From the NCBI GenBank assembly GCA_039030095.1, contig JBCCET010000004.1, positions 16,057 through 80,056 on the forward strand: a stretch of DNA of 64,000 nucleotides, read 5' to 3'. The position numbers and the translations under genes were made by a program. Shown here piece after piece: positions 1-64,000 of this stretch (position 1 is its first letter; each line of letters opens with the position of its first letter). Source of the DNA: Pseudomonadota bacterium. Lineage in GTDB: Bacteria; Pseudomonadota; Alphaproteobacteria; Rhodobacterales; Rhodobacteraceae. The notes beneath the pieces were generated by a model. That model saw nothing but the letters and a program-made list of their open reading frames with translations, was not told where the DNA came from and searched no databases.

Positions 1-639
1 TTGCGGGTCATAGGCCGCCACGTTGTCGAGCGTCTGGCCCCATTCGGCGAAATGCCCGTCGCCGCAATAGCAGGCGGAGTGCTTTTCGACGATATCACCG
101 GTGAACATGACCTGCTCATCCGGCACCCAGATCACGCTGTCACCTGCGGTATGCGCCCGCCCGATCTGTTTGATCTCTACCTTCCGGTTGCCAAGGTAGA
201 CGGTCATGGAATCGGAAAACGTCATAGTGGGCCAAGTCAGGCCCGGAATGCTTTCGTGGCCTTCAAAAAGGCGGGGGAAGCGTTGGAATTCGCTGTCCCA
301 ATCTTCTTGCCCGCGTTCGGCCACCATGCCGCGCGCGGCGTCTGACATGATGATCTGCTGCGCGTTGAATGCCGATGCACCCAGCACGCGCACGGCGTGA
401 TAGTGGGTCAACACCACGTGGGTGATCGGTTTGTCCGTCACCTCGCGCACTTTTTCGATCACGAGGTTGGCGAGGCGCGGGGTGGCCTGCGCCTCCACAA
501 TCATTACGCTGTCATCGCCGATGATCACGCCGGAGTTCGGGTCGCCCTCGGCCGTGAAAGCCCAAAGGTCTTTGCCCACTTCGGTGAAGCTGATCGTCTT
601 TTCGCTGAGGTCGCCCTGACTGGCGAAGGCTTTTGCCAT
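1..639 (-). CDS. MBL-fold metallo-hydrolase (3' end runs off the left edge of the window)
   Basis: Absent from the supplied ORF track because it has no stop in the window. Manual reverse-complement translation from the ATG at 639-637 stays open to position 1: MAKAFASQGDLSEKTISFTEVGKDLWAFTAEGDPNSGVIIGDDSVMIVEAQ...HVVLTHYHAVRVLG...IGRAHTAGDSVIWVP...MFTGDIVEKHSACYCGDGHF. The THxH / H / D spacing resembles the beta-lactamase fold. TAATG junction with the upstream gene. Confidence 0.6.
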   Translation of the reverse strand, partial: MAKAFASQGDLSEKTISFTEVGKDLWAFTAEGDPNSGVIIGDDSVMIVEAQATPRLANLVIEKVREVTDKPITHVVLTHYHAVRVLGASAFNAQQIIMSDAARGMVAERGQEDWDSEFQRFPRLFEGHESIPGLTWPTMTFSDSMTVYLGNRKVEIKQIGRAHTAGDSVIWVPDEQVMFTGDIVEKHSACYCGDGHFAEWGQTLDNVAAYDPQ

Positions 640-1226
640 TATCCCATCCCGTGTTTGCCGCCGTCCCAGGCGGGCATTGCTGTCTTTGCAACCTGTGCAG
701 GGTGCGCTTCCATGTCTGTGGCCATCGTGTCGTTCCAGCGATTCAGGTAGCCAAAGAGCGCGATGGTACCGACGATTTCGACGATCTCTGCCTCATTGAA
801 GTGCTTCTTCAATTCGTCAAAGTGTTCGGCGCTGGCGGTGTTCGGCACGCTGGCCGCTTCGCGGGCCAGCACAAGGGCTGCACGCTCCGCCTCGGTAAAG
901 AGGTCAGAGGTCTCACATTCCCAAACCGAATTGATCTTCTCGTCTGCCACATCATAGACATGGGAAAGGTTCGCCATGTGGCCCTGACAATAAAGGCACC
1001 CGGTTGCCATCGACGTCATCAGCGCAATCATCATTTTCAGCGATTCCGGCACGTCCCCTTCGTAGATAACAGCCTGGTTCAGCGCCATGAACGCCTCGGC
1101 AATTGCCGGACGCCGCGCCATCGTCAGGATGGAGTTCGGCAGGAACCCGCGGATGCGGTCATAGCGTTCAAACCGGTCTTCGAATTGCGGCAGGTCGGCG
1201 CGGTCGAGAGGCGGGATGTGGGGCAT
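639..1226 (-). CDS. carboxymuconolactone decarboxylase / AhpD-like peroxidase-related family protein
   Basis: 195-aa ORF. The 'GCLYCQGH' CxxC-type motif sits in a helical context typical of the AhpD/CMD fold. Its stop overlaps the start of the downstream MBL gene. Confidence 0.7.
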   Translation of the reverse strand: MPHIPPLDRADLPQFEDRFERYDRIRGFLPNSILTMARRPAIAEAFMALNQAVIYEGDVPESLKMMIALMTSMATGCLYCQGHMANLSHVYDVADEKINSVWECETSDLFTEAERAALVLAREAASVPNTASAEHFDELKKHFNEAEIVEIVGTIALFGYLNRWNDTMATDMEAHPAQVAKTAMPAWDGGKHGMG

Positions 1227-1280
1227 GTGTTACTCCATTGAGGCGGGTAGTTTTTTGCAAAGTGAAGTCTGAAACAGCCA

Positions 1281-1643
1281 TCATTTACTTTCTGCCCGAA
1301 GGTCGAGAATGGTTTCAAACCCGCCAAAGATTAGTCGCGCACCGTCAAAGGGTGGGGTCTTGAACGCTTCAGCACGAGGGTCTTTCGTAATTGCTTCGTA
1401 AACACGCTGACGAACGTCTTTGTCCGCGTATTCGATCCAGAAAAGCACAACGACTTCGCCGTCGCGCAAGTCGACTGCCTGTGGGAAGGACGTCAGTTTA
1501 CCCGGCTGCACATCGTCGCCCCAGTTTTCCACAACGCGGGCTGCCCCGTGATCTATGAACATCTGCGACGTGTCTTGGATGTATTCGAGATACTGAGCTT
1601 TGTTTGCTTCGGGGACCGCAAGAAGAAAACCTTCGACGTACAT
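1281..1643 (-). CDS. DUF1428 family protein
   Basis: 120-aa ORF. 'MYVEGFLLAVPEANK...ARVVENWGDDVQPGKLTSFPQAV...EVVVLFWIEY' matches the conserved pattern I recall for DUF1428. Confidence 0.75.
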   Translation of the reverse strand: MYVEGFLLAVPEANKAQYLEYIQDTSQMFIDHGAARVVENWGDDVQPGKLTSFPQAVDLRDGEVVVLFWIEYADKDVRQRVYEAITKDPRAEAFKTPPFDGARLIFGGFETILDLRAESK

Positions 1644-1660
1644 AGTTGGTTCGCCTTTTT

Positions 1661-2929
1661 CTAAGGATATTTCACGGCAGGCAGGATCGTCCCGGCACAG
1701 TCCCCGAACCCGATGCGATAGCCGTCGCCCTGGGCATGGCCGCGCAGGGTGACAGTGTCGCCATCTTCGAGGAAGGTACGCGTCTCGCCACTGTCGAGCG
1801 TAATCGGGTCGCGGCCCGCCCAGGTGATCTCCAACAGGGCACCGCGTTCGTTGACCTCCGGCCCCGAAATTGTGCCGGAGCCCAGCAGGTCGCCTACCTC
1901 CATTTGGCAGCCGCCAGAGGAATGGTGCGCCAATTGCTGTGCGGATGAATAATACATCTCCGAATAGTTGGTACGGCTGATGACGGTTTCTTGCCTGCTT
2001 TCAGGAGTCATGCCGATTTCCAGGTTGATGTCATAGAGCATCGGACCGGGTTCCTGCAGGTACGGCAGCAATTCCTTTTCCCGCTCAGGCGTTGTGGTGC
2101 GGAAGGGTTCAAGCGCAGCCTTGGTCACAACCCAAGGGGAGATGGTGGAGGCAAAGACTTTGGCCTGAAACGGGCCGAGCGGCTGGTATTCCCACGCCTG
2201 AATGTCACGCGCGGACCAGTCGTTGAGGATGACATAGCCAAAGATCATCTCGTCCGCTTCCGCCGCGGAAACTGGCTGGCCCATGGCATTGGCAGCGCCG
2301 ACCACCGCGCCCATCTCCAGCTCGATGTCGAGCCGTTTGCAGGGGCCAAAGCTCGGCGCGTCGTCGTTAGGGCCCTTTAGCTGGCCGTTGGGCCGGTGGA
2401 TATCGGTGCCGGACACAACCACCGTCGACGCGCGCCCGTTGTAGCCGATGGGGATATGCAGCCAGTTGGGCGGCAGGGCGTTTTCCTTGCCGCGGAACAT
2501 GGTGCCCACGTTCTCCGCATGGTTACGACCGGCGTAAAAGTCGGTGTATTCCGCCACCACAAACGGCATGGCCATCTGGACCTCAACCATCGGGATAAGG
2601 GCAGCTTCTTTCAAGGTATCGTTGCCGCGTAGGTCGTTACTGCCGCCGTCCGACAGAAGGTCGGTCAGGCGCGCCCGCAGGGCAGCCCAGGCCGCTGGCC
2701 CTTCTTCCATGAATTCGTTGATAAAGGGCACGTCGAATACTGGACCTTCGCTGACAGCGATGACCCCTTCGTCTTCCAAAAGCCCAAGATCGAGCACTTG
2801 GTCCCCAATCGCCACGCAGGGATGTCCGTCGCCGTCCTCATCAAGGAAAACGCCATAAGGCAGATTGTTCAGCGGGAAGTTCCCGTTGGGGTCGTTGGCG
2901 GCCTCAATCCAGCTTTTCGTAAGTGTCAT
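1661..2929 (-). CDS. fahA: fumarylacetoacetase
   Basis: 422-aa ORF with full-length resemblance to fumarylacetoacetate hydrolase (N-terminal FAH domain plus C-terminal catalytic domain). Adjacent to hmgA. Confidence 0.9.
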   Translation of the reverse strand: MTLTKSWIEAANDPNGNFPLNNLPYGVFLDEDGDGHPCVAIGDQVLDLGLLEDEGVIAVSEGPVFDVPFINEFMEEGPAAWAALRARLTDLLSDGGSNDLRGNDTLKEAALIPMVEVQMAMPFVVAEYTDFYAGRNHAENVGTMFRGKENALPPNWLHIPIGYNGRASTVVVSGTDIHRPNGQLKGPNDDAPSFGPCKRLDIELEMGAVVGAANAMGQPVSAAEADEMIFGYVILNDWSARDIQAWEYQPLGPFQAKVFASTISPWVVTKAALEPFRTTTPEREKELLPYLQEPGPMLYDINLEIGMTPESRQETVISRTNYSEMYYSSAQQLAHHSSGGCQMEVGDLLGSGTISGPEVNERGALLEITWAGRDPITLDSGETRTFLEDGDTVTLRGHAQGDGYRIGFGDCAGTILPAVKYP

Positions 2930-3018
2930 GGGTGTCCTTCGGCTTCTTTTTGGGTTTGTCCGCTTTCTTTGAAAGAAAGCGGCCGAAGTCTTTCAAAGAC
3001 TTCGTTTTTGCGTCTCGT

Positions 3019-4383
3019 TCAATCTTTAAGGCCCGGCGTACCGTCGAATTTTTTCTCTAACCCGTCCCAGCAGTCTACATAGTCATCCTGTAACGGCGCT
3101 TCGTTGGCAGCAAATTCGGTCAATTGCTGCGGGAAGCGGGTTTCAAACATGAACGCCATGGTGTTTTTCAGCTTTACCGGATCCCAGCTTTCTTTCGTGG
3201 CCTTCTCAAAGGCGTTGTTGTCTGGCCCGTGGGGCAGCATGCAGTTGTGCAGGCTGATGCCGCCGGGGATAAATCCTTGAGGCTTCGCGTCGTACACGCC
3301 GTACACGTTACCCATCAACTCGCTCATGATGTTCTTGTGGTACCACGGCGGGCGGAAGGTGTTTTCGTTCGCAAGCCAGCGTTCCGGGAAAATCACGAAA
3401 TCGATGTTCGCCGTGCCTTCTTCTGCCGTCGGCGCCGTCAGTACCGTGAAAATCGAAGGGTCCGGGTGGTCAAAGCTGATCGACCCAACCGTCGCGTAAG
3501 TCCGCAAGTCGTATTTGAACGGCGCATAGTTGCCATGCCACGCAACCACATCCAACGGCGAATGATCAATCTCGGTCGTGTGAAACTGGCCGCACCATTT
3601 GATCGTCACGCGGCACGGGCGGTCGCTGTCTTCGAACGCGGCAACCGGGGTCAGAAAGTCGCGTGGATTGGCCAGGCAATTTGCGCCGATGGGACCCCGC
3701 CCCGGCAAGGTGAATTTTGCCCCGTAGTTTTCGCAGACAAAGCCGCGTGCCTCGCCGTCGGGCAGTTCCACGCGAAACACCATGCCACGCGGCAAAACAC
3801 AGATCTCAAGCGGTTCCACATCCAAAATGCCAAACTCAGTAAAAATCTTGATCCGCCCGTGCTGTGGCACCACCAACAGTTCTGAATCGGCAGAGTAAAA
3901 GTGATCATCCACCATGTCCGTATTGGCAAGGTACACATGGGCCGCCATGCCAACCTGCGTTCCCACGTCCCCGGCAGTCGTCATCGTGCGCATGCCGGTC
4001 ACAAAGGTCAGAGGTTCCGTTGGAAAAGGAGCCGGATCCCAACGGTACTGTCCCAGACTGATCACATCCTCAACTACGTGAGGTGCCGTTTTCCAGTAGG
4101 GCATCTGCACCTTTTCAAACCGGCTTACATGCTTGACCGAGGGACGAATGCGATAAAGCCAGGACCGTTCCAGGGTGGCATGCGGCGCTGTGAACGGCGA
4201 CCCTGAGAGCTGTTCTGCATACAACCCATATTCGACCCGCTGCGGGGAATTGCGCCCTTTGGGCAGGGCGCCTGGCAAGGCTTCGGTTTCAAAATCATTC
4301 CCGAAACCCGGCATGTACCCTTCAGTGATCCCGCCGTTTGTGGGGGCCTGTATGAATCCTTTTGATGCGGTCTGCTTGTTCAT
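3019..4383 (-). CDS. hmgA: homogentisate 1,2-dioxygenase
   Basis: 454-aa ORF. '[42 protein letters not shown]' is the characteristic HgmA N-terminus. The length fits. Confidence 0.95.
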
Positions 4384-4484
4384 GATTTAGCCCCTGGCTC
4401 AAGCGCATGTGTCGCTTGGCCAGAGTATATTGTTGCAATTGCAACGAAGTCAATGCCCGAGGTGCTGATCAGCGATATCGACGG

Positions 4485-5297
4485 TCAAGGAACCTTTTTT
4501 AGCGTTGGAATGTGTTTCAGCGACTGCAAAGCCCAATTCTTAAACGCCTTTTCCCGTGCCGCCTTATCTACACCGCTGGTCTTGATCATCTTCATCAGCC
4601 CTTGGATCTTGTGTTCGATAGACTTGATCGCCTTTGAGGAAGCTTGCCAATCAGCTTGTTTCGGACCCGGTGTTCTGCTGAAACCAGCGGTCGCAGATTG
4701 CACCACACCGAACCGTTTTTGGATCTCTTTCAAGAGGGTCTTGAAGCTCTCCAGACTTGGATCCTTGGCAAGTGCCTTGAACAATTTGTCCAGATCGGAA
4801 ACGGCCTTGGTGTAACCTTGCGTCTGCTTTGCCAGTTGCTTTTTGGTGTTCACAATAAAGGTCTGATAAATCTTTAAGGCGTTGTAACTCGCGGCCGCAT
4901 TTGCCAACAGGGTTAGTTCTTTTGTAATTTCAGCTGATGCTGCCGCCGCGGATTTGGACATAGATTTGTTGGCCGCAGTTTTCTTGGCTATTGCGGCCGC
5001 GGCTTTCAGGTCTTTTGCGGCGGCTTTCAGATCGCTTGCACTGGCAACAGCAAACGACATAGCCGCTTCAAGCTTTTGGACGTTTCCGATCATTTCTTTG
5101 TCTTTGGACAGGCGCGGGTGAAGTGCCGAAAACTTTACTTTTTTCCAACTGACCTCGGCCTTTTCCAGCGCCTCTCCGAGCCCGGTTTTTGTCGCTTTGC
5201 TGGCTTTGTCTTTGAGGCTTTTCTTCTTTTTCCAGGCCTTGTTCGTCACCGTTTTTGGGTAGGTTGTGTCGAATCCGAAATGTTCTTTGTGCGGCAT
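4485..5297 (-). CDS. hypothetical Lys/Ala-rich, predicted all-helical protein
   Basis: 270-aa ORF. A strong SD (AGGAG) lies 7 nt upstream of the ATG at 5297. No family recognised. Low-complexity 'AAKDLKAAAKDLKAAAAIAKKTAANK' stretch. Visibly AT-richer than its neighbours (28/60 GC in 4861-4920 versus 40/60 in 2281-2340). Confidence 0.6.
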   Translation of the reverse strand: MPHKEHFGFDTTYPKTVTNKAWKKKKSLKDKASKATKTGLGEALEKAEVSWKKVKFSALHPRLSKDKEMIGNVQKLEAAMSFAVASASDLKAAAKDLKAAAAIAKKTAANKSMSKSAAAASAEITKELTLLANAAASYNALKIYQTFIVNTKKQLAKQTQGYTKAVSDLDKLFKALAKDPSLESFKTLLKEIQKRFGVVQSATAGFSRTPGPKQADWQASSKAIKSIEHKIQGLMKMIKTSGVDKAAREKAFKNWALQSLKHIPTLKKVP

Positions 5298-5449
5298 TTC
5301 GCGCTCCTTTCAAAATACAAAAGCGCTCGAAATCACGTGCCTTAGAAACCCTGCCTCAAGGTTGAAACCCTAGTGGCTACACCCTGCCCGTCAAGAACAA
5401 AATATGGCGCGAACCGGTATCTTGATACTTACCTACGCGCCCGCTTAAA

Positions 5450-5914
5450 GTGAACGTGTCAATCGCAACGAATTGGTTCCTTACCGTGTCGGACTTCCAT
5501 CTAGACGACTTCTTGCCGTACCAGTTAGCCGTCATAGCGGAGCGGGTAAGCCGAGAATTTGCGGCCTCCTACCGCGACAAATTTGGCATTAGCCGATCCG
5601 AATGGCGGGTGATCGTCCACATCTGGGCCGCGGCCCCGGTCAGCGTGCGCGAGGTCCACAAGCGCGTTGATATGGACAAGTCCAAAGTCAGCCGCGCGGC
5701 CTCCCGCCTGGAGGAGGCGGGCTTAATCACAAAAACCCAGGACGACGCCGACCGGCGGCTTTTGAAGTTAGAACTCACCGCCCAGGGCAGGTCCATGATG
5801 GCGGAGCTGTTGCCGCTGGCCGCAAAATATGAGGCTGAGCTGATGGCCCGTCTTGGGGATGAGGCGGACACGTTTCGCAGGCTGTTGAAGACCTTGCTGG
5901 TGGAGACCCCATGA
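5450..5914 (+). CDS. MarR family transcriptional regulator
   Basis: 154-aa ORF. Winged-helix MarR pattern ('SRSEWRVIVHIW...VSVREVHKRVDMDKSKVSRAASRLEEAGLI...DDADRRLLKLELT'). Divergent from hmgA and overlaps maiA by 4 nt. Confidence 0.85.
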   Translation: MNVSIATNWFLTVSDFHLDDFLPYQLAVIAERVSREFAASYRDKFGISRSEWRVIVHIWAAAPVSVREVHKRVDMDKSKVSRAASRLEEAGLITKTQDDADRRLLKLELTAQGRSMMAELLPLAAKYEAELMARLGDEADTFRRLLKTLLVETP

Positions 5915-6540
5915 CAGAAATCACTCTCTACGACTACTGGCGGTCGTCGGCCGCCTATCGCCTGAGGATCGCCTTTAATCTGGCAAAATTGCCGTTCGAC
6001 AGCGTATCCGTGGATCTGGTCGCAGGCGAACATCGGGGCGATGAAAACGCTGCGCGCAATCCGCAACGACTGGTGCCGACCGCCGTCGTTGATGGTCAGG
6101 TGCTGACCCAATCTTTGGCGGTGATCGAGTACCTATACGATACCGGGCACTATTTTTTTCTGCCTCAAGACATCCTGGGAAAGCACCGCGTACGCGCGCT
6201 TAGCTATGCGATCGCTATGGAAATTCACCCGGTCTGCAATTTGTCGGTTGCCAAATTTGCCTCTGAAAACTCAGGCGGCAACATCTCTATGAAGTCCTGG
6301 ATGCAACATTTCATACCCAAGGGCTTTGAAGGGGTGGAAATGATGCTGCATGACGCCGACACTTTTTGCCACGGCAACAATCTGACGATGGCCGATTGCT
6401 GCTTGATGCCGCAAATGTATAACGCCCTGCGGTGGGAAGTGGATATGACGCCTTTCCCGAAAATCATGGCAAAATATACTGCCCTGAAAGACGTCCCAGA
6501 AATTGCGGCAGCCCACCCGGATCGGTTCCAACCGGAGTGA
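5911..6540 (+). CDS. maiA: maleylacetoacetate isomerase (zeta-class GST)
   Basis: 209-aa ORF with a GST-zeta N-terminus ('LYDYWRSSAAYRLRIAFNLAKL...NPQRLVPT'). Completes the homogentisate pathway with hmgA and fahA. Confidence 0.85.
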   Translation: MTEITLYDYWRSSAAYRLRIAFNLAKLPFDSVSVDLVAGEHRGDENAARNPQRLVPTAVVDGQVLTQSLAVIEYLYDTGHYFFLPQDILGKHRVRALSYAIAMEIHPVCNLSVAKFASENSGGNISMKSWMQHFIPKGFEGVEMMLHDADTFCHGNNLTMADCCLMPQMYNALRWEVDMTPFPKIMAKYTALKDVPEIAAAHPDRFQPE

Positions 6541-6714
6541 CGCAATTCCTTGTCGCTCATAGCGCCTCAGGCCTACAGAGGCGCTTCGGCCGATTTGTTG
6601 GCCCACGAACCGGGCATATTTGTTGCCGAACCCGATGAGCCGGAGCTTGCGGAGGTGATCTTGCTGCTGGCCTAACACCTCGAACATTGGCCATACCGCT
6701 TGCGGTCGACGTCG

Positions 6715-6790
6715 GAGCCTCCGGCGGGGATACTTATTGCCCAAAGAAGAACGGACCCTGTCTTCTTCGGGCTTCAAATATCCCGGGGTG
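6715..6790. repeat. intergenic palindromic (long-hairpin) repeat element, copy 1
   Basis: Begins GAGCCTCCGGCGGGGATACTT and ends AAATATCCCGGGG. Inner arms gcccaaagaagaacg / ctgtcttcttcgggc can pair. The same termini occur at 53759-53890. Confidence 0.55.
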
Positions 6791-6857
6791 AGCGCCCAAG
6801 GGCGCGAGGGGCAGCGCCCCTTTACCGGCCCGGCCAGTGGCACTACACCTGATACCC

Positions 6858-8057
6858 ATGCTTTTGGGACGAAAAATACTCTTGATCATTGGCGGCGGGA
6901 TAGCGGCGTACAAATGTCTCGACCTGATCCGCCGCCTGCAGGATCGCGGCGCGACGGTTACCCCGGTGATGACACGGGCCGCAGAAGAATTTGTGACGCC
7001 GCTTTCAGTGTCGGCACTTGCCGGGCAAAAGGTCTATCGCGATCTGTTTGATCTGACAGATGAGGCGGAGATGGGGCATATTCAATTGTCCCGCGCCGCT
7101 GATCTGGTTGTGGTGGCACCTGCCACTGCGGACCTTATGGCCAAGATGGCCAATGGCATTGCATCCGATCTTGCGACCACACTGTTGATGGCTACAGACA
7201 AACGTGTGCTGATCGCCCCTGCCATGAACGTGCGCATGTGGGACCACCCTGCAACCCAGCGAAACCTCGCGACGTTGCAAGGGGAAGGTGCGCTGGTCGT
7301 CGGCCCGAACGATGGGTCCATGGCGTGCGGCGAGTTTGGACCCGGCCGCATGGCCGAAGTGCCGCAGATCATAGAAGCCATTGAAAATGCACTTATAAGC
7401 GGTCCGCTGCGTGGCAAACATATTGTTGTAACCTCTGGCCCCACACATGAGCCGATAGATCCGGTGCGCTATATCGCCAACCGCTCATCAGGCGCTCAGG
7501 GAACTGCGATTGCGGAAGCATTGCTAGGCCTTGGCGCAACGGTCACGTTTGTCACGGGCCCGGTGAACGTGGACCCGCCGAAAGGCGCCCATGTCAAACA
7601 GGTGGAAACCGCAGACCAGATGTTGGGTGCGGTCAAGTCCTCTCTCCCCGCAGATGCGGCGATTTTTGCAGCCGCCGTCGCAGATTGGCGCGTTGCCCAA
7701 GAGGCCACTTCGAAGATCAAAAAAGACGGGTCCGGGACCTTGCCGAGCCTGCAATTTGCGGAAAATCCGGACATCCTGGCAACCGTTTCGCAGATGACGG
7801 ACGGACGACCAAAGCTGGTTGTGGGCTTTGCGGCTGAAACAGATGATGTGATTGCCAATGCCACCGCCAAACGTAAACGCAAAGGATGCGACTGGATCGT
7901 GGCCAACGACGTGTCGCCAGAGACCGGCATTATGGGTGGCAGCGAGAACGACGTGACATTGATCGACGATACCGGGTCCGAGGATTGGCCACGCATGACA
8001 AAAGACCTGGTCGCCAACCGATTGGCCGCCAAAATTGCTGAGGCCCTGGATGGCTGA
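6858..8057 (+). CDS. coaBC: bifunctional phosphopantothenoylcysteine decarboxylase / phosphopantothenate-cysteine ligase
   Basis: The ORF track starts at 6837. The ATG at 6858 gives '[27 protein letters not shown]', the canonical flavoprotein N-terminus. The CoaB half is present ('[22 protein letters not shown]'). Confidence 0.9.
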
Positions 8058-8508
8058 CATCGCCGTTCGCGTTGCCTGGTTACCGGGTGCTGACCAGTCA
8101 CTTGGGCTACCCGTCTACCAAACCCAAGGGGCGGCGGGAATGGACCTGCGTGCAAATCTACCTGACCGAGGCACAATCACCCTAGTGCCCGGAGAAATCT
8201 CACTTGTCCCTACAGGTCTGTCCCTGGAAATTCCTGCTGGATTTGAAGCACAAGTTCGGCCCAGGTCCGGCCTTGCATTGAAACACGGTATTACATTGCC
8301 TAACAGCCCCGGCACAATTGACAGCGACTATCGCGGGCCTTTGGGGGTGATCATGCAGAACGGTGGTGCCGACCCGTTCACCCTGACGCATGGTGACCGC
8401 ATAGCGCAGCTGGTTTTTGCCCCGGTCGTGATTGTCGCCTGGCAGATGGTTACAGAGCTTGGCGAAAGTGATCGCGGTCAGGGTGGTTTTGGCTCGACGG
8501 GCGTCTAA
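8050..8508 (+). CDS. dut: dUTP diphosphatase
   Basis: 'GAAGMDLRA', '[23 protein letters not shown]' and '[10 protein letters not shown]' are dUTPase motifs. The ATG at 8050 has a GAGG 6 nt upstream and overlaps the coaBC stop. Confidence 0.9.
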
Positions 8509-8579
8509 TTACATGATGACATAACCCGGAAACCCGCGGGCAATCGGGGGCGAGCCTTGTCTCAGCGCCGGAAAAACGG

Positions 8580-9614
8580 ATGATTTTGATGATCGCGCTC
8601 ATCGGCGGCGGTGTCTACACAGCGCGCTTTTTTGGCATGTCGCGGAATGTGCAAGGCGCCATTGTCGGTTTGGGCGTTTTGTTTGTACTGGCCGCCCAAT
8701 TGACCTTGCCAGACGGCAATCCGGTAAAAACCGCAACCGGCAGTCTTGCCGGCTGGACGGCGGCGGGGGTGGTCCTGGTGATCGTGATGCTCTATGCACA
8801 AATCCTCGGGAACCTTCGCAGCAAAGCCAAACCCCAAGCCAGCATTGCTACGGATCCCGCCAAGCTGAGCGCGACTGAGCTGGACCGCTACGCACGCCAT
8901 CTGGTTCTGCGGGAGGTTGGCGGACCGGGCCAGCAACGCCTTAAGAAAGCCTCCGTTTTGGTGGTCGGTGCTGGTGGTCTGGGATCGCCAGCGTTGCAGT
9001 ATTTGGCGGCGGCAGGTGTTGGCACCATCGGCGTCATCGATGATGACGTTGTCTCGGCATCGAACTTGCAGCGTCAGGTTATCTACCGCGATGACCAGAT
9101 AGACATGCCCAAAGTTTTCGCCGCCACCGCCAACCTGAAAGCTCTTAATCCGTTTTCCGAAATCAAACCCTACAACCGTGCATTAACCGAAGACATCGCA
9201 ACCGAGCTGATTTCAGAATACGACGTGGTGCTGGACGGCACAGATACGTTTCAGACCCGGTCATTGGTCAACCGAGCCGCTGTTGCGGCTGAACGACCGC
9301 TGATCTCTGGCGCTATCGGCCAGTGGGAAGGCCAAGTGAGCTTGTTTGATCCAACCCGCAATTTACCCTGTTACGCCTGCGTTTTTCCGACAGCCCCGCG
9401 TGATGGGCAAAGTTGTGCAGAAGCGGGTGTCATGGGTGCCCTGCCCGGCATCATCGGGTCGCTCATGGCAACAGAGGCCATCAAATTGATCACCGGCGCC
9501 GGCCAAACTCTGTCCGGGCGCATGTTTATTTACGACGCACTATATGGGGAGAACCGAACGGTGGAGATTGAAAAGCGCGCAGATTGCGCGGTCTGCGGGT
9601 CAGGCAATGGCTGA
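8580..9614 (+). CDS. moeB: HesA/MoeB/ThiF-family adenylyltransferase with an N-terminal membrane extension
   Basis: 'RYARHLVLREVGGPGQQRLKKASVLVVGAGGLGSPALQYLAAAGVGTIGVIDDDVVSASNLQRQ' is the E1-like Rossmann core. CxxC pairs are present ('CYAC', 'CAVC'). The first ~85 aa contain about 3 hydrophobic helices. Confidence 0.8.
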   Translation: MILMIALIGGGVYTARFFGMSRNVQGAIVGLGVLFVLAAQLTLPDGNPVKTATGSLAGWTAAGVVLVIVMLYAQILGNLRSKAKPQASIATDPAKLSATELDRYARHLVLREVGGPGQQRLKKASVLVVGAGGLGSPALQYLAAAGVGTIGVIDDDVVSASNLQRQVIYRDDQIDMPKVFAATANLKALNPFSEIKPYNRALTEDIATELISEYDVVLDGTDTFQTRSLVNRAAVAAERPLISGAIGQWEGQVSLFDPTRNLPCYACVFPTAPRDGQSCAEAGVMGALPGIIGSLMATEAIKLITGAGQTLSGRMFIYDALYGENRTVEIEKRADCAVCGSGNG

Positions 9615-10161
9615 ACCGTTAACAACCATGGCGGAATGTGAGGCGGCGTTCAGCCACGTGTTGGACGCCCCCAAAGACAATGCCGCGATAGAAATCCTGT
9701 GCTTTCGCCCCGACTTTGGCGAGCGCGACTTTCGCGACGAAATTGAATTGACGGTCGAACATGGCATTGTCGGCGAACGCTGGGGTAAGGCGCCTTGGCT
9801 GAAACTCAAAGACGGCTCACCTGATCCGCGCATTCAGGTATCCATTCTGGGACGTCGAACGCTGGATCTGTGCTGGCGTAATCGGGACACGACGATCTAT
9901 CCGGGCGACACCATGATCGCCGATCTGGACATGAGTGAGGCCAATTTGCCAGCAGGAACACGGCTACAGGCCGGAACCGCCGTGTTGGAGGTGTCGACCA
10001 AGTTCAACGACGCCTGCCCAAAGTGGATCAAGCGCTACGGTCGAGAGAGCTTCAACTGGTTCAACATCCGCGAAAACAGAACGCTGCGGTTGCGCGGTGC
10101 GCTGTGTATGATTGTCCAGGACGGGATCGTGCGCAAAGGCGATATCCTGCGGAAGATCTAG
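9607..10161 (+). CDS. MOSC domain-containing protein
   Basis: The ATG at 9607 overlaps the moeB-like stop. The size (~184 aa) and beta-barrel-like C-terminus ('LRLRGALCMIVQDGIVRKGD') fit the MOSC family. Confidence 0.7.
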   Translation: MAEPLTTMAECEAAFSHVLDAPKDNAAIEILCFRPDFGERDFRDEIELTVEHGIVGERWGKAPWLKLKDGSPDPRIQVSILGRRTLDLCWRNRDTTIYPGDTMIADLDMSEANLPAGTRLQAGTAVLEVSTKFNDACPKWIKRYGRESFNWFNIRENRTLRLRGALCMIVQDGIVRKGDILRKI

Positions 10162-10164
10162 CCA

Positions 10165-10401
10165 GTGGCATTGCATGAAAAGCGAAAAGACCTGGACAGC
10201 GAAAAGCAAAAGGCGCTGTTACGGCGGCTTGTGGCGGAGCTGTCCGGGATGGACCCGGACTTTTACTACCGGCCCACGGCAGAAATCGCCCAGGCCATAA
10301 AGACCTACATCAGCGGCAGCGCCAAACTTGTGCAAGAGGAACGGGCGTTGCTGGATAAGCTGTCGGTGCGAGACGTCGAGGTGCTTTTGAGCCTGCATTG
10401 A
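10165..10401 (+). CDS. small hypothetical protein (78 aa)
   Basis: GTG start 4 nt after the MOSC stop, with GGAAG upstream. The composition looks helical. No family recognised. Confidence 0.35.
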   Translation: MALHEKRKDLDSEKQKALLRRLVAELSGMDPDFYYRPTAEIAQAIKTYISGSAKLVQEERALLDKLSVRDVEVLLSLH

Positions 10402-10553
10402 TTTCCGGCTTGTCGTGCACGGCTACAATCCGTGGCGCATTGTGATCGATTGCCAAACTCGGTTTACATGAGTTGCCCAAGTTCACAGGACTGTTCGACC
10501 TTTGCACGTCAAACATGTTGCAGGTGTCGCATGAAACGCATTAGCTAATCCAA

Positions 10554-11771
10554 ATGACTGATTTCGATGTAATTGTGGTTGGTGCGGGCGCGGCTGGATT
10601 GGCTGCCACGCGGCATCTAATGGAGGTTGGGCGCGAGGTCACCTGCCTCGAATCCGCGGACCGGATTGGCGGGCGGGCGTACACAGACACCACTATTTTT
10701 GGTGTGCCTTTTGATATGGGGGCGCACTGGCTGCACTACGGCGCTCAAAACGCTTTTGTCCCAATAGGTCGCAATTCCGGCTTTGATATCTATGAGGCAT
10801 CAGAGGAACTGTTCTTCAAAGGAGACCTCTCTGAAGCCGCCTTTGATCGTGTATTGCATACGCTGGAACAGAAAGTTCAGGCGCCGCAAGACATGCCAAT
10901 GTCCAAGGCGGTCATCCCGCGCGATGACCAAGAACGAACCGCGCTTTTCCTAAAGGCACTCTCAGCGGGCCGCGATCTGGATGAGATTTCCATGCACGAA
11001 TGGGCCACCGCCGGGCTAGAGCAAGACAACTGGTACTGTCGCGAAGGGTTCGGCACCATCGTTACAAGGAACGGCGCAGGATTGCCGGTGCACCTGAACG
11101 CGCCTGTGAAGGATATTTCGCGGACCAAAGCAAGGGTGGAGATTGAAACACTTGGCGGCAAGATGACAGCCCGCCAGGTTATTGTGACAGTCTCCGTCGG
11201 CGTGCTCGCGTCAGAGGCCATCCGCTTTGATCCGCCGCTGGAAACAGCCCGATTGCGCGCGCTGGATGCGATCACGATGGGCACTTATAACCACATCGCG
11301 TTGCAATTTACCCATGACAGTTTGCCGGTGGGACCTGACACTTGGGCAGGTTACCCCATTACGGAATTGTCGGGGACACACGCACCCGATGGCGGGATTT
11401 TGACCAATATTTCTGGTACAGGGCTGTGCGTGTTCGAACACATTGGCAGTTTCGCGAGAGAGTTGGAGGACGCCGGGCCAGAGACCGCAATCACTTTCGC
11501 ACTAGACCAAATGGCAAATGTGTTTGGCAGCGATGTGCGAAAAGGTTTCGTCAAAGGCTTTGCCACCCGCTGGGCCTCCAACCCCCACACGCGCGGCGCT
11601 TATTCCGGCACACTCCCAAGCGGTGCCGGCCAGCGCGGCGCGTTGCGTAGCGCCCATGCAGAAACCATCCATTTCGCGGGTGAAGCAATGAACGAAGGCG
11701 AAACGGTCACGGTGTCCGGCGCACACAAAGAAGGCCTACGCGCCGCAAAAGACGCACTCGCAGCCCTCTGA
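10554..11771 (+). CDS. FAD-dependent amine oxidase family oxidoreductase
   Basis: 'DVIVVGAGAAGLAATRHL...ESADRIGGRAYTD' dinucleotide-binding motif, plus a C-terminal 'FAGEA' flavin amine oxidase signature. Confidence 0.8.
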   Translation: MTDFDVIVVGAGAAGLAATRHLMEVGREVTCLESADRIGGRAYTDTTIFGVPFDMGAHWLHYGAQNAFVPIGRNSGFDIYEASEELFFKGDLSEAAFDRVLHTLEQKVQAPQDMPMSKAVIPRDDQERTALFLKALSAGRDLDEISMHEWATAGLEQDNWYCREGFGTIVTRNGAGLPVHLNAPVKDISRTKARVEIETLGGKMTARQVIVTVSVGVLASEAIRFDPPLETARLRALDAITMGTYNHIALQFTHDSLPVGPDTWAGYPITELSGTHAPDGGILTNISGTGLCVFEHIGSFARELEDAGPETAITFALDQMANVFGSDVRKGFVKGFATRWASNPHTRGAYSGTLPSGAGQRGALRSAHAETIHFAGEAMNEGETVTVSGAHKEGLRAAKDALAAL

Positions 11772-11908
11772 GCCCGCGGTACTTTAAAAAAAATTGCCGC
11801 CGGGGACTCTCTTATGCCGCCAATAACCCGCCGGTCAGTGCGGAAGTCCACCAGTTAGACACGGCGCAACAGGAAACAATTGGCGTGCGTCGAAGACGCT
11901 CCATTGGA

Positions 11909-12625
11909 TCAGACCATCAACTCCAGCGCTTCGATAAGCGGTTTGTCTTCTGTCTCCATCACTTCAATGATGTGTCTATGCAGGCGGCGTTTGTGTTCGC
12001 CAAAAATGCGGCGAGATTTGTTGAAACTGCGCGCGTACTCCATCGCGGTTTCAAAAGTGGCGTCCGCATCCTCGCAAGCCGCCGTGATGACATGGTCTGC
12101 CGCCAGCTCATCCGCTGTGGCGCGGCGCCCGGTGAGTTTCAGTTCGTTAAAGCGGTGGTAAGGGACGGCTTTTTTCACAAATGAGATCATGCCGGGCATA
12201 AACGGTATGGAGATATCGACCTCCGGGAAACAAAAATATCCCCGGTCACGGCGCATGAAACGGAAGTCACAGGCGCAAGCGAGCATGGCTCCATTGCCAA
12301 AAGCGTGACCATTTATTGAAGCGATCACCGGGAAAGGCGCCAGAAGCAATCCTGCAAAGACATCGTTCATACCGTACATGAACGCTTTCATGTCATCGAA
12401 CCGCTTTTCGCGCATGGCAAGGTTTAGGAAATTGAGATCAACACCCTGGCTCCAGTTTTTCTCATCCGAGGAGGTGATGACCATGGCCGTAACAGACTTA
12501 TCGTCGGTGGCTTTTTGCAACGCATCAAGCATGGCATTGGCGAAGTCGAGGTTCTGGCGGTTCTCAGCGTTGTTGAGCGTGACCACGGCCACTTTTCCGT
12601 CCACGCGGTACTCTATGATGCTCAT
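11909..12625 (-). CDS. enoyl-CoA hydratase/isomerase (crotonase) family protein
   Basis: The track ORF extends to 12745. The ATG at 12625 has AGAAGGAA upstream and gives 'MSIIEYRVDGKVAVVTLNNAENRQN', a typical crotonase N-terminus. 'INGHAFGNGAMLACACDFR' is the oxyanion-hole segment. Confidence 0.8.
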   Translation of the reverse strand: MSIIEYRVDGKVAVVTLNNAENRQNLDFANAMLDALQKATDDKSVTAMVITSSDEKNWSQGVDLNFLNLAMREKRFDDMKAFMYGMNDVFAGLLLAPFPVIASINGHAFGNGAMLACACDFRFMRRDRGYFCFPEVDISIPFMPGMISFVKKAVPYHRFNELKLTGRRATADELAADHVITAACEDADATFETAMEYARSFNKSRRIFGEHKRRLHRHIIEVMETEDKPLIEALELMV

Positions 12626-12831
12626 GTCTGTATTCCTTCTGAGGCGCTGGGCATTCCTGCCCCGGCGCCAAAAGAAGTTCAACGGGCAGCACACTCTGAC
12701 GCAGCGTTTCGGCGCCTTTCCAAAAGGTGCGCCGTCCCGGCGCACACCGATTTTGGAACTCTTGGCGTGTGTGAGCCCTTAACGGTTGAGGGCTTTGATA
12801 GTGGCAGATGCGTTTGGCGTGCTACCCAGAA

Positions 12832-13236
12832 TTAGACGGCCATTGTGTAGTCCGCATCGTTCACCTCTTCGAGCCAATCAATGACAGATCCGTTTTCAGC
12901 CTCCTGCATAGCTATGTGTGTCATGGCCGTGTCCGGGCCTGCGCCGTGCCAGTGTTCGATGCCCGCAGGGATAAAGACTGTGTCACCGGCCCGAATGATC
13001 TGCGGCGCCGCGCCGCGCAAGGCAACGCGTCCGCAGCCTTGTGTTACATGCAGAGTCTGGCCAAGCGGGTGGGTATGCCAAAAGGTCCGCGCGCCGGGTT
13101 CGAAGCGGACGCTGACCGCCGCCAAGCGGCCAGGCTCTGGAACAGTGACAATTGGGTCTTGCCAGACATCACCGGTAAAATACGCGTTGGAGGATTTTTG
13201 TGTCGGCCGGTCGCCGGGGCGCCAGATATCCATCAA
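12832..13236 (-). CDS. cupin domain protein
   Basis: 134-aa ORF. 'FEPGARTFWHTHPLGQTLHV...GDTVFIPAGIEHWHGA' are the two cupin motifs. ATGA overlap with the upstream dehydrogenase. Confidence 0.8.
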   Translation of the reverse strand: MMDIWRPGDRPTQKSSNAYFTGDVWQDPIVTVPEPGRLAAVSVRFEPGARTFWHTHPLGQTLHVTQGCGRVALRGAAPQIIRAGDTVFIPAGIEHWHGAGPDTAMTHIAMQEAENGSVIDWLEEVNDADYTMAV

Positions 13237-14219
13237 AGCATGCTCGGCACGACTTGGTCCGGCGGGCGGTGCCCGTCGTCAAAGGTCTTGATATTGATGA
13301 TCACTTTTTCTCCCATCTCGACCCGTGCTTCCTGGGTCGCGGACGCCATATGCGGCAGAAGTATTACGTTTTTCAGGCCGCGCAGGCGCGGGTTAACCGC
13401 TTTCCCGTGCTCAAAAACGTCAAGCCCGGCGCCAGCTAGATCACCTGCCCGCAACATCCGGGTCAAAGCGTTTTCATCCACCACTTCCCCGCGCGATGTG
13501 TTCACAACCACCGCACCTTGTTTCATGAGCTTCAAGCGCCGTGCATTCATCAAGTGAAAAGTCGACGGCGTATGCGGACAGTTGATCGACAGCACGTCGA
13601 CGCGGGCTGTCATCTGGTCGAGTGATTCCCAGTAGGTGGCTTTCAATTCCGCTTCATGGTCGGGGTGGACGCGTTTTCGGTTGTGGTAATGGATTTGCAT
13701 GCCAAACGCGTTGGCCCGCCGAGCTACGGCTGAGCCAACCTGCCCCATCCCCAAAATGCCAAGTCGCTTGCCACCCAGGCGCGCACCCAGAAAGGCGGAC
13801 GGCGACCAACCTTGCCAATCACCTGATTGCATATGGGCAGATCCTTCACGCGTGCGTCGCATAACTGCCAGTATGAGCGACATGGTGATGTCTGCTGTGT
13901 CGTCAGCCAAAACACCGGGCGTGTTGGACACCAGAATGCCACGTTGGCGCGCAGTGGCCACGTCAATGTGGTCCACGCCCGACCCGTAGCTGGCAATCAG
14001 CCGCATGTTGTCACCGGCCTGCGCCAAGAGGCCTGCGTCGATTGAATCTGAAATGGTCGGCACCAAAACGTCGGCCGTTTTCAGTGCTGCTGTCAGTTGG
14101 CCCCGGGACATGGGCACGTCGTCTTCGTTGAGTGTTACGTCGAAGAGTTCTGCCAGCCGCGCCTCAACCACCTGGGGCAAGCGCCTGGTGACTGTCACTT
14201 TCAATCGGTCGCGTGGCAT
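13233..14219 (-). CDS. D-isomer-specific 2-hydroxyacid dehydrogenase (glyoxylate/hydroxypyruvate reductase-like)
   Basis: The track ORF extends to 14456. The ATG at 14219 gives a 328-aa protein, 'MPRDRLKVTVTRRLP...'. 'LGILGMGQVGSAVARRANAFGMQIHYHNR' is the NAD motif and 'LLPHMASAT' the catalytic His segment. Confidence 0.85.
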   Translation of the reverse strand: MPRDRLKVTVTRRLPQVVEARLAELFDVTLNEDDVPMSRGQLTAALKTADVLVPTISDSIDAGLLAQAGDNMRLIASYGSGVDHIDVATARQRGILVSNTPGVLADDTADITMSLILAVMRRTREGSAHMQSGDWQGWSPSAFLGARLGGKRLGILGMGQVGSAVARRANAFGMQIHYHNRKRVHPDHEAELKATYWESLDQMTARVDVLSINCPHTPSTFHLMNARRLKLMKQGAVVVNTSRGEVVDENALTRMLRAGDLAGAGLDVFEHGKAVNPRLRGLKNVILLPHMASATQEARVEMGEKVIINIKTFDDGHRPPDQVVPSML

Positions 14220-14331
14220 CCGTGTTGCCCCTTTTTGTTGGACTTGGCCCGTCCATTCTGGCAAAAATCCCCGCAACGGGGCAAGGCGAAAGACCCCTGA
14301 GAGTGAGCAGTAACCATAGGGCCGTGTTGGC

Positions 14332-14820
14332 ATGCACCGGACCATCAGTATCTTTCTAGCGCTGGCTTTGGCCGGAACAGCAGTTTCTGCGGACCGCGGT
14401 CCGGTGACAAATTTGCCGTTGCCGCGCTTCGTTTCTATGAAAGCCGAAGAAGGCAACGTGAGGCGCGGACCATCGTTAACCCATAGGGTTGATTGGATTT
14501 TTAACCATACCCATCAACCTTTGAAGGTTGTCGCCGAGTACGGCCATTGGCGCCGGGTTCAAGACCATGAGGGCCAGGGTGGTTGGATGCACTATTCCCT
14601 TTTGTCCGGCGCTCGCTGGGTTCGGGTTCAGGACGAAAAGATTGCAATGCGGCTGAAACCGAACGAAGCGGCAGCCACGCGCGCGTATGCGGAACGCGGC
14701 GCGCTCGCCCGGCTAGGCGATTGTCTGGAAAATTGGTGCGAGATCAGCGCCGACGGTTATTCCGGCTGGGTACTAAAATCCCAGATCTGGGGCGTCGCCA
14801 GGGATGAGCTGCGAGACTAG
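14332..14820 (+). CDS. SH3-like (DUF1058) domain protein, signal peptide
   Basis: 162-aa ORF. N-terminal signal 'MHRTISIFLALALAGTAVSA'. Two SH3b-like halves ('LPLPRFVSMKAEEGNVRRGPS...GWMH', 'CEISADGYSGWV'). Confidence 0.7.
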   Translation: MHRTISIFLALALAGTAVSADRGPVTNLPLPRFVSMKAEEGNVRRGPSLTHRVDWIFNHTHQPLKVVAEYGHWRRVQDHEGQGGWMHYSLLSGARWVRVQDEKIAMRLKPNEAAATRAYAERGALARLGDCLENWCEISADGYSGWVLKSQIWGVARDELRD

Positions 14821-15079
14821 AGCACGACACGAAGCATGCATAAGGTGCTGATTTAGGTAATTTTGCGAAAATCACCGCGGCTCAAATGCTTACCAAAGTT
14901 CGGTGAGCGCCGTCATTCAAATTTCGGAAAAAATGGGCTGCCTGAAAGCTCCGATCCTGAATTTACTTTGATCGGAGATTTTCACCGGATTCGGCAATAA
15001 GTAAGGCCGCAAGCCAACTTCGCAGTACGGTTTTTGAAGATAGCGCCAAACGATAGGTGAACTGGTCTGAAACGCGGAC

Positions 15080-17275
15080 CTAGGTCGCCGGATTCTCTGC
15101 CTCTACTGATCGGATTGCAGCGGCCCCGGCGGCGGTGCGTTTCTCTTCCGGAGTAGCAGCCTCATTCACCCGGACCGTGACCTCTTTGCTGGCAAAGCGA
15201 ATGCCTGCGTCTTCAAAGGCAGCACGGATGCGGTGCAGAAGTTCCCGGCGGATGGTAAACTGTTTGCCGGGGACGGCCTTAAACTTCACCCGCAGGATCA
15301 TGGCGCTGTCTTCCATTTGGATAACACCCTGAGACTTTGGCGGCTCGAGCAGACCATCTTTGATGATCGGGTCTTCCATACATTCGGCGCCAATCTTTTT
15401 GACCAGCTTTTTGACCTGCTGCGGGTCGGTGTCGAAGGTCAGGCGAAGGGGCAATTTCATGATAACCCAGTCACGTGAATAGTTGGTCAGGGCCGCAATC
15501 TCTCCAAACGGGATAGTGTGAACGGCGCCGAGGTGGTGGCGCAATTGCAGGCTGCGGACGGAAATGCGTTCCACCGTACCTTTGACAGAACCAAGATCAA
15601 TGTATTCGCCGCGACGGAAAGCATCGTCGATCAGGAAAAAGATGCCTGACACGATATCGCGGACCAGCGTCTGCGCACCAAAACCAATCGCCAGACCGAC
15701 AACACCGGCACCTGCCACCAATGGCGCCACATTCACGCCGATGCTGGACAGTGCTGAGAATATGCAGACCAAACCGATGATGACGAAAGCTGTTGTGCGA
15801 AGCAGCGGCAGAAGCGTTGCCGTACGGCTTGCGCCCAGACCACCTTCACCTTCTGCCGCGTCTTCGTCATCTTCACCCGGTGCCTCAGCCGCCGTGCGCA
15901 CATCTATCAGCGTTCGGATGAAATGCCACATCGCCCAGCCTACCAGGGCCGTCAAAAGCACATTGATCACTGCTTGCAGGGACCGCCCCGTCAGACCGGT
16001 TGCCGCAAGCGTTTGCGGATCAAGCCCCCATATTGACAGAAGAAGGAACACCCCAGTCGCCAGTAAAAGAACCTGCACACCGCTGCCGATTGACTGTTTG
16101 ACTGCATCATCCATGTCTTGCGCACGCAAATAGTGGACCAATATTCGGTAGCTGACCCAGAACCCGATAAACAAAAGCAGCGACTGGAAGATACTGGCCG
16201 CAATCAGGTTGATATCGCCGCTGGCCAGCGCGCCGACAGTGAAGGTCAACCAGGTCAGGATTTGCACGACGCTCAGGATCGCAGCCCAATTCCGCGCAAT
16301 CACGCTGTTAATCCGTCGATCCTCCAGCGGAGGACGAAGCTCCGCCGTGGCCCGGTTGACCAGCTGAATGCTAATGAGTGCCAGAATGATCCAGAGCGTG
16401 CCAAGCATCAGACTGATTAGGTCTGGCGCGCCCTGTGGGGCCTCAAATGTCATCATGACGTCTGTAGTTACAGTTTCAAACATCCACATGGCCGACAACC
16501 CCAAGACAACCCTGTGGGCCAGTCTGGTCGCATCATCACTCAGGGCAACCAGCCGATAAACTGGCCAGTTCAAAGGCAGGATGAAGTCCATGAAAGACCT
16601 TACCAACAAGACGACCGTCACCACGGCCACATAGCTCGATACAAAATATCGAAGGTCAGGGTCGTGGAAGAAGAGGTAAAGCACCGCCATTGCTGTCAGG
16701 GCGAAAGCAATAGAACTTGAAAGTTCAATCACCAGAAAGAAAGCCGCGTCCAAAATAGTCCTACCCGAGCTATATGCGCCTGTCGCCGCATTCCGCTCCG
16801 CGAGAGCTATCTGCATCTGTGCGGCGCGCTGTCGCCAGAAATAGCGCACTGCAAAACCCGCCAACAAACTTAGCGCAAATGCAAAAAACGCCATTGCAAT
16901 ACCGCCCGCAGCGCTGAGGCGTTGACCAACTGCAGCGAACGCAGCGCCCAGTTCGGGCCATTTCGAAAACAGGAAGGCCGCGTTGCCCGTTATGGCCGCA
17001 CCGATGTCCCGTGAATTACCCAACAACCCTTCTTGGTCCACAGGGTCTTCTGCGCGCCTGGCCGCAAACTCTGCTATCAAGATGTCGCGAACCTGCTCGT
17101 CACTTAAGCGACCGAGCATGGCCTGAAACTCTTCTTCGGTCAGGTTGTCAGACAGATTGACCGTCGTATTCTGGGCTTGCGCGATCGTCGTGGCGGCAAC
17201 TGAGAGCAAGACTACCAAGAGCACGCTTTTCAGCACACCCGTTAATCGTGATGGCGAATACAGTGTCTGGCTCAT
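15080..17275 (-). CDS. mechanosensitive ion channel family protein (large MscS/MscK-type)
   Basis: 731-aa ORF with a signal peptide, multiple TM helices, and the MscS core 'AGAGVVGLAIGFGAQTLVRDIVSGIFFLIDDAFRRGEYI'. Confidence 0.85.
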   Translation of the reverse strand: MSQTLYSPSRLTGVLKSVLLVVLLSVAATTIAQAQNTTVNLSDNLTEEEFQAMLGRLSDEQVRDILIAEFAARRAEDPVDQEGLLGNSRDIGAAITGNAAFLFSKWPELGAAFAAVGQRLSAAGGIAMAFFAFALSLLAGFAVRYFWRQRAAQMQIALAERNAATGAYSSGRTILDAAFFLVIELSSSIAFALTAMAVLYLFFHDPDLRYFVSSYVAVVTVVLLVRSFMDFILPLNWPVYRLVALSDDATRLAHRVVLGLSAMWMFETVTTDVMMTFEAPQGAPDLISLMLGTLWIILALISIQLVNRATAELRPPLEDRRINSVIARNWAAILSVVQILTWLTFTVGALASGDINLIAASIFQSLLLFIGFWVSYRILVHYLRAQDMDDAVKQSIGSGVQVLLLATGVFLLLSIWGLDPQTLAATGLTGRSLQAVINVLLTALVGWAMWHFIRTLIDVRTAAEAPGEDDEDAAEGEGGLGASRTATLLPLLRTTAFVIIGLVCIFSALSSIGVNVAPLVAGAGVVGLAIGFGAQTLVRDIVSGIFFLIDDAFRRGEYIDLGSVKGTVERISVRSLQLRHHLGAVHTIPFGEIAALTNYSRDWVIMKLPLRLTFDTDPQQVKKLVKKIGAECMEDPIIKDGLLEPPKSQGVIQMEDSAMILRVKFKAVPGKQFTIRRELLHRIRAAFEDAGIRFASKEVTVRVNEAATPEEKRTAAGAAAIRSVEAENPAT

Positions 17276-17651
17276 TGTCTACATGCCCACGCAAATTTCA
17301 CCGCGCGATCCAAACTGCTTCGGCAGATCAATTCAAGGATATTCCACCAAAAGCCCCCAAAATCTGCTCTACTAGGCCCTTAGGCTTATCAAGTCCTGCT
17401 GATAATCTAATGCTGTGGACCAGGGCACTTTGAGTTTAGGAGACAGCATATTGATGATGAAAGGCTAATTCGAAATCCGACATGCCTGATTCCATCACTC
17501 GACAAAGGTATGTACGAGGCGGCTTATGGGCTCAAAATTGCTCTCCCGACGGGCACTCGCCTCTGTGGACAACCTAGGATCTGGTACCTAGGCTGCCGGA
17601 CAGTTTTTGTGTCTATGCAAACCTGCCTCCTCCATTTTTGAAGGAACGAAA

Positions 17652-18473
17652 ATGATCACATCGCCCGGTTTTTCAAGGCTCTATGGCGGACTTTTAACTT
17701 GTGTTCTCGCCTTTACTATTTTGTGCTTACCTTTGCAGGCCGGTGCACAGGACCGGCGTTGGGAAGTAACAAAACCGTGGTACAAGGGCGGGTCTACCTA
17801 TCAATACGTTTCATCCGGACTTCTTCCGCAAGAATTCGCGCAAGTTGACTTCCGCTACACCACGGCGCTGTCCGTAGAGGCCGATTCTGCACTAAAACTG
17901 AACGATCCTGCCACCTATGAGCGTTTGGTACGCAGCTTGAAGGATGCCGTAGGACCGGATTCTTTCGAATTTGCCCGCTGCAAGACATGGCGTACCGATT
18001 CAGATCTTGGTCGCTGTGTGGCCCGCGTGATCCGTGAATTTGACACCCTGGACCTTAGTTTTGCATTGACGCTGGATCACCCGGCATCTGGCGTGCATCC
18101 AGTTTTGTTCAATTCCGTCAGTGAATTTCTGGCGCTTGCAAAACCAGAGACTGACGGAAAGCTCGTCCCCATTTTTCCTGATTGGATCAGACTTAGTGAA
18201 CATTGTTGGTTTAGCAAAGACGGGATCACGCCGCGAAAACTATACTCCAATGCAGCTGAGGCCAAAATCGTAACTACCGGGTCAAAACGCTGTGCACTTG
18301 GCGAGTATCGGTCAGCCTATTTCGTGGTCTCGTTAACACGCAGCAGACTTCGTGCACTGCAAGGTGACAGTATCCGGTTCAAATACCCCAGTTTCGGTTT
18401 GCGGTACAAACGAACAGACGGAAAAGATTTCACTATTTGGATCCCGTTCCTGACCCTTGAAAATGCAATGTAG
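17652..18473 (+). CDS. hypothetical secreted protein
   Basis: The ATG at 17652 is preceded by GAAGGAA. Signal-like N-terminus 'MITSPGFSRLYGGLLTCVLAFTILCLPLQAGAQ'. No family recognised. Lies in an AT-richer stretch. Confidence 0.55.
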   Translation: MITSPGFSRLYGGLLTCVLAFTILCLPLQAGAQDRRWEVTKPWYKGGSTYQYVSSGLLPQEFAQVDFRYTTALSVEADSALKLNDPATYERLVRSLKDAVGPDSFEFARCKTWRTDSDLGRCVARVIREFDTLDLSFALTLDHPASGVHPVLFNSVSEFLALAKPETDGKLVPIFPDWIRLSEHCWFSKDGITPRKLYSNAAEAKIVTTGSKRCALGEYRSAYFVVSLTRSRLRALQGDSIRFKYPSFGLRYKRTDGKDFTIWIPFLTLENAM

Positions 18474-18517
18474 ACACAATCTAATGGTCGATGACCCGGG
18501 TGTTGGGCAGACTTGGG

Positions 18518-18841
18518 TTAGTCCCTGATTTTATCAACCGGCATGGGCTTTTCCGGCACGTTAAAAAACTGATCTTCTGGCCGGTCGGATTCCTCAAGCC
18601 GCACCCTTGTGCCTTCGCTACCATCGACGAAGAACAAAAATACGCCGCACCAATACTCACCTTTGGCTGAACCGCTTTGTTGCAGCAAAACGTCGCCATC
18701 GGGGCTGCGGACTTGAAACTCGCGCGCCATCGCAAAATCATAAGTGCCGTAATTTCCATGAAGATCGCGGGGAACGTTGCGTGCATAGATGGTTCGGCCG
18801 CTGGCCGCGTCTCTTTCTTCTTCTTTCCAGCTATCGTCCAT
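18518..18841 (-). CDS. hypothetical protein (107 aa)
   Basis: Preferred over the overlapping 18481-18858 frame on composition (acidic, globular-looking versus Cys/Arg/Lys-rich). Convergent with the 17652-18473 gene. No family recognised. Confidence 0.4.
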   Translation of the reverse strand: MDDSWKEEERDAASGRTIYARNVPRDLHGNYGTYDFAMAREFQVRSPDGDVLLQQSGSAKGEYWCGVFLFFVDGSEGTRVRLEESDRPEDQFFNVPEKPMPVDKIRD

Positions 18842-19009
18842 CGAAGATGTCCATTCATTCTTGTGTATCAGCCCAAGCTAACCGCCTGGTCGTTCTGTAA
18901 CTTAAGGCAATGTCATGGTACCGTAAATCAGTGCCAAAGTCGGGCGCTGAAAATGGCTGAGGCTGAGTTGCTCCACTGGCCTAAAGCGCGCTGATGTCAA
19001 TGCGAGTTA

Positions 19010-19939
19010 TCAAACAACTTCGCGTGCCCAGGGTGGATTGGCACCGACACGTGACACGGTGATGCCCGCAGCTTTTGCCGCGTAAGTCATTGCTTTGCTT
19101 GCAACCTCTGGCGTTAGTGTTTGAAGTCCTGAACCAGAAAACGCGCCTTGTTTTTGCAATGACGCCAGAAAACCAGCGTTGAAGGTGTCGCCAGCGCCGA
19201 CTGTATCCGCCACTTTCATTTTCCTAGCGGGCACATGAACCGACGCACCTTCGGAGAGCCAAGCACTGGCACCTTCTTCACCGCGCGTTAATACCACCAA
19301 CCGAGGCCCCATTTCACGCAAGGCAGCGACGCGGTCCTGATCCGTTGGTTGATCCGGAATGAGCCAAGCCAGATCTTCGTCGGACACTTTAACGATGTCT
19401 GCAGCGCCCATCATCGTCTTCAACCTTGCCCGATACGCCGCCTCATCCTGGATAAATCCCTGCCGAATATTCGGATCGACCATGATCGGCATCTGGCCTT
19501 GGTACCTTTGCGCCAAAGCGGCATAGAAATCCCCGGCGGGTTCGCGCGCCAGGCTGATACCACCAAAATAAAGCGCCGACACTGAGTCCGGCAAATCAGG
19601 CACATCCGATGCGCGCAGTTGACGTTCGGCGCTTTGCTCATCAAAAAATGCGTATTGGGCCTGACCATTTACCAGTTTCACAAACGCCAGGGTGGTTGGT
19701 TGAGGGGACCGTATGATCAGATCGGTGCTGACATTGCTTGCAGCTAAGCTTGTCATCAATTGATCCCCGAACATATCCGTAGAAATCGCGGTCAGCAGAC
19801 CCGCGTTTACGTCCAACCGGCCCAGCGCGATGGATGTGCTGAAAACCGATCCGCCTGAAACCGGCAAAAAACCGGAATTTCCGAATGGCAGGTCTTGCGG
19901 GATCATATCGATGAGTGCTTCGCCGCAACACAAGATCAT
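19010..19939 (-). CDS. PfkB-family carbohydrate kinase (fructokinase)
   Basis: 309-aa ORF. N-terminus 'MILCCGEALIDM' and C-terminal 'DTVGAGDTFNAG' ribokinase/PfkB signature. Last gene of the polyol locus. Confidence 0.85.
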   Translation of the reverse strand: MILCCGEALIDMIPQDLPFGNSGFLPVSGGSVFSTSIALGRLDVNAGLLTAISTDMFGDQLMTSLAASNVSTDLIIRSPQPTTLAFVKLVNGQAQYAFFDEQSAERQLRASDVPDLPDSVSALYFGGISLAREPAGDFYAALAQRYQGQMPIMVDPNIRQGFIQDEAAYRARLKTMMGAADIVKVSDEDLAWLIPDQPTDQDRVAALREMGPRLVVLTRGEEGASAWLSEGASVHVPARKMKVADTVGAGDTFNAGFLASLQKQGAFSGSGLQTLTPEVASKAMTYAAKAAGITVSRVGANPPWAREVV

Positions 19940-19984
19940 TCCAGGCCGCCCTCCACTGCGTTATTGGCACTCACATGCGCCATG

Positions 19985-21496
19985 TCACCGCAAATCAACG
20001 TACGTAGACAGGGCAGCTTTTGCACCATCAGAGAAGATCAGCCGCAACCAACGATCAAATGCATCGGCAAAACGGGGTTCTTTTGCCAACTCACCGTAAT
20101 ATTGGGACTGCAGCAGCCATTTTTCCGGCGCGGTCTCAGCTTTTGCCGCCACACGGGATAGGTCAGCCCAGCGAGGATCATTAGGCACGATCGTTGAGCC
20201 GTCTTCACGCGTGCCCAAGCACATGCGTGCCCATAGGGCTTCGGCCAAGGCAAGCCCTTCGACGGACGCGCCGGCTACCAAAGCTTCTTGCACAATAGGC
20301 AACAAAAATTCCGTGTGCCGGGATGAACCGTCAAAGGCCACGCGCCGCACTGTGTCAACGATGGCAGGATTGGCAAACCTGCGTTCAATCAATTCCAGAT
20401 ATTCGCTGGGCGCTGTGTCGGTTACAGGTGCCACAAACGGTAGGATTTCCGTTTCTTCCACTTTGCGAAAGAACGCCCGGATCTGAGGGTCTGACGTGCA
20501 GTCGGAAATGGTTTGGTGCCCCAGAATTTCACCGGCATTTGCAAGGATTTGGTGGCCTGCGTTCAGCACCCGAATTTTCATAATCTCGAAGCTGTGCACA
20601 TCACGGGTCAACGTCACGCCGACCTTTTCCAACGGGGGACGCCCGGCGCAGAAGCGATCTTCCAGCACCCATTGGCGGAAGTTTTCGTGGGTCACCGGGG
20701 CCGTGTCGTCGATCCCGAAGTCCCGCACAAAAGCCAATTCGCGGGGGCCCGTTGCGGGAACGATGCAATCAACCATCGCATTGGGAAATGTGACCTCTGC
20801 GGCGATCCAATCGGCCAGGTCAGGGTCACTTAGTTGCGCAAGCCCCACCACAGTGTCGCGGGTAATATCCCCGTTGCCACGCAGGTTATCGCAGCTCATC
20901 ACGGTGAAAGGTCCGTTGCCCGCGCTACGCCGTTTACGCAACCCGGCAACGACCGCCCCGAAGGCGGTGCGCGGCTTGCCAGGATTTGCGGCATCGTGGA
21001 TGATGTCTGGATGATCCGTATCCAGATGCCCACCGAACGCGGCAGCGTAATATCCGCCTTCGGTCACAGTCAGCGATACGATCCGAATACGTGGGTCTGC
21101 CAGTGCCGCAATCAGCGGCGCATTATCTTTGGCTACCGGCAGAAAATCTATCATGGCGCCGGTCACCTCAGCCGAGATGCCGTCGGGATCCAATTCGATC
21201 AGCGTGGTTAAGCAGTCTTGATCAATCAGACGTTCCCGCATTTTCGCGTCGCTGTCTCGCACCCCGGCACCGATGATTGCCCAATCGGTTGCCAGGCCCT
21301 GTTGCATTAGGCGATGCAGATACCAGGCCTGATGCGCGCGGTGGAAGTTGCCGAGCCCAATGTGGACAATGCCAGGCGACAGGGTTGTCCGGTCGTAGCT
21401 GGGTATTGCAACAACTGCGGGCAGTTCATCCAGCGTCACTTGCCGGAGCGTCACCGGGTCAGATGTCTGGCTAGCTTGCTCCATCAGCTCATCCAT
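19985..21496 (-). CDS. mtlK: mannitol 2-dehydrogenase family (long-chain polyol dehydrogenase)
   Basis: 503-aa ORF. 'IVHIGLGNFHRAHQAWY' is the hallmark of the mannitol dehydrogenase family. An alternative ATG at 21484 would form an ATGA overlap with the upstream gene. Confidence 0.9.
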   Translation of the reverse strand: MDELMEQASQTSDPVTLRQVTLDELPAVVAIPSYDRTTLSPGIVHIGLGNFHRAHQAWYLHRLMQQGLATDWAIIGAGVRDSDAKMRERLIDQDCLTTLIELDPDGISAEVTGAMIDFLPVAKDNAPLIAALADPRIRIVSLTVTEGGYYAAAFGGHLDTDHPDIIHDAANPGKPRTAFGAVVAGLRKRRSAGNGPFTVMSCDNLRGNGDITRDTVVGLAQLSDPDLADWIAAEVTFPNAMVDCIVPATGPRELAFVRDFGIDDTAPVTHENFRQWVLEDRFCAGRPPLEKVGVTLTRDVHSFEIMKIRVLNAGHQILANAGEILGHQTISDCTSDPQIRAFFRKVEETEILPFVAPVTDTAPSEYLELIERRFANPAIVDTVRRVAFDGSSRHTEFLLPIVQEALVAGASVEGLALAEALWARMCLGTREDGSTIVPNDPRWADLSRVAAKAETAPEKWLLQSQYYGELAKEPRFADAFDRWLRLIFSDGAKAALSTYVDLR

Positions 21497-22257
21497 TGAC
21501 CGCCGTCTACGTTGTAGGTTTGGGCGACAACGTATTCCGCCTCTGCGCTGGCCAGAAAGACGGCCATGCCCGTCAGGTCTTCGGCCACCCCCATGCGCCC
21601 ATAAGGCACTGCGGCGGCAACCTCCGCTTTTTTCTGTCCGGGGGCTTTCGCCTCAAACTTTGCAAAGAAGGTGTCAACGCCATCCCAGTGCTCACCGTCT
21701 ACGACACCGGGTGAAATGGCGTTCACGTTGATGCCGTGGGAAATCAGGTTCAACCCGGCGGATTGGGTCAGGCTGATGACCGCCGCTTTGGTCGCACAGT
21801 AAACTGCCACCAACGGTTCACCCCGGCGCCCGGCTTGAGACGCCATATTGATGATCCTGCCCCGAATGCCCCTGTCTATCATGTGCTGGGCCACCGCTTG
21901 CATCGTGAAAAGCGTGCCGTGGACGTTGATATCAAAAGCACGCACCGCATCCGCCCGCGTGATCTCAGTTATCGGGGCGGCGGTGAATATGGCGGCGTTG
22001 TTGATCAAGATGTCTATCTGGCCCAGCGTGTCCACGGTAGTCGCAACAGCTGCATCAATGCTGGCTTGATCGGTGACATCTATTTCCACAGCAATCGCCG
22101 CATCCCCCAGCTCTGCCGCCGTCTTTTGCGCGCCTTCCAGATTGATGTCCGCCACCGCAACGCGGGCGCCTTCGCGCACGTAAGCTGTGGCAAAGGCGGC
22201 GCCTATGCCGCGCGCAGCCCCAGTGATCAGGGCCGTTTTGCCGGCAAGCCGACCCAT
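21484..22257 (-). CDS. smoS: SDR-family sorbitol (L-iditol) dehydrogenase
   Basis: 257-aa ORF with 'KTALITGAARGIGAAFA' (TGxxxGxG) and 'YCATKAAV' (YxxxK). Its position in the locus matches the Rhodobacter sphaeroides smo operon order. Confidence 0.8.
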   Translation of the reverse strand: MGRLAGKTALITGAARGIGAAFATAYVREGARVAVADINLEGAQKTAAELGDAAIAVEIDVTDQASIDAAVATTVDTLGQIDILINNAAIFTAAPITEITRADAVRAFDINVHGTLFTMQAVAQHMIDRGIRGRIINMASQAGRRGEPLVAVYCATKAAVISLTQSAGLNLISHGINVNAISPGVVDGEHWDGVDTFFAKFEAKAPGQKKAEVAAAVPYGRMGVAEDLTGMAVFLASAEAEYVVAQTYNVDGGQWMS

Positions 22258-23258
22258 CAGAGGCGCATTCCAGCCGTGTCAAAACGGTGGATCACGTCAG
22301 CGCGCGGGGTCAGGTGGATCTTGTCACCGTGGTTGAACCGCACGTCCCCCGGCGCGCGGACCGTGATGGTGTCCGCAAGGCCGGTGTTATGCACGTAGAA
22401 AAACGTATCAGACCCCAGGTGTTCAGCCACCCCAACGGTGCCTTCCCAAGTTCCATCCGTCTGGCTGACCTCGATGTGTTCCGGCCGCACACCGATTGTA
22501 TGGGCATCGTGTTTCCCGGCTTCTGGGCCTTCGATCAGGTTCATGGTGGGGGAGCCAATGAAGCTGGCGACAAACTTGTTTTGAGGTTGATGGTACAAAT
22601 CCAGGGGTGACCCGACCTGTTCGATGTTTCCGGCGCGCAGCACCACAATTTTGTTGGCCATGGTCATGGCCTCCACTTGGTCGTGAGTAACATAGATCAT
22701 CGTGGTCTTGAGACGTTCGTGCAGCTCTGAAATTTCCAGACGCATGCCCACCCGCAAGGCGGCGTCCAAATTCGACAACGGCTCATCAAACAAAAAGCCA
22801 GTTGGTTCGCGCACGATCGCACGCCCGATAGCGACGCGTTGGCGTTGGCCGCCGGACAGTTGGCCGGGCTTTTTTTCCAGATAGTCGTTCAGGTTCAGCG
22901 TATTGGCGGCCTGTTCGACCAAAGCATCAATTTCTGATTGGGATTTCTTGGCCATGCGCAGAGGGAAGGCGATATTTTTGCGCACCGACATATGCGGGTA
23001 AAGCGCGTAGGTCTGAAACACCATGGCGAGCCCGCGTTTGGCCGGTGACACCTCGGTCATGTCGTCCCCGTCAATCATCACACGACCGGACGTGGTTTCC
23101 TCCAGCCCAGCGATCAGACGCAAGAGCGTAGATTTCCCGCAACCCGATGGGCCGACAAAAACCGCAAACTCTCCGTCTTCGATCGTCAAATCCAAAGGTG
23201 GAATAACCTGTGTTTCGCCGAACGATTTTGTCACGTTTTCCAGTACGATACGTCCCAT
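22257..23258 (-). CDS. smoK: sugar/polyol ABC transporter ATP-binding protein (MalK/UgpC-type)
   Basis: 333-aa ORF with Walker A 'GPSGCGKST', signature '[14 protein letters not shown]' and Walker B '[11 protein letters not shown]'. Confidence 0.9.
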
Positions 23259-23267
23259 AGGGGTCTC

Positions 23268-24101
23268 CTATTTCACCGCGCCGAAGGTCAGGCCTTGGAC
23301 GAGTTGTTTTTGACAAAACCATCCCAGAACCACGATGGGTCCCACGGCGGCAGCGGACACGGCGGACAAGCGGCCAAAGAACAGCCCTTCGGGCGCGCGG
23401 TTGCCCTCGATAAGCTTTGACAGCGTTGCGGCGTCTGTCGTGGTCAGGCGGACGGTCCAATACGCCTCATTCCAGCAGAAGATGAAACACAACAGCGCGG
23501 TGGACGCGATGCCGCCCCAAGCAAGCGGGATGAGGATTTCCCGGATCTCGCCCCAAGTGTTCACCCCGTCCATCTGTCCCGCCTCTATGATCTCTTTCGG
23601 GATTTCCTTGAAATAGGTGAACAACATCCAGACCACGATGGGCAGGTTGATCAGGCACAGCACCAGAATGACCATGAAGTGAGTATCGAACAGTCCGACG
23701 CTTTTGGTGATAAACGTCATGGGGTAAAGCACAGCCGCCGCAGGCAACATCTTGGTCGACAGCATCCACATCAGCACGTCTTTGGTGGCACGGCTTGGGT
23801 TGAACGCCATCGCATATGCGCACGGGATGCCCACAATAAGTGCAAAGATCGTGGCAAAGACGGAGGTGATGACAGAGTTCTGAGCGAACCGCCAATAGTC
23901 GTAGTTTTCCGTCATGTTGACGTAGTTTTCGAGCGTCGGTGTGAAGAAAAAAAGGAACTCCGGTTTCACCGCGTCTGCGTCACTTTTGAAGCTGGTCAGA
24001 ACCATCCAGAAAATCGGAAAGAAGAACAGCAGCCCGACAACCCAGGCCAACGCCGTTCGCCCTGTTCGGCCGTACTTTGACGATTGTGCAACGATAGCCA
24101 T
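23268..24101 (-). CDS. smoG: carbohydrate ABC transporter permease
   Basis: 277-aa multi-TM ORF with an EAA-like loop ('EIIEAGQMDGVNTWGEIREILIPLA'). Confidence 0.9.
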   Translation of the reverse strand: MAIVAQSSKYGRTGRTALAWVVGLLFFFPIFWMVLTSFKSDADAVKPEFLFFFTPTLENYVNMTENYDYWRFAQNSVITSVFATIFALIVGIPCAYAMAFNPSRATKDVLMWMLSTKMLPAAAVLYPMTFITKSVGLFDTHFMVILVLCLINLPIVVWMLFTYFKEIPKEIIEAGQMDGVNTWGEIREILIPLAWGGIASTALLCFIFCWNEAYWTVRLTTTDAATLSKLIEGNRAPEGLFFGRLSAVSAAAVGPIVVLGWFCQKQLVQGLTFGAVK

Positions 24102-24112
24102 TGTCGGATCTC

Positions 24113-25051
24113 CTATTCCATCAGGGTCTTGCCGATCATCCGCAATAGGAAGATCGCAACAATGTTGGCGAGGATGACAGCAAAGATGCCGGTGGCGCTG
24201 GCAGCGCCGATGTTGTTGTTGGCAAATTCGCCGATCAGATAGGGCAGGTTTTTGTTGCCGTTGCCGCGGCTTACGATCTCAATCTCAGCGTAGAGAGACA
24301 GGTGAAAGATCGCCTGGATCATCACCACAATTGCTATGGGCCGCGACAGGTGCGGCAGCGTCAAAAAGCGGAACTGCGACCAGGCCCCGGCGCCGTCTAG
24401 AATGGCTGCTTCTTTCTGTTGTTGGTCCTCAGATTGGAGCGAGGTCATAAAGATCAGCACGGCAAACGGTGTCCATTGCCACGTGACCATGATGATCACC
24501 GCGTAAGCAGATGTCTGTGTCGCGCGGAACGAGATCGGCGACAGGTCCGGCCAGAGCGAAAAGAAACCGCCCACTATCGGCGCAGCGCGCAAAGTGGCAA
24601 TGACGTCATTCAAGCCACTTACGGCTATCCCTTGCAAACCCAGGACCGGGTCAAGGATCATGTTGATCCACAACACCGCGTTCACGGCAGGCATTACAAA
24701 GAAGGGTGAGATCAAAAGAACCCGTACGATACCGCGCCCCGGGAACGCTTTGTTGATGAGCACGGCAATCAGGATGCCAAGAATGACTGTCAAAAACAGG
24801 ATGCTACAAACAATCAGCAGGCTGTTCTGGATCGCAAATAGAAAGTCTTTGTTTTTGAGGACAAACTCGTAATTCCCGAACCCGCGCCAGTTGCTGATTG
24901 ACGGTGTGGTCCATTCCGGGCGGCGCAAATTGTTTAGGACGTAACGGATGAAAGAAAAGTAGAGGGTCATCCCCAGCGGGATCAGCATCCAGATCAAAAG
25001 CAGCAGCACGGCTGGTGATTGAAGCAGGCGAGGTTGCGTTCGTTTTGACAT
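24113..25051 (-). CDS. smoF: carbohydrate ABC transporter permease
   Basis: 312-aa multi-TM ORF with the EAA loop 'EAAILDGAGAWSQFRFLTLPHL'. Confidence 0.9.
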   Translation of the reverse strand: MSKRTQPRLLQSPAVLLLLIWMLIPLGMTLYFSFIRYVLNNLRRPEWTTPSISNWRGFGNYEFVLKNKDFLFAIQNSLLIVCSILFLTVILGILIAVLINKAFPGRGIVRVLLISPFFVMPAVNAVLWINMILDPVLGLQGIAVSGLNDVIATLRAAPIVGGFFSLWPDLSPISFRATQTSAYAVIIMVTWQWTPFAVLIFMTSLQSEDQQQKEAAILDGAGAWSQFRFLTLPHLSRPIAIVVMIQAIFHLSLYAEIEIVSRGNGNKNLPYLIGEFANNNIGAASATGIFAVILANIVAIFLLRMIGKTLME

Positions 25052-25191
25052 AGCTCATCCACCCAATGGAAAGGGATTTCTAACGATTGCTGGGCTCAAC
25101 TTCGTAGTTTGCCAACTGTTGTGACACTACGCACGACCAGATGGCGATTGGAAAGAGCCCGGTCGCGCCGGGCTCTTTCACTTGGCGCGGA

Positions 25192-26481
25192 TTAGTAGCC
25201 GGCCTCTTCCATAATTGCTGCGGCGGCAGCTTGGGATGCGGCCAGTGCCTCATCAACCGTCTTGGCGCCGGACAGCGCTGCGGCCATTTCTTGCGCCACA
25301 GCAGACCCCACTTCCGGGAATTCCGGGATCGCGGCGAACTGTACACCCACGTATGGCTTCAGGTCGGTCGCTTGCGGCGCAGCGGATTCGATTGCCGCCA
25401 ATTCCGCATCAGCAAATGCCGCAGCGGCTTTGAAGTCTGGATTAGCATACGTGGACGTGCGTTGGCCGGTAGGCACGCTGCCCCAACCGAAATCTGGATG
25501 CGCTGCAACTGCCTGAACATATGCCTTGGAGGTGGCCCATTCGATGAACGCTTTCGCTTCTTCGGCATTTTCGGTGCCAGCAGGAACTGCCATTGCCCAA
25601 GCCCAAAGCCAGTTGGCCCCAACCGGGTTTCCGGCATTCGGAGATTGCGCATAAGCAACCCCGTCCACTTCCAGGAAGGAGGCAGCGATCGTGGCGTCGA
25701 TCCACATACCGCATTTGCCTTCGTTGTAGAGTGCCAGGATTTCGTTGAAGGAGTTACCTTCCGACCCTGGAGGGCCATAGTTACCCAGCAGATCAACGTA
25801 GAAGTTGATTGCCGCGCGCCATTCATCGGAATCGATGGTCGGTTTAAAGTCTTTGTCGAACCAAGCACCACCGAAAGAGTTCACCACCGTGGTGATGAAG
25901 GCCATATTGTCGCCCCAACCTGGTTTGCCACGCAAGCATGCGCCGTAAACCCCGTTGTCTGGGTCGTGGATCGCAGCGGCCGCTGCTTTGACGTTGTCCC
26001 AGCTGTCATTGTCCGCGATTGTAACGCCTGCGGCGTCGGTCAGGTCCTTGCGGTACATGACCATCGAGGATTCACCGTAGAAAGGTGCAGCGTACATCGT
26101 ACCGTCGTGGGACAGGCCCGCCCGGATCGCAGGCAGAATGTCATCCATATCGTATTCAGCGCCGAAATTCAGCGGCTCAATCCAGCCTGCTGCACCCCAG
26201 ATGGGTGCTTCCTGCATGCCGATGTTGATGACGTCGTACTGACCACCGCCTGTGGCCGTGTCAGAGGTAACCTGCTCGCGCAGAACACCTTCTTCCAGTG
26301 AAACCCATTTCAGTTTTACGCCGGTTTCTTCGGTGTAGGCTTCCGCAACTTTTTGCATGTTGATCATGTGACCGTTGTTCACGATCGCAATGGTAAGTTC
26401 TTTGGCGTGCCCACCTGCAAAGGTGGCACCCGCAAATAGCGACATTGCCGTCGCCGCACAGAGCGCGCGCTTGAAAGACAT
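25192..26481 (-). CDS. smoE: polyol/sugar ABC transporter substrate-binding protein
   Basis: 429-aa ORF with a signal peptide 'MSFKRALCAATAMSLFAGATFAGG'. Family-1 extracellular solute-binding protein pattern. First gene of the operon. Confidence 0.9.
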   Translation of the reverse strand: MSFKRALCAATAMSLFAGATFAGGHAKELTIAIVNNGHMINMQKVAEAYTEETGVKLKWVSLEEGVLREQVTSDTATGGGQYDVINIGMQEAPIWGAAGWIEPLNFGAEYDMDDILPAIRAGLSHDGTMYAAPFYGESSMVMYRKDLTDAAGVTIADNDSWDNVKAAAAAIHDPDNGVYGACLRGKPGWGDNMAFITTVVNSFGGAWFDKDFKPTIDSDEWRAAINFYVDLLGNYGPPGSEGNSFNEILALYNEGKCGMWIDATIAASFLEVDGVAYAQSPNAGNPVGANWLWAWAMAVPAGTENAEEAKAFIEWATSKAYVQAVAAHPDFGWGSVPTGQRTSTYANPDFKAAAAFADAELAAIESAAPQATDLKPYVGVQFAAIPEFPEVGSAVAQEMAAALSGAKTVDEALAASQAAAAAIMEEAGY

Positions 26482-26529
26482 CCGAATCCTCCCTGGTCTG
26501 GATGATATGCGGCGAAGCTAGTTCAGATA

Positions 26530-26565
26530 TGATCGCGCAGTCAATATTATTTTTACGCGCGATAA
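26530..26565. promoter_or_regulatory. candidate operator pair upstream of smoE
   Basis: TGATCGCGCAGTCA (26530-26543) fits the LacI-family skeleton TG-N4-CG-N4-CA. TTTTACGCGCGATAA (26551-26565) is the reverse complement of a motif repeated at 27660-27675. Confidence 0.35.
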
Positions 26566-26577
26566 CTTTTTACAATG

Positions 26578-27603
26578 CTAGGCAGAAGCTCGCATGACCA
26601 GTTTCCCTTCAAAAAGCTTGATATCGTCGGAGGTTACCTTGTCCTCGATGGCGGCAAACAACGTCTGCATGGCATAGCTCGATATGGCATCATAATTCTG
26701 CGCGATGGTGGTCAAGGGTGGGCAAGTGAAACGCGAAAACGGGTGGTCATCCTGTCCAGCGACGCGAATTTCACAGCCTGCCTTGTGTCCTACGGACAGA
26801 CCCTTTTCGAAACACGCTGCCAGAAACCCGATGGCAAGCCTGTCATTGCTGCACAGCACGGTGCGCGTCTTGAAGCGGTCAGCACCCAGGGCCTGCAACC
26901 CGCCCAGATATCCGATCTCCTCAAACGCCCAACCGTCTCCGGGGACAGAAACAACGTCAGCTTCCTGGCCTAGATCCGCCATCGCATCCAGGTACGCCTG
27001 CCGTCTTCGGTTGGCGTTGGGGTTGGAAGGGTTGGCCATCTCAAAAAAGCTCGGCGGCTCCCCTGAACGGCACAGGTAGTCCACAATCAGCTTTGAAAAT
27101 TGCTGGTTATCGGACCCTACAAACGCGATGCCCAGATCCTGCAGATGGCTGTCGAACAGGACTGTCGGGATGTCCTCGCAGAATTTTTCAATGAAAGACC
27201 GGTCAGACGCGCGGCCAAGTGGTGCTAACAAAACCCCGGCAGGCTTCAGCGACCGGAGGCTGTCGAGTATTTCAACCTCCAGATCCGGCTCACCGTGTGA
27301 ACTGTAAAGCGTTGGGCGATACCCGGCGTCAATGCACCGCTCTTCAATGTTGCGTGCGATCTCCGCAAAAAACGGATCCGCCAGATACGGCACCACGATG
27401 CCCACGTTTTTGGTCAGCTTGCGGTTCTGGTTCATCGCGTAAATGTTGGGTCGATAGTCGTAGGTTTTCAGCGCGGCCTCGATATGCTGCCGGGTCGATT
27501 TTTTGACGCTGTCCGGGTCGTTGAAGAATTTTGAAACAGTGGGCCTCGACAACCCTATGGCCGCCGCAAATTCTTCCATGTTGCGGATTTTTTCGGTTGT
27601 CAT
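26578..27603 (-). CDS. LacI family transcriptional regulator
   Basis: 341-aa ORF with an N-terminal HTH 'IRNMEEFAAAIGLSRPTVSKFFN' and a periplasmic-binding-protein-like effector domain. Confidence 0.9.
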   Translation of the reverse strand: MTTEKIRNMEEFAAAIGLSRPTVSKFFNDPDSVKKSTRQHIEAALKTYDYRPNIYAMNQNRKLTKNVGIVVPYLADPFFAEIARNIEERCIDAGYRPTLYSSHGEPDLEVEILDSLRSLKPAGVLLAPLGRASDRSFIEKFCEDIPTVLFDSHLQDLGIAFVGSDNQQFSKLIVDYLCRSGEPPSFFEMANPSNPNANRRRQAYLDAMADLGQEADVVSVPGDGWAFEEIGYLGGLQALGADRFKTRTVLCSNDRLAIGFLAACFEKGLSVGHKAGCEIRVAGQDDHPFSRFTCPPLTTIAQNYDAISSYAMQTLFAAIEDKVTSDDIKLFEGKLVMRASA

Positions 27604-27659
27604 CTCTCACACGCTCCCGGCGGCATTTCGTTGCGACAAGTTACCCAAAAATTATTTTA

Positions 27660-27675
27660 TTATCGCGCGTCAAAA
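27660..27675. promoter_or_regulatory. candidate operator/promoter element in the lacI / fusion-gene divergent region
   Basis: TTATCGCGCGTCAAAAAT here versus TTATCGCGCGTAAAAAT (reverse complement of 26549-26565). Both copies have the same orientation relative to the downstream gene. Confidence 0.35.
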
Positions 27676-27833
27676 ATCAATCTTTACGTCGTTCAATCCC
27701 AGACCTATTTGGCCGGCCCAAAATCAACCGCCATTTCCCTCGCGGGGACGTCTTGCGACTGGATTCAGTCGTTATCCGCCGTTTTTGCCCAAATACGACC
27801 TATAGGGTCCCCAAAGCGAAAACAGCGATTCAG

Positions 27834-30791
27834 ATGGAACCCAACATGAGCGACTTGGAAGCCCAGCACGCCGCAGCCCTTGCGGCTACCGAAGCCAAGG
27901 CCCCGGCCCGTACGATCAACCCGTTTTTCGGCGTAGGCCCAATCAGCGATGTGATCCGGGACGAGGTCGACGGGCGCAAGAACCGCTTTGCCTTTGATCG
28001 CTGGTTGGAGGAAACCTATCGCAAGGTCGACGATGCGGGCAACGATCTGGGTCCATTCACCACGGCAGAGATCGGCCGTTCCATGCACCGGGGCTATCCG
28101 GCAGACGCGATCCTGCGGGATATGATGTTTCACATCCACCGCTACTTCGGCTTTCCCAAAGAAAACCCGATGGCCGTCGGTTTGGGCGGCGGACACAGTG
28201 GTTTCACTGTCGCCATCATGCACCTGATGAACCCGAACCTGGACGGGCAAAAGGTATTTGTGGATACGCCACGTCCGGAATCGTCTGAAGCAGCAAAAGG
28301 CGGGTTCTTCCGCCAAAGCTGGGGCACCCAGATCCTGGAACTTCAGCAATTTGCCGCTAACGGGCACGACGACAAGGTTGTTTTCTCTGACGCCGAAGGC
28401 ACAATCCCATCCGCTGAAGCTTTGACGGAAATGGGCATCACGCTTTTTGTCGGTGTCGGGCATGAAACGACAGGTGCCACCACATACACCACCGAAGAGG
28501 TTCAGTCTCTGCTCGATTGGCTGGCAGGTGATCCGGAAAATCGTCACGCGATGATTGATGCCACCTCGATGCTGGGCGCGATGCCTTGGCCTGCGGATCA
28601 GGTGAAAGACTTCATGCAGAAATGCTGCATCTTCACGCCGTTCCAGAAGGCAATCGGTGGCGTGTCGGGCTATTTCCTTGCTTCATTCACACCGGCGGCG
28701 ATGAAGTTGATAGACGCCAACCAAAAGAACCCGGCCTGGGCCATTGCGCGCCAGCTGAAACTTGTGGTTCCGACGGACGCCAAAAAACCGCTCAGCGGGG
28801 ACAAGTCTGTGGCGCTGGGCCCGTTCTATGACGCTGACGCTGACAAGATGACCGGCGGGGTGATCAATACGTTTTCGTCACTCGCGTTTGCTGAAACGAC
28901 TTACTGCCTGCTGCGGGTGGAAAAGCTGATCGGGTCCGTGGCGGTGATGAACCAGCGATCCACGGCCAACCGTGCCAAGATCGATGAATGGATCGCCGGG
29001 CAAACACTGTTGACCGCAGGTGTTCCAAGCGCCGCAAAACGCGGTGCAGCGGTGACACTTCTGGGCGTCAATGATCCGGACGTCACCGACGCAGACCTCC
29101 ACGTCCGCATCATCGCACGGTCCAAACAGTTGATGGGGTATGAGGGGCTGACCCACCCAAACGGTGACTATGAGGTCGGCCTGGATGCGGCCCGATATGT
29201 CAACACGTTCCCCGGCACGCCGGGCGACTACCGTGCTTGGATCGGCGGCATCCGGGATGAAGACGACATCGTTCGGCTGCTGGAAAACATCTCTTACGCC
29301 TACACCCGCGCAAAAGCAGTTGTCCTGGAAGAGGAACTGGCAAAGAGCGGGACAACCTTTGAGGCATCCGGCGCGTCCGATGGCGAAACACGCCTGGACG
29401 ACCAGACGCGCGCCTACCGCATTTTGATCGCTGATCTGGTGGGTTTGAAATTCGACGCCGATGGAAAGCCTGACCCGTCAGAGGTCAAAGCTCATATTGA
29501 AGCACAAGGTGCGACCTTCACCGATGGCCCATGGGACAGCGCAGAACTGCGTGCAGGCCAGCACTTTTTCTATCAGCCAGACCTGTCGACACAGGAAGAA
29601 CTGACAGCCGCCTGCTGTGCAAATCAATATGACGCGGTTATCGCAGCGGCGACCTTCTTTCCCGAAGGGGCAACCTTTCCCGAAGGCGGCGTGCGCATTG
29701 GTGCGGGCACCGGCAACATGGCCTGCGCCTGTTGGGGCGGTGGTGACGGCGCCGGTGGCGGCGCGCCGTTGATGAACACACCCAGCTTCAACAGTCGCGC
29801 CACTGCGCAAATGGCAATGAAGGCGCTGTTGCGGGTGTTGCCTGACCTGGACGTGGAGGAAATGCACAACCGCGTGGTTGAAGGCGACTTCGACACCGGC
29901 AAACACCTGCGCGACTACCCCACGGAAAAGCTGGAAGGCAAACGTATGGGGGTCATCGGCTACGGCAATATCGGGCGGGAGGTCGCAAAACTCGGCCAGG
30001 CGTTTGGAATGACGGTCGCAATCTATGCGCGCGAACGCCACAAGCAGTGGATCGAGTCGGAAGGCTTCATCTATGCTGCCACGCCAGAAGAAGCAGCCCA
30101 GGGCGCCGACGTTTTGTCGCCGCACACCGGGCTGGGTGCCAAAGGCGCGGATGGGGCGTTTGCCAACGCAGGTCTAGTGGGTGCATCGGTCCTGAATGCG
30201 CTGAACGACGGTGCGATTGTCGTGAACTATGACCGCGGTGAAGTAGTGGATGCGGACGCCCTGCATGGGGCAATGGACAGCGGGAAAGTCCGCTTTGCCG
30301 CCATCGACGCGGATCTGTTTGTGGCCGACGACGGCAGTCTGTTTGGTCCGATGGTGCCATACCGCCCATTGATTGAAGCATTCCCGGATCGGCTGGAACT
30401 GCTACCCCATGCGGCGGCTGACACCGAACACACGTCCCGCGTGGAAGGTGCCAAACAAGCCGTGGACCAGTTGCTCAGCGCGATCCGGTATCGCCGTGTG
30501 ATCAACTGCAAAGGCGACGTGCCGGCAGGCTACACCAGTGGTGGCGCGCAAACCGTACCCGGCGTTGGCAAAGTGTCCGCTGACGTGATTGCCGCCGTAG
30601 ATGCAGCAGAGGTTACAACCCTGAGCAATGCTGCCGAAACGCTGGCCGCTATCTGGGGCGCTATCGACACCACCCGTGATCCGGCCCGACGGGCCGAATT
30701 GATCGCGGGTCACGGCGAAGAACTGACGCTGGCCTCCAACACTTTGAAGCGTGAAATGGACCGTCTTGGCCTGGTCGGCGGCTACGCTTAA
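27834..30791 (+). CDS. fusion protein: SerC-like class-V aminotransferase-fold N-terminal region plus a D-2-hydroxyacid dehydrogenase C-terminal region
   Basis: The track ORF starts at 27531, but the upstream 100 aa are junk-like. Candidate starts are ATG 27834 (MEPNMSD...) or 27846 (GGAA upstream). N-terminal part: 'AVGLGGGHSGFTVAIMHLMNP' and 'FTPFQKAIGGVSGY' resemble the SerC GGG and PLP-lysine segments. C-terminal part: 'KRMGVIGYGNIGREVAKLGQAFGMTV' and 'LLPHAAADTEHT' are 2-hydroxyacid dehydrogenase motifs. Confidence 0.8.
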   Translation: MEPNMSDLEAQHAAALAATEAKAPARTINPFFGVGPISDVIRDEVDGRKNRFAFDRWLEETYRKVDDAGNDLGPFTTAEIGRSMHRGYPADAILRDMMFHIHRYFGFPKENPMAVGLGGGHSGFTVAIMHLMNPNLDGQKVFVDTPRPESSEAAKGGFFRQSWGTQILELQQFAANGHDDKVVFSDAEGTIPSAEALTEMGITLFVGVGHETTGATTYTTEEVQSLLDWLAGDPENRHAMIDATSMLGAMPWPADQVKDFMQKCCIFTPFQKAIGGVSGYFLASFTPAAMKLIDANQKNPAWAIARQLKLVVPTDAKKPLSGDKSVALGPFYDADADKMTGGVINTFSSLAFAETTYCLLRVEKLIGSVAVMNQRSTANRAKIDEWIAGQTLLTAGVPSAAKRGAAVTLLGVNDPDVTDADLHVRIIARSKQLMGYEGLTHPNGDYEVGLDAARYVNTFPGTPGDYRAWIGGIRDEDDIVRLLENISYAYTRAKAVVLEEELAKSGTTFEASGASDGETRLDDQTRAYRILIADLVGLKFDADGKPDPSEVKAHIEAQGATFTDGPWDSAELRAGQHFFYQPDLSTQEELTAACCANQYDAVIAAATFFPEGATFPEGGVRIGAGTGNMACACWGGGDGAGGGAPLMNTPSFNSRATAQMAMKALLRVLPDLDVEEMHNRVVEGDFDTGKHLRDYPTEKLEGKRMGVIGYGNIGREVAKLGQAFGMTVAIYARERHKQWIESEGFIYAATPEEAAQGADVLSPHTGLGAKGADGAFANAGLVGASVLNALNDGAIVVNYDRGEVVDADALHGAMDSGKVRFAAIDADLFVADDGSLFGPMVPYRPLIEAFPDRLELLPHAAADTEHTSRVEGAKQAVDQLLSAIRYRRVINCKGDVPAGYTSGGAQTVPGVGKVSADVIAAVDAAEVTTLSNAAETLAAIWGAIDTTRDPARRAELIAGHGEELTLASNTLKREMDRLGLVGGYA

Positions 30792-30797
30792 AGCGCG

Positions 30798-31610
30798 CTA
30801 ATCTTCTGACCCAATCCGGTCGAGGAATTTTTTGCGACCCCGTTCGCCTATCCGCTCAAACAGCGGGTAGGCGTAATGCGACAGCCACGGGAAGGCGTTT
30901 GTGAACCGCGCCAAGAAGCTCTCAGAATAGGGCACATAGACTTCCAACCGCGGTTTATCTATTGCCCGCATAAAGGCATTTGCCACATCCTGTGCCGTGC
31001 CAGGTTTGTTGATGAAATTGAGCGCCGATCCGCCGTGGCGGGCCTCATGTCGCAGCATCGGCGTATCAACGCCCGCCGGGTAGACGCCGGTCACATTCAC
31101 ACCATGGGGCCGCAGTTCATCCCGCAACCCCCAAAGCAGTCCGCGCAGCCCAAATTTGGCCGCGGAATAAGTGGCAGATCCCTTCAGCGACACTAAGGCC
31201 CCCATCGACACCGTCACCAGAATGTGCCCCGACCCAGCGGCTTTCATGCGCCGCGCAAAAGCCTGGATCAGCGTTGCATTGGATATCAGGTTGATCTGCA
31301 ATTCCCACAGCATCCGGTCGCGCGGCAGGTCGGCAAGGTCGCCAATATTGATGCCGCCTGCATTCAGGATCACAACGTCGAAAGTACGGGTGTCAGGGGC
31401 CGACATCTGGTCGCAAAACGCTTCCACTGCCGACATGTCGGTTTGATCAAGCAATTGCATTGTGCTGGTTGAATAGATCTCTGCCATCTGCGCCAGCCGT
31501 TGGGCATCAAAATCCACAAGTGTCAGCTGGTAGCCGCGTGCATGCAGATCCGCTGCAATGGCAGAGCCGATACCACCCGTTGCGCCAGTTAAAAGGGCGG
31601 TCTTGGTCAT
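30798..31610 (-). CDS. SDR family oxidoreductase
   Basis: 270-aa ORF with 'ALLTGATGGIGSAIA' (TGxxxGxG) and 'YSAAKFGL' (YxxxK). Confidence 0.85.
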   Translation of the reverse strand: MTKTALLTGATGGIGSAIAADLHARGYQLTLVDFDAQRLAQMAEIYSTSTMQLLDQTDMSAVEAFCDQMSAPDTRTFDVVILNAGGINIGDLADLPRDRMLWELQINLISNATLIQAFARRMKAAGSGHILVTVSMGALVSLKGSATYSAAKFGLRGLLWGLRDELRPHGVNVTGVYPAGVDTPMLRHEARHGGSALNFINKPGTAQDVANAFMRAIDKPRLEVYVPYSESFLARFTNAFPWLSHYAYPLFERIGERGRKKFLDRIGSED

Positions 31611-31615
31611 TTCGC

Positions 31616-32971
31616 CTATTCCGCCGCTACATCAATTTTGTGCGGCTTTGGCGGGGAAATCACGCCCGGCTCATCTTCTGGTCTGGTCCACCCCATTTTC
31701 TTGTAGAGCTTGCACATGAACTTTTGCCATGCATGGCTGTCGAAGTAGGCCGCATGACGATCCGATTTCACGAACTTAATGCCGCCGCTTAGGTCCGGTT
31801 CGTCTGTGGCAATCAAGTCTTCCATGGCCTGCGCAGATGGCCGACCAGCTGCCTGATCAGCCAAATGGTTCGCTATGGAAAACGACATCAGATCGAATAG
31901 TTTGTAGGCACCTGAATTGGTCTCGACATAGCTCATCGTGAACAGGTTTTTGTGTTTTCTGGAAAAGAGTTGCAGGTAGGCTTTCATGCGCCCGCCTTCG
32001 TAGTTCAAGTAGTCTTTTCCAAACGGTTGTTCGTGGCTGTAGCCGGTGGCGCAAAGGATCAAATCAACCTCTTCCCGCGTGCCATCCTTAAAGACCACGC
32101 CTTTGCCATCCAGATGGTCAATGTCCGGCTTTGCCTGCAGGTCGCCATGCTGCAGGTAATGCAGGACCTGACTGTTCAGGATCGGATGGGATTCCATCAA
32201 CTTGTGATCTGGTTTTGGCAGGCCCAGCCGGGACACGTCGCCGAGGATGAACCGCAGAAGCAGCGTGAAGATCGGGCGTTGTAGCCACAGCGGCAGGTGA
32301 GGCCCACTGTCCGCAAACACGTCCGATGGCATGCCGCAGATATGTTTCGGGATAAAGTAGTAGCCACGGCGCACGGACAGATAAGCGCGGTCGGCATTGG
32401 ATGCGGCATCACAGGCGATATCCACGCCAGAGTTTCCGGCGCCCACGACCAAAACGCGCTTTCCACGAAACTCATCGGCATGTTGGTAGCTGTTGGAATG
32501 GCGAATTTCCCCGTCGAAGTCGCCCTTGAAGTCGGGCATCAAAGGGAACTATTGCGCCCCCGTGGCGCAGACAACGGCGCTGTAGCGCTGCGCCGTCCCG
32601 GTGCTGAGCGTCACGTCCCATTCGCCATCAGATGTCTTTGCCAGATCCGTGACGCGTGTGTTGAACGTGATCGCATCCCGAAGGCCCCATTGCGTTGCGA
32701 AGTCGCGAATATAGCTCAGTATCTGGCGGTGAGATGGGTAGTCGGGAAAATGATCGGGCATCGACAGGCCGGTGTAACCGCTCATCGTTTTGGATGAGAT
32801 GAAATGGGCGCTTTCATACATCGGCCCGTCCGGCTGTGTGATGTCCCAGATCCCGCCAACGTCGCTGTGGCCTTCAAACTGGTCATAGTCGATGCCCTTG
32901 ACCTGGCAAGCTCGGGCCATCGACAGTCCAGCGGGACCAGCCCCGATGATGCAAACTTTTTGAACTGCCAT
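31616..32971 (-). pseudogene. flavin-containing monooxygenase interrupted by a single in-frame TAG
   Basis: Track ORFs 32549-32998 (FAD motif 'IIGAGPAGLS') and 31616-32542 (NADPH motif 'VVGAGNSGVD') are in the same frame. Read on the minus strand the junction is ...VCATGAQ-TAG-FPLMPDFKGDFDGEIRHSNSY, with the TAG at 32549-32551. The start at 32971 has GAGGGA upstream. Confidence 0.75.
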
Positions 32972-33132
32972 GGACCAATCCCTCGCTACCGGGTGCAATT
33001 GTCGGCTTTTTCAAACCGCTTAAGTCCAGCTTAACAAACAGTTTGCCAAACAACCCAGCACAAAACTTACCCCGGTCTCACAAGTCGGTCTGACCTGCGT
33101 GAGCTTTATTGTTGGGATAACTCGCGGATTGC

Positions 33133-33687
33133 CTACGGTGCCACCCATGTGCCGACCCAATCATCCGCCCGTTGGTAAGCCGCACGGCGGTGTTGGTCAT
33201 CCAGATGCACCAGGTCGATGTCGGTTAACAGGCAGCGCAACACAGCAAAACGATCGCGAACCACCGGTTTGGCATAGTCATAAACGTGTCCGATGGGCGT
33301 ACCCGGCACAGGATCAGTTCCGTAGGACACGCGAGAGCCCGATGGCACCTTGTTCCATTCGGCCTCAACGCCGGGCCCTGTGCGAATGTCCACCTCCGCC
33401 GTCATTCTGATCTGCAAACGGGCGCGCGGCACCCAAACGTGCAAAGCGGCAATGGGCGCCTTTCGAAGTGCGCGGACCTTGTTAGTGTCGATGTCGGTGT
33501 GCACTTCTACCAGTGCCACGTTTTGATCTGCATGGCGTAGCGCAACCGTTCGCGCCTCTGGCACACCGTCGGGTGATATTGTGGCGAAGGTGGGAAACCG
33601 TGCCGGCGCATCTGCATCCGCAACACCCTCTGCTAGATGGCGCCAAGCGTCAGCCAAAAACGCCACAAGGTCGTTTGTGTCACTCAT
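33133..33687 (-). CDS. pyridoxamine 5'-phosphate oxidase-like FMN-binding family protein
   Basis: 184-aa ORF. 'ARFPTFATISPDGVPEARTVALR' and the split-barrel pattern. Overlaps the upstream AttH-like gene by 8 nt. Confidence 0.7.
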   Translation of the reverse strand: MSDTNDLVAFLADAWRHLAEGVADADAPARFPTFATISPDGVPEARTVALRHADQNVALVEVHTDIDTNKVRALRKAPIAALHVWVPRARLQIRMTAEVDIRTGPGVEAEWNKVPSGSRVSYGTDPVPGTPIGHVYDYAKPVVRDRFAVLRCLLTDIDLVHLDDQHRRAAYQRADDWVGTWVAP

Positions 33688-34720
33688 ATCCCGTCATCTC
33701 CAAATAACCTCTGCCTTGATGGCTGCCGCTGATCAAAACCGGCCCTTCCCAGTAGGGAATTGTCAGGTTCATCCAGGCATTCGGGTTTAATGCGCCAACG
33801 ACAACATCAACCCTGCGGTCCGGCAGTTTGACCTGCCACCGAATTGGGATGGCCCGCCCGTCCACAGACGTTTCAGCAAGCGGGACCGCCACAAAAGCAC
33901 CGGAGGGGTAGGCGGTCGTTGTGCCATCCGCAGCGATCCAGGTGGAGGCGCTGTATTGGCTGCCGTCAGTCTGGCGCAGTTGAAACCCCATCAGCTTCGT
34001 CCCATCGTTGAAAGACAGCGAAAACCAGTCCCATCCCGACTGCGTGTCAGACAAGGGTTGCGATGACCATTCCCGATCCAACCAGGCGTCGCCGCTGACC
34101 TGTACATCGCCGGTTGGCAGGCGCAACGTGCCTTCGATACGGAAGAAGGGTTGGGAGTAGTAGTTGCTCGCCTGACCCTCTGCCGATTTAACGGAAAACC
34201 CGTCCGCGCCGTGAAAAACGAGCGGCCCGTCCGCCGCAAGCGTCATGTCATAGGCAAAGTCTGACCCCTGTGCGCGTAGGGACAACGTATCAAAATCTGG
34301 CCCTTCCAGCGCCCATTCGTCGATCCATGCACGAAAGGGTGTTGCGGTCACGCCTGCTTGGCCAATGCCGCCGCGTGCAAACCTCTCAGTTGCGTAGTGG
34401 TTGTCCGGCGTCGTGACTGCTGCATGGGCAAACCACACTTGCGGGGACCGCCATCCTGCGGCCTCCCCCGGGGCCAGGGCAGATCGGAAAAGGGTCCATT
34501 GCAAGCCGTAGGGCGTGCCATCCTCGGAGGTCAGATTTGCAGTGATATACCACCATTCGATGCGGTAATCTGGGTGGGGGCCGTGGTCTGCTGGAAAGAT
34601 GAAAGCAGGGTTCGGTTCTGGCGTGGCGAAACCTTCGGCGTCCGTTCCCAAACCAGAAAAGCCCTGCGACCAGGCGGCTATGGGCAAAAGGCAGATCAAT
34701 ATCAGCCACCTAGCGTTCAT
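33680..34720 (-). CDS. AttH-like / CrtC-type lipocalin-fold secreted protein
   Basis: 346-aa ORF with a signal peptide. 'FPADHGPHPDYRIEWWYITANL' is the hallmark of the hydroxyneurosporene-synthase-like (AttH) family. Follows an ABC ATPase and a FtsX permease, as in the Agrobacterium attEFGH locus. Confidence 0.75.
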   Translation of the reverse strand: MNARWLILICLLPIAAWSQGFSGLGTDAEGFATPEPNPAFIFPADHGPHPDYRIEWWYITANLTSEDGTPYGLQWTLFRSALAPGEAAGWRSPQVWFAHAAVTTPDNHYATERFARGGIGQAGVTATPFRAWIDEWALEGPDFDTLSLRAQGSDFAYDMTLAADGPLVFHGADGFSVKSAEGQASNYYSQPFFRIEGTLRLPTGDVQVSGDAWLDREWSSQPLSDTQSGWDWFSLSFNDGTKLMGFQLRQTDGSQYSASTWIAADGTTTAYPSGAFVAVPLAETSVDGRAIPIRWQVKLPDRRVDVVVGALNPNAWMNLTIPYWEGPVLISGSHQGRGYLEMTGYE

Positions 34721-37088
34721 TTGCGAATACCTTCAGCAATGTTGCAGGCGACATCCGCGCCAGACGTAGCGCAGGCCAGGCAGCAGCCAAAACCGCCGCC
34801 ACAATAGTGTAGACGCCTAACAGCGCGTATTCTTTAGGGAACAGGAACATCGGAAGACGCCACCCAAAGGCCTCCACATTTATGATGCTCAACAAAACCC
34901 ACGCCAGCGCCAGACCAAGCGGCAGGGCAAAGGCAAAAACCAAAACGGACAACCCAACTGCACGCAGGATCTCCAGCCTGCCCAGCGTGCTACGGGTCAA
35001 TCCGGTGGCCCAAACCGGCGCCAACTGCGGCACGCGCACGTCAGCCAAGGTCAGCAGGCTCATCAACATGGCAAACCCCGCCACGCCGAGTGTCAGCACA
35101 TTCAGCACCTGCGTAACCGTAAACGTTCGGTCAAAAACTCGCATGGATGTGGCTTTGATCACGCCTTGATTGATCATCGAATTTGCAGGGATCCCGAGGT
35201 TTTTGGTGATATCGCTCCGTAAGCGATCCACATCTGCGGTGCGAACACCGAAGCGGAGCGCGGTACTGTCCGGATAGAGTTCTTTGAACACGCGTTCGGA
35301 CGTAATCACCTGACCATTGGGATTGCCGTAGTCGCCGACAACCGCTGCGATGGGCAGCGCAAGATCGGGGGCAATGTCCACACTATCACCCACCCACAAG
35401 CCTGCCCGACGGGCCAATTGCTCATTCACGACCAAGGCGGATCCGGCATCCACTTGGTCCCAGGCATTGGGGCTGGCCGCCAGAAACACCCAGTTGTTGC
35501 GGTATGTCGGCCCGACCCGCACGCCAAAATGGCGCACGGGGTGTCCGGCAATCTGCTTTCTGTTGACCATTAGCGGCAGCGTTTCCAATCCCCGGTCAGC
35601 CAAAAATGCCTCCAACGCGGCGCTTTGGTCTGCGGTTTCAACCGCGACAAACAGCTCCGGCGCCAAACGCTGATCCAAGAACCCAGTGAACGTCAGACGA
35701 AAGCTCGACACCATGGTTGAAACGCCGATGTTTGCCGACACAGCCAAGAGCAAGGCCATCAGCGCCAGGTTCAGACCGGGCAACTGTTGGCGCGTATCAG
35801 CCCAAAACCACTGCGCGACCGGTGCTGTCGTGCGCGCCTCAATCAAGCTCAGCGCCCGCGAAAATAGCCCTGGCAGGGCAAAAGCCGCGCCAACCAAAAG
35901 ACACGCCAACATTGCAAACCCGGCCAGCAAGCCGTCTACCAGAACCAAAAGCCCGACGGCTGTACAAAGCAGTCCCACCGCACTGATCGTAAGCCAACGA
36001 AATCGCTGGGCGCCGCCGACAACCCAAGCCCGAGGGCGGGCGCTTGCCAAAATGGGCATCTGCCAAACCTGCCAGATACGCCCGCTGAGCGCGGCGCCTG
36101 TGCCGAGCATCGTGATCAAGACACCGGAAAGCCACCATTCAGCACGCAGGTCCAGTGTGCCGGAAATCTGCGCGCCATAAAGTCCGCGTAGCGTGGCCGC
36201 CACATCAGGCAGCAGCATAGCCGCAATCAAATACCCCAAGACGATCCCGATCCCTGCGCCGATCAGGGCCAGGGTCAACATCTCCGCCGCGATCACGCTG
36301 ACAAGTACGCGCAGAGGCACACCAAGCGAGCGAAGGGTCCGGATCATGCCCCGGCGCTGCTCAAACGCCAATCCAATCGTGCTGTGCACGATGAACAGCC
36401 CAACCGCGAAGCTAAGGAACCCGAAGGCCGTCAGGTTTAGATGAAAACTCTCGGTCAGTTGCGCCACATCTGCCGTCTGTTGGGATGACTGCAGCCGCAA
36501 GTTCGGGGCGATATCAGAAAGGTCTGGCTGACCCTTTGGCTGTTCGGGCAACACGATAAGTCGGGTAAGATCGCCGCGGTCCAGAAGGCGTAGAACAACG
36601 CCAATATCCCCGACCGCTACGCCGGGCGCGACACCGGGATCGATCTGAACATCCGCGACGTCGGCCAAGGTGGCGGCCGTTTCCGTGTTAGCAAACAGCG
36701 GTGGCGCGTCCCCAAGCGCCGCCAACGCCGGGGCGCCTTTCATTTGCGATGATCCAAGCCCGCCAGGTGCCGTCAAAACGTCAAGCCCGACAATCCGCAC
36801 ACCTTGCAGTTGCCCTTCAACAACCGGGGAGACCAGCCATCCCGCGCTGCGGAGGTCAAGATACACCTGCAAAGGTATTGAGCCGCCCTGCCGAGGGATG
36901 AGTTGTTCGTACTGTCCCTCTCCCAGGGTTTGGGCTGCTGCGTCATAGCTGGCGCGCGCCTCTGAATTGATCGCCTGCACGCCGGTCCAAAGCCCCGTTG
37001 CCAAAGCCAGCCCGGCCAGCAGCGCAAACAGCTGCATCGGCTTACGCCGCCAGTGGGATATCAGTGCCGTCAGGCAAGTGCGGATCAT
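34710..37088 (-). CDS. ABC transporter permease, FtsX/MacB-type (duplicated FtsX domains)
   Basis: 792-aa ORF with two 4-TM FtsX-like blocks separated by large periplasmic loops. 4-nt overlap with the ATPase and 11-nt overlap with the AttH-like gene. Confidence 0.85.
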   Translation of the reverse strand: MIRTCLTALISHWRRKPMQLFALLAGLALATGLWTGVQAINSEARASYDAAAQTLGEGQYEQLIPRQGGSIPLQVYLDLRSAGWLVSPVVEGQLQGVRIVGLDVLTAPGGLGSSQMKGAPALAALGDAPPLFANTETAATLADVADVQIDPGVAPGVAVGDIGVVLRLLDRGDLTRLIVLPEQPKGQPDLSDIAPNLRLQSSQQTADVAQLTESFHLNLTAFGFLSFAVGLFIVHSTIGLAFEQRRGMIRTLRSLGVPLRVLVSVIAAEMLTLALIGAGIGIVLGYLIAAMLLPDVAATLRGLYGAQISGTLDLRAEWWLSGVLITMLGTGAALSGRIWQVWQMPILASARPRAWVVGGAQRFRWLTISAVGLLCTAVGLLVLVDGLLAGFAMLACLLVGAAFALPGLFSRALSLIEARTTAPVAQWFWADTRQQLPGLNLALMALLLAVSANIGVSTMVSSFRLTFTGFLDQRLAPELFVAVETADQSAALEAFLADRGLETLPLMVNRKQIAGHPVRHFGVRVGPTYRNNWVFLAASPNAWDQVDAGSALVVNEQLARRAGLWVGDSVDIAPDLALPIAAVVGDYGNPNGQVITSERVFKELYPDSTALRFGVRTADVDRLRSDITKNLGIPANSMINQGVIKATSMRVFDRTFTVTQVLNVLTLGVAGFAMLMSLLTLADVRVPQLAPVWATGLTRSTLGRLEILRAVGLSVLVFAFALPLGLALAWVLLSIINVEAFGWRLPMFLFPKEYALLGVYTIVAAVLAAAWPALRLARMSPATLLKVFANER

Positions 37089-37759
37089 GTCAAAACGCCG
37101 CCTTGCAGATGCAACGTGCGATCCATGCGCGCGGCCAGTTTGGGGGAATGGGTCACGACCATCAAAGCCGCACCGGTTTGAGACACAAGGTCCAGCATCT
37201 GGTCCAAGACGTCTTCGGCCGTGGCCTCATCCAGGTTTCCAGTGGGCTCGTCGGCCAACAGGAGCTTTGGTTTTGCCGCCAAAGCGCGTGCAATTGCCAC
37301 GCGCTGTTGCTGGCCGCCGGACAGCGCCTCCGGATACTTGCGCAACTGGTCCGTCAGCCCCAAAGCCGCAACCAACTCGGCAATGTGTGCGCTATCTGCA
37401 CGCCCTGCCAGCGACGCCTGAAACGATATGTTGGTTGCCACAGTCAGGGATGGGATCAGGTTGAACTGTTGAAAGACAAGCGCGATGTCGGTCCGTCGTA
37501 ATTCCGCGCGGGCACTGTCATCCATGCCCGCCAAGTCGCGACCTGCCACGGTGACCGATCCGCTGTCGGGTTCCTCCAGCCCAGCAGCAATGTGCAAGGC
37601 CGTGCTTTTGCCGCTGCCGGATTCCCCCGTCAGGGCAAGCGTAGATCCGGGCGCCAGGTCGATGCTTACACCGGAAAGAACCGGAACCTTGCCGTCGCTG
37701 TCTCGATAAGACTTCGTGATGTCTTTTAGCTTCAATACCATTTGGCGTTTTCCATACAT
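37085..37759 (-). CDS. ABC transporter ATP-binding protein (LolD/MacB-type)
   Basis: Walker A 'GESGSGKST', signature '[15 protein letters not shown]', Walker B '[12 protein letters not shown]'. An alternative start at 37741 gives MVLKLKD.... Confidence 0.9.
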
Positions 37760-37882
37760 CGCAACCTATCGCGCGTACGCAGTTTTGACAGGCAATCTGT
37801 TCGCTTTCTTTAACTTACCCAGCGTTCTGATCCTGGGGTAAGGGAATGGTAGGCAGGCGACACACCAACAAGTCAAACCTGC

Positions 37883-37900
37883 AAAACGCCACACGGCGTT
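37883..37900 (-). terminator. possible rho-independent terminator after the TRAP operon
   Basis: The minus strand reads AACGCC-GTGT-GGCGTT followed by TTGC. It lies ~120 nt downstream of the dctM stop. Confidence 0.4.
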
Positions 37901-38019
37901 GTAACAATTCATTTGGCAGCGTCTTGCGGGTGCCAAGCTGATGCAGTGCTAAGTTCACCAAAGGGATCGAGGCCCGCACCCACCGCGGCAATCGGAAAGT
38001 CAGAGCTTGTCAGCGCCTT

Positions 38020-39303
38020 TTATTGCAGCGCGCTTGGCAACCAGAGTGCAATGCCAGGAACCGCGATCAAGGCGAACGCCATCGCAAGCATAACCGCCAC
38101 ATAAGGAAGCGCGCCAAGCATTACCTCATTCAGGCTGCCCGTCTTTCGCGCGCCCTGGACCACATAGAGGTTGAGACCCACCGGCGGGGTGATCAGCGCC
38201 ATTTCGATCAGAACGATCATCAAAATACCGAACCAGATCACATCATATCCCTGGGCAAGGACCATCGGCACAATAATCGGAATAGTGACCACCATCAGCG
38301 ACAGGGTTTCAATGAAAAAACCCAGGACGATGTAAAGAACAACGACGACCAGAATAAAGCCAACGGGACCCAGCCCCAAACCCTGCATGAAGGTTGTAAG
38401 CTCCCGGCCAAGACCCGCCGAGGAAAGCGTGAAGTTCAAGAACGACGCTCCGATAATGATCAGCATGATCATCGACGTGATTTTGATCGTGCCAAGCAAG
38501 CTGTCGCGCAGCATCGTCCACGAAACGCCGCCAAAGGCCAAAGCAATCAAAAGCGCTCCCGCGACACCAACGGCCGCTGCTTCGGTAGGTGTGGCCCATC
38601 CCAGATAAATTGATCCGACTATCAGGCCGAACAGCACAATGATCGGCAACAGATCGACTAAGGCCCGCGCCATCTGGGCCAATGGAAACACCCGACGTGT
38701 GCCACCAAGTTCAGGGCGGATCAGGCAGATGACGGAAGTAACAATCAGAAACGCGAACGCCAATCCGAGACCTGGAATGAGACCAGCAAGAAAGAGTTGT
38801 GGGATAGATGACTGTGTTAAAAAACCATAGACAATCAGGTTGATCGACGGGGGGATCATGATGCCAAGTGTCCCGCCCGCAGCAATCGCGCCAGAAAAAA
38901 GCTTGGGATCATAGCCCAGTTTTTCGGCCTGAGGCATCGCCACGGTTGCGACCGTGGCGGCAGTGGCAACGGAGGACCCGGACGTGGCGGAGAACATTGT
39001 GGCTGTGGCAACATTGGCATGAACCAAACCGCCTGGCATCCAGCTGACCCAACGGTCCAGCGCGGCGTAGGTGCGTGCCGCAACGCCAGAGCGCACCAGC
39101 ACCTCACCCAAAAGCACAAAGAAGGGGATCGCAATCAGTGTGGCAGAACTAGACGAAGACCAGACCATGTTCCCCAAAGCGCGGCTTAGCGGGAAGTTCG
39201 AGAAAAACTGATCAACCCCAAAACCCAGTAGAAAAAGAACTATGCCGACAGGAATGGAGATTGCGAGCATCGCCAACAGGCCCGCGGCAACGTACGTGAT
39301 CAT
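38020..39303 (-). CDS. dctM: TRAP transporter large permease
   Basis: The track ORF extends to 39438. The ATG at 39303 (ATGA overlap with dctQ) gives 'MITYVAAGLLAMLAISIPVG...', a 427-aa polytopic DctM-like protein. Confidence 0.9.
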   Translation of the reverse strand: MITYVAAGLLAMLAISIPVGIVLFLLGFGVDQFFSNFPLSRALGNMVWSSSSSATLIAIPFFVLLGEVLVRSGVAARTYAALDRWVSWMPGGLVHANVATATMFSATSGSSVATAATVATVAMPQAEKLGYDPKLFSGAIAAGGTLGIMIPPSINLIVYGFLTQSSIPQLFLAGLIPGLGLAFAFLIVTSVICLIRPELGGTRRVFPLAQMARALVDLLPIIVLFGLIVGSIYLGWATPTEAAAVGVAGALLIALAFGGVSWTMLRDSLLGTIKITSMIMLIIIGASFLNFTLSSAGLGRELTTFMQGLGLGPVGFILVVVVLYIVLGFFIETLSLMVVTIPIIVPMVLAQGYDVIWFGILMIVLIEMALITPPVGLNLYVVQGARKTGSLNEVMLGALPYVAVMLAMAFALIAVPGIALWLPSALQ

Positions 39304-39848
39304 TGTAAGCTGTCCTGTTCCGCAAAGGCACCGATGAATTGCTCCGTCTCTGCAGCGCGGCCACGGACGAAAAGGCTGATCGCGGCCAGCGTCACAAAGC
39401 AAGCCATCAACGCAAACCATACCCACCCGGCAAACCACGGGATCTGAACCCAGGCCAATGGCGTTGCAAGCGGGGTGTTGGCGCGGCTTCCATTGTCAAT
39501 CGCGCGTTCCACAACGGGCCAGCATTTGATTGCAATCACAACCACAACCGCAGACATGATGATCATTGAAAAGACATCAAAAAGCGCACGCGCTGTCGTG
39601 CCGGTGCGTGATCGAATGAGATCGATCCGAATATGGCCAAGCTCCATCAGGGCGTAGGCCATACCCCAGGAACTGACCAAGGCCATCGCGTAACCCGCCA
39701 GCTCTTCCGACCCACCAAAGGAGGAATGAACCTGGCGCAGGGCAATGTCCGCGACAACAAACGCCGCCATTCCCAAAAGACCAAGCCCGACAACAATCGC
39801 AATTGCGCGATTTATCCTGCGGAGCTTGTTGATCAACGCCAGTTCCAT
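39300..39848 (-). CDS. dctQ: TRAP transporter small permease
   Basis: 182-aa, 4-TM ORF lying between dctP and dctM. Confidence 0.85.
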   Translation of the reverse strand: MELALINKLRRINRAIAIVVGLGLLGMAAFVVADIALRQVHSSFGGSEELAGYAMALVSSWGMAYALMELGHIRIDLIRSRTGTTARALFDVFSMIIMSAVVVVIAIKCWPVVERAIDNGSRANTPLATPLAWVQIPWFAGWVWFALMACFVTLAAISLFVRGRAAETEQFIGAFAEQDSLQ

Positions 39849-39876
39849 TCATTTTTTCCTTCGTTCAATCAGATAC

Positions 39877-40902
39877 TTATTCGATTTTCACGCCAACAAC
39901 TTCGCCAACTGACGCATTCCAGCGCGCAGCCCAGTCACCACCGGCCCGTTCAGCCCAATCAGGAAGGACCTTGCTGATCAGGATACCCCGTGCGTTCTCG
40001 AAATCAGCATCTGAGATTTCCACTAAGGTCATATCGCGGGCATCACCGGCAGGGCATTCCCCGTTTCCCGTCAAACATGCGATATCATTTACCAAGGCGT
40101 CTTGTGCACTGGCCCAGGCCGGTTCTTCAAAACCCGATGAGATTTGCGCACGAATTGTCGCCTGATCATCTGCGCTCAATCCGTCCCACTTGTCCGCATT
40201 CATCGCTGTGACAACGTGATCCCACCCGCCGAGAGGAATTGGAAGAAGGTGCGTCGACACTTCCCACCAACCGGCGGAGTAACCGGAACCAGCGCCGGTC
40301 ACCGCACAATCAACAACGCCGTTTTGCAGGGCGCCCGGAACCTCAGAAAAGGACACATTCACGCCTTCGGCACCCAGTGCCTCCAGGAAAAGCGCGGTCA
40401 TGCGACCGGACGCGCGAACTTTAAGACCTTTCAGATCGGAAAAGCTGCTGATTTCTGCATTGCAGAACACGACTTGCGGTGGGTACGGCGCAATCGCCAG
40501 GACTTCTGCGTTAAAGCGGTTGCGAAATATTTCGGATACCATCGGGCGGGCTGCATCGACCATCGCGCGCGCTTCATCCGCTGTCAGGGCCAGCAATGGA
40601 ACGTCCAAACCTTCCAGTTCCGGTGCATCACCGACGGCATAGTCGGCCACAGTCATAGCCACATCGTAGACGCCTTGTCCAAGCAGCGGATAAATCTCTG
40701 ACAGACCAAGGCCCATCTGATTGTGCGTCGTCAGTTCAACGTTGAAATCGCCTGCGCCCGGTAATGTTTCAGACCAGAACGGGGCTTCATATTGTTTGTG
40801 TAGAGGCAGGCTTGACCAGCTGCCGACGACTGACAGGTCTTCGGCAACCGCTGGCGCCGCCAGGGCCGCGCTCGCCACCAGAATACTGAGGATACGTTTC
40901 AT
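39877..40902 (-). CDS. dctP: TRAP transporter substrate-binding protein
   Basis: The track ORF extends to 41055. The ATG at 40902 has AAGGAG 7 nt upstream and gives the signal peptide 'MKRILSILVASAALAAPAVA'. ATGA overlap with the upstream hydro-lyase. Confidence 0.85.
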   Translation of the reverse strand: MKRILSILVASAALAAPAVAEDLSVVGSWSSLPLHKQYEAPFWSETLPGAGDFNVELTTHNQMGLGLSEIYPLLGQGVYDVAMTVADYAVGDAPELEGLDVPLLALTADEARAMVDAARPMVSEIFRNRFNAEVLAIAPYPPQVVFCNAEISSFSDLKGLKVRASGRMTALFLEALGAEGVNVSFSEVPGALQNGVVDCAVTGAGSGYSAGWWEVSTHLLPIPLGGWDHVVTAMNADKWDGLSADDQATIRAQISSGFEEPAWASAQDALVNDIACLTGNGECPAGDARDMTLVEISDADFENARGILISKVLPDWAERAGGDWAARWNASVGEVVGVKIE

Positions 40903-41744
40903 GATTTCACTCCTTGTTGGATGGGTTCTTGATAGATTGTTGTTTCCGCGTCTTCCGCGACATCGGTGATCAGCATGTGTCCGGGCGCGTGCGTGACACA
41001 AAGCGGCAGCTTTGCTGCCCGCAGCACGTTTTGCGGTGTGACGCCACAAGCCCAAAAGACGGGAACTTCACCGGGCCTGACATCCACGGGATCGCCGTAG
41101 TCAGGGCGGTTCAGATCGGAAATGCCAATGTTGGAGGGATCGCCAATCGCGATAGGTGCGCCGTGGGCCTGGGGATATTTTCCGCTGATCGTTTTGGCAT
41201 CGTCTATTTGGTCAGTGCGCAGCGGACGCATCGTTACAACCATTTCACCGCTGAAAGGTCCTGCGGGCGACAGCTTGATGCTGGTTCGGTACATCGGGAC
41301 ATTCCGCCCCATCTCGATATGGCGCACGGGTATGCCCGCGCGTTGAAAGGCATTTTCGAACGTGAATGAGCAACCGAGCGCGACCGCTACCAGATCGTTT
41401 GACCAAAGATGGGTGATGTCGGTGACTTCTTCCGCGTACTCACCATCCCGAAAAACCCGATAGCAGGGAACATCGGTGCGGATGTCGATGTCCCGCCCAA
41501 GGGTTGGGAGCATCGGATCGCCGGTGTCGCCGACGCCCACAACCGGGCAGGGTTTGGGGTTGCGTTGACAGAACCGGAGAAAGTCCAGTGCATGGTCTTC
41601 AGGGAGAATTGCGAGGTTGCACTGGAGCTTTCCCGGCGCAAGTCCGGCTGAATGGCTAACGTGTTCGCCTGCGCGAATTAGGCGGCGGATAGCCTGGCTC
41701 GATAGTTGTGAAGTATCGGTATGAGCGGCCTTCAAAATGGACAT
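40899..41744 (-). CDS. UPF0317 / DUF1445 putative hydro-lyase (D-glutamate cyclase-like)
   Basis: 'AIRRLIRAGEHVSHSAGLAPGKLQCNLAILPEDHALDFLRFCQRNPKPCPVVG' is the conserved UPF0317 N-terminal block. Start chosen at 41744 (the track has 41816). Confidence 0.8.
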   Translation of the reverse strand: MSILKAAHTDTSQLSSQAIRRLIRAGEHVSHSAGLAPGKLQCNLAILPEDHALDFLRFCQRNPKPCPVVGVGDTGDPMLPTLGRDIDIRTDVPCYRVFRDGEYAEEVTDITHLWSNDLVAVALGCSFTFENAFQRAGIPVRHIEMGRNVPMYRTSIKLSPAGPFSGEMVVTMRPLRTDQIDDAKTISGKYPQAHGAPIAIGDPSNIGISDLNRPDYGDPVDVRPGEVPVFWACGVTPQNVLRAAKLPLCVTHAPGHMLITDVAEDAETTIYQEPIQQGVKS

Positions 41745-41807
41745 TCGTCCCCCGTGTGCTTGCCACACGAGGTTCACACAGGCGCGGTATTCAATCAAAT
41801 TATCATT

Positions 41808-41827
41808 ATCTATCAAATACGATAGAT
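41808..41827. promoter_or_regulatory. perfect 7-bp inverted repeat between the LysR gene and the hydro-lyase/TRAP operon
   Basis: ATCTATC-AAATAC-GATAGAT. It lies 11 nt after the LysR stop and ~65 nt upstream of the hydro-lyase ATG. Candidate LysR-type operator. Confidence 0.3.
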
Positions 41828-41837
41828 TTTTTGAATG

Positions 41838-42722
41838 CTATTTTGGATGTTTCCCGTGCCATTCAACCGCCACGTCACGGGCAATTTCTGCACTGTTTTC
41901 AACGAGAAAGCTGCGGGGTTCGGCAAGATAAGAGGCCGTGAACTCGAGTGCAGGTGGCACGAACCCCGGATCGAATTCTTCAACTTCGTTTGCCGCAAGA
42001 TGAGGAACCGCAAGAACCCGCGGATACGGACCAACGGCGATCCCCGATGCAATCATTTTGAGGCTGGCTGACAAAGACGCGGATGAGAAGACGCGGGATT
42101 TGGGCCCCACGCGCCTTGCCAGTTCTGACGTAAGCTCTCGGTAAGGGCGGGTCTGGCTGGAGTAGGAAATGATTGGAATTTCAGAAAGGTCGACTTGGCC
42201 CAACTGCTTGGCTTTATACCAATGCAAGTCGAACTCCGGCAAAGAGACGTTCTTGACCGAATACTCTGAGACCGGCCCCATGAGGAATGCCAGATCAATG
42301 CGGCGCTCCAAAACGGCTGCGCGAAGGTTAAGCGAAATATCTACTGTGAGATCCACATTCACCCTGGGAAATTGAGCACTGAAAGCCTCAATAAACGCGG
42401 GCAACCACGCTTGTGCGATTGTCTCAGAAGCGCCAAGGCGAAACAGACCTTCGGTTTCGGCAGGGTTGGCGACGCGCTGCTTGATCTCTTCTTCAACGAA
42501 CAGCATTTGTTCTGCGTAACCCAGCAGTTGCTGGCCCTTCTTGGTCAGGACAAGTTCACCTGGTCCGCGTTCAAAAAGCTTGGCTTCCAGCTGATCTTCC
42601 AAATTGGAAATACGCGTAGATACTGCTGGCTGTGACAGATGCAGCCTGTCCGAGGCCCTACGGAACCCGCCCAGCCGCGCAACCCATAGAAATGTCCGAA
42701 GTTGTTCAAATGTCATACCCAT
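41838..42722 (-). CDS. LysR family transcriptional regulator
   Basis: 'FEQLRTFLWVARLGGFRRASDRLHLSQPAVSTRISNLE' HTH plus a LysR substrate-binding domain. The first ATG is at 42722 (the track uses TTG at 42725). Confidence 0.9.
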   Translation of the reverse strand: MGMTFEQLRTFLWVARLGGFRRASDRLHLSQPAVSTRISNLEDQLEAKLFERGPGELVLTKKGQQLLGYAEQMLFVEEEIKQRVANPAETEGLFRLGASETIAQAWLPAFIEAFSAQFPRVNVDLTVDISLNLRAAVLERRIDLAFLMGPVSEYSVKNVSLPEFDLHWYKAKQLGQVDLSEIPIISYSSQTRPYRELTSELARRVGPKSRVFSSASLSASLKMIASGIAVGPYPRVLAVPHLAANEVEEFDPGFVPPALEFTASYLAEPRSFLVENSAEIARDVAVEWHGKHPK

Positions 42723-42840
42723 CAAACGTGATTATCCATTTGCATAACAAACGATCAAGTTATTTGCGGCTGCGGGCGGGATAAGGTCGCAGTTCTTTGC
42801 GAATTGTTAGGGGTATGCGTTGCCCCTGCAAACCCGGTTC

Positions 42841-43680
42841 TCAGGTTCTCCAGCCAAGCAGATGTCGTTCAATCGCGCCGATGATCGCGCTGACCAGAAC
42901 ACCCAAGAGCGACAGGATGACAACGCCGACGAAGAGCCTCTCAAGATCGTAAAGTGAGCCTGCCTCCAGGATGTAAGCCCCGATCCCAAACTCTGCGCCT
43001 AACATTTCTGCAGCGACTAAAAGGATGATGGCGATGGCGAGGCTGATCCGCAGTCCGGACAGTATTCCGGGCATGGCTCCGGGCAGCACAATCTTACGAA
43101 CAATTGACCACCATGACAGGCCAAAGCTTTGGCCCATTCGGATCAGGGTTCGATCCACATTGTCGACCGCGCCATAAGTTGCGACCACCGTGGGTGTGAA
43201 GGTCCCAAAGGCGATCAGCGCGTATTTCGACCCTTCCCCGATGCCAAACCAGATGACGAACAACGGCAAAAGGGCAATTTTCGGGATCGGAAAAATGGCC
43301 GCGACCAGCGGGACCAAGCCCGAGCGAAAGTAGGAAAACAGCCCTATTAGAACGCCAACGCTGATGCCAACGCTCGCGCCAATCGCTGCTCCGACGACCA
43401 ACCGGCTAAGCGACAGGCCAAGATGTTTGAACAGCAAACCGCTGTCGTAGAGCTCCAGGAACGTGTCCAGCACATCCGACGGACGCGGCAGCGTCAGGGC
43501 TGAAATCCACCCCGTCCGTGTGCCCCATTCCGCCAAGACAATAAGCACGACAAAGACGGCAAAGCCGACCCAGCGATGGGGCTTCGGCGCAAACCCACCG
43601 CCCCGAAAGGTAACTGCCCTGCTATCGGCGGATTGGTTTTGCCCTGCGTTTTTTGATGTCGAGACCGTTGCGTCAGACAT
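42841..43680 (-). CDS. ABC transporter permease (nitrate/sulfonate/taurine-type)
   Basis: 279-aa, 6-TM ORF with a BPD_transp_1-type loop. 8-nt overlap with the upstream ATPase. Confidence 0.85.
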   Translation of the reverse strand: MSDATVSTSKNAGQNQSADSRAVTFRGGGFAPKPHRWVGFAVFVVLIVLAEWGTRTGWISALTLPRPSDVLDTFLELYDSGLLFKHLGLSLSRLVVGAAIGASVGISVGVLIGLFSYFRSGLVPLVAAIFPIPKIALLPLFVIWFGIGEGSKYALIAFGTFTPTVVATYGAVDNVDRTLIRMGQSFGLSWWSIVRKIVLPGAMPGILSGLRISLAIAIILLVAAEMLGAEFGIGAYILEAGSLYDLERLFVGVVILSLLGVLVSAIIGAIERHLLGWRT

Positions 43681-44440
43681 GGATCAACTCCGCATCGGCG
43701 GCGCGGGCCTCATCGCGCATCAATTGCCACAGGTATTTTTGATGACGGTCCAGATCGGCATCACCAAACTCGCGCGCTGACAAGGGTTTGTCGATATGGA
43801 CCACTTCGCGGATCTGACCGGGTCGGCGAGACAGAACAACAACCTTGTGACCAAGCCGTACAGCCTCAGCCAAGTTGTGGGTTACATAAACGGCGGTGAA
43901 GGGCTGCCGGCTCCATAGATCAACGAGGTCGTCCATCAAAAGTTCGCGGGTTTGCGCATCTAGCGCAGACAACGGTTCGTCCATAAGCATGACCGCCGGG
44001 TTCACCGCCAGCGCGCGGGCAATCGCCACGCGCTGTTTCATGCCGCCTGAAAGTTGTTTCGGCAAAGCGCGCGCGAAATCTGTCAGCTTGGTACGCGCCA
44101 GCACGTCATCGATGATCGTCTTGGCCGCCGCACCGCGAATGCCGTGATCCTCTAAAACCAGAGAGACGTTCCCGGCAACCGATCGCCACGGCAGTAAGGC
44201 GAAATCCTGAAAGATATAGGTAAGCGGGTTTAACGATCCCTCGGGCGGCGCACCAATTTGCAGGACCCGGCCCTGTTGGGGACGCTCCAGCCCGCCGATG
44301 AACCGCAAAAGCGTGGACTTTCCGCACCCCGAAGGCCCCACGATACAGACAATCTGCCCGGCTGGAATGTCCAGGCTAATGTCCCGCATCACTTCGAACG
44401 TGTCATAGGAATGGCTGATGCCATCCAGTCGAATGTCCAT
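43673..44440 (-). CDS. ABC transporter ATP-binding protein (SsuB/TauB-type)
   Basis: Walker A 'GPSGCGKST', signature '[15 protein letters not shown]', Walker B 'MLMDEPLSALD'. Confidence 0.9.
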   Translation of the reverse strand: MDIRLDGISHSYDTFEVMRDISLDIPAGQIVCIVGPSGCGKSTLLRFIGGLERPQQGRVLQIGAPPEGSLNPLTYIFQDFALLPWRSVAGNVSLVLEDHGIRGAAAKTIIDDVLARTKLTDFARALPKQLSGGMKQRVAIARALAVNPAVMLMDEPLSALDAQTRELLMDDLVDLWSRQPFTAVYVTHNLAEAVRLGHKVVVLSRRPGQIREVVHIDKPLSAREFGDADLDRHQKYLWQLMRDEARAADAELIHV

Positions 44441-44499
44441 GTCCGATCCCGTCTGTTAGGCGGGGCAGGCCCAAACCCGCCCGGCCTGAAAGAAACACC

Positions 44500-45510
44500 T
44501 TACGTGCCTGTAGTTTCCACGTAAGAGCTGTCCACCAGCGTATCCAGCGTGATGTCCGCGTCAACCAATCCCTCCGACTGGAACCAGCTGAGTTGATCCT
44601 GCACAGACGCCATGTTCAACGCAGCGCCAGAGGCCAGCCGCATCGTTCCGTTGATGATCGAAGGGGCCGCCTTTTCACGCGGGCGGTCGGTGTAGACATA
44701 TTTGTGAATCAGATCGACCATTTCGTCCTGATCCGCTGTCTTGTCGATCATCGCAGCGGCATAATCATCCACGCCTTTTGAGAATCCGGCCAAAAAGCTT
44801 TCCGTCATCGCGCGCTCATCCGCAGCGTTGCTGGCAGAGGTGAAGACCGTCGTGACCTGATAGTCCGGAATGTAGTCAGCCACATCAGCAACCATGTGCC
44901 ACGCCCCTGCCTTAGCCAACGGTTTGGCGATATGCGGAACGATAGACCAACCATCAACCTGACCGGACTTCATGGCGCCAATGATAGCCCCGACCTTTTG
45001 CAGCGGCGTAAAGGACAGCGATATGCCTTCTGCGGCGGCCATTTTGGCGCCCATGTAGTGGAAGGAAGATCCTGCCTGGGTCACAGCATATTTTTTGCCG
45101 TCCAGATCTTTGAGTGTTTTGGTTCCCGCCTGATATGCGGCATCGGATATCAGGTACTTTTGGCCGTCAATTCCAGCCTCTTCTTTTAGCGCGCCACCGA
45201 TCACCTTGATCGCACCTTTGTCCGCGAGGCTGATAAGCCCGCCGGAAATAGCGGTCACGCCATAGTCTATGTCGCCTGAGGCTATCGCCACGGCCATCGG
45301 CTGAGCGGACTGGAAGAATTCAAACTCCACATCCATCCCAGCCTCAGCGAAATAGCCACGCTCAAATGCGATGAAACTGCCGGAATGCGAGGTAAAGCGC
45401 AGCGCGCCCACTTTGATTTTCTTGTTCTGAGCGATAGCAGGTGCGGCAAGCGCCCCAGCTGCTGCGCCACCCACCAGCGCCAATGCGCCGCGACGGTTAA
45501 ATTTGATCAT
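44500..45510 (-). CDS. ABC transporter substrate-binding protein (NMT1/THI5-like)
   Basis: 336-aa ORF with a Tat/Sec-like signal 'MIKFNRRGALALVGGAAAGALAAPAIAQ'. First gene of a three-gene importer operon. Confidence 0.8.
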   Translation of the reverse strand: MIKFNRRGALALVGGAAAGALAAPAIAQNKKIKVGALRFTSHSGSFIAFERGYFAEAGMDVEFEFFQSAQPMAVAIASGDIDYGVTAISGGLISLADKGAIKVIGGALKEEAGIDGQKYLISDAAYQAGTKTLKDLDGKKYAVTQAGSSFHYMGAKMAAAEGISLSFTPLQKVGAIIGAMKSGQVDGWSIVPHIAKPLAKAGAWHMVADVADYIPDYQVTTVFTSASNAADERAMTESFLAGFSKGVDDYAAAMIDKTADQDEMVDLIHKYVYTDRPREKAAPSIINGTMRLASGAALNMASVQDQLSWFQSEGLVDADITLDTLVDSSYVETTGT

Positions 45511-45533
45511 GTTCTCCTCCCAATGATCGGTAG

Positions 45534-46205
45534 TCAGTTTGTCTTAATAAGATCTGCTTCGATATCTTCCTGCATGAGCGTCAGGCTTGCCGTCTCATCA
45601 TGTGCAAGAACCGCCTCCAAAAGCGATTTCTGCCGCGCTTTCCTGTCCTGGAAATCCAGGCGCCCTTCACGCAACAACGCCAACCGGAAACGCCTGCTTT
45701 GATCAAACAGTCGGCGCTGCATTTCGATCAATCTCGGGCTTTCACACCCTTCTATCAACGTGGCTGAAAACGCACGACAGGCTTCGTCCCACTCCAGCGC
45801 CGTCAAGTCATCAGAGCTGTCGGCAACGGCAAGCTCTGCCTTTTGCAAGGCATGGTGCGCGGCAATTACCCTGCCTTCCCAGGCCACATCACCCTTTTGC
45901 AGCGCAAGGCTCAGCGCGAATTTCTCAATCTCTACGCGCACCAGTGCGATGTCGCGCAGATCGTCTTGCGTAGCGGAGGTCACACGGAACCCCCGTTGCG
46001 ATGTCGCCTCTACCAGCCCCTCTGAGGTCAAAATCCGGAGCGTTTCACGCATCGAATGGTTCGATCCGCCATAGCGCGCGCGCAAATGGTTGAGCTTTAA
46101 TTTCTCATCCGGGCGCAGCGTCCCGAAAGAGATGTCCCGTCTAAGTGCAGAGGCCAGCATATTAACGATTGTGCCATCTTCAACATCATCGCGGCGAAAG
46201 ATCAT
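45534..46205 (-). CDS. GntR family transcriptional regulator (FadR/FCD subfamily)
   Basis: 'LKLNHLRARYGGSNHSMRETLRILTSEGLV' winged HTH plus a helical FCD domain. The ATG at 46205 has AGGAA upstream (the track uses TTG at 46223). Confidence 0.85.
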   Translation of the reverse strand: MIFRRDDVEDGTIVNMLASALRRDISFGTLRPDEKLKLNHLRARYGGSNHSMRETLRILTSEGLVEATSQRGFRVTSATQDDLRDIALVRVEIEKFALSLALQKGDVAWEGRVIAAHHALQKAELAVADSSDDLTALEWDEACRAFSATLIEGCESPRLIEMQRRLFDQSRRFRLALLREGRLDFQDRKARQKSLLEAVLAHDETASLTLMQEDIEADLIKTN

Positions 46206-46495
46206 TTTGGTTCCTATTTCCAAAAATGTTGGATATTTTTGGATCTACTCAACAAAAGAGTCAACCGTGCGGGCGCCGGTAGCCGAATTCCCACTGCTAC
46301 ATCAGGAAATTTGGCTAGGGTTTGTTGCCCAAAAATCTTGAACGACGACGCCTGCAAATTTGCGACTTTGCTGGCTAATTTACCTTGCGGTACATGTACG
46401 ATGAAATCCATTTGCGGGCTTTTCTCGTTTCGCGATCAGACCTATTTTCCAGCGCAAACACCCCCCAAGATCGACATTCAAAACTCACAGACGAC

Positions 46496-47485
46496 ATGAC
46501 AAAAAGTATCCCCATCGAGACGGACTTCATTCCTTCCGTTTGGTTGCGCCCGGCAATTATTCAAACCGTCATGGCCAGCAGCAGGTTGCGTATATTGGGA
46601 TGCAGCAGGTTTGATGCGTCGGGCCAAGCGCAAGTCCTGGACCTGCCTGGCGGGTTGCGCACGACGACCGTCTTCAACCTGCACCCGCAGGCCAAGGGGA
46701 TGATTGTGCTGCTGCACGGTTGGCTGGGGACACCGCAGGCCAAGTACGTGATTTCGGCGGCCAAGGCACTGTTTGATGCCGGTTATTCCACCGCGCGCTT
46801 GACCTTGCCGGAACACGGCGATGCTGTGTCTTTGAACGACGAGTTGGTACCGATCACCAATCACGAAGTTGTCCGTGATGCGATTAGCGAGATTGGCCGC
46901 CAGCACCCGAAAATGTCGTTGGGGCTGATGGGGTTTTCACTTGGCGGCAACTATGCCCTGCGTGTCACGCGGGATCTTGCCGCGCATCCAATTGAACGCC
47001 TGTTGCAAGTGGTTGCAGTCAGCCCGGTGATAGAGCCGGAACCCACAAGCCACGCGATAGATGAAAGCGCGCTTTTGCGGCGCTACTTCCTGCGGAAATT
47101 CACCAAGCTCTATGCCCCCAAACTCGACAGAGTGCCCGCGTTGAACCACCTGAAACCTGCTTTGCAGGAGCCCACTACCATTGGGCTGACCAAGGCTTTT
47201 CTCGAACATCTTGGCGCATTTCCCGACGTTGAGACTTATTTTGCGGCCTATCGCATTAAGCAAGACGATCTAGTGACAGCAGCGGCGCCAGTCACAATTT
47301 TGACGTCTGGCGACGATCCGATTGTTGATCCGGGCTTTGCTGCAAACCTGTCAGTTGGCCTAAAAGTGGAGCGCCAAATCACCAAATATGGCGGGCACAA
47401 CGGGTTTGTGAACGCCTTGCGCAAGACTGCGTTCTGCGACCGCTTTGCGGTAAGCCGGTTCGATCGGGCATTTGAGGTAGTTTGA
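46496..47485 (+). CDS. alpha/beta hydrolase (YheT-like)
   Basis: 'VLLHGWLG' and the nucleophile elbow 'GFSLGGN'. Start chosen at ATG 46496 (the track has 46385). Confidence 0.7.
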   Translation: MTKSIPIETDFIPSVWLRPAIIQTVMASSRLRILGCSRFDASGQAQVLDLPGGLRTTTVFNLHPQAKGMIVLLHGWLGTPQAKYVISAAKALFDAGYSTARLTLPEHGDAVSLNDELVPITNHEVVRDAISEIGRQHPKMSLGLMGFSLGGNYALRVTRDLAAHPIERLLQVVAVSPVIEPEPTSHAIDESALLRRYFLRKFTKLYAPKLDRVPALNHLKPALQEPTTIGLTKAFLEHLGAFPDVETYFAAYRIKQDDLVTAAAPVTILTSGDDPIVDPGFAANLSVGLKVERQITKYGGHNGFVNALRKTAFCDRFAVSRFDRAFEVV

Positions 47486-47711
47486 CAGCTAAGTGTTGGG
47501 TCGAAACCTCTTCGGTTTTTGGTGCATCGGAGAAAAGTTTTGCCAGCGAACCCATTGGCCCTTCTGTCATCGACACCGCTGGCATGCTCGCGCTTATCAA
47601 CGCGCTTGCGCTAGGGCGGCCGGTCTGACGCAGGGGAATTTTTCCGTAATCTAGCGCCAACTTGCGCAATCTGGTTTAGCTGCACCAAAGCGGCAGAGCA
47701 GGAATTGCAAA

Positions 47712-49121
47712 ATGACGGATATCACTTTGAAAACGGACTACCTGATCGCAGGCGCGGGCGCGGTTGGAATGTCGTTTGCCGACGTGATCCTAACCGAAAC
47801 GGATGCAGACATCATCCTGTTCGACAGCCGGGCCAAACCGGGCGGCCATTGGAATGATGCATACCCCTTCGTAACGCTGCACCAGCCCAGCCAGTACTAT
47901 GGCGTTTCCTCCAAAGAGCTGTCTTCGGGATTGCGCGATGAAGTTGGGTTGAACAAAGGTATGGCCGACCTTGCCAGCGGCGCAGAGGTAAACGCCTATT
48001 TTGACCAGGTCATGCGACAAACGTTCTTGCCAAGCGGGCGTGTGCGCTGGTTTCCCATGTGTGACTGGCTGGGTGGTACGCGGTTTCAAAACCGACTGAC
48101 GGGTCAGACCTATTCCGTGGAAGCGGCCAAAACTGTTGACGCGACATTTCTGAAGACGTCGATTCCTTCCCGGCACACGCCAAATTTCACCGTATCTGGC
48201 GCCAAGTTGATCCCGCTGAACGATCTTCCGGACGTGGCCACACCACCAGACGGATACACCGTGATTGGCGGCGGCAAGACCGGGATCGACGCTTGTCTGT
48301 GGCTCTTGGAAATGGGTGTAGCGCCCAAAGATATCCGCTGGATCACGCCGCGCGACGGCTGGATGCTGGACCGAGCGAACACGCAGCCCAGCATGGACTT
48401 TTTTGAACAAACCCTCGGGTCAGTTGCAAATCAGTTCGAATCCATTGCCTACTCCACATCAATCGACGATATGTTCGATCGGCTTGAAGCCTGCGGGTAT
48501 TTCGTGCGTATCGACAAAGACGTGCGGCCCAAAATGTTCCACGGCGCCACGATTTCGCAGGCAGAGCTTGCCGCCTTGCGCGAAATCAAAAACGTCGTTC
48601 GCATGGGCCGGGTCAAATCGCTGGGCGCTACTGAAATCGTGCTCGACGGTGGGACCGTTCCGACCACACCCGGAACATTGCATGTGGATTGCTCTGCCAG
48701 TGCGATCACCAATGAAGAGATCAAGCCGATCTTTGCGGATGATCTGATCACCCCGCAAATGGTGCGCAGCTATCAGCCGATCTTTTCCGCAGCTTTCATC
48801 GCTCACATAGAAGCGACGCGTGCAGATGACGCAGAAAAGAACCGCCTATGCGGGGTCGTGCCGCTGCCCAACCATGACACCGACTTTATCCGCTTCACCT
48901 CCGCCTTCATGCTGAACCAATACAATTGGTCGCAAGAGGAAGACTTACGGCAGTGGCTCTTGGAAAACCGACTGGATGGGTTTTCAAAGCTGGTCTCTCA
49001 GGTCACGCCGGAAGACACCGCCAAAAAAGCGATCCTGAAACGGATCAAGGAAGCGTCTTTCCCGGCGGGCATGAAACTGCAAGGATACGTGTCAGAGCTA
49101 AAAAAGTGCGGCATGGCATAA
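47712..49121 (+). CDS. FAD/NAD(P)-binding oxidoreductase
   Basis: 469-aa ORF with N-terminal 'DYLIAGAGAVGMSFA...FDSRAKPGGHW' and a second 'VIGGGKTGIDA' dinucleotide motif. Confidence 0.7.
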   Translation: MTDITLKTDYLIAGAGAVGMSFADVILTETDADIILFDSRAKPGGHWNDAYPFVTLHQPSQYYGVSSKELSSGLRDEVGLNKGMADLASGAEVNAYFDQVMRQTFLPSGRVRWFPMCDWLGGTRFQNRLTGQTYSVEAAKTVDATFLKTSIPSRHTPNFTVSGAKLIPLNDLPDVATPPDGYTVIGGGKTGIDACLWLLEMGVAPKDIRWITPRDGWMLDRANTQPSMDFFEQTLGSVANQFESIAYSTSIDDMFDRLEACGYFVRIDKDVRPKMFHGATISQAELAALREIKNVVRMGRVKSLGATEIVLDGGTVPTTPGTLHVDCSASAITNEEIKPIFADDLITPQMVRSYQPIFSAAFIAHIEATRADDAEKNRLCGVVPLPNHDTDFIRFTSAFMLNQYNWSQEEDLRQWLLENRLDGFSKLVSQVTPEDTAKKAILKRIKEASFPAGMKLQGYVSELKKCGMA

Positions 49122-49382
49122 TTGCTTGATCTGATCTGGCAGCTTCAAACCGTGTCTGAATCAATACGGCCAGGGTTACGGGGATCAGACCCAATGCCGT
49201 GAATTGGATCGCAGCCTGTTACGGTCTGATGCTCCCACAAGCCATCGCGGCATAGGGTGATTTCTGAATTATTGAACCGCTTCATTTGACTATGCCAATT
49301 TGATTTTCTTGCCCGCTTCCGGCTCTGATGCCTTCCTTTCTGGGTTGCCCGGGAAGGTCTGATTAGTCGTTTTACTGGACCG

Positions 49383-49523
49383 CATATCCTTGCGTTTGAG
49401 GGCGAGGCCCATTTGGAGTGGGTAGAGGGTAACTTCGAAGACTACGAAGAGGATAAGGTCCGTAGGCTAGGCCCGAACGCGCTGGAGCCGACGCGTGTGA
49501 AGTATAAGAAGTTTGCGAGGTAG
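49383..49523 (+). pseudogene. ettA: 3'-terminal remnant of ettA (ABC-F translational throttle ATPase)
   Basis: Manual translation gives HILAFEGEAHLEWVEGNFEDYEEDKVRRLGPNALEPTRVKYKKFAR*. This closely parallels the E. coli EttA C-terminus (...FFEGNFTEYEEYKKRTLG.DALEPKRIKYKRIAK). No ABC domains lie upstream. Only degenerate, frame-broken traces ('LPG..LIS..F.LDRI') are visible back to ~49320. Confidence 0.8.
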
Positions 49524-49555
49524 GATTTTGAAATCATTAATTTTATTTTGAGCTT

Positions 49556-50413
49556 ATGCCTGATTTTAAAAAGCACAAAATTAAAATCCGCTTTACTGGT
49601 GGAATTGCTGGTGAACATGCTTTGCCGCTTTATGACGGAACGACCTCAATTCAAGGCGTGGGCCAAGCACTGCAGATTGCCACCCATGCGTTTATGACTG
49701 TGGAAGTGGTCACTAGAGCAACCGCTTTACAAAGAGCCAGGTTCGAACTTCGGCCTGCTCGCAAAGGCAGCTTCGTTTTTGAAGTTATTGCGATAATAGA
49801 AACTTATCCAGCCATGTCTGGAATTGCGACCGCAATTGGCGCCCCGGTTTTTTATGATTTTTTGAAAACGGCATTAAAACGAGCTTCCGGCGACTCGGAT
49901 GCAGATCCTGAAACAGCTCACCTCAAGAGAATTTACGAGCGCAAGGAGCCTCCTCCGTTGATGCGACCGCCCGCTGATCTGGACGATTTGGCTGAGGTTC
50001 TGGAGGGTAGTCTTCAACGCGCACATAGACCGATTGATGGTCATGAGGGCATCGAAGCGATTGAGGTTTCGACACCCAGAACTCAGTTATTGACGTTTGA
50101 TAGCGAGTCGAAAGACTGGGTAAACACCCGGGATGAGGCGCTTGGTATAGAGGTCTTTACTGGCAATGTTACACGTTTCAATTCGTTATCAAGAAACGGT
50201 CGCGCATATATTGAGCAGTTAGGACGCGTTGTACCGATTAAACCCGGGCCAGAATACGACGTTCAAGGGCTTCCATGGCTTACTTGGTCGTTGCATGGCA
50301 GTAATGCAGGACTTCCAAACAAGCTGCAGGTTAGGGCAAGGAGAGTCAGCTCCGCTAATGGAAGGGTAAAGCGCCTTTTATTGGTGGACAGTATTCCTCA
50401 ACCGCAAGATTAA
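49556..50413 (+). CDS. hypothetical protein (285 aa), AT-rich orphan
   Basis: Clean ORF in a locally AT-rich segment (17/60 GC in 49541-49600; 28/60 in 49801-49860). No family or catalytic motif recognised. Weak RBS. Confidence 0.6.
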   Translation: MPDFKKHKIKIRFTGGIAGEHALPLYDGTTSIQGVGQALQIATHAFMTVEVVTRATALQRARFELRPARKGSFVFEVIAIIETYPAMSGIATAIGAPVFYDFLKTALKRASGDSDADPETAHLKRIYERKEPPPLMRPPADLDDLAEVLEGSLQRAHRPIDGHEGIEAIEVSTPRTQLLTFDSESKDWVNTRDEALGIEVFTGNVTRFNSLSRNGRAYIEQLGRVVPIKPGPEYDVQGLPWLTWSLHGSNAGLPNKLQVRARRVSSANGRVKRLLLVDSIPQPQD

Positions 50414-50639
50414 TTCTGGTGTTTTAGTCGCGCCATCGACGGGCCGCGGGGCGGCGATGCAACGATGGTTTGTGGCACTTTATGGTGAGGCCGTCAGGAC
50501 TCCTTCAAAGGGAAGCGCATACCTCAATCAATCGCTGGTCCGTGGGGCGGCCCGGCGATGGCGCGGCGGCCTGCGGCCTTGATTCCGCGCTCAGAGCTTC
50601 ACCTGCACCAGCTCCGCCATTGGATTGCGCCGCAAAGGT

Positions 50640-53600
50640 TCACCCCACCCCTCTAACCCGCTTGATCCCATCCGCCTCGTAACTCCACGCCTCCTCCCGC
50701 ACCTTCGCCACCTTCTTCCCCGGCACCTGAGACGGCGGCATCCACCGATGCGCCTCATACGTATTCACCATCATATCCGGCATCCGCTCCCCTGCCCCGC
50801 CGGACCGGCCCTCGCCGACACCCACAACCGGCGCGCCGTCCTCGGGCGTTAGCAGAGGCCGCAGCAGCGCCATGGGGTGAGACCGCAGTGTCAGGCGCAT
50901 GCTGACGTAGTCCTCCACCACCTCCTCGCCCTCGGTCATCTCGCGCAGGTGGACGGCGGGCTCCACGATGCCCTCGCCGTCCATATCGCCAGAAAAGAGC
51001 GGCAGGGGTTTCGGCCCGGCGATGGCCTTCGCGGCCCAGAGCGCTTCTCGCCTATTCACGCCCATGGAGGCGAAGGCGTCGGCCTCGGCCAGCACTTCCA
51101 TCGTGCGGCGGCTGACACCGGCCTTGCGCCAGAGGTCCTCGACCTCTCGGTAGCCATTCCCGCGCGCGGCGGCGATCCAGACCCCCTCATCCTCGCGCAT
51201 CGCCTTGATCTGGCGAAAGCCCAGCCGCAGGGCCAGCCCGCCGCGCCCGTCGGGTTCCATCGTGTTGTCCCAGGTGCTGGCGTTCACGCAGACCGGGCGC
51301 ACCTCTACCCCGTGTTCGCGGGCGTCGCGCACGATCTGGGCGGGGGCGTAAAACCCCATGGGTTGGGAGTTCAAAAGCGCGCAGGCAAAGATGCCGGGGT
51401 GGTGGCATTTGAGCCAGGAGGAGGCGTAGACTAAGAGCGCAAAGCTGGCCGCGTGGGATTCCGGGAAGCCGTAGGAGCCGAAGCCCTCGATCTGGCTAAA
51501 ACACCGGGCGGCAAAGTCTTCTTCGTAGCCGTTCTTCGCCATGCCCTCCATGAACAGGTCGCGGAACTCACTGACATTGCCGTGTTTTTTGAAGGTGGCG
51601 AGCGACCGACGCAGCCTGTCGGCCTGTTCCGGCGTGAAGCCCGCGCCGATGATGGCGATCTGCATCGCCTGTTCCTGAAAGAGCGGCACGCCGAGGGTTT
51701 TGCCCAAGACCTCGCCCAGCTCGTCAGAGGGGAAGGTGACCTTCTCCTCCCCCCTTCGGCGGCGAATGTAGGGGTGGACCATGTCGCCCTGGATCGGGCC
51801 GGGGCGGATGATCGCAACCTCGATCACCAGGTCGTAAAAGCAGCGCGGGCGCATTCGTGGCAGGAAGTTCATCTGCGCGCGGCTTTCCACCTGAAAAACG
51901 CCGACGCTGTCAGCCACGCAGAGCATGTCGTAGACCGCCGGATCCTCCGGCGGCAGCGTGGCGAGGGAGTAGCGCGTGCCGTGGTGACGGTCGATCAGGT
52001 CGAAGGCCTTGCGCACGCACGACAGCATCCCGAGCGCGAGCACGTCGACCTTGAGGATCCCTAATGCCTCGATATCGTCCTTGTCCCAGCAGATGACGGT
52101 GCGATCCTCCATGCTGGCGTTTTCCACCGGGACCAGCTCGTCGAGCCGGCCTTCTGTCATGATGAATCCGCCCACGTGTTGGGAGAGGTGGCGTGGGAAG
52201 CCCACGATCTGGTCAACGAGTGACAGCGTCTGGGCCAGTCGCTTGTCCGTTGGATCGAGGCCTATTTCGAGCAACTGATCCTCCGGCATACCGCCGGACG
52301 TGCCCCACCCCCAAAGCTGAGAACTGAGCGCAGAGATCGTGTCGCCCGACAGCCCCATAGCCTTGCCCACCTCGCGTATCGCGCGTTTGCCGCGATAGTG
52401 GATGACGGTGGCGCAAATCCCCGCGCGATGGCGGCCATAGCGCTCATAGATGTATTGGATGACCTCTTCGCGGCGTTCGTGTTCGAAGTCCACATCGATG
52501 TCGGGCGGCTCATCGCGGGCCTCGGACACAAAGCGTTCAAAAACCATGGTGCCGATTTCAGGGGAGACGGAGGTAACACCGAGGCAGTAGCACACCACCG
52601 AGTTCGCCGCAGACCCGCGCCCCTGGCAAAGGATGCCGCGAGACCGAGCGAAATCGACCACGTCGCTGACGGTCAGGAAGTACGGCTCATAGGCCAGTTT
52701 GGCGATAAGCGCTAGCTCGTGTTCCAGCAGCTTTTTCACCTTCTCCGGCGCGCCATCAGGGTAACGCCACTGAAGCCCCTCATAGGCTTGGCGCCGGAGC
52801 CGGTCAGTTGGCAACTCACCGACCGTAATTTCAGAGGGGTATTCGTAGCGCAGCTCGCTGAGACAAAAGGTGCAGCGGGCGGCAATCTCCCCGGCGCGGT
52901 GAACCGCCTCCTCATGTCCGGCAAAGAGGCGCAGCATCTCTGCCTCGCTGCGCATATGGCGTTCAGCATTGGTTTGAGCCTTAGCGCCAATGTCATCAAT
53001 CACAAGGCTCTCCCGGATGCAGGTGAGCACGTCCGCGAGCCTGCGGCGCGAACCACGGTGCATGACCGGTGCGGCAGAGGCGACAGTTGGCAAGCTCAGA
53101 CGGTCCGCAAGGTTGCTTAAGGCTGCAAAACGGGCAGGATCTTGGCCGTCATACTGAGGGGCCAGGAGAAGTGCGCAAGCCTTAGGAAAGCGGCGCGTCA
53201 AACGATCCGTATGAGACAGCCAAACGCGCGCGCCGCCCCGCATCGTTGCGCGGGTATCGAGGACCAAAAGCTGCTGCCCAGCGCCCCAATCCAGAATATC
53301 GTCCAGGTTGATATGACAGGAGCCTTTTTCCGCACGCCGCTTGCCAAGTGTCAGGATGCGGCAAAGCCGTCCCCAAGCGGCGCGATCTTGCGGCAGCACG
53401 ACAACAGAGAAACCATCCTGCGTCAGCAGGCGCGCACCGGGGATGAGGCGCGGTGGATTGATGTCCAACTCTTCTTCCCGAACCCGACGCGTCATCTCCT
53501 TGAGCGTGGTATGCGCGCGTACAATCCCCGCAACAGAATTTTCATCCGTCACCGCGAAAGCTAGCATATCCAGCTCCGCTGCACGTTCAGCATATTCTTC

Positions 53601-53663
53601 CGCATGGCTGGCGCCAGTCAGGAAACTAAAGTTGGACGTTATGCAAAGCTCAGCAAAAGGCAT
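50640..53663 (-). CDS. dnaE2: error-prone DNA polymerase DnaE2 (ImuC); the C-terminal ~65 aa are atypical
   Basis: 'MPFAELCITSNFSFLTGASHAEEY' PHP N-terminus. Pol III alpha core ('IIRPGPIQGDMVHPYIRRR', 'GFPESHAASFALLVYASSWLKCHHP'). The OB-fold block expected after '...LRSHPMALLRPLL' is not seen. Confidence 0.9.
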   Translation of the reverse strand: MPFAELCITSNFSFLTGASHAEEYAERAAELDMLAFAVTDENSVAGIVRAHTTLKEMTRRVREEELDINPPRLIPGARLLTQDGFSVVVLPQDRAAWGRLCRILTLGKRRAEKGSCHINLDDILDWGAGQQLLVLDTRATMRGGARVWLSHTDRLTRRFPKACALLLAPQYDGQDPARFAALSNLADRLSLPTVASAAPVMHRGSRRRLADVLTCIRESLVIDDIGAKAQTNAERHMRSEAEMLRLFAGHEEAVHRAGEIAARCTFCLSELRYEYPSEITVGELPTDRLRRQAYEGLQWRYPDGAPEKVKKLLEHELALIAKLAYEPYFLTVSDVVDFARSRGILCQGRGSAANSVVCYCLGVTSVSPEIGTMVFERFVSEARDEPPDIDVDFEHERREEVIQYIYERYGRHRAGICATVIHYRGKRAIREVGKAMGLSGDTISALSSQLWGWGTSGGMPEDQLLEIGLDPTDKRLAQTLSLVDQIVGFPRHLSQHVGGFIMTEGRLDELVPVENASMEDRTVICWDKDDIEALGILKVDVLALGMLSCVRKAFDLIDRHHGTRYSLATLPPEDPAVYDMLCVADSVGVFQVESRAQMNFLPRMRPRCFYDLVIEVAIIRPGPIQGDMVHPYIRRRRGEEKVTFPSDELGEVLGKTLGVPLFQEQAMQIAIIGAGFTPEQADRLRRSLATFKKHGNVSEFRDLFMEGMAKNGYEEDFAARCFSQIEGFGSYGFPESHAASFALLVYASSWLKCHHPGIFACALLNSQPMGFYAPAQIVRDAREHGVEVRPVCVNASTWDNTMEPDGRGGLALRLGFRQIKAMREDEGVWIAAARGNGYREVEDLWRKAGVSRRTMEVLAEADAFASMGVNRREALWAAKAIAGPKPLPLFSGDMDGEGIVEPAVHLREMTEGEEVVEDYVSMRLTLRSHPMALLRPLLTPEDGAPVVGVGEGRSGGAGERMPDMMVNTYEAHRWMPPSQVPGKKVAKVREEAWSYEADGIKRVRGVG

Positions 53664-53673
53664 ATCGCAATAT

Positions 53674-53688
53674 ATTCACTTTTTGTTC
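53674..53688. promoter_or_regulatory. candidate alphaproteobacterial LexA (SOS) box upstream of dnaE2
   Basis: ATTC-ACTTTTT-GTTC on the plus strand, which reads GAAC-N7-GAAT on the gene strand. This is one mismatch from the GTTC-N7-GTTC direct repeat, 11 nt upstream of the ATG. Confidence 0.45.
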
Positions 53689-53758
53689 TAATTTCGAGTC
53701 TGAAAGAGTACCTTTGCCGACCATAAAACCTGGGCGTTAGTACAAGCGGCAAATGAAG

Positions 53759-53890
53759 GAGCCTCCGGCGGGGATATTTAGGAACAAAGGAAGGTAAAAG
53801 GTCTCATAACCGTCCAGAGATCCTTTAGACGCCGGTGGTACCCACCCCACAAAACAACCCTTTTTCCTTTGTTCAAAAATATCCTGGGGG
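53759..53890. repeat. intergenic palindromic (long-hairpin) repeat element, copy 2
   Basis: Starts GAGCCTCCGGCGGGGATATTT and ends AAAATATCCTGGGGG. The inner ~19-nt arms atatttaggaacaaaggaa / ttcctttgttcaaaaatat are inverted. Same termini as 6715-6790. Followed by the GGGGGCAAAGCCCCC hairpin. Confidence 0.55.
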
Positions 53891-53965
53891 CGGCGAAGCC
53901 GGGGGCAAAGCCCCCTCGCTGGAGCGCAGCGACTGATAGACTTGCGGCGCAGCCGCGCCTTTGGA

Positions 53966-54898
53966 CTAGAGCTGGGCCAAAATATCGCGTGCTTGGGCGC
54001 AATCCGCATGCATTTGAGTGATAAAGGCGTTCAGGCCATCAAAGGTCTCTTCCGGTCGCAAAAATTCCACCAAAGCGACGGAGATTGTCTGTTCGTAAAG
54101 GTCGCCCTCGAAATCAAGAAGATAGACCTCCAGGTTCGGAGCCGTTTGGTCATCGAACATCGGGCGTACGCCGATAGACGCCGCACCCTGGTAGCGACCT
54201 GCCTGCGGACCCGTCAACACATCCACCAGCACCGCGTAGACGCCAAAACGCGGCAGATGCAGGCCGCCAAGACCCACATTAGCTGTAGGAAAGCCGAGCT
54301 CCCGGCCACGTTTGAAACCGTGTTCCACTGCACCTTCGACCCGGTGCCAATGACCCAACATAGACGCAGCATCGCGGGGATATCCGTCCGCCAGCGCAGC
54401 GCGAATAGCGGTCGATGAAATCTCCCGCCCCTCTTGGTCAATCAAAGGCGCCTCTGTCACGCTGAAGCCAGCATCCGTACCCATGGACCGCAGCGCCCCG
54501 AGATCCCCGGCGCGGCCTTTGCCAAAGCGAAAATCACTGCCGACCACCACACGGGACACGCCCATCGCCCCGACGAGGAGCTGGCCCACAAAGTCCTCGG
54601 GCGACAGTGCGGACAACGCGCGGGTAAACGGCACCTCGTAGAGCACGTCAAGACCCAAGGTCTGCAACCGGTTGGCCCGAGCATTCGCCGACATCAAACG
54701 AAATTCCGGCGCATCCGGCTGGAAGAGGCGGCGCGGATGAGGCTCAAACGTTACGCAGCCCCAAGGTGCCTCCGGGGCGGCCTCCCGCGCCAGGTTCAAA
54801 ACCGACTGATGCCCTAAATGCACGCCGTCGAAATTGCCCATGGCAACCGTCGCGCCGCGCAGGGCGCAAGGATCCGTGAATGTGCGGAAAATTTCCAT
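53966..54898 (-). CDS. ribF: bifunctional riboflavin kinase / FMN adenylyltransferase
   Basis: 310-aa ORF with 'VAMGNFDGVHLGHQ', 'GFPTAN' and 'RPMF...LEVYLLDF' RibF motifs. Confidence 0.9.
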   Translation of the reverse strand: MEIFRTFTDPCALRGATVAMGNFDGVHLGHQSVLNLAREAAPEAPWGCVTFEPHPRRLFQPDAPEFRLMSANARANRLQTLGLDVLYEVPFTRALSALSPEDFVGQLLVGAMGVSRVVVGSDFRFGKGRAGDLGALRSMGTDAGFSVTEAPLIDQEGREISSTAIRAALADGYPRDAASMLGHWHRVEGAVEHGFKRGRELGFPTANVGLGGLHLPRFGVYAVLVDVLTGPQAGRYQGAASIGVRPMFDDQTAPNLEVYLLDFEGDLYEQTISVALVEFLRPEETFDGLNAFITQMHADCAQARDILAQL

Positions 54899-54954
54899 GG
54901 CGCTGGCCTAGCCGCAGGGACGGCGCGCTGCAAGAGGGGCTAAATTCAAAAAGG

Positions 54955-55413
54955 CTAGTCGAACTTCCGACTTGGGGCCAGCACCAGTGCTTCCCCGGCC
55001 AGAACAGGTTTATCCCGGACGGTGCATTGGCAGCCCAACGTGACGCGCCGTTTGGCGTAGTCGATAGCGGTCACCGTCACTTCTGCCACAACGCGGTCAC
55101 CCGGACGCACAGGGGCAAGGAATTTCAGGTCTTGCTTCATGTAAATCGTGCCGTGGCCCGGCAACTGTTCACCGATCACGGCAGAGATCAGGCCAGCGGT
55201 CAGCATGCCGTGGGCGATGCGACCCGAAAAGATCGTTTCTTGCGCGTAATCTTCATCCATGTGCACGGGATTGTGGTCCGTGGACAGTTCAGCGAACATC
55301 TCAATTTCTTTATCGCCGATGGTCTTTGACACAGACCGTTTCATGCCAATTTCCAGATCTTCGATCGGGATGGTGCCGACAGGCAGGTTATGGCCGCGAT
55401 TTTGATCCAACAT
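54955..55413 (-). CDS. MaoC-family (R)-specific enoyl-CoA hydratase/dehydratase
   Basis: The ATG at 55413 gives a 152-aa hot-dog fold protein. 'FAELSTDHNPVHMDEDYA...GRIAHGML' is the MaoC signature. Confidence 0.85.
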   Translation of the reverse strand: MLDQNRGHNLPVGTIPIEDLEIGMKRSVSKTIGDKEIEMFAELSTDHNPVHMDEDYAQETIFSGRIAHGMLTAGLISAVIGEQLPGHGTIYMKQDLKFLAPVRPGDRVVAEVTVTAIDYAKRRVTLGCQCTVRDKPVLAGEALVLAPSRKFD

Positions 55414-55561
55414 GGTTGATTCCGTTATGCTGCAACTGCACAATATCTGGCTATCTGCCGCCGAAAAGGCAAGCCTTTCGGGCAATAAAACACCGAATAT
55501 TCCAAAGCGGTTGTAACTTTATTACCTTGGTGTCGCTTTAGCGGGCCAATTTTCAGCAATT

Positions 55562-56440
55562 TTAGCGCAAGTGCCCGATGGTGAAGGTCGGCGACATTTT
55601 GTGCGCTTGCAGAAAATCTTCCAACTTATCGGCCTCGGGCGACCGGTCTGTGGCCGTTTCAGCCGCGGCCAGCCCACCGGAGATAAAGAGACTGTCGATC
55701 CCTTCTCCCATAGCACCTGGCACATCGGTCAGGATCCCGTCGCCGACACCCACGATCCGGGCATCCGGTATCACGCGACCAGCCGCTTCGGTCAGGCGCT
55801 GACGGGCCAGATCATAGATCGGCGGATGAGGTTTGCCAAAATAGAGCGCCTCACCGCCACGTTCGGAATAGGCTTTAGCTAGAGCGCCGGCGCAGTAGAG
55901 CCGTTTGAGGCCGAAATCGACTACAATATCGGGATTGGCGCAGATCATCGGCAAACCGCGATTCTTTGCGTCCAGCAGCAGAGCGGCATAGTCGTCCGGC
56001 GTTTCGGTCTGATCGTCAAAGAGGCCCGTGCAGACAACGCTTTCCGCCTGGTCCAGCGCGACCCGTTCGATGTTTTCGATCCCCGGGATGTCCGGATCGG
56101 CAGCAAAAAAGGCCTCATCTTTATCAGGTCCCAGGTGATAGACTTTCCGCCCATAAGTACCGGAAGCCACGGCCGCTTTGGCGCTGTCGCCACTGGTGGC
56201 AACTGCCTGCCAGATGTCGGTCGGCACGCCCAACTTGCCCAGGTGTTGTTTTACCGCCTGTTGCGGACGCGGCGCATTGGTCAGCAAAACCACGTAGCCG
56301 CCTTTTTCCACAAACGCGCGCAAGGCCGCGACAGCGGCGGGAAACGGTTCCCGACCGTTGTGAAGGCAGCCCCAAAGATCCACAAACGCGGCCTCATAAC
56401 GGTCAGACACTTCTGCGAAACAGTCGATGATGGGGTGCAT
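55562..56440 (-). CDS. HAD-superfamily class IIA hydrolase (TIGR01459-like)
   Basis: The ATG at 56440 gives 'MHPIIDCFAEVSDRYEAAFVDLWGCLHNG' (DxWG HAD motif I variant), with 'LLTNAPRP' and 'VGDGILTDV' motifs. Confidence 0.8.
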   Translation of the reverse strand: MHPIIDCFAEVSDRYEAAFVDLWGCLHNGREPFPAAVAALRAFVEKGGYVVLLTNAPRPQQAVKQHLGKLGVPTDIWQAVATSGDSAKAAVASGTYGRKVYHLGPDKDEAFFAADPDIPGIENIERVALDQAESVVCTGLFDDQTETPDDYAALLLDAKNRGLPMICANPDIVVDFGLKRLYCAGALAKAYSERGGEALYFGKPHPPIYDLARQRLTEAAGRVIPDARIVGVGDGILTDVPGAMGEGIDSLFISGGLAAAETATDRSPEADKLEDFLQAHKMSPTFTIGHLR

Positions 56441-56629
56441 TGCGGCCTCCGGCAAACTTCTTTGCCGCGCACTATCGCTGCGGGGCAGCAAAACGCAAGG
56501 GGAGGTGCGCGCAGCGACCCGATGGACGGTCCACCGGGTCAACTGCGCATAAGTGAGCTGGCCTCACCGCCCCCAGGCGAGACTGGCGCACGCAAACGCG
56601 CCGCCCAACAGGGGCGACGCGCATTCAGA

Positions 56630-59600
56630 TTATTTTTTCAGCATTTCCGCTTCGTGCGCTTTCAGCGTCAGGCGCGCGGCGGAGTAAGCTTCGCGAGCCG
56701 ACTTGCCTACCAGTTCCGGGAAGAGCTGGAAGATTTCGTCCCGCTGCTCTTTGCCGATACCTGCCATAGCCTGGTCACCTGGCTGGAAGCTTTCGGTCCA
56801 TGCGCCGTCTGACAGAACCACTTCGTGGTGGTCAAACATCATGTGCATGTAGGTGGCTTGGCTTGCCTCTACCCGGACGATCCCTTTGGACGGGTCGATC
56901 AGGTGTTTGGCAGCCACCAGAACCTCTGGCTCGTTGAACATCAGGCCAACATCGGCGTTGTGGACCAGCACGCGGTGTTGTGGGCTGACCAGCATGTCGC
57001 GTTCCGGCAGACCGTTGCCCAGCGCACCTTGCTGGATCAGGATTGGCTGCAGATGTGGGTTCGATTGCAGCTGCATACCGGACAGCGGCTTCGAGCCAAT
57101 CCAACGAACCTCTTGCGCACCGTTGTCGCGGGTGATGACCCGATCGCCGACTTGCAGATCCTCGACCTTACGCTCCCCTTGCATGGTCGCGATCATCGTA
57201 CCCGGTGTGAAACACGGGATCAGGTTCTCGATCTCGGTGTAGGTCATGGTCCCGATGACGTTGTCGTCGTCATCCAGGAATTCGATCGTACCCGAGGTGG
57301 AGTCGCCGTCCGCGTCCACGGTTTCGTTGACTTTGCGGAAACGTCCTACGCCAGTGAGGTCAAGCGTGTCGTTGTCGATACCATCAGTACCGCCGTCCAC
57401 ACTGTCGCCATCTGCATATTCTACAGAAGACCCGGTGTAGTCGAAGGTATCCGCATCGGCGCCGCCGAAGTACTCGTCCGCACCATGATCGTCGACAAAG
57501 GTGTCGGCCCCAGCGTCGCCGTGCAAGACGTCATCGTCGATGCCGCCGGTGATGCTGTCATCGTCAGCCCCGCCGAAGATCGTGTCGCTGTCGTCTTTGC
57601 CGTCGATGACATCGTTGCCAGCACCACCAAAGATGGTGTCGTCGCCGTTGTCAGGCCGCAGGTCGCCCTCATCGTCTTTGATGTTGAGCACGTCGAAGGC
57701 ATCTTCCAGACCACCGTAGATGGTGTCATCGCCGTCGCCACCTTCGATTTCGTCGTTACCTTCGCCACCGATGATGGTGTCGTTGCCGGTTCCGCCGTCG
57801 ATCGTGTCGTCGTCGAAGCCCGCGTCGATCACGTCGTCGCCTTGACCACCTTCGATGCTGTCGTCGTCATCGCCGGTTGTGATCGTGTCATTACCGCCGC
57901 CGCCGTAGACCGTATCAAGATCGTTGGTCGGATCATCGTCAGCCACATAGAGCCCTGGGTAATCCTGGTCCGGCTTGCCGGTAGGATCATTCGGGTTCAG
58001 CGAGATTGGGCCGGATGTATCAATTACATCGTTGCCATCACCGCCGTCAGCGGTGTCAGATCCGTCACCGCCATAGATGGTGTCGTCGCCGTTTTCGCCG
58101 CGCAGCAGGTCATCGCCTAGGCCCCCGACCAGCGTGTCTGCAGCGATGTCGCCGTTCAGCGAGTCATTGCCTTCGCCGCCGTCAAGGTAATCGCCGCCGC
58201 GGTTACCGCTGAGCGTGTCGTTGCCCGCGCCACCGAAGAGGCTGTCGTTGCCTTCGCCACCGAACAAGCGGTCGTCGTCGGCACCGCCGAAGAGCGTGTC
58301 ATCGCCATCACCGCCACCCATGGTGTCGTTGCCAGCATCGCCGTGAAGCGTGTCGTCACCATCATTGCCCATGATGTTGTCGTTGCCTTCGCCGCCGAAC
58401 ACTTCGTCGTTGCCAAGACCCGCGTTTACGCTGTCGTTGCCGTCGCCAGCTTTGATGCAGTCGTCGTCGCCATCGGCGCCGTCAATGGTGTCGCCTTGGG
58501 CGTCCACAAAGCCGATGCCCATAACGTCGTTGCCGGCCGTACCGTCAACGCACCCGTCAGGCAGAACGCGATCACCTTTGATCTCCTCAATTTCCGAGAA
58601 TTCCATGGTGCCGAGGATGTTGCCGTCCGCGTCCAGGAAGTTGATCGTGCCGGAGGTAGAGTCACCGTCTGGGTCAACCGTCTCGTTTACGACAGAGAAC
58701 GGACCCGCGCCGGTCAGGTCGAGGATGTCATAGTCGTCACCCTCCGTGCCGCCGTCAACAACGTCCCCGAAGGTACCGCCATTAATCACGTCGCGGTCTT
58801 TGCCACCAAAGATGGTGTCAGCGCCGTCACCGCCGGTCAGCATGTCGTTGCCGTCGCCACCTGTCAGGGTGTCGTCGTCACCTTCGCCGAACAGCATGTC
58901 GTTACCAGCACCACCGTCGAGCACGTCATTGCCGTCCTGGCCATGCATCCAGTCGTTGCCTTCGCCACCGAATGCGGTGTCGTTGCCAGCGCCCATCCAG
59001 ACTTCGTCGTTGCCGTCGCCGCCTTCTGCGTAATCTTCACCAGCACCGCCGATAAGGAAGTCACGCTCGGCACCACCAAACATGGAGTCGTTGCCGCCGC
59101 CGCCGTACAACCGGTCAGCACCGTCTTCGCCGTAAAGCGTGTCGTTGCCGTTGTTGCCGTTCAGCGTGTCGTTGCCGTTGCCGCCGAAGACTTCGTCGTT
59201 GCCTTGGCCTGCATCGACACTGTCATTGCCGTCACCGGCTTTGATGCAATCATCGTCCCCGTCAGCGCCATCGATTGTGTCACCCTGCAAATCCACAAAG
59301 CCAACGCCCATAACGTCGTTGCCGTCCGTGCCGTCAACGCAGCCGTCAGGTTCAACGCGATCACCTTTGATTTCTTCAATCTCGGTGAAGGTCATGGAAC
59401 CGGTGACGTTGCTATCCGCATCAAGGAATTCGATGGTGCCCGATGTGCTGTCGCCGTCTGGATCAACGGTTTCGTTGACCACCCGGAACGGGCCAGCACC
59501 GGTCAGGTCGAGGATGTCGTAGTCGTCGCCACCTGTTCCGCCATCAACCACGTCGCCGTCGTTGCCGCCGATTATCGTGTCGCGGTCATCGCCGCCCACA

Positions 59601-62509
59601 ACCATGTCTTTGCCTGCGCCGCCGATCAGAGTGTCGTCGCCAGCGCCGCCTTTGACCCGGTCGTCGCCGTCGCCGCCGTCAACATAGTCATTGCCCGCGT
59701 CGCCGTGCAGCCAGTCATAGCTGTCGCCACCCAGAACGGTGTCGTTGCCTTCACCACCCCAGATCTCATCATGGCCGCCGCGTCCTTCAAGAACGTCGTC
59801 GCCATCTTGGCCGCGGATAACATCGATGCTTTCACCGCCGATGACAGTGTCGTTGCCATCGCCCGCGTTGATGTCGTTGCGGCCGGTTGTGCCTTCGCCC
59901 GTGATGGTGTCGTTGCCATCCCCACCAAAGACGCTATCGCGACCGTTGCCGACGCTGATCGTGTCGTTGCCGTCACCACCTTCAAGCCGGTCATTGCCTT
60001 CGCCGCCGAATACTTCGTCGTCGCCGAGCCCCGCGTTCACGCTGTCGTTGCCGTCACCTGCTTTGATGCAGTCGTCGTCGCCGTCAGCGCCGTCGATTGT
60101 GTCACCCTGCGCATCAACAAAGCCGATGCCCATGGTGTCATTGCCGTCGGTGCCGTCAACGCAGCCATCTGGTTCAACGCGATCGCCTTTGATCTCTTCA
60201 ATCTCGGTGAAAGTCATGGAACCGGTAACGTTGAAGCTAGCGTCGAGGAACTCAATGGTGCCCGACGTGCTGTCGCCGTCCGGATCCACGGTTTCGTTGA
60301 CCACCCGGAAGGTGCCCGCGCCAGTTAGGTCCAGGATGTCGTAATCGTCGCCGTCTGTGCCGCCGTCGACCGCATCACCGTCATTACCGCCGATGATCGT
60401 ATCACGGTCAGCGCCGCCAAACACTGTGTCAGCGCCCGCACCTGCGTCGATGGTGTCATTGCCGTCGCCGCCTTCGATGTAATCGTCGCCAGCTGCGCCG
60501 TTGTCATCTTTGTAAAGCTTGTCGCCGTCGATGACGTCGTTGCCAGTGCCGCCGAAGATGGAGTCGTCGTCGGACCCACCAGACAGTGTGTCGTTACCTT
60601 CATCGCCGTGCACAATGTCTTTGCCGTGACCGCCGTAAGAGCTGTCGTCGCCAAGACCGCCAAACACGGTGTCGTTGTCGGCAGACGCCCAAAGGTTGTC
60701 GTTGCCTTCGCCGCCAAAGAGTGTGTCGTCGCCCCAGGAAGCTTCGACCATGTCGTCGCCAGTGCCGCCGAAGAAGGTGTCGTTGCCAGCATCCGCGCCG
60801 CCGAGGTTGTCGTTGCCCTCGCCGCCGTAGATTTCGTCGTTGCCCTGGTTGCCGAAGATGCGGTCGTCGCCCTCTTCGCCGTAAAGTTCGTCGTCACCCA
60901 AGCCGCCATCGATGCTGTCACCGGTGTCAACGCCAGGATGACCGGTTTCAATCACATCGTAGTAAACGTCAGAAAACCAGATGCCCGAGTTGTGGTCGCC
61001 TTCAGAGTGGTGGATTGTGATCTTGGCAATTGGTCCAGCAATCTCGACCAGGGCAGAGAAGTTAGGATCGTTCTCCGGGCCGTATTGGTTTTGAGCGCTG
61101 TCTGCGGTTTTGAAGCCACCAGCTACAGCTTGTAGTTTCCCGCCGAGCGAGAATGTCACAGGCACTTGGTTACCAGCTGCGTCATAAGCTTTGATGATGA
61201 CGTTGGCTGAACCGTCGGCGTCGTTCACACGGAAATCGAGGTTGTTGACCTCTTTGTCGAATGTCATCTCGTAAGATGTGGAACCGTTGTGCACATCGCT
61301 CAGATCAGACAGGAAACCGCTGTCGTCATCGATGGTCTCTGTACCGTCGTCGATGCCTGTAACCAGTTGATCACTGTCAGAAAATTCGTGGTCGATCTTG
61401 TTGCTGGATTCGGAAGTTACCTTGAAGTTGACGTTAACCTTGCCAGTGTCCTGGGTGACGTTTTCAACCTTGTCACCGTCGTCAATTCCGCCGCTGCCGT
61501 TCGGATCAGGCAGTTTGTCCCATTCAAAGCTTTCACGGGTTGTGGTGGTGCCACCGGCACCCGGTTCCAGCCCGCCGTAGACGACGTCATCGCCGTCGCC
61601 GCCTTTGATAGTGTCGCTATCTGCACCGCCGTAAACGGTGTCATCGCCGTCGCCAGCGTGGATGTTGTCGTCACCCTTGTAGCCTTTGATGACGTCATCG
61701 TCGCCATCAGCGCCATCAATGGTGTCATTGTCTGCGTCAACAAAGCCAACACCCATGGTGTCATTGCCATCGGTGCCGTCAACGCAGTCATCATCGTCTG
61801 CTGCATGGCCAAGGTCGTAGATCTGCACATCGTCGATCTGACCATCGAAAAATTCGTTCAAGTGATTTGCGGTGTTGTCGTCGCTTACCTTTTGGGACGC
61901 GCCAATTGTCCATGGCTCGTTGAAGTTGGGACCCATGTCGATGGTCAGCGGCTCTGCGATATCTTCGTCGTAAACGTGACCGGTGGTGTTGTTCACCACG
62001 TAAAAGCGACCATCCACACCATCTTCGTCCCAGATGTAGGTGACCGATACGTCATCACCAGGGCTGAAGAAATGTTTCGGCGTTTCAAAGTGGAAACTTT
62101 GATTATCGGTTTGGTGACGAACGGTGACCTCACCGTGTTTTGTCACTTGGATTGTCAGGTGCCCGCCATCATCGTAGTTGCTTGAATCCCGCGAAATCAG
62201 AGTGTCCGGGGAGCTTCCAACGTGGTGGTCTTGAGAGAAGTCGAGGCTGAGCGCGCCTTTGCCAATCTGGAAGTTGTCATCCGCTGCAATCAGAACCGCG
62301 TCGTTTTCACCGTCAAGGTCCAGCTCGTTTGTCGCGTTCAGCGTGTTGGCAGATCCGATGTTCGTGCCTGTCTGCGCTACGCCGTCGTTGGCGGTCGCAG
62401 TGTCTTGGAACGTCCGGTCGGCAATTGGGTGCTGACCTTGGTTGTTGTCGTTAAACAGATACTGGGCAATGAGATTGTTCTGATCCAGGATCGGGGCTGG
62501 GTTAGCCAT
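56630..62509 (-). CDS. giant secreted LamG - RTX (hemolysin-type Ca-binding) - Hint (bacterial intein-like) domain protein
   Basis: The track ORF starts at GTG 62521. The ATG at 62509 is preceded by GGAG at 6 nt, giving 1,959 aa. There are dozens of GGxGxDxUx nonapeptides. The N-terminus looks like a LamG-type jelly-roll ('...EFFDGQIDDVQIYD'). The C-terminus carries 'IPCFTPGTMIATMQGERKVEDLQVGDRVITRDNG...SPQHRVLV', a Hint module. Confidence 0.9.
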   Translation of the reverse strand: MANPAPILDQNNLIAQYLFNDNNQGQHPIADRTFQDTATANDGVAQTGTNIGSANTLNATNELDLDGENDAVLIAADDNFQIGKGALSLDFSQDHHVGSSPDTLISRDSSNYDDGGHLTIQVTKHGEVTVRHQTDNQSFHFETPKHFFSPGDDVSVTYIWDEDGVDGRFYVVNNTTGHVYDEDIAEPLTIDMGPNFNEPWTIGASQKVSDDNTANHLNEFFDGQIDDVQIYDLGHAADDDDCVDGTDGNDTMGVGFVDADNDTIDGADGDDDVIKGYKGDDNIHAGDGDDTVYGGADSDTIKGGDGDDVVYGGLEPGAGGTTTTRESFEWDKLPDPNGSGGIDDGDKVENVTQDTGKVNVNFKVTSESSNKIDHEFSDSDQLVTGIDDGTETIDDDSGFLSDLSDVHNGSTSYEMTFDKEVNNLDFRVNDADGSANVIIKAYDAAGNQVPVTFSLGGKLQAVAGGFKTADSAQNQYGPENDPNFSALVEIAGPIAKITIHHSEGDHNSGIWFSDVYYDVIETGHPGVDTGDSIDGGLGDDELYGEEGDDRIFGNQGNDEIYGGEGNDNLGGADAGNDTFFGGTGDDMVEASWGDDTLFGGEGNDNLWASADNDTVFGGLGDDSSYGGHGKDIVHGDEGNDTLSGGSDDDSIFGGTGNDVIDGDKLYKDDNGAAGDDYIEGGDGNDTIDAGAGADTVFGGADRDTIIGGNDGDAVDGGTDGDDYDILDLTGAGTFRVVNETVDPDGDSTSGTIEFLDASFNVTGSMTFTEIEEIKGDRVEPDGCVDGTDGNDTMGIGFVDAQGDTIDGADGDDDCIKAGDGNDSVNAGLGDDEVFGGEGNDRLEGGDGNDTISVGNGRDSVFGGDGNDTITGEGTTGRNDINAGDGNDTVIGGESIDVIRGQDGDDVLEGRGGHDEIWGGEGNDTVLGGDSYDWLHGDAGNDYVDGGDGDDRVKGGAGDDTLIGGAGKDMVVGGDDRDTIIGGNDGDVVDGGTGGDDYDILDLTGAGPFRVVNETVDPDGDSTSGTIEFLDADSNVTGSMTFTEIEEIKGDRVEPDGCVDGTDGNDVMGVGFVDLQGDTIDGADGDDDCIKAGDGNDSVDAGQGNDEVFGGNGNDTLNGNNGNDTLYGEDGADRLYGGGGNDSMFGGAERDFLIGGAGEDYAEGGDGNDEVWMGAGNDTAFGGEGNDWMHGQDGNDVLDGGAGNDMLFGEGDDDTLTGGDGNDMLTGGDGADTIFGGKDRDVINGGTFGDVVDGGTEGDDYDILDLTGAGPFSVVNETVDPDGDSTSGTINFLDADGNILGTMEFSEIEEIKGDRVLPDGCVDGTAGNDVMGIGFVDAQGDTIDGADGDDDCIKAGDGNDSVNAGLGNDEVFGGEGNDNIMGNDGDDTLHGDAGNDTMGGGDGDDTLFGGADDDRLFGGEGNDSLFGGAGNDTLSGNRGGDYLDGGEGNDSLNGDIAADTLVGGLGDDLLRGENGDDTIYGGDGSDTADGGDGNDVIDTSGPISLNPNDPTGKPDQDYPGLYVADDDPTNDLDTVYGGGGNDTITTGDDDDSIEGGQGDDVIDAGFDDDTIDGGTGNDTIIGGEGNDEIEGGDGDDTIYGGLEDAFDVLNIKDDEGDLRPDNGDDTIFGGAGNDVIDGKDDSDTIFGGADDDSITGGIDDDVLHGDAGADTFVDDHGADEYFGGADADTFDYTGSSVEYADGDSVDGGTDGIDNDTLDLTGVGRFRKVNETVDADGDSTSGTIEFLDDDDNVIGTMTYTEIENLIPCFTPGTMIATMQGERKVEDLQVGDRVITRDNGAQEVRWIGSKPLSGMQLQSNPHLQPILIQQGALGNGLPERDMLVSPQHRVLVHNADVGLMFNEPEVLVAAKHLIDPSKGIVRVEASQATYMHMMFDHHEVVLSDGAWTESFQPGDQAMAGIGKEQRDEIFQLFPELVGKSAREAYSAARLTLKAHEAEMLKK
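56777..57214 (-). other. Hint / bacterial intein-like (BIL) domain of the giant protein
   Basis: The first residue, Cys, is encoded at 57212-57214 (TGT on the minus strand). The 'CFTPGT' block A and 'SPQH' (TxxH-like) block B are present. No C-terminal HN plus nucleophile as in true inteins. Confidence 0.7.
58391..60415 (-). repeat. three tandem coding super-modules (periods 822 and 789 nt) inside the giant gene
   Basis: Conserved ~138-aa blocks lie at track-ORF aa 703-840, 977-1114 and 1240-1377 ('DYDILDLTGAG.F.VVNETVDPDGDSTSGTI.FLD...EIEEIKGDRV.PDGCVDGT.GND.MG.GFVD.QGDTIDGADGDDDCIKAGDGNDSV'). A fourth, partial copy (aa 1706-1768) abuts the Hint Cys. Confidence 0.85.
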
Positions 62510-62840
62510 GATGATCTCCACTCGTTAACATGCCGGTGACGCCCGGCAAGGCGCACGCGGGAAAGCTGATGATGCGGGTACGAAAGATGCGAGCAAGCAA
62601 GACGACCCTCACCCTAGGTCCACCACGGCGCGTTCAAAAACAAGCATTTTCTGCAAATTTCCGCCGAATTAACGCTGTTTTTGAACAATTTCGCCAAAAA
62701 ATTCCTTTTTTGCAGAAACACTCAACCACAGGGTTCGGCTTTGTTTCGGCAACGAACACAATGCCACGATTTTGCCATCATTCGAAAGGCGAGCTTTTCT
62801 GTTCTTTTGGTCAGATTCGACGCCGATTTTGCAATCGATG

Positions 62841-64000
62841 TTATTCTGCGGCCCGCGAAACAGGTGACTTTTCGGGCAAATTCAGCCGAAAAACCGCGCC
62901 TTCTGCGCCGCCGACATAGCGCAAACTTCCACCTAGATTGCGCATGATTTCGCGGCTGATCGGCAAGCCGAGCCCGGCAGATCCCGCGTCCTGTTGACTG
63001 GCCAAACGGGAGAATTTTTCAAAGATCAGATCCACTTCCTCAGCCTGGATTCCGCTGCCGTTGTCTGCCACGTCCAACTCCACTTCCCCGTCCGCGCTTC
63101 GGACAGAAATATTTATCTCTGGGCGTTCAGCACCACCATGTTTCAGCGCGTTCGCGATCAGGTTGATCAGCACCTGCGCCAGGCGGTCCGCGTCTGTGAT
63201 TAAAGAGATGTCTTCAGCTGACTTGTCACGTTTGATGACCGCGCCACGCTCGTCGGCCAGGGCTTTGGTCGTTGAAACGGCCCTATCCACCACGTCTTTT
63301 AAGCGCGTGGCGCGCAGATCCAGCTGAACACGCCCGTTTTCCATAAAGCTGAGGTCCAGAATATCATCGAGCAATCGCGTCAGGCGGATGCTCTCATCAT
63401 GAATAACCCCGGCGAAATGATTGAGTTGCGCGGACTCCAACTGCTTGCCGTCCCGCAGGATCTCAGCAAACGCACGGATGGATGTCATGGGCGTGCGCAA
63501 CTCATGGCTCACCTGACTTAGAAAACTGTCCTTTTGCGCGCTCAGCACGGTCAGTTTGGCGTTTGCAGCGCGCAGTTCTTCGGCAGTGTTGGCCAGTTCC
63601 TGGGACTGGGTTTCCAGCCGGCTGGAATATTCCATGATCTGTGCGGTTTCGTCCGCCACCGCGATCATGTCTTCGAAACTAACGTGTGCGCCGCCAGTGG
63701 CCTGCGCCATCATCGCGTGGGCGGTGGCCGCGCCCACAGTACCGGCAAGCCGCCGTTCAAGCAGTTGCAAAAATTCGTCTGTAGGTTCCGGCAGACCCAG
63801 ACGTCCTTGATCAGCGGCGGTTTGGTTGAACAGCGCCACGCCTTCATCGCGGCCCAGAATGCGTTGCGCCAGCACCATCAAGTCATCAACCGGCGTGTCG
63901 CGCCGCAGACCGGGGCGCGCGGAAATGCGCCCGAAGACGTTCAGGAATTGCGCCGATTGAAAACGCTCCATGGGGCTGGGGATCGTGAACAGAGAGACCA
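62841..64000 (-). CDS. sensor histidine kinase (N-terminus beyond the right edge of the window)
   Basis: 'SFLSQVSHELRTPMTSI' H-box. 'LINLIANALKHG', 'DNGSGI' and 'GLGLPISREI' are the N, G1 and G2 boxes. The frame stays open upstream of the ATG at 63971 to position 64000. Confidence 0.85.
   Translation of the reverse strand, partial: VSLFTIPSPMERFQSAQFLNVFGRISARPGLRRDTPVDDLMVLAQRILGRDEGVALFNQTAADQGRLGLPEPTDEFLQLLERRLAGTVGAATAHAMMAQATGGAHVSFEDMIAVADETAQIMEYSSRLETQSQELANTAEELRAANAKLTVLSAQKDSFLSQVSHELRTPMTSIRAFAEILRDGKQLESAQLNHFAGVIHDESIRLTRLLDDILDLSFMENGRVQLDLRATRLKDVVDRAVSTTKALADERGAVIKRDKSAEDISLITDADRLAQVLINLIANALKHGGAERPEINISVRSADGEVELDVADNGSGIQAEEVDLIFEKFSRLASQQDAGSAGLGLPISREIMRNLGGSLRYVGGAEGAVFRLNLPEKSPVSRAAE

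Follow-up and report, generated by a model that had tools for sequence, protein, structure and literature searches.

Several RTX proteins are known to cut themselves after export. These include the proteins that carry the FrpC/ApxIVA module, which performs a Ca-dependent Asp-Pro cleavage, and those with the MARTX cysteine protease domain, which is activated by InsP6. FrpC is an RTX protein with 'clip-and-link' chemistry and cross-links through its activated new C-terminus. Both kinds of module are internal, and their proteins keep a normal C-terminal type I secretion system (T1SS) signal. Substrates of the T1SS are threaded unfolded and with the C-terminus first.

Reviews describe type-B bacterial intein-like (BIL) domains as cutting at their junctions but not splicing (PMC4031507, PMC7765530), and one of them assigns Thr B:7 and His B:10 a role at the N-terminal scissile bond (PMC4031507). 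Both reviews place the publication of in-vitro autoprocessing by B-type BIL domains in 2003-2004 (Amitai 2003; Dassa 2004; PMC4031507, PMC7765530). In Hedgehog (Hog) proteins, a passenger is followed by a Hint domain that begins with Cys and by a short helical extension, and the thioester formed is able to transfer the passenger (PMC5874633, PMC2362128). The region after the Hedgehog Hint is the adduct- or sterol-recognition region (ARR/SRR; PMC2362128).

Here, a 1,959-aa protein of a marine Rhodobacterales bacterium, with four RTX blocks and a C-terminal Hint domain, is compared with these systems. The term window refers to the whole 64-kb stretch of DNA that was analysed (64,000 nucleotides). 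The abstract of Amitai 2003 is said to have already noted RTX repeats flanking BIL domains.

Gene and domain architecture

The gene and its surroundings contain the following features, listed in the direction of transcription:

62516..62519 (-): GGAG Shine-Dalgarno-like motif, read directly, 6 nt upstream of the ATG at 62509
56630..62509 (-): whole gene, 1,959 codons plus stop codon
61805..62482 (-): ConA-like/LamG-type lectin jelly roll, aa ~10-235, from predicted structure, without signal peptide
61559..61786 (-): block-1 start motif (CVDGTDGND..GFVD..DTIDGADGDDD) and first RTX turns, aa 242-317
60926..61558 (-): beta-sandwich domain without family assignment, aa 318-528, confidently modelled and recurring in the family
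60191..60925 (-): block-1 RTX beta-roll, aa 529-773, closing with cap module 1 (aa 715-773)
59369..60163 (-): block 2, aa 783-1047, with start motif (C783/C814), RTX repeats and cap module 2 (aa 989-1047)
58580..59341 (-): block 3, aa 1057-1310, with start motif (C1057/C1088), RTX repeats and cap module 3 (aa 1252-1310)
57215..58552 (-): block 4, aa 1320-1765, with start motif (C1320/C1351), RTX repeats and cap module 4 (aa 1705-1765)
57212..57214 (-): codon of Cys1766, the predicted nucleophile; predicted scissile bond Pro1765-Cys1766
56774..57214 (-): Hint_2 (B-type BIL-like) domain, predicted to be autoprocessing, aa 1766-1912, with block-B residues Ser1842 and His1845
56633..56773 (-): conserved tail of fixed length, 47 aa, aa 1913-1959, two helices (..QRDEIFQLFPEL..AARLTLKAHEAEMLKK), from alignment and model
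56596..56622 (-): terminator-like hairpin just past the stop codon, GC-rich, 11 bp, then UUUG; weak (z -1.74)

The open reading frame (ORF) that the original prediction had placed at 56630-62509 (-) was recovered as such, with 1,959 aa from an ATG preceded by GGAG. Upstream of this start the frame stays open to a GTG (56630..62521 (-), 1,963 aa). The ATG-started form is the version present in public collections and is a singleton at 90% identity in the cluster table; neither it nor the 1,963-aa product had an exact match in assemblies. A sigma-70 promoter scan yielded 0 sites, and terminator sites were at chance level. The gene located 3' of the ORF encodes a HAD-family hydrolase. The ORF represents a clean, complete and monocistronic-looking example of an RTX-Hint_2 protein, and its observed features are not chance patterns. 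Taken as a whole, the observation behind the original prediction is confirmed, and its interpretation is supported in part.

The head of the protein clearly belongs, by its predicted structure, to the jelly rolls of the concanavalin A-like superfamily, although its Pfam match to Laminin_G_3 is sub-threshold (E 0.0099, 16.5 bits against a cut-off of 27.6); the N-terminal LamG-like domain proposed earlier is thus recovered at the level of the model and not of the sequence profile. In fold searches, the head as modelled by AlphaFold2 (aa 1-530, pLDDT 90.6) resembles the ConA-like/LamG jelly rolls of CBM40, pentraxin, botulinum toxin Hc and neurexin LNS, with E values of 1e-5 to 1e-7 for CBM40, pentraxin and LNS, and PF13385 is present in several homologues. 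The beta-rich insert of ~200 aa that had been noticed in the sequence is a confidently modelled beta-sandwich (aa ~318-528). Neither its sequence nor an insert-domain profile matched a Pfam family, and no PDB sequence relative was found, the profile giving only AbpX at E 0.011. This recurrent ~200-aa domain without a Pfam family constitutes a small cataloguing gap.

The remainder of the passenger consists of the four RTX blocks, each closed by a cap module of ~60 aa. The dozens of GGxGxD Ca-binding nonapeptides described beforehand amount to 39 strict and 57 relaxed motifs, and HemolysinCabind was matched in Pfam with E 1.2e-140 over 26 stretches. The cap module that follows the last RTX turn is modelled as a confident beta-sheet and abuts the Hint domain without a gap (..EIENLIP/C). 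This cap module is nearly as conserved as the Hint itself, with an invariant Ile-Glu at positions -6 and -5, and its first half is aligned to CyaA inter-block segments by the family profile. In NCBIfam, the cap module gave RTX-type sub-threshold matches only, and the tail gave none.

Hint_2 domain and C-terminal tail

A Hint domain beginning with Cys at the C-terminus, on which the original prediction had staked itself, was found with both Pfam and Foldseek. The Hint_2 profile (PF13403) is matched over its full length (aa 1765-1912, profile positions 1-147 of 147, E 1.2e-57, 194.8 bits against a cut-off of 28.4), and at E <= 0.01 Hint_2 alone was matched here in Pfam, with neither PT-HINT nor Intein_splicing. 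The AlphaFold2 model of the region (pLDDT 82.5) has a Hint fold, for which the top Foldseek matches are inteins and BIL domains (6mwy with E 2.9e-5, 2lwy and 6tmm, all with probability 1.0; TM-score on the target 0.54-0.68). The codon at 57212-57214 encodes the Cys of LIPCFTPGT, as had been proposed. Cys1766, Ser1842, His1845 and many core residues are invariant (121/121 homologues), and residue -1 is Pro in 117 of the 121. In engineered inteins, Pro at this position disfavours N-terminal cleavage. The end of the domain, read directly as ..GAWTESFQPGD, contains no His-Asn and is followed by no downstream Cys/Ser/Thr nucleophile. The prediction of N-terminal self-cleavage at Cys1766 is reasonable: the Hint fold is in place, Cys1 is invariant, as are the Ser and His of block B, and reviews report junction cleavage for type-B BIL domains (PMC4031507, PMC7765530).

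The window domain shares with B-type BIL domains (Amitai 2003; Dassa 2004) the Hint fold, Cys1, the block-B Ser/Thr-x-x-His, the absence of a C-terminal His-Asn motif and the placement in variable, non-conserved bacterial proteins. There is no essential difference, the window copy following an unusually long passenger of 1,765 aa in four blocks. On these shared features, and not by direct alignment to published BIL sequences, Hint_2 appears to correspond to the B-type BIL. The earlier statement that the processing of such proteins is uncharacterised was too strong, given the in-vitro autoprocessing published in 2003-2004.

The Hint domain is followed by the helical tail, estimated at ~45 aa beforehand and found to comprise 47 aa with two modelled helices (pLDDT 52-81, a moderate confidence). 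R, E, F, P, L, R, L and E are invariant among the 121 tail sequences, and the LFPE motif is kept even in distant LamG-Hint_2 proteins. DUF7438 was considered for the tail and dismissed (Pfam E 0.054). RTX substrates of the T1SS carry an uncleaved secretion signal in the last ~50-60 aa; at this position the window protein has the two helices of its last 47 aa, highly conserved and behind a folded Hint. Typical T1SS signals are unlike such a strongly conserved tail of fixed length.

Family and relatives

The unit of Hint and tail matches 12,193 representative clusters at E <= 1e-10. In all of the best 150 of these 12,193 matches no more than 0-6 aa follow it before the C-terminus. These 150 proteins are 273-2,730 aa long, mostly RTX-rich and without signal peptides. 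Across the family the passengers are highly variable and include RTX, LamG, cadherin-like or PA14 domains. An N-terminal hydrophobic segment is present in only 2 of 146 family representatives. Many Hint_2 proteins carry neither a cap module nor RTX repeats ahead of the Cys (LamG-Hint_2, cadherin-like-Hint_2), and small Hint_2 paralogues without Cys1 also exist (L001:12838-13479).

By sequence comparison, the window protein is an ordinary member of a very large and already catalogued family, and its architecture is not unusual. That the family is catalogued had been stated in the original prediction. The same prediction held that Hint and tail occupy the position of the T1SS signal, but the architecture is not special to the locus; the layout is standard in the family, which counts more than 12,000 representative clusters, and the puzzle it poses is therefore family-wide.

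Among Rhodobacterales proteins annotated as 'Hint domain-containing protein' or 'type I secretion protein' (LamG-RTX-Hint_2), P0122, P0127 and P0146 share with the window protein the order of LamG head, insert domain, RTX, cap module, Hint and tail. Another homologue, P0258, has a length of 1,963 aa and likewise contains four cap modules; its identity to the window protein is 47% over 1,785 aa. The window gene occupies a chromosomal position other than the syntenic locus common to four homologues. When the C-terminal 270 aa were scanned against genome contigs, one locus was found, in Aliiroseovarius marinus, with 59% identity.

In marine Rhodobacterales, the RTX-Hint_2 proteins rank with the protein families that have expanded most. 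One comparative study lists Hint and RTX domains as over-represented in Rhodobacteraceae that responded strongly to its bloom-type treatments (PMC12487129). The view that function and export route of these proteins are unstudied appears correct, as a literature search found no functional paper on the Hint domain in Rhodobacter and its relatives. In vivo cleavage or secretion of any Hint_2 protein was not found in the literature searched, and neither Hint nor intein is mentioned in the main text of studies of Dinoroseobacter outer-membrane vesicles or of the exoproteomes of Phaeobacter and Nautella.

Secretion

No N-terminal signal peptide was identified in the window protein, the highest hydropathy of any 12-mer within its first 45 aa being 0.28, with no TM-like segment. 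Secretion genes had been reported to be absent nearby, and indeed no ABC exporter, HlyD-type or TolC-type protein was found among all ORFs of at least 380 aa in the 64-kb window. In homologue neighbourhoods, no ABC/HlyD pair was found within 10 kb of seven homologues, and a single TolC-like OEP gene was present (L006). A C-terminal, autonomously folding Hint domain of 150 aa is awkward for the T1SS, because its substrates are threaded unfolded and C-terminus first. The combination of a C-terminal Hint with T1SS export is a real gap, and one that applies to the whole family. The modules of FrpC/ApxIVA and MARTX are unrelated in fold and chemistry and lie internally, whereas the window Hint is terminal.

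A precedent is the secreted 2,164-aa RTX protein YP_168868 of Ruegeria pomeroyi, whose intein-like region was without peptides in the exoproteome (PMC2953401). It is likewise a giant RTX protein of the Roseobacter group without a signal peptide, and was itself found in the exoproteome (PMC2953401). Its element is internal (aa 149-372), ends in ..VHN and is thus A-type/intein-like, whereas the window Hint is terminal and of the B type. In YP_168868, the RTX repeats lie downstream of the intein-like element, at the C-terminal end.

Predicted processing and alternative explanations

We favour, with a probability of roughly 0.55, the explanation that the window gene encodes a secreted RTX adhesin-like protein, probably exported by a T1SS encoded elsewhere, and that a Hint thioester at Pro1765-Cys1766 sheds Hint and tail. 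Such a product would be extracellular, a giant RTX protein that binds Ca2+ and belongs to the adhesin or surface type, in an Amylibacter-like Rhodobacterales host. Its extracellular and Sec-independent character is suggested by the RTX repeats, the lack of an N-terminal hydrophobic segment and the passenger types of the family, and the most likely route would be a T1SS encoded elsewhere in the genome. The folded Hint would then perform an N-to-S acyl shift at Pro1765-Cys1766, and the thioester would be resolved, by default through hydrolysis. This would part the 1,765-aa passenger from the 194-aa Hint and tail, which would therefore serve as a disposable C-terminal maturation or export cassette common to thousands of different passengers, a behaviour suggested by its constant position at the C-terminus in all 150 best representatives. 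The locus brings no new principle; it could serve to test whether type I secretion tolerates a Hint at the C-terminus, and also whether cleavage takes place inside or outside the cell and whether the thioester is hydrolysed or transferred.

Several points speak against this preferred explanation, namely the absence of T1SS genes in the 64 kb and of an ABC/HlyD pair within 10 kb of seven homologues, the awkward fit of a folding C-terminal Hint with T1SS threading, the conserved tail of fixed length and the Pro at -1 in 117/121 sequences.

The tail is conserved far more than a simple linker requires, in its invariant residues (R, E, F, P, L, R, L, E) and in the LFPE motif kept even in distant LamG-Hint_2 proteins. 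It could accordingly be read as an analogue of the Hedgehog adduct- or sterol-recognition region, recruiting a specific nucleophile that attacks the Pro1765 thioester. The RTX passenger would then become covalently linked to a lipid, a target surface or an amine of LPS or peptidoglycan. We regard such a Hedgehog-like transfer as unlikely. The layout of passenger, Cys-first Hint and short conserved helical extension is that of Hog, and RTX proteins with 'clip-and-link' chemistry such as FrpC are known. The window junction, however, is Pro-Cys-Phe and not Gly-Cys-Phe as in Hog, the protein is bacterial and Sec-independent, and the tail, itself modelled with only moderate confidence (pLDDT 52-81), has no detectable sequence or fold similarity to the Hedgehog SRR. 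Furthermore, no Hog structure appeared in the top 50 fold matches, no candidate acceptor is at hand, and reviews report only cleavage for type-B BIL domains expressed in E. coli (PMC4031507, PMC7765530). That Hint_2 and tail are a bacterial counterpart of Hog which, after Sec-independent export, passes the Pro1765 thioester to a defined nucleophile in the cell envelope or on a target surface and so anchors a giant RTX adhesin covalently, or in a variant that cytoplasmic cleavage unmasks the true T1SS end, is doubtful; if either were true, the family with its more than 12,000 protein clusters, without a biological role since 2003, would gain one.

The Pro at -1 (117/121) could also suppress the acyl shift altogether. 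The protein would then stay full length, and the Hint would be a structural or recognition module, which might for example be the actual signal read by a dedicated exporter. The small paralogues without Cys1 (L001:12838-13479) imply that the fold is used without its nucleophile, and the conservation of Hint and tail as a single block at the extreme C-terminus would fit. Nevertheless, Cys1 in 121/121 homologues together with the invariant block-B Ser and His argues for selection on catalysis, and published type-B BIL domains cleave (PMC4031507, PMC7765530), which makes a non-processing Hint improbable.

A cytoplasmic cleavage that frees ..TYTEIENLIP-COOH, the end of the cap module, as the real T1SS targeting end would reconcile T1SS threading with the folded Hint at the C-terminus, with the Hint acting as a timer or quality gate for export. 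The conservation of the cap module, nearly that of the Hint and with Ile-Glu invariant at -6/-5, is in line with such an unmasking, and some Hint-less RTX proteins (P0201, P0405) end in a visually similar ..F.GIE.IEW. This similarity is without statistical support: in BLASTP, the pre-Hint cap module and the C-terminus of Hint-less RTX proteins such as P0201 align with E 0.38, and a database search with that C-terminus returned only 2 proteins. Moreover, the cap module cannot be a universal signal, because many Hint_2 proteins have neither cap module nor RTX before the Cys. It also occurs internally three times in the window protein, so a structural cap fits better than a signal. We consider the unmasking of a signal very unlikely.

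The Hint fold and Cys1 are also found in splicing inteins and in the pre-toxin Hint domains that release a C-terminal toxin in polymorphic toxin systems, but the probability of either is negligible: the host protein is not conserved, and the Hint is C-terminal and not inserted. An intein is effectively ruled out by the sequence, which lacks His-Asn and a downstream Cys/Ser/Thr and continues into the 47-aa tail, and a pre-toxin Hint likewise, as no toxin domain was found and what follows is only this conserved, non-polymorphic 47-aa tail, the next gene being that of the HAD-family hydrolase.

Hint domain and C-terminal tail

The LamG-RTX protein encoded at 56630-62509 (minus strand) ends in a Hint module starting at a cysteine and followed by a helical tail, as the original prediction had proposed. 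Hint_2 (PF13403) matches end to end over aa 1765-1912 (E 1.2e-57), the codon of Cys1 lies at 57212-57214, and the model of aa 1690-1959 (pLDDT 82.5) has inteins and bacterial intein-like (BIL) domains as its top structural neighbours, the last 47 residues forming two helices. Across 121 homologues, the catalytic set comprising Cys1 and block-B S1842 and H1845 is invariant together with many core residues, and the tail, always of the same length, has eight invariant positions. Residue -1 (57215-57217, minus strand) is Pro in 117 of the 121, with Ile or Val at -2 and -3. Hint domains do not usually have a near-invariant Pro next to the scissile bond, and this residue could serve to hold back premature cleavage.

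BIL domains comprise two types, both found in the hypervariable parts of bacterial proteins that are not conserved, of which the A-type carries a C-terminal His-Asn and is able to splice (PMC4031507, PMC7765530, PMC5874633). The Hint end of the window protein has no His-Asn, and the domain is a B-type BIL by the criteria of these reviews, equated by features and not by alignment to published BILs. Flanking RTX repeats were reportedly mentioned already in a 2003 abstract on BIL domains. The exoproteome of Ruegeria pomeroyi contains an abundant 2,164-aa RTX protein that has an intein-like stretch in its interior, with zero peptides from that stretch (PMC2953401). Hint and RTX domains are each noted as enriched in Rhodobacteraceae responding strongly to treatments (PMC12487129). 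No in-vivo role or export route was found in literature joining 'Hint domain' and 'Rhodobacter*'. The description of function, export and processing as uncharacterised thus appears to hold for the first two in vivo and is too strong for processing, which is already known for this domain type from in-vitro work. The export route, the cleavage site in the cell and the fate of the thioester are questions of the whole family, not of this locus.

An abundant family with variable passengers

A word-indexed search with the last 275 aa found 1,906 proteins; among the best 120, nearly all carry Hint_2, most also have RTX repeats, and the named members are Rhodobacterales. Exhaustive phmmer searching of 1.84 billion representatives with Hint and tail (aa 1766-1959) gave 18,684 matches at E <= 1e-3, 12,193 at E <= 1e-10 and 3,092 at E <= 1e-30. 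All of the best 150 matches end 0-6 residues from the protein C-terminus, in proteins of 273 to 2,730 aa. Among family proteins from this search, at least three RTX motifs occur in 132/147, a length of at least 1,500 aa in 35/147, and an N-terminal hydrophobic stretch in only two of the 146 starting with Met.

A homologue of 1,963 aa (P0258) shares the same plan at 47% identity, and many genera have LamG-insert-RTX-Hint_2 proteins of 700-930 aa, which carry the annotation 'Hint domain-containing protein' or 'type I secretion protein'. LamG-Hint_2 proteins of ~400 aa exist without RTX repeats or the cap module that closes each RTX block, and other members place cadherin-like or unrelated segments directly before the Hint Cys. 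Given this range of passengers, the constant part is Hint plus tail at the extreme C-terminus, while the passenger varies. Despite being a singleton at 90% identity, the window protein has the standard design and adds a large new member to a family that is known and very abundant.

Architecture of the passenger

The 1,765-aa passenger is of extracellular type. Its proposed LamG-like N-terminus falls below the Pfam threshold (Laminin_G_3, 16.5 bits, E 0.0099). The AlphaFold2 model of aa 1-530 (pLDDT 90.6, 81 sequences in the alignment) best matches concanavalin-A-like jelly rolls in the PDB, including CBM40 sialic-acid-binding modules, pentraxin, botulinum toxin Hc-N and neurexin LNS. Because of these matches and the presence of PF13385 in several homologues, the label 'LamG-like' is right at the fold level. 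The beta-rich insert noted earlier as unassigned was modelled with high confidence:

60926-61558, minus strand: beta-sandwich insert domain of ~200 aa (aa ~318-528)

Pfam gave no match for this sequence or for any of 20 homologous copies scanned singly, and a profile from the 20 copies gave only a marginal match to PDB sequences. The domain was found in more than 50 of 80 aligned homologues and recurs in over 50 RTX(-Hint_2) proteins of Rhodobacterales, with the consensus ..ESFEWD..TQ.TG.V.V.F...V.NV.FRINDID..V.I.AYDA.GN.V.V....LV.I.GPV..I.I.H...TD.YFD, and looks like an uncatalogued domain family.

The dozens of GGxGxD nonapeptides noted earlier number 39 by the strict and 57 by the relaxed motif, and HemolysinCabind scores E 1.2e-140. 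The repeats are arranged in four blocks, a detail absent from the original prediction, each starting with CVDGTDGND..GFVD..GDTIDGADGDDD and ending in a ~60-aa module, D.LDLTG.G.F.VVNETVDPDGDSTSGTIEFLD...NV.G.M.F.EIE.I. Blocks 2-4 start with a Cys pair (PDGCVDGT...DDDCIKAG), block 1 with its first Cys only:

60068-60163, minus strand: Cys pair of block 2 (aa 783/814)
59246-59341, minus strand: Cys pair of block 3 (aa 1057/1088)
58457-58552, minus strand: Cys pair of block 4 (aa 1320/1351)

The partners are exactly 31 residues apart and could be disulfides in a Cys-poor secreted protein. Since the model shows the closing module as a sheet of three strands (pLDDT 87-95) and the family profile places the first half of the module against segments between the blocks of the CyaA RTX domain, we read it as a putative beta-roll C-terminal cap. 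The fourth copy joins Hint directly (..EIENLIP|CFTPGT). Multi-module proteins are frequent in the family (more than one module in 69 and four in five of 287 module-bearing proteins).

Secretion genes and homologous loci

Every window ORF of at least 380 aa was scanned for secretion genes. The only ABC components in the window belong to an FtsX-type pair or are importer ATPases, and neither HlyD nor TolC was found among these ORFs, which bears out the claim that the 64 kb lacks recognisable type I secretion system (T1SS) genes. The sole exporter-like ABC system, not a T1SS, is:

33680-37759, minus strand: cluster of a CrtC-like lipocalin protein, a 792-aa FtsX-type permease and a 224-aa ABC ATPase

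An ABC/HlyD pair was found at none of seven homologous loci compared with 10-kb flanks; one has a TolC-like OEP gene 2 kb off, adjoining a PCMT gene. Four of the seven are syntenic (DsbB-VTT ... RTX-Hint_2, second Hint_2 gene, NTP_transf_3, DAO/GCV_T), a position that the window gene does not occupy. Small Hint_2-only genes (212-228 aa) follow the RTX-Hint_2 gene at three homologous loci:

L001, 12838-13479: small Hint_2-only gene
L002, 12888-13526: small Hint_2-only gene
L004, 11319-12005: small Hint_2-only gene

The L001 copy lacks the Cys nucleophile, as LEGGT replaces CFTPGT.

Proposed processing

The window protein has no signal peptide. We propose that export would be Sec-independent, probably via a T1SS encoded elsewhere, and that an N-to-S acyl shift at Pro1765-Cys1766 with hydrolysis of the thioester would free the 1,765-aa passenger from the 194-aa cassette. 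We assign this combination a probability of about 0.55; confidence is much higher in domain identity alone and lower in the T1SS step. The folded Hint sits at the very end that a T1SS threads first, which is awkward for this proposal; Pro at -1 disfavours cleavage in engineered inteins, and the tail is more conserved than a typical T1SS signal would be. Hedgehog-like transfer, in which a nucleophile chosen by the tail would receive the passenger, is unlikely. A non-processing Hint with a purely structural or recognition role is similarly improbable, and the invariant Cys argues against it. Even less credible is cytoplasmic cleavage that would expose the cap module as the genuine secretion end: the visual likeness of this module to the C-termini of RTX proteins without a Hint was not upheld statistically, and many family members lack the module. 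Intein splicing or toxin release is highly implausible. The observation itself is correct, well above chance, and its earlier interpretation was sound at the domain level, but it made the architecture out to be rarer, and its processing less studied, than they are.

Gene and genomic surroundings

The gene is a single minus-strand ORF from GTG at 62521 to 56630; the ATG at 62509, with GGAG upstream at 62516-62519, yields the 1,959-aa form recorded in public collections (Asp 18%, Gly 18%, only eight Cys). A GC-rich hairpin 3' of the stop codon is not distinguishable from shuffled sequence. Flanked by genes for a histidine kinase, a HAD hydrolase, a MaoC dehydratase, RibF and a DnaE2-like polymerase, the ORF looks like a stand-alone gene among housekeeping genes. 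At >=90% identity, the window's homogentisate dioxygenase falls into one cluster with proteins of Amylibacter and Neptunicoccus, which on sequence grounds indicates an Amylibacter-like member of Rhodobacterales as host.

At 47712-50413 (plus strand), a 469-aa protein without a Pfam match adjoins a DUF7946/DUF7947 protein where GC content is lower (0.53-0.54 between 46 and 50 kb), directly upstream of the DnaE2-like polymerase; this region could be an acquired island. The 1,086-aa ORF at 27531-30791 (plus strand, TTG start) has a 2-hydroxyacid dehydrogenase NAD-binding domain (aa 775-927) as its sole Pfam match, and its 5' end is probably over-extended.
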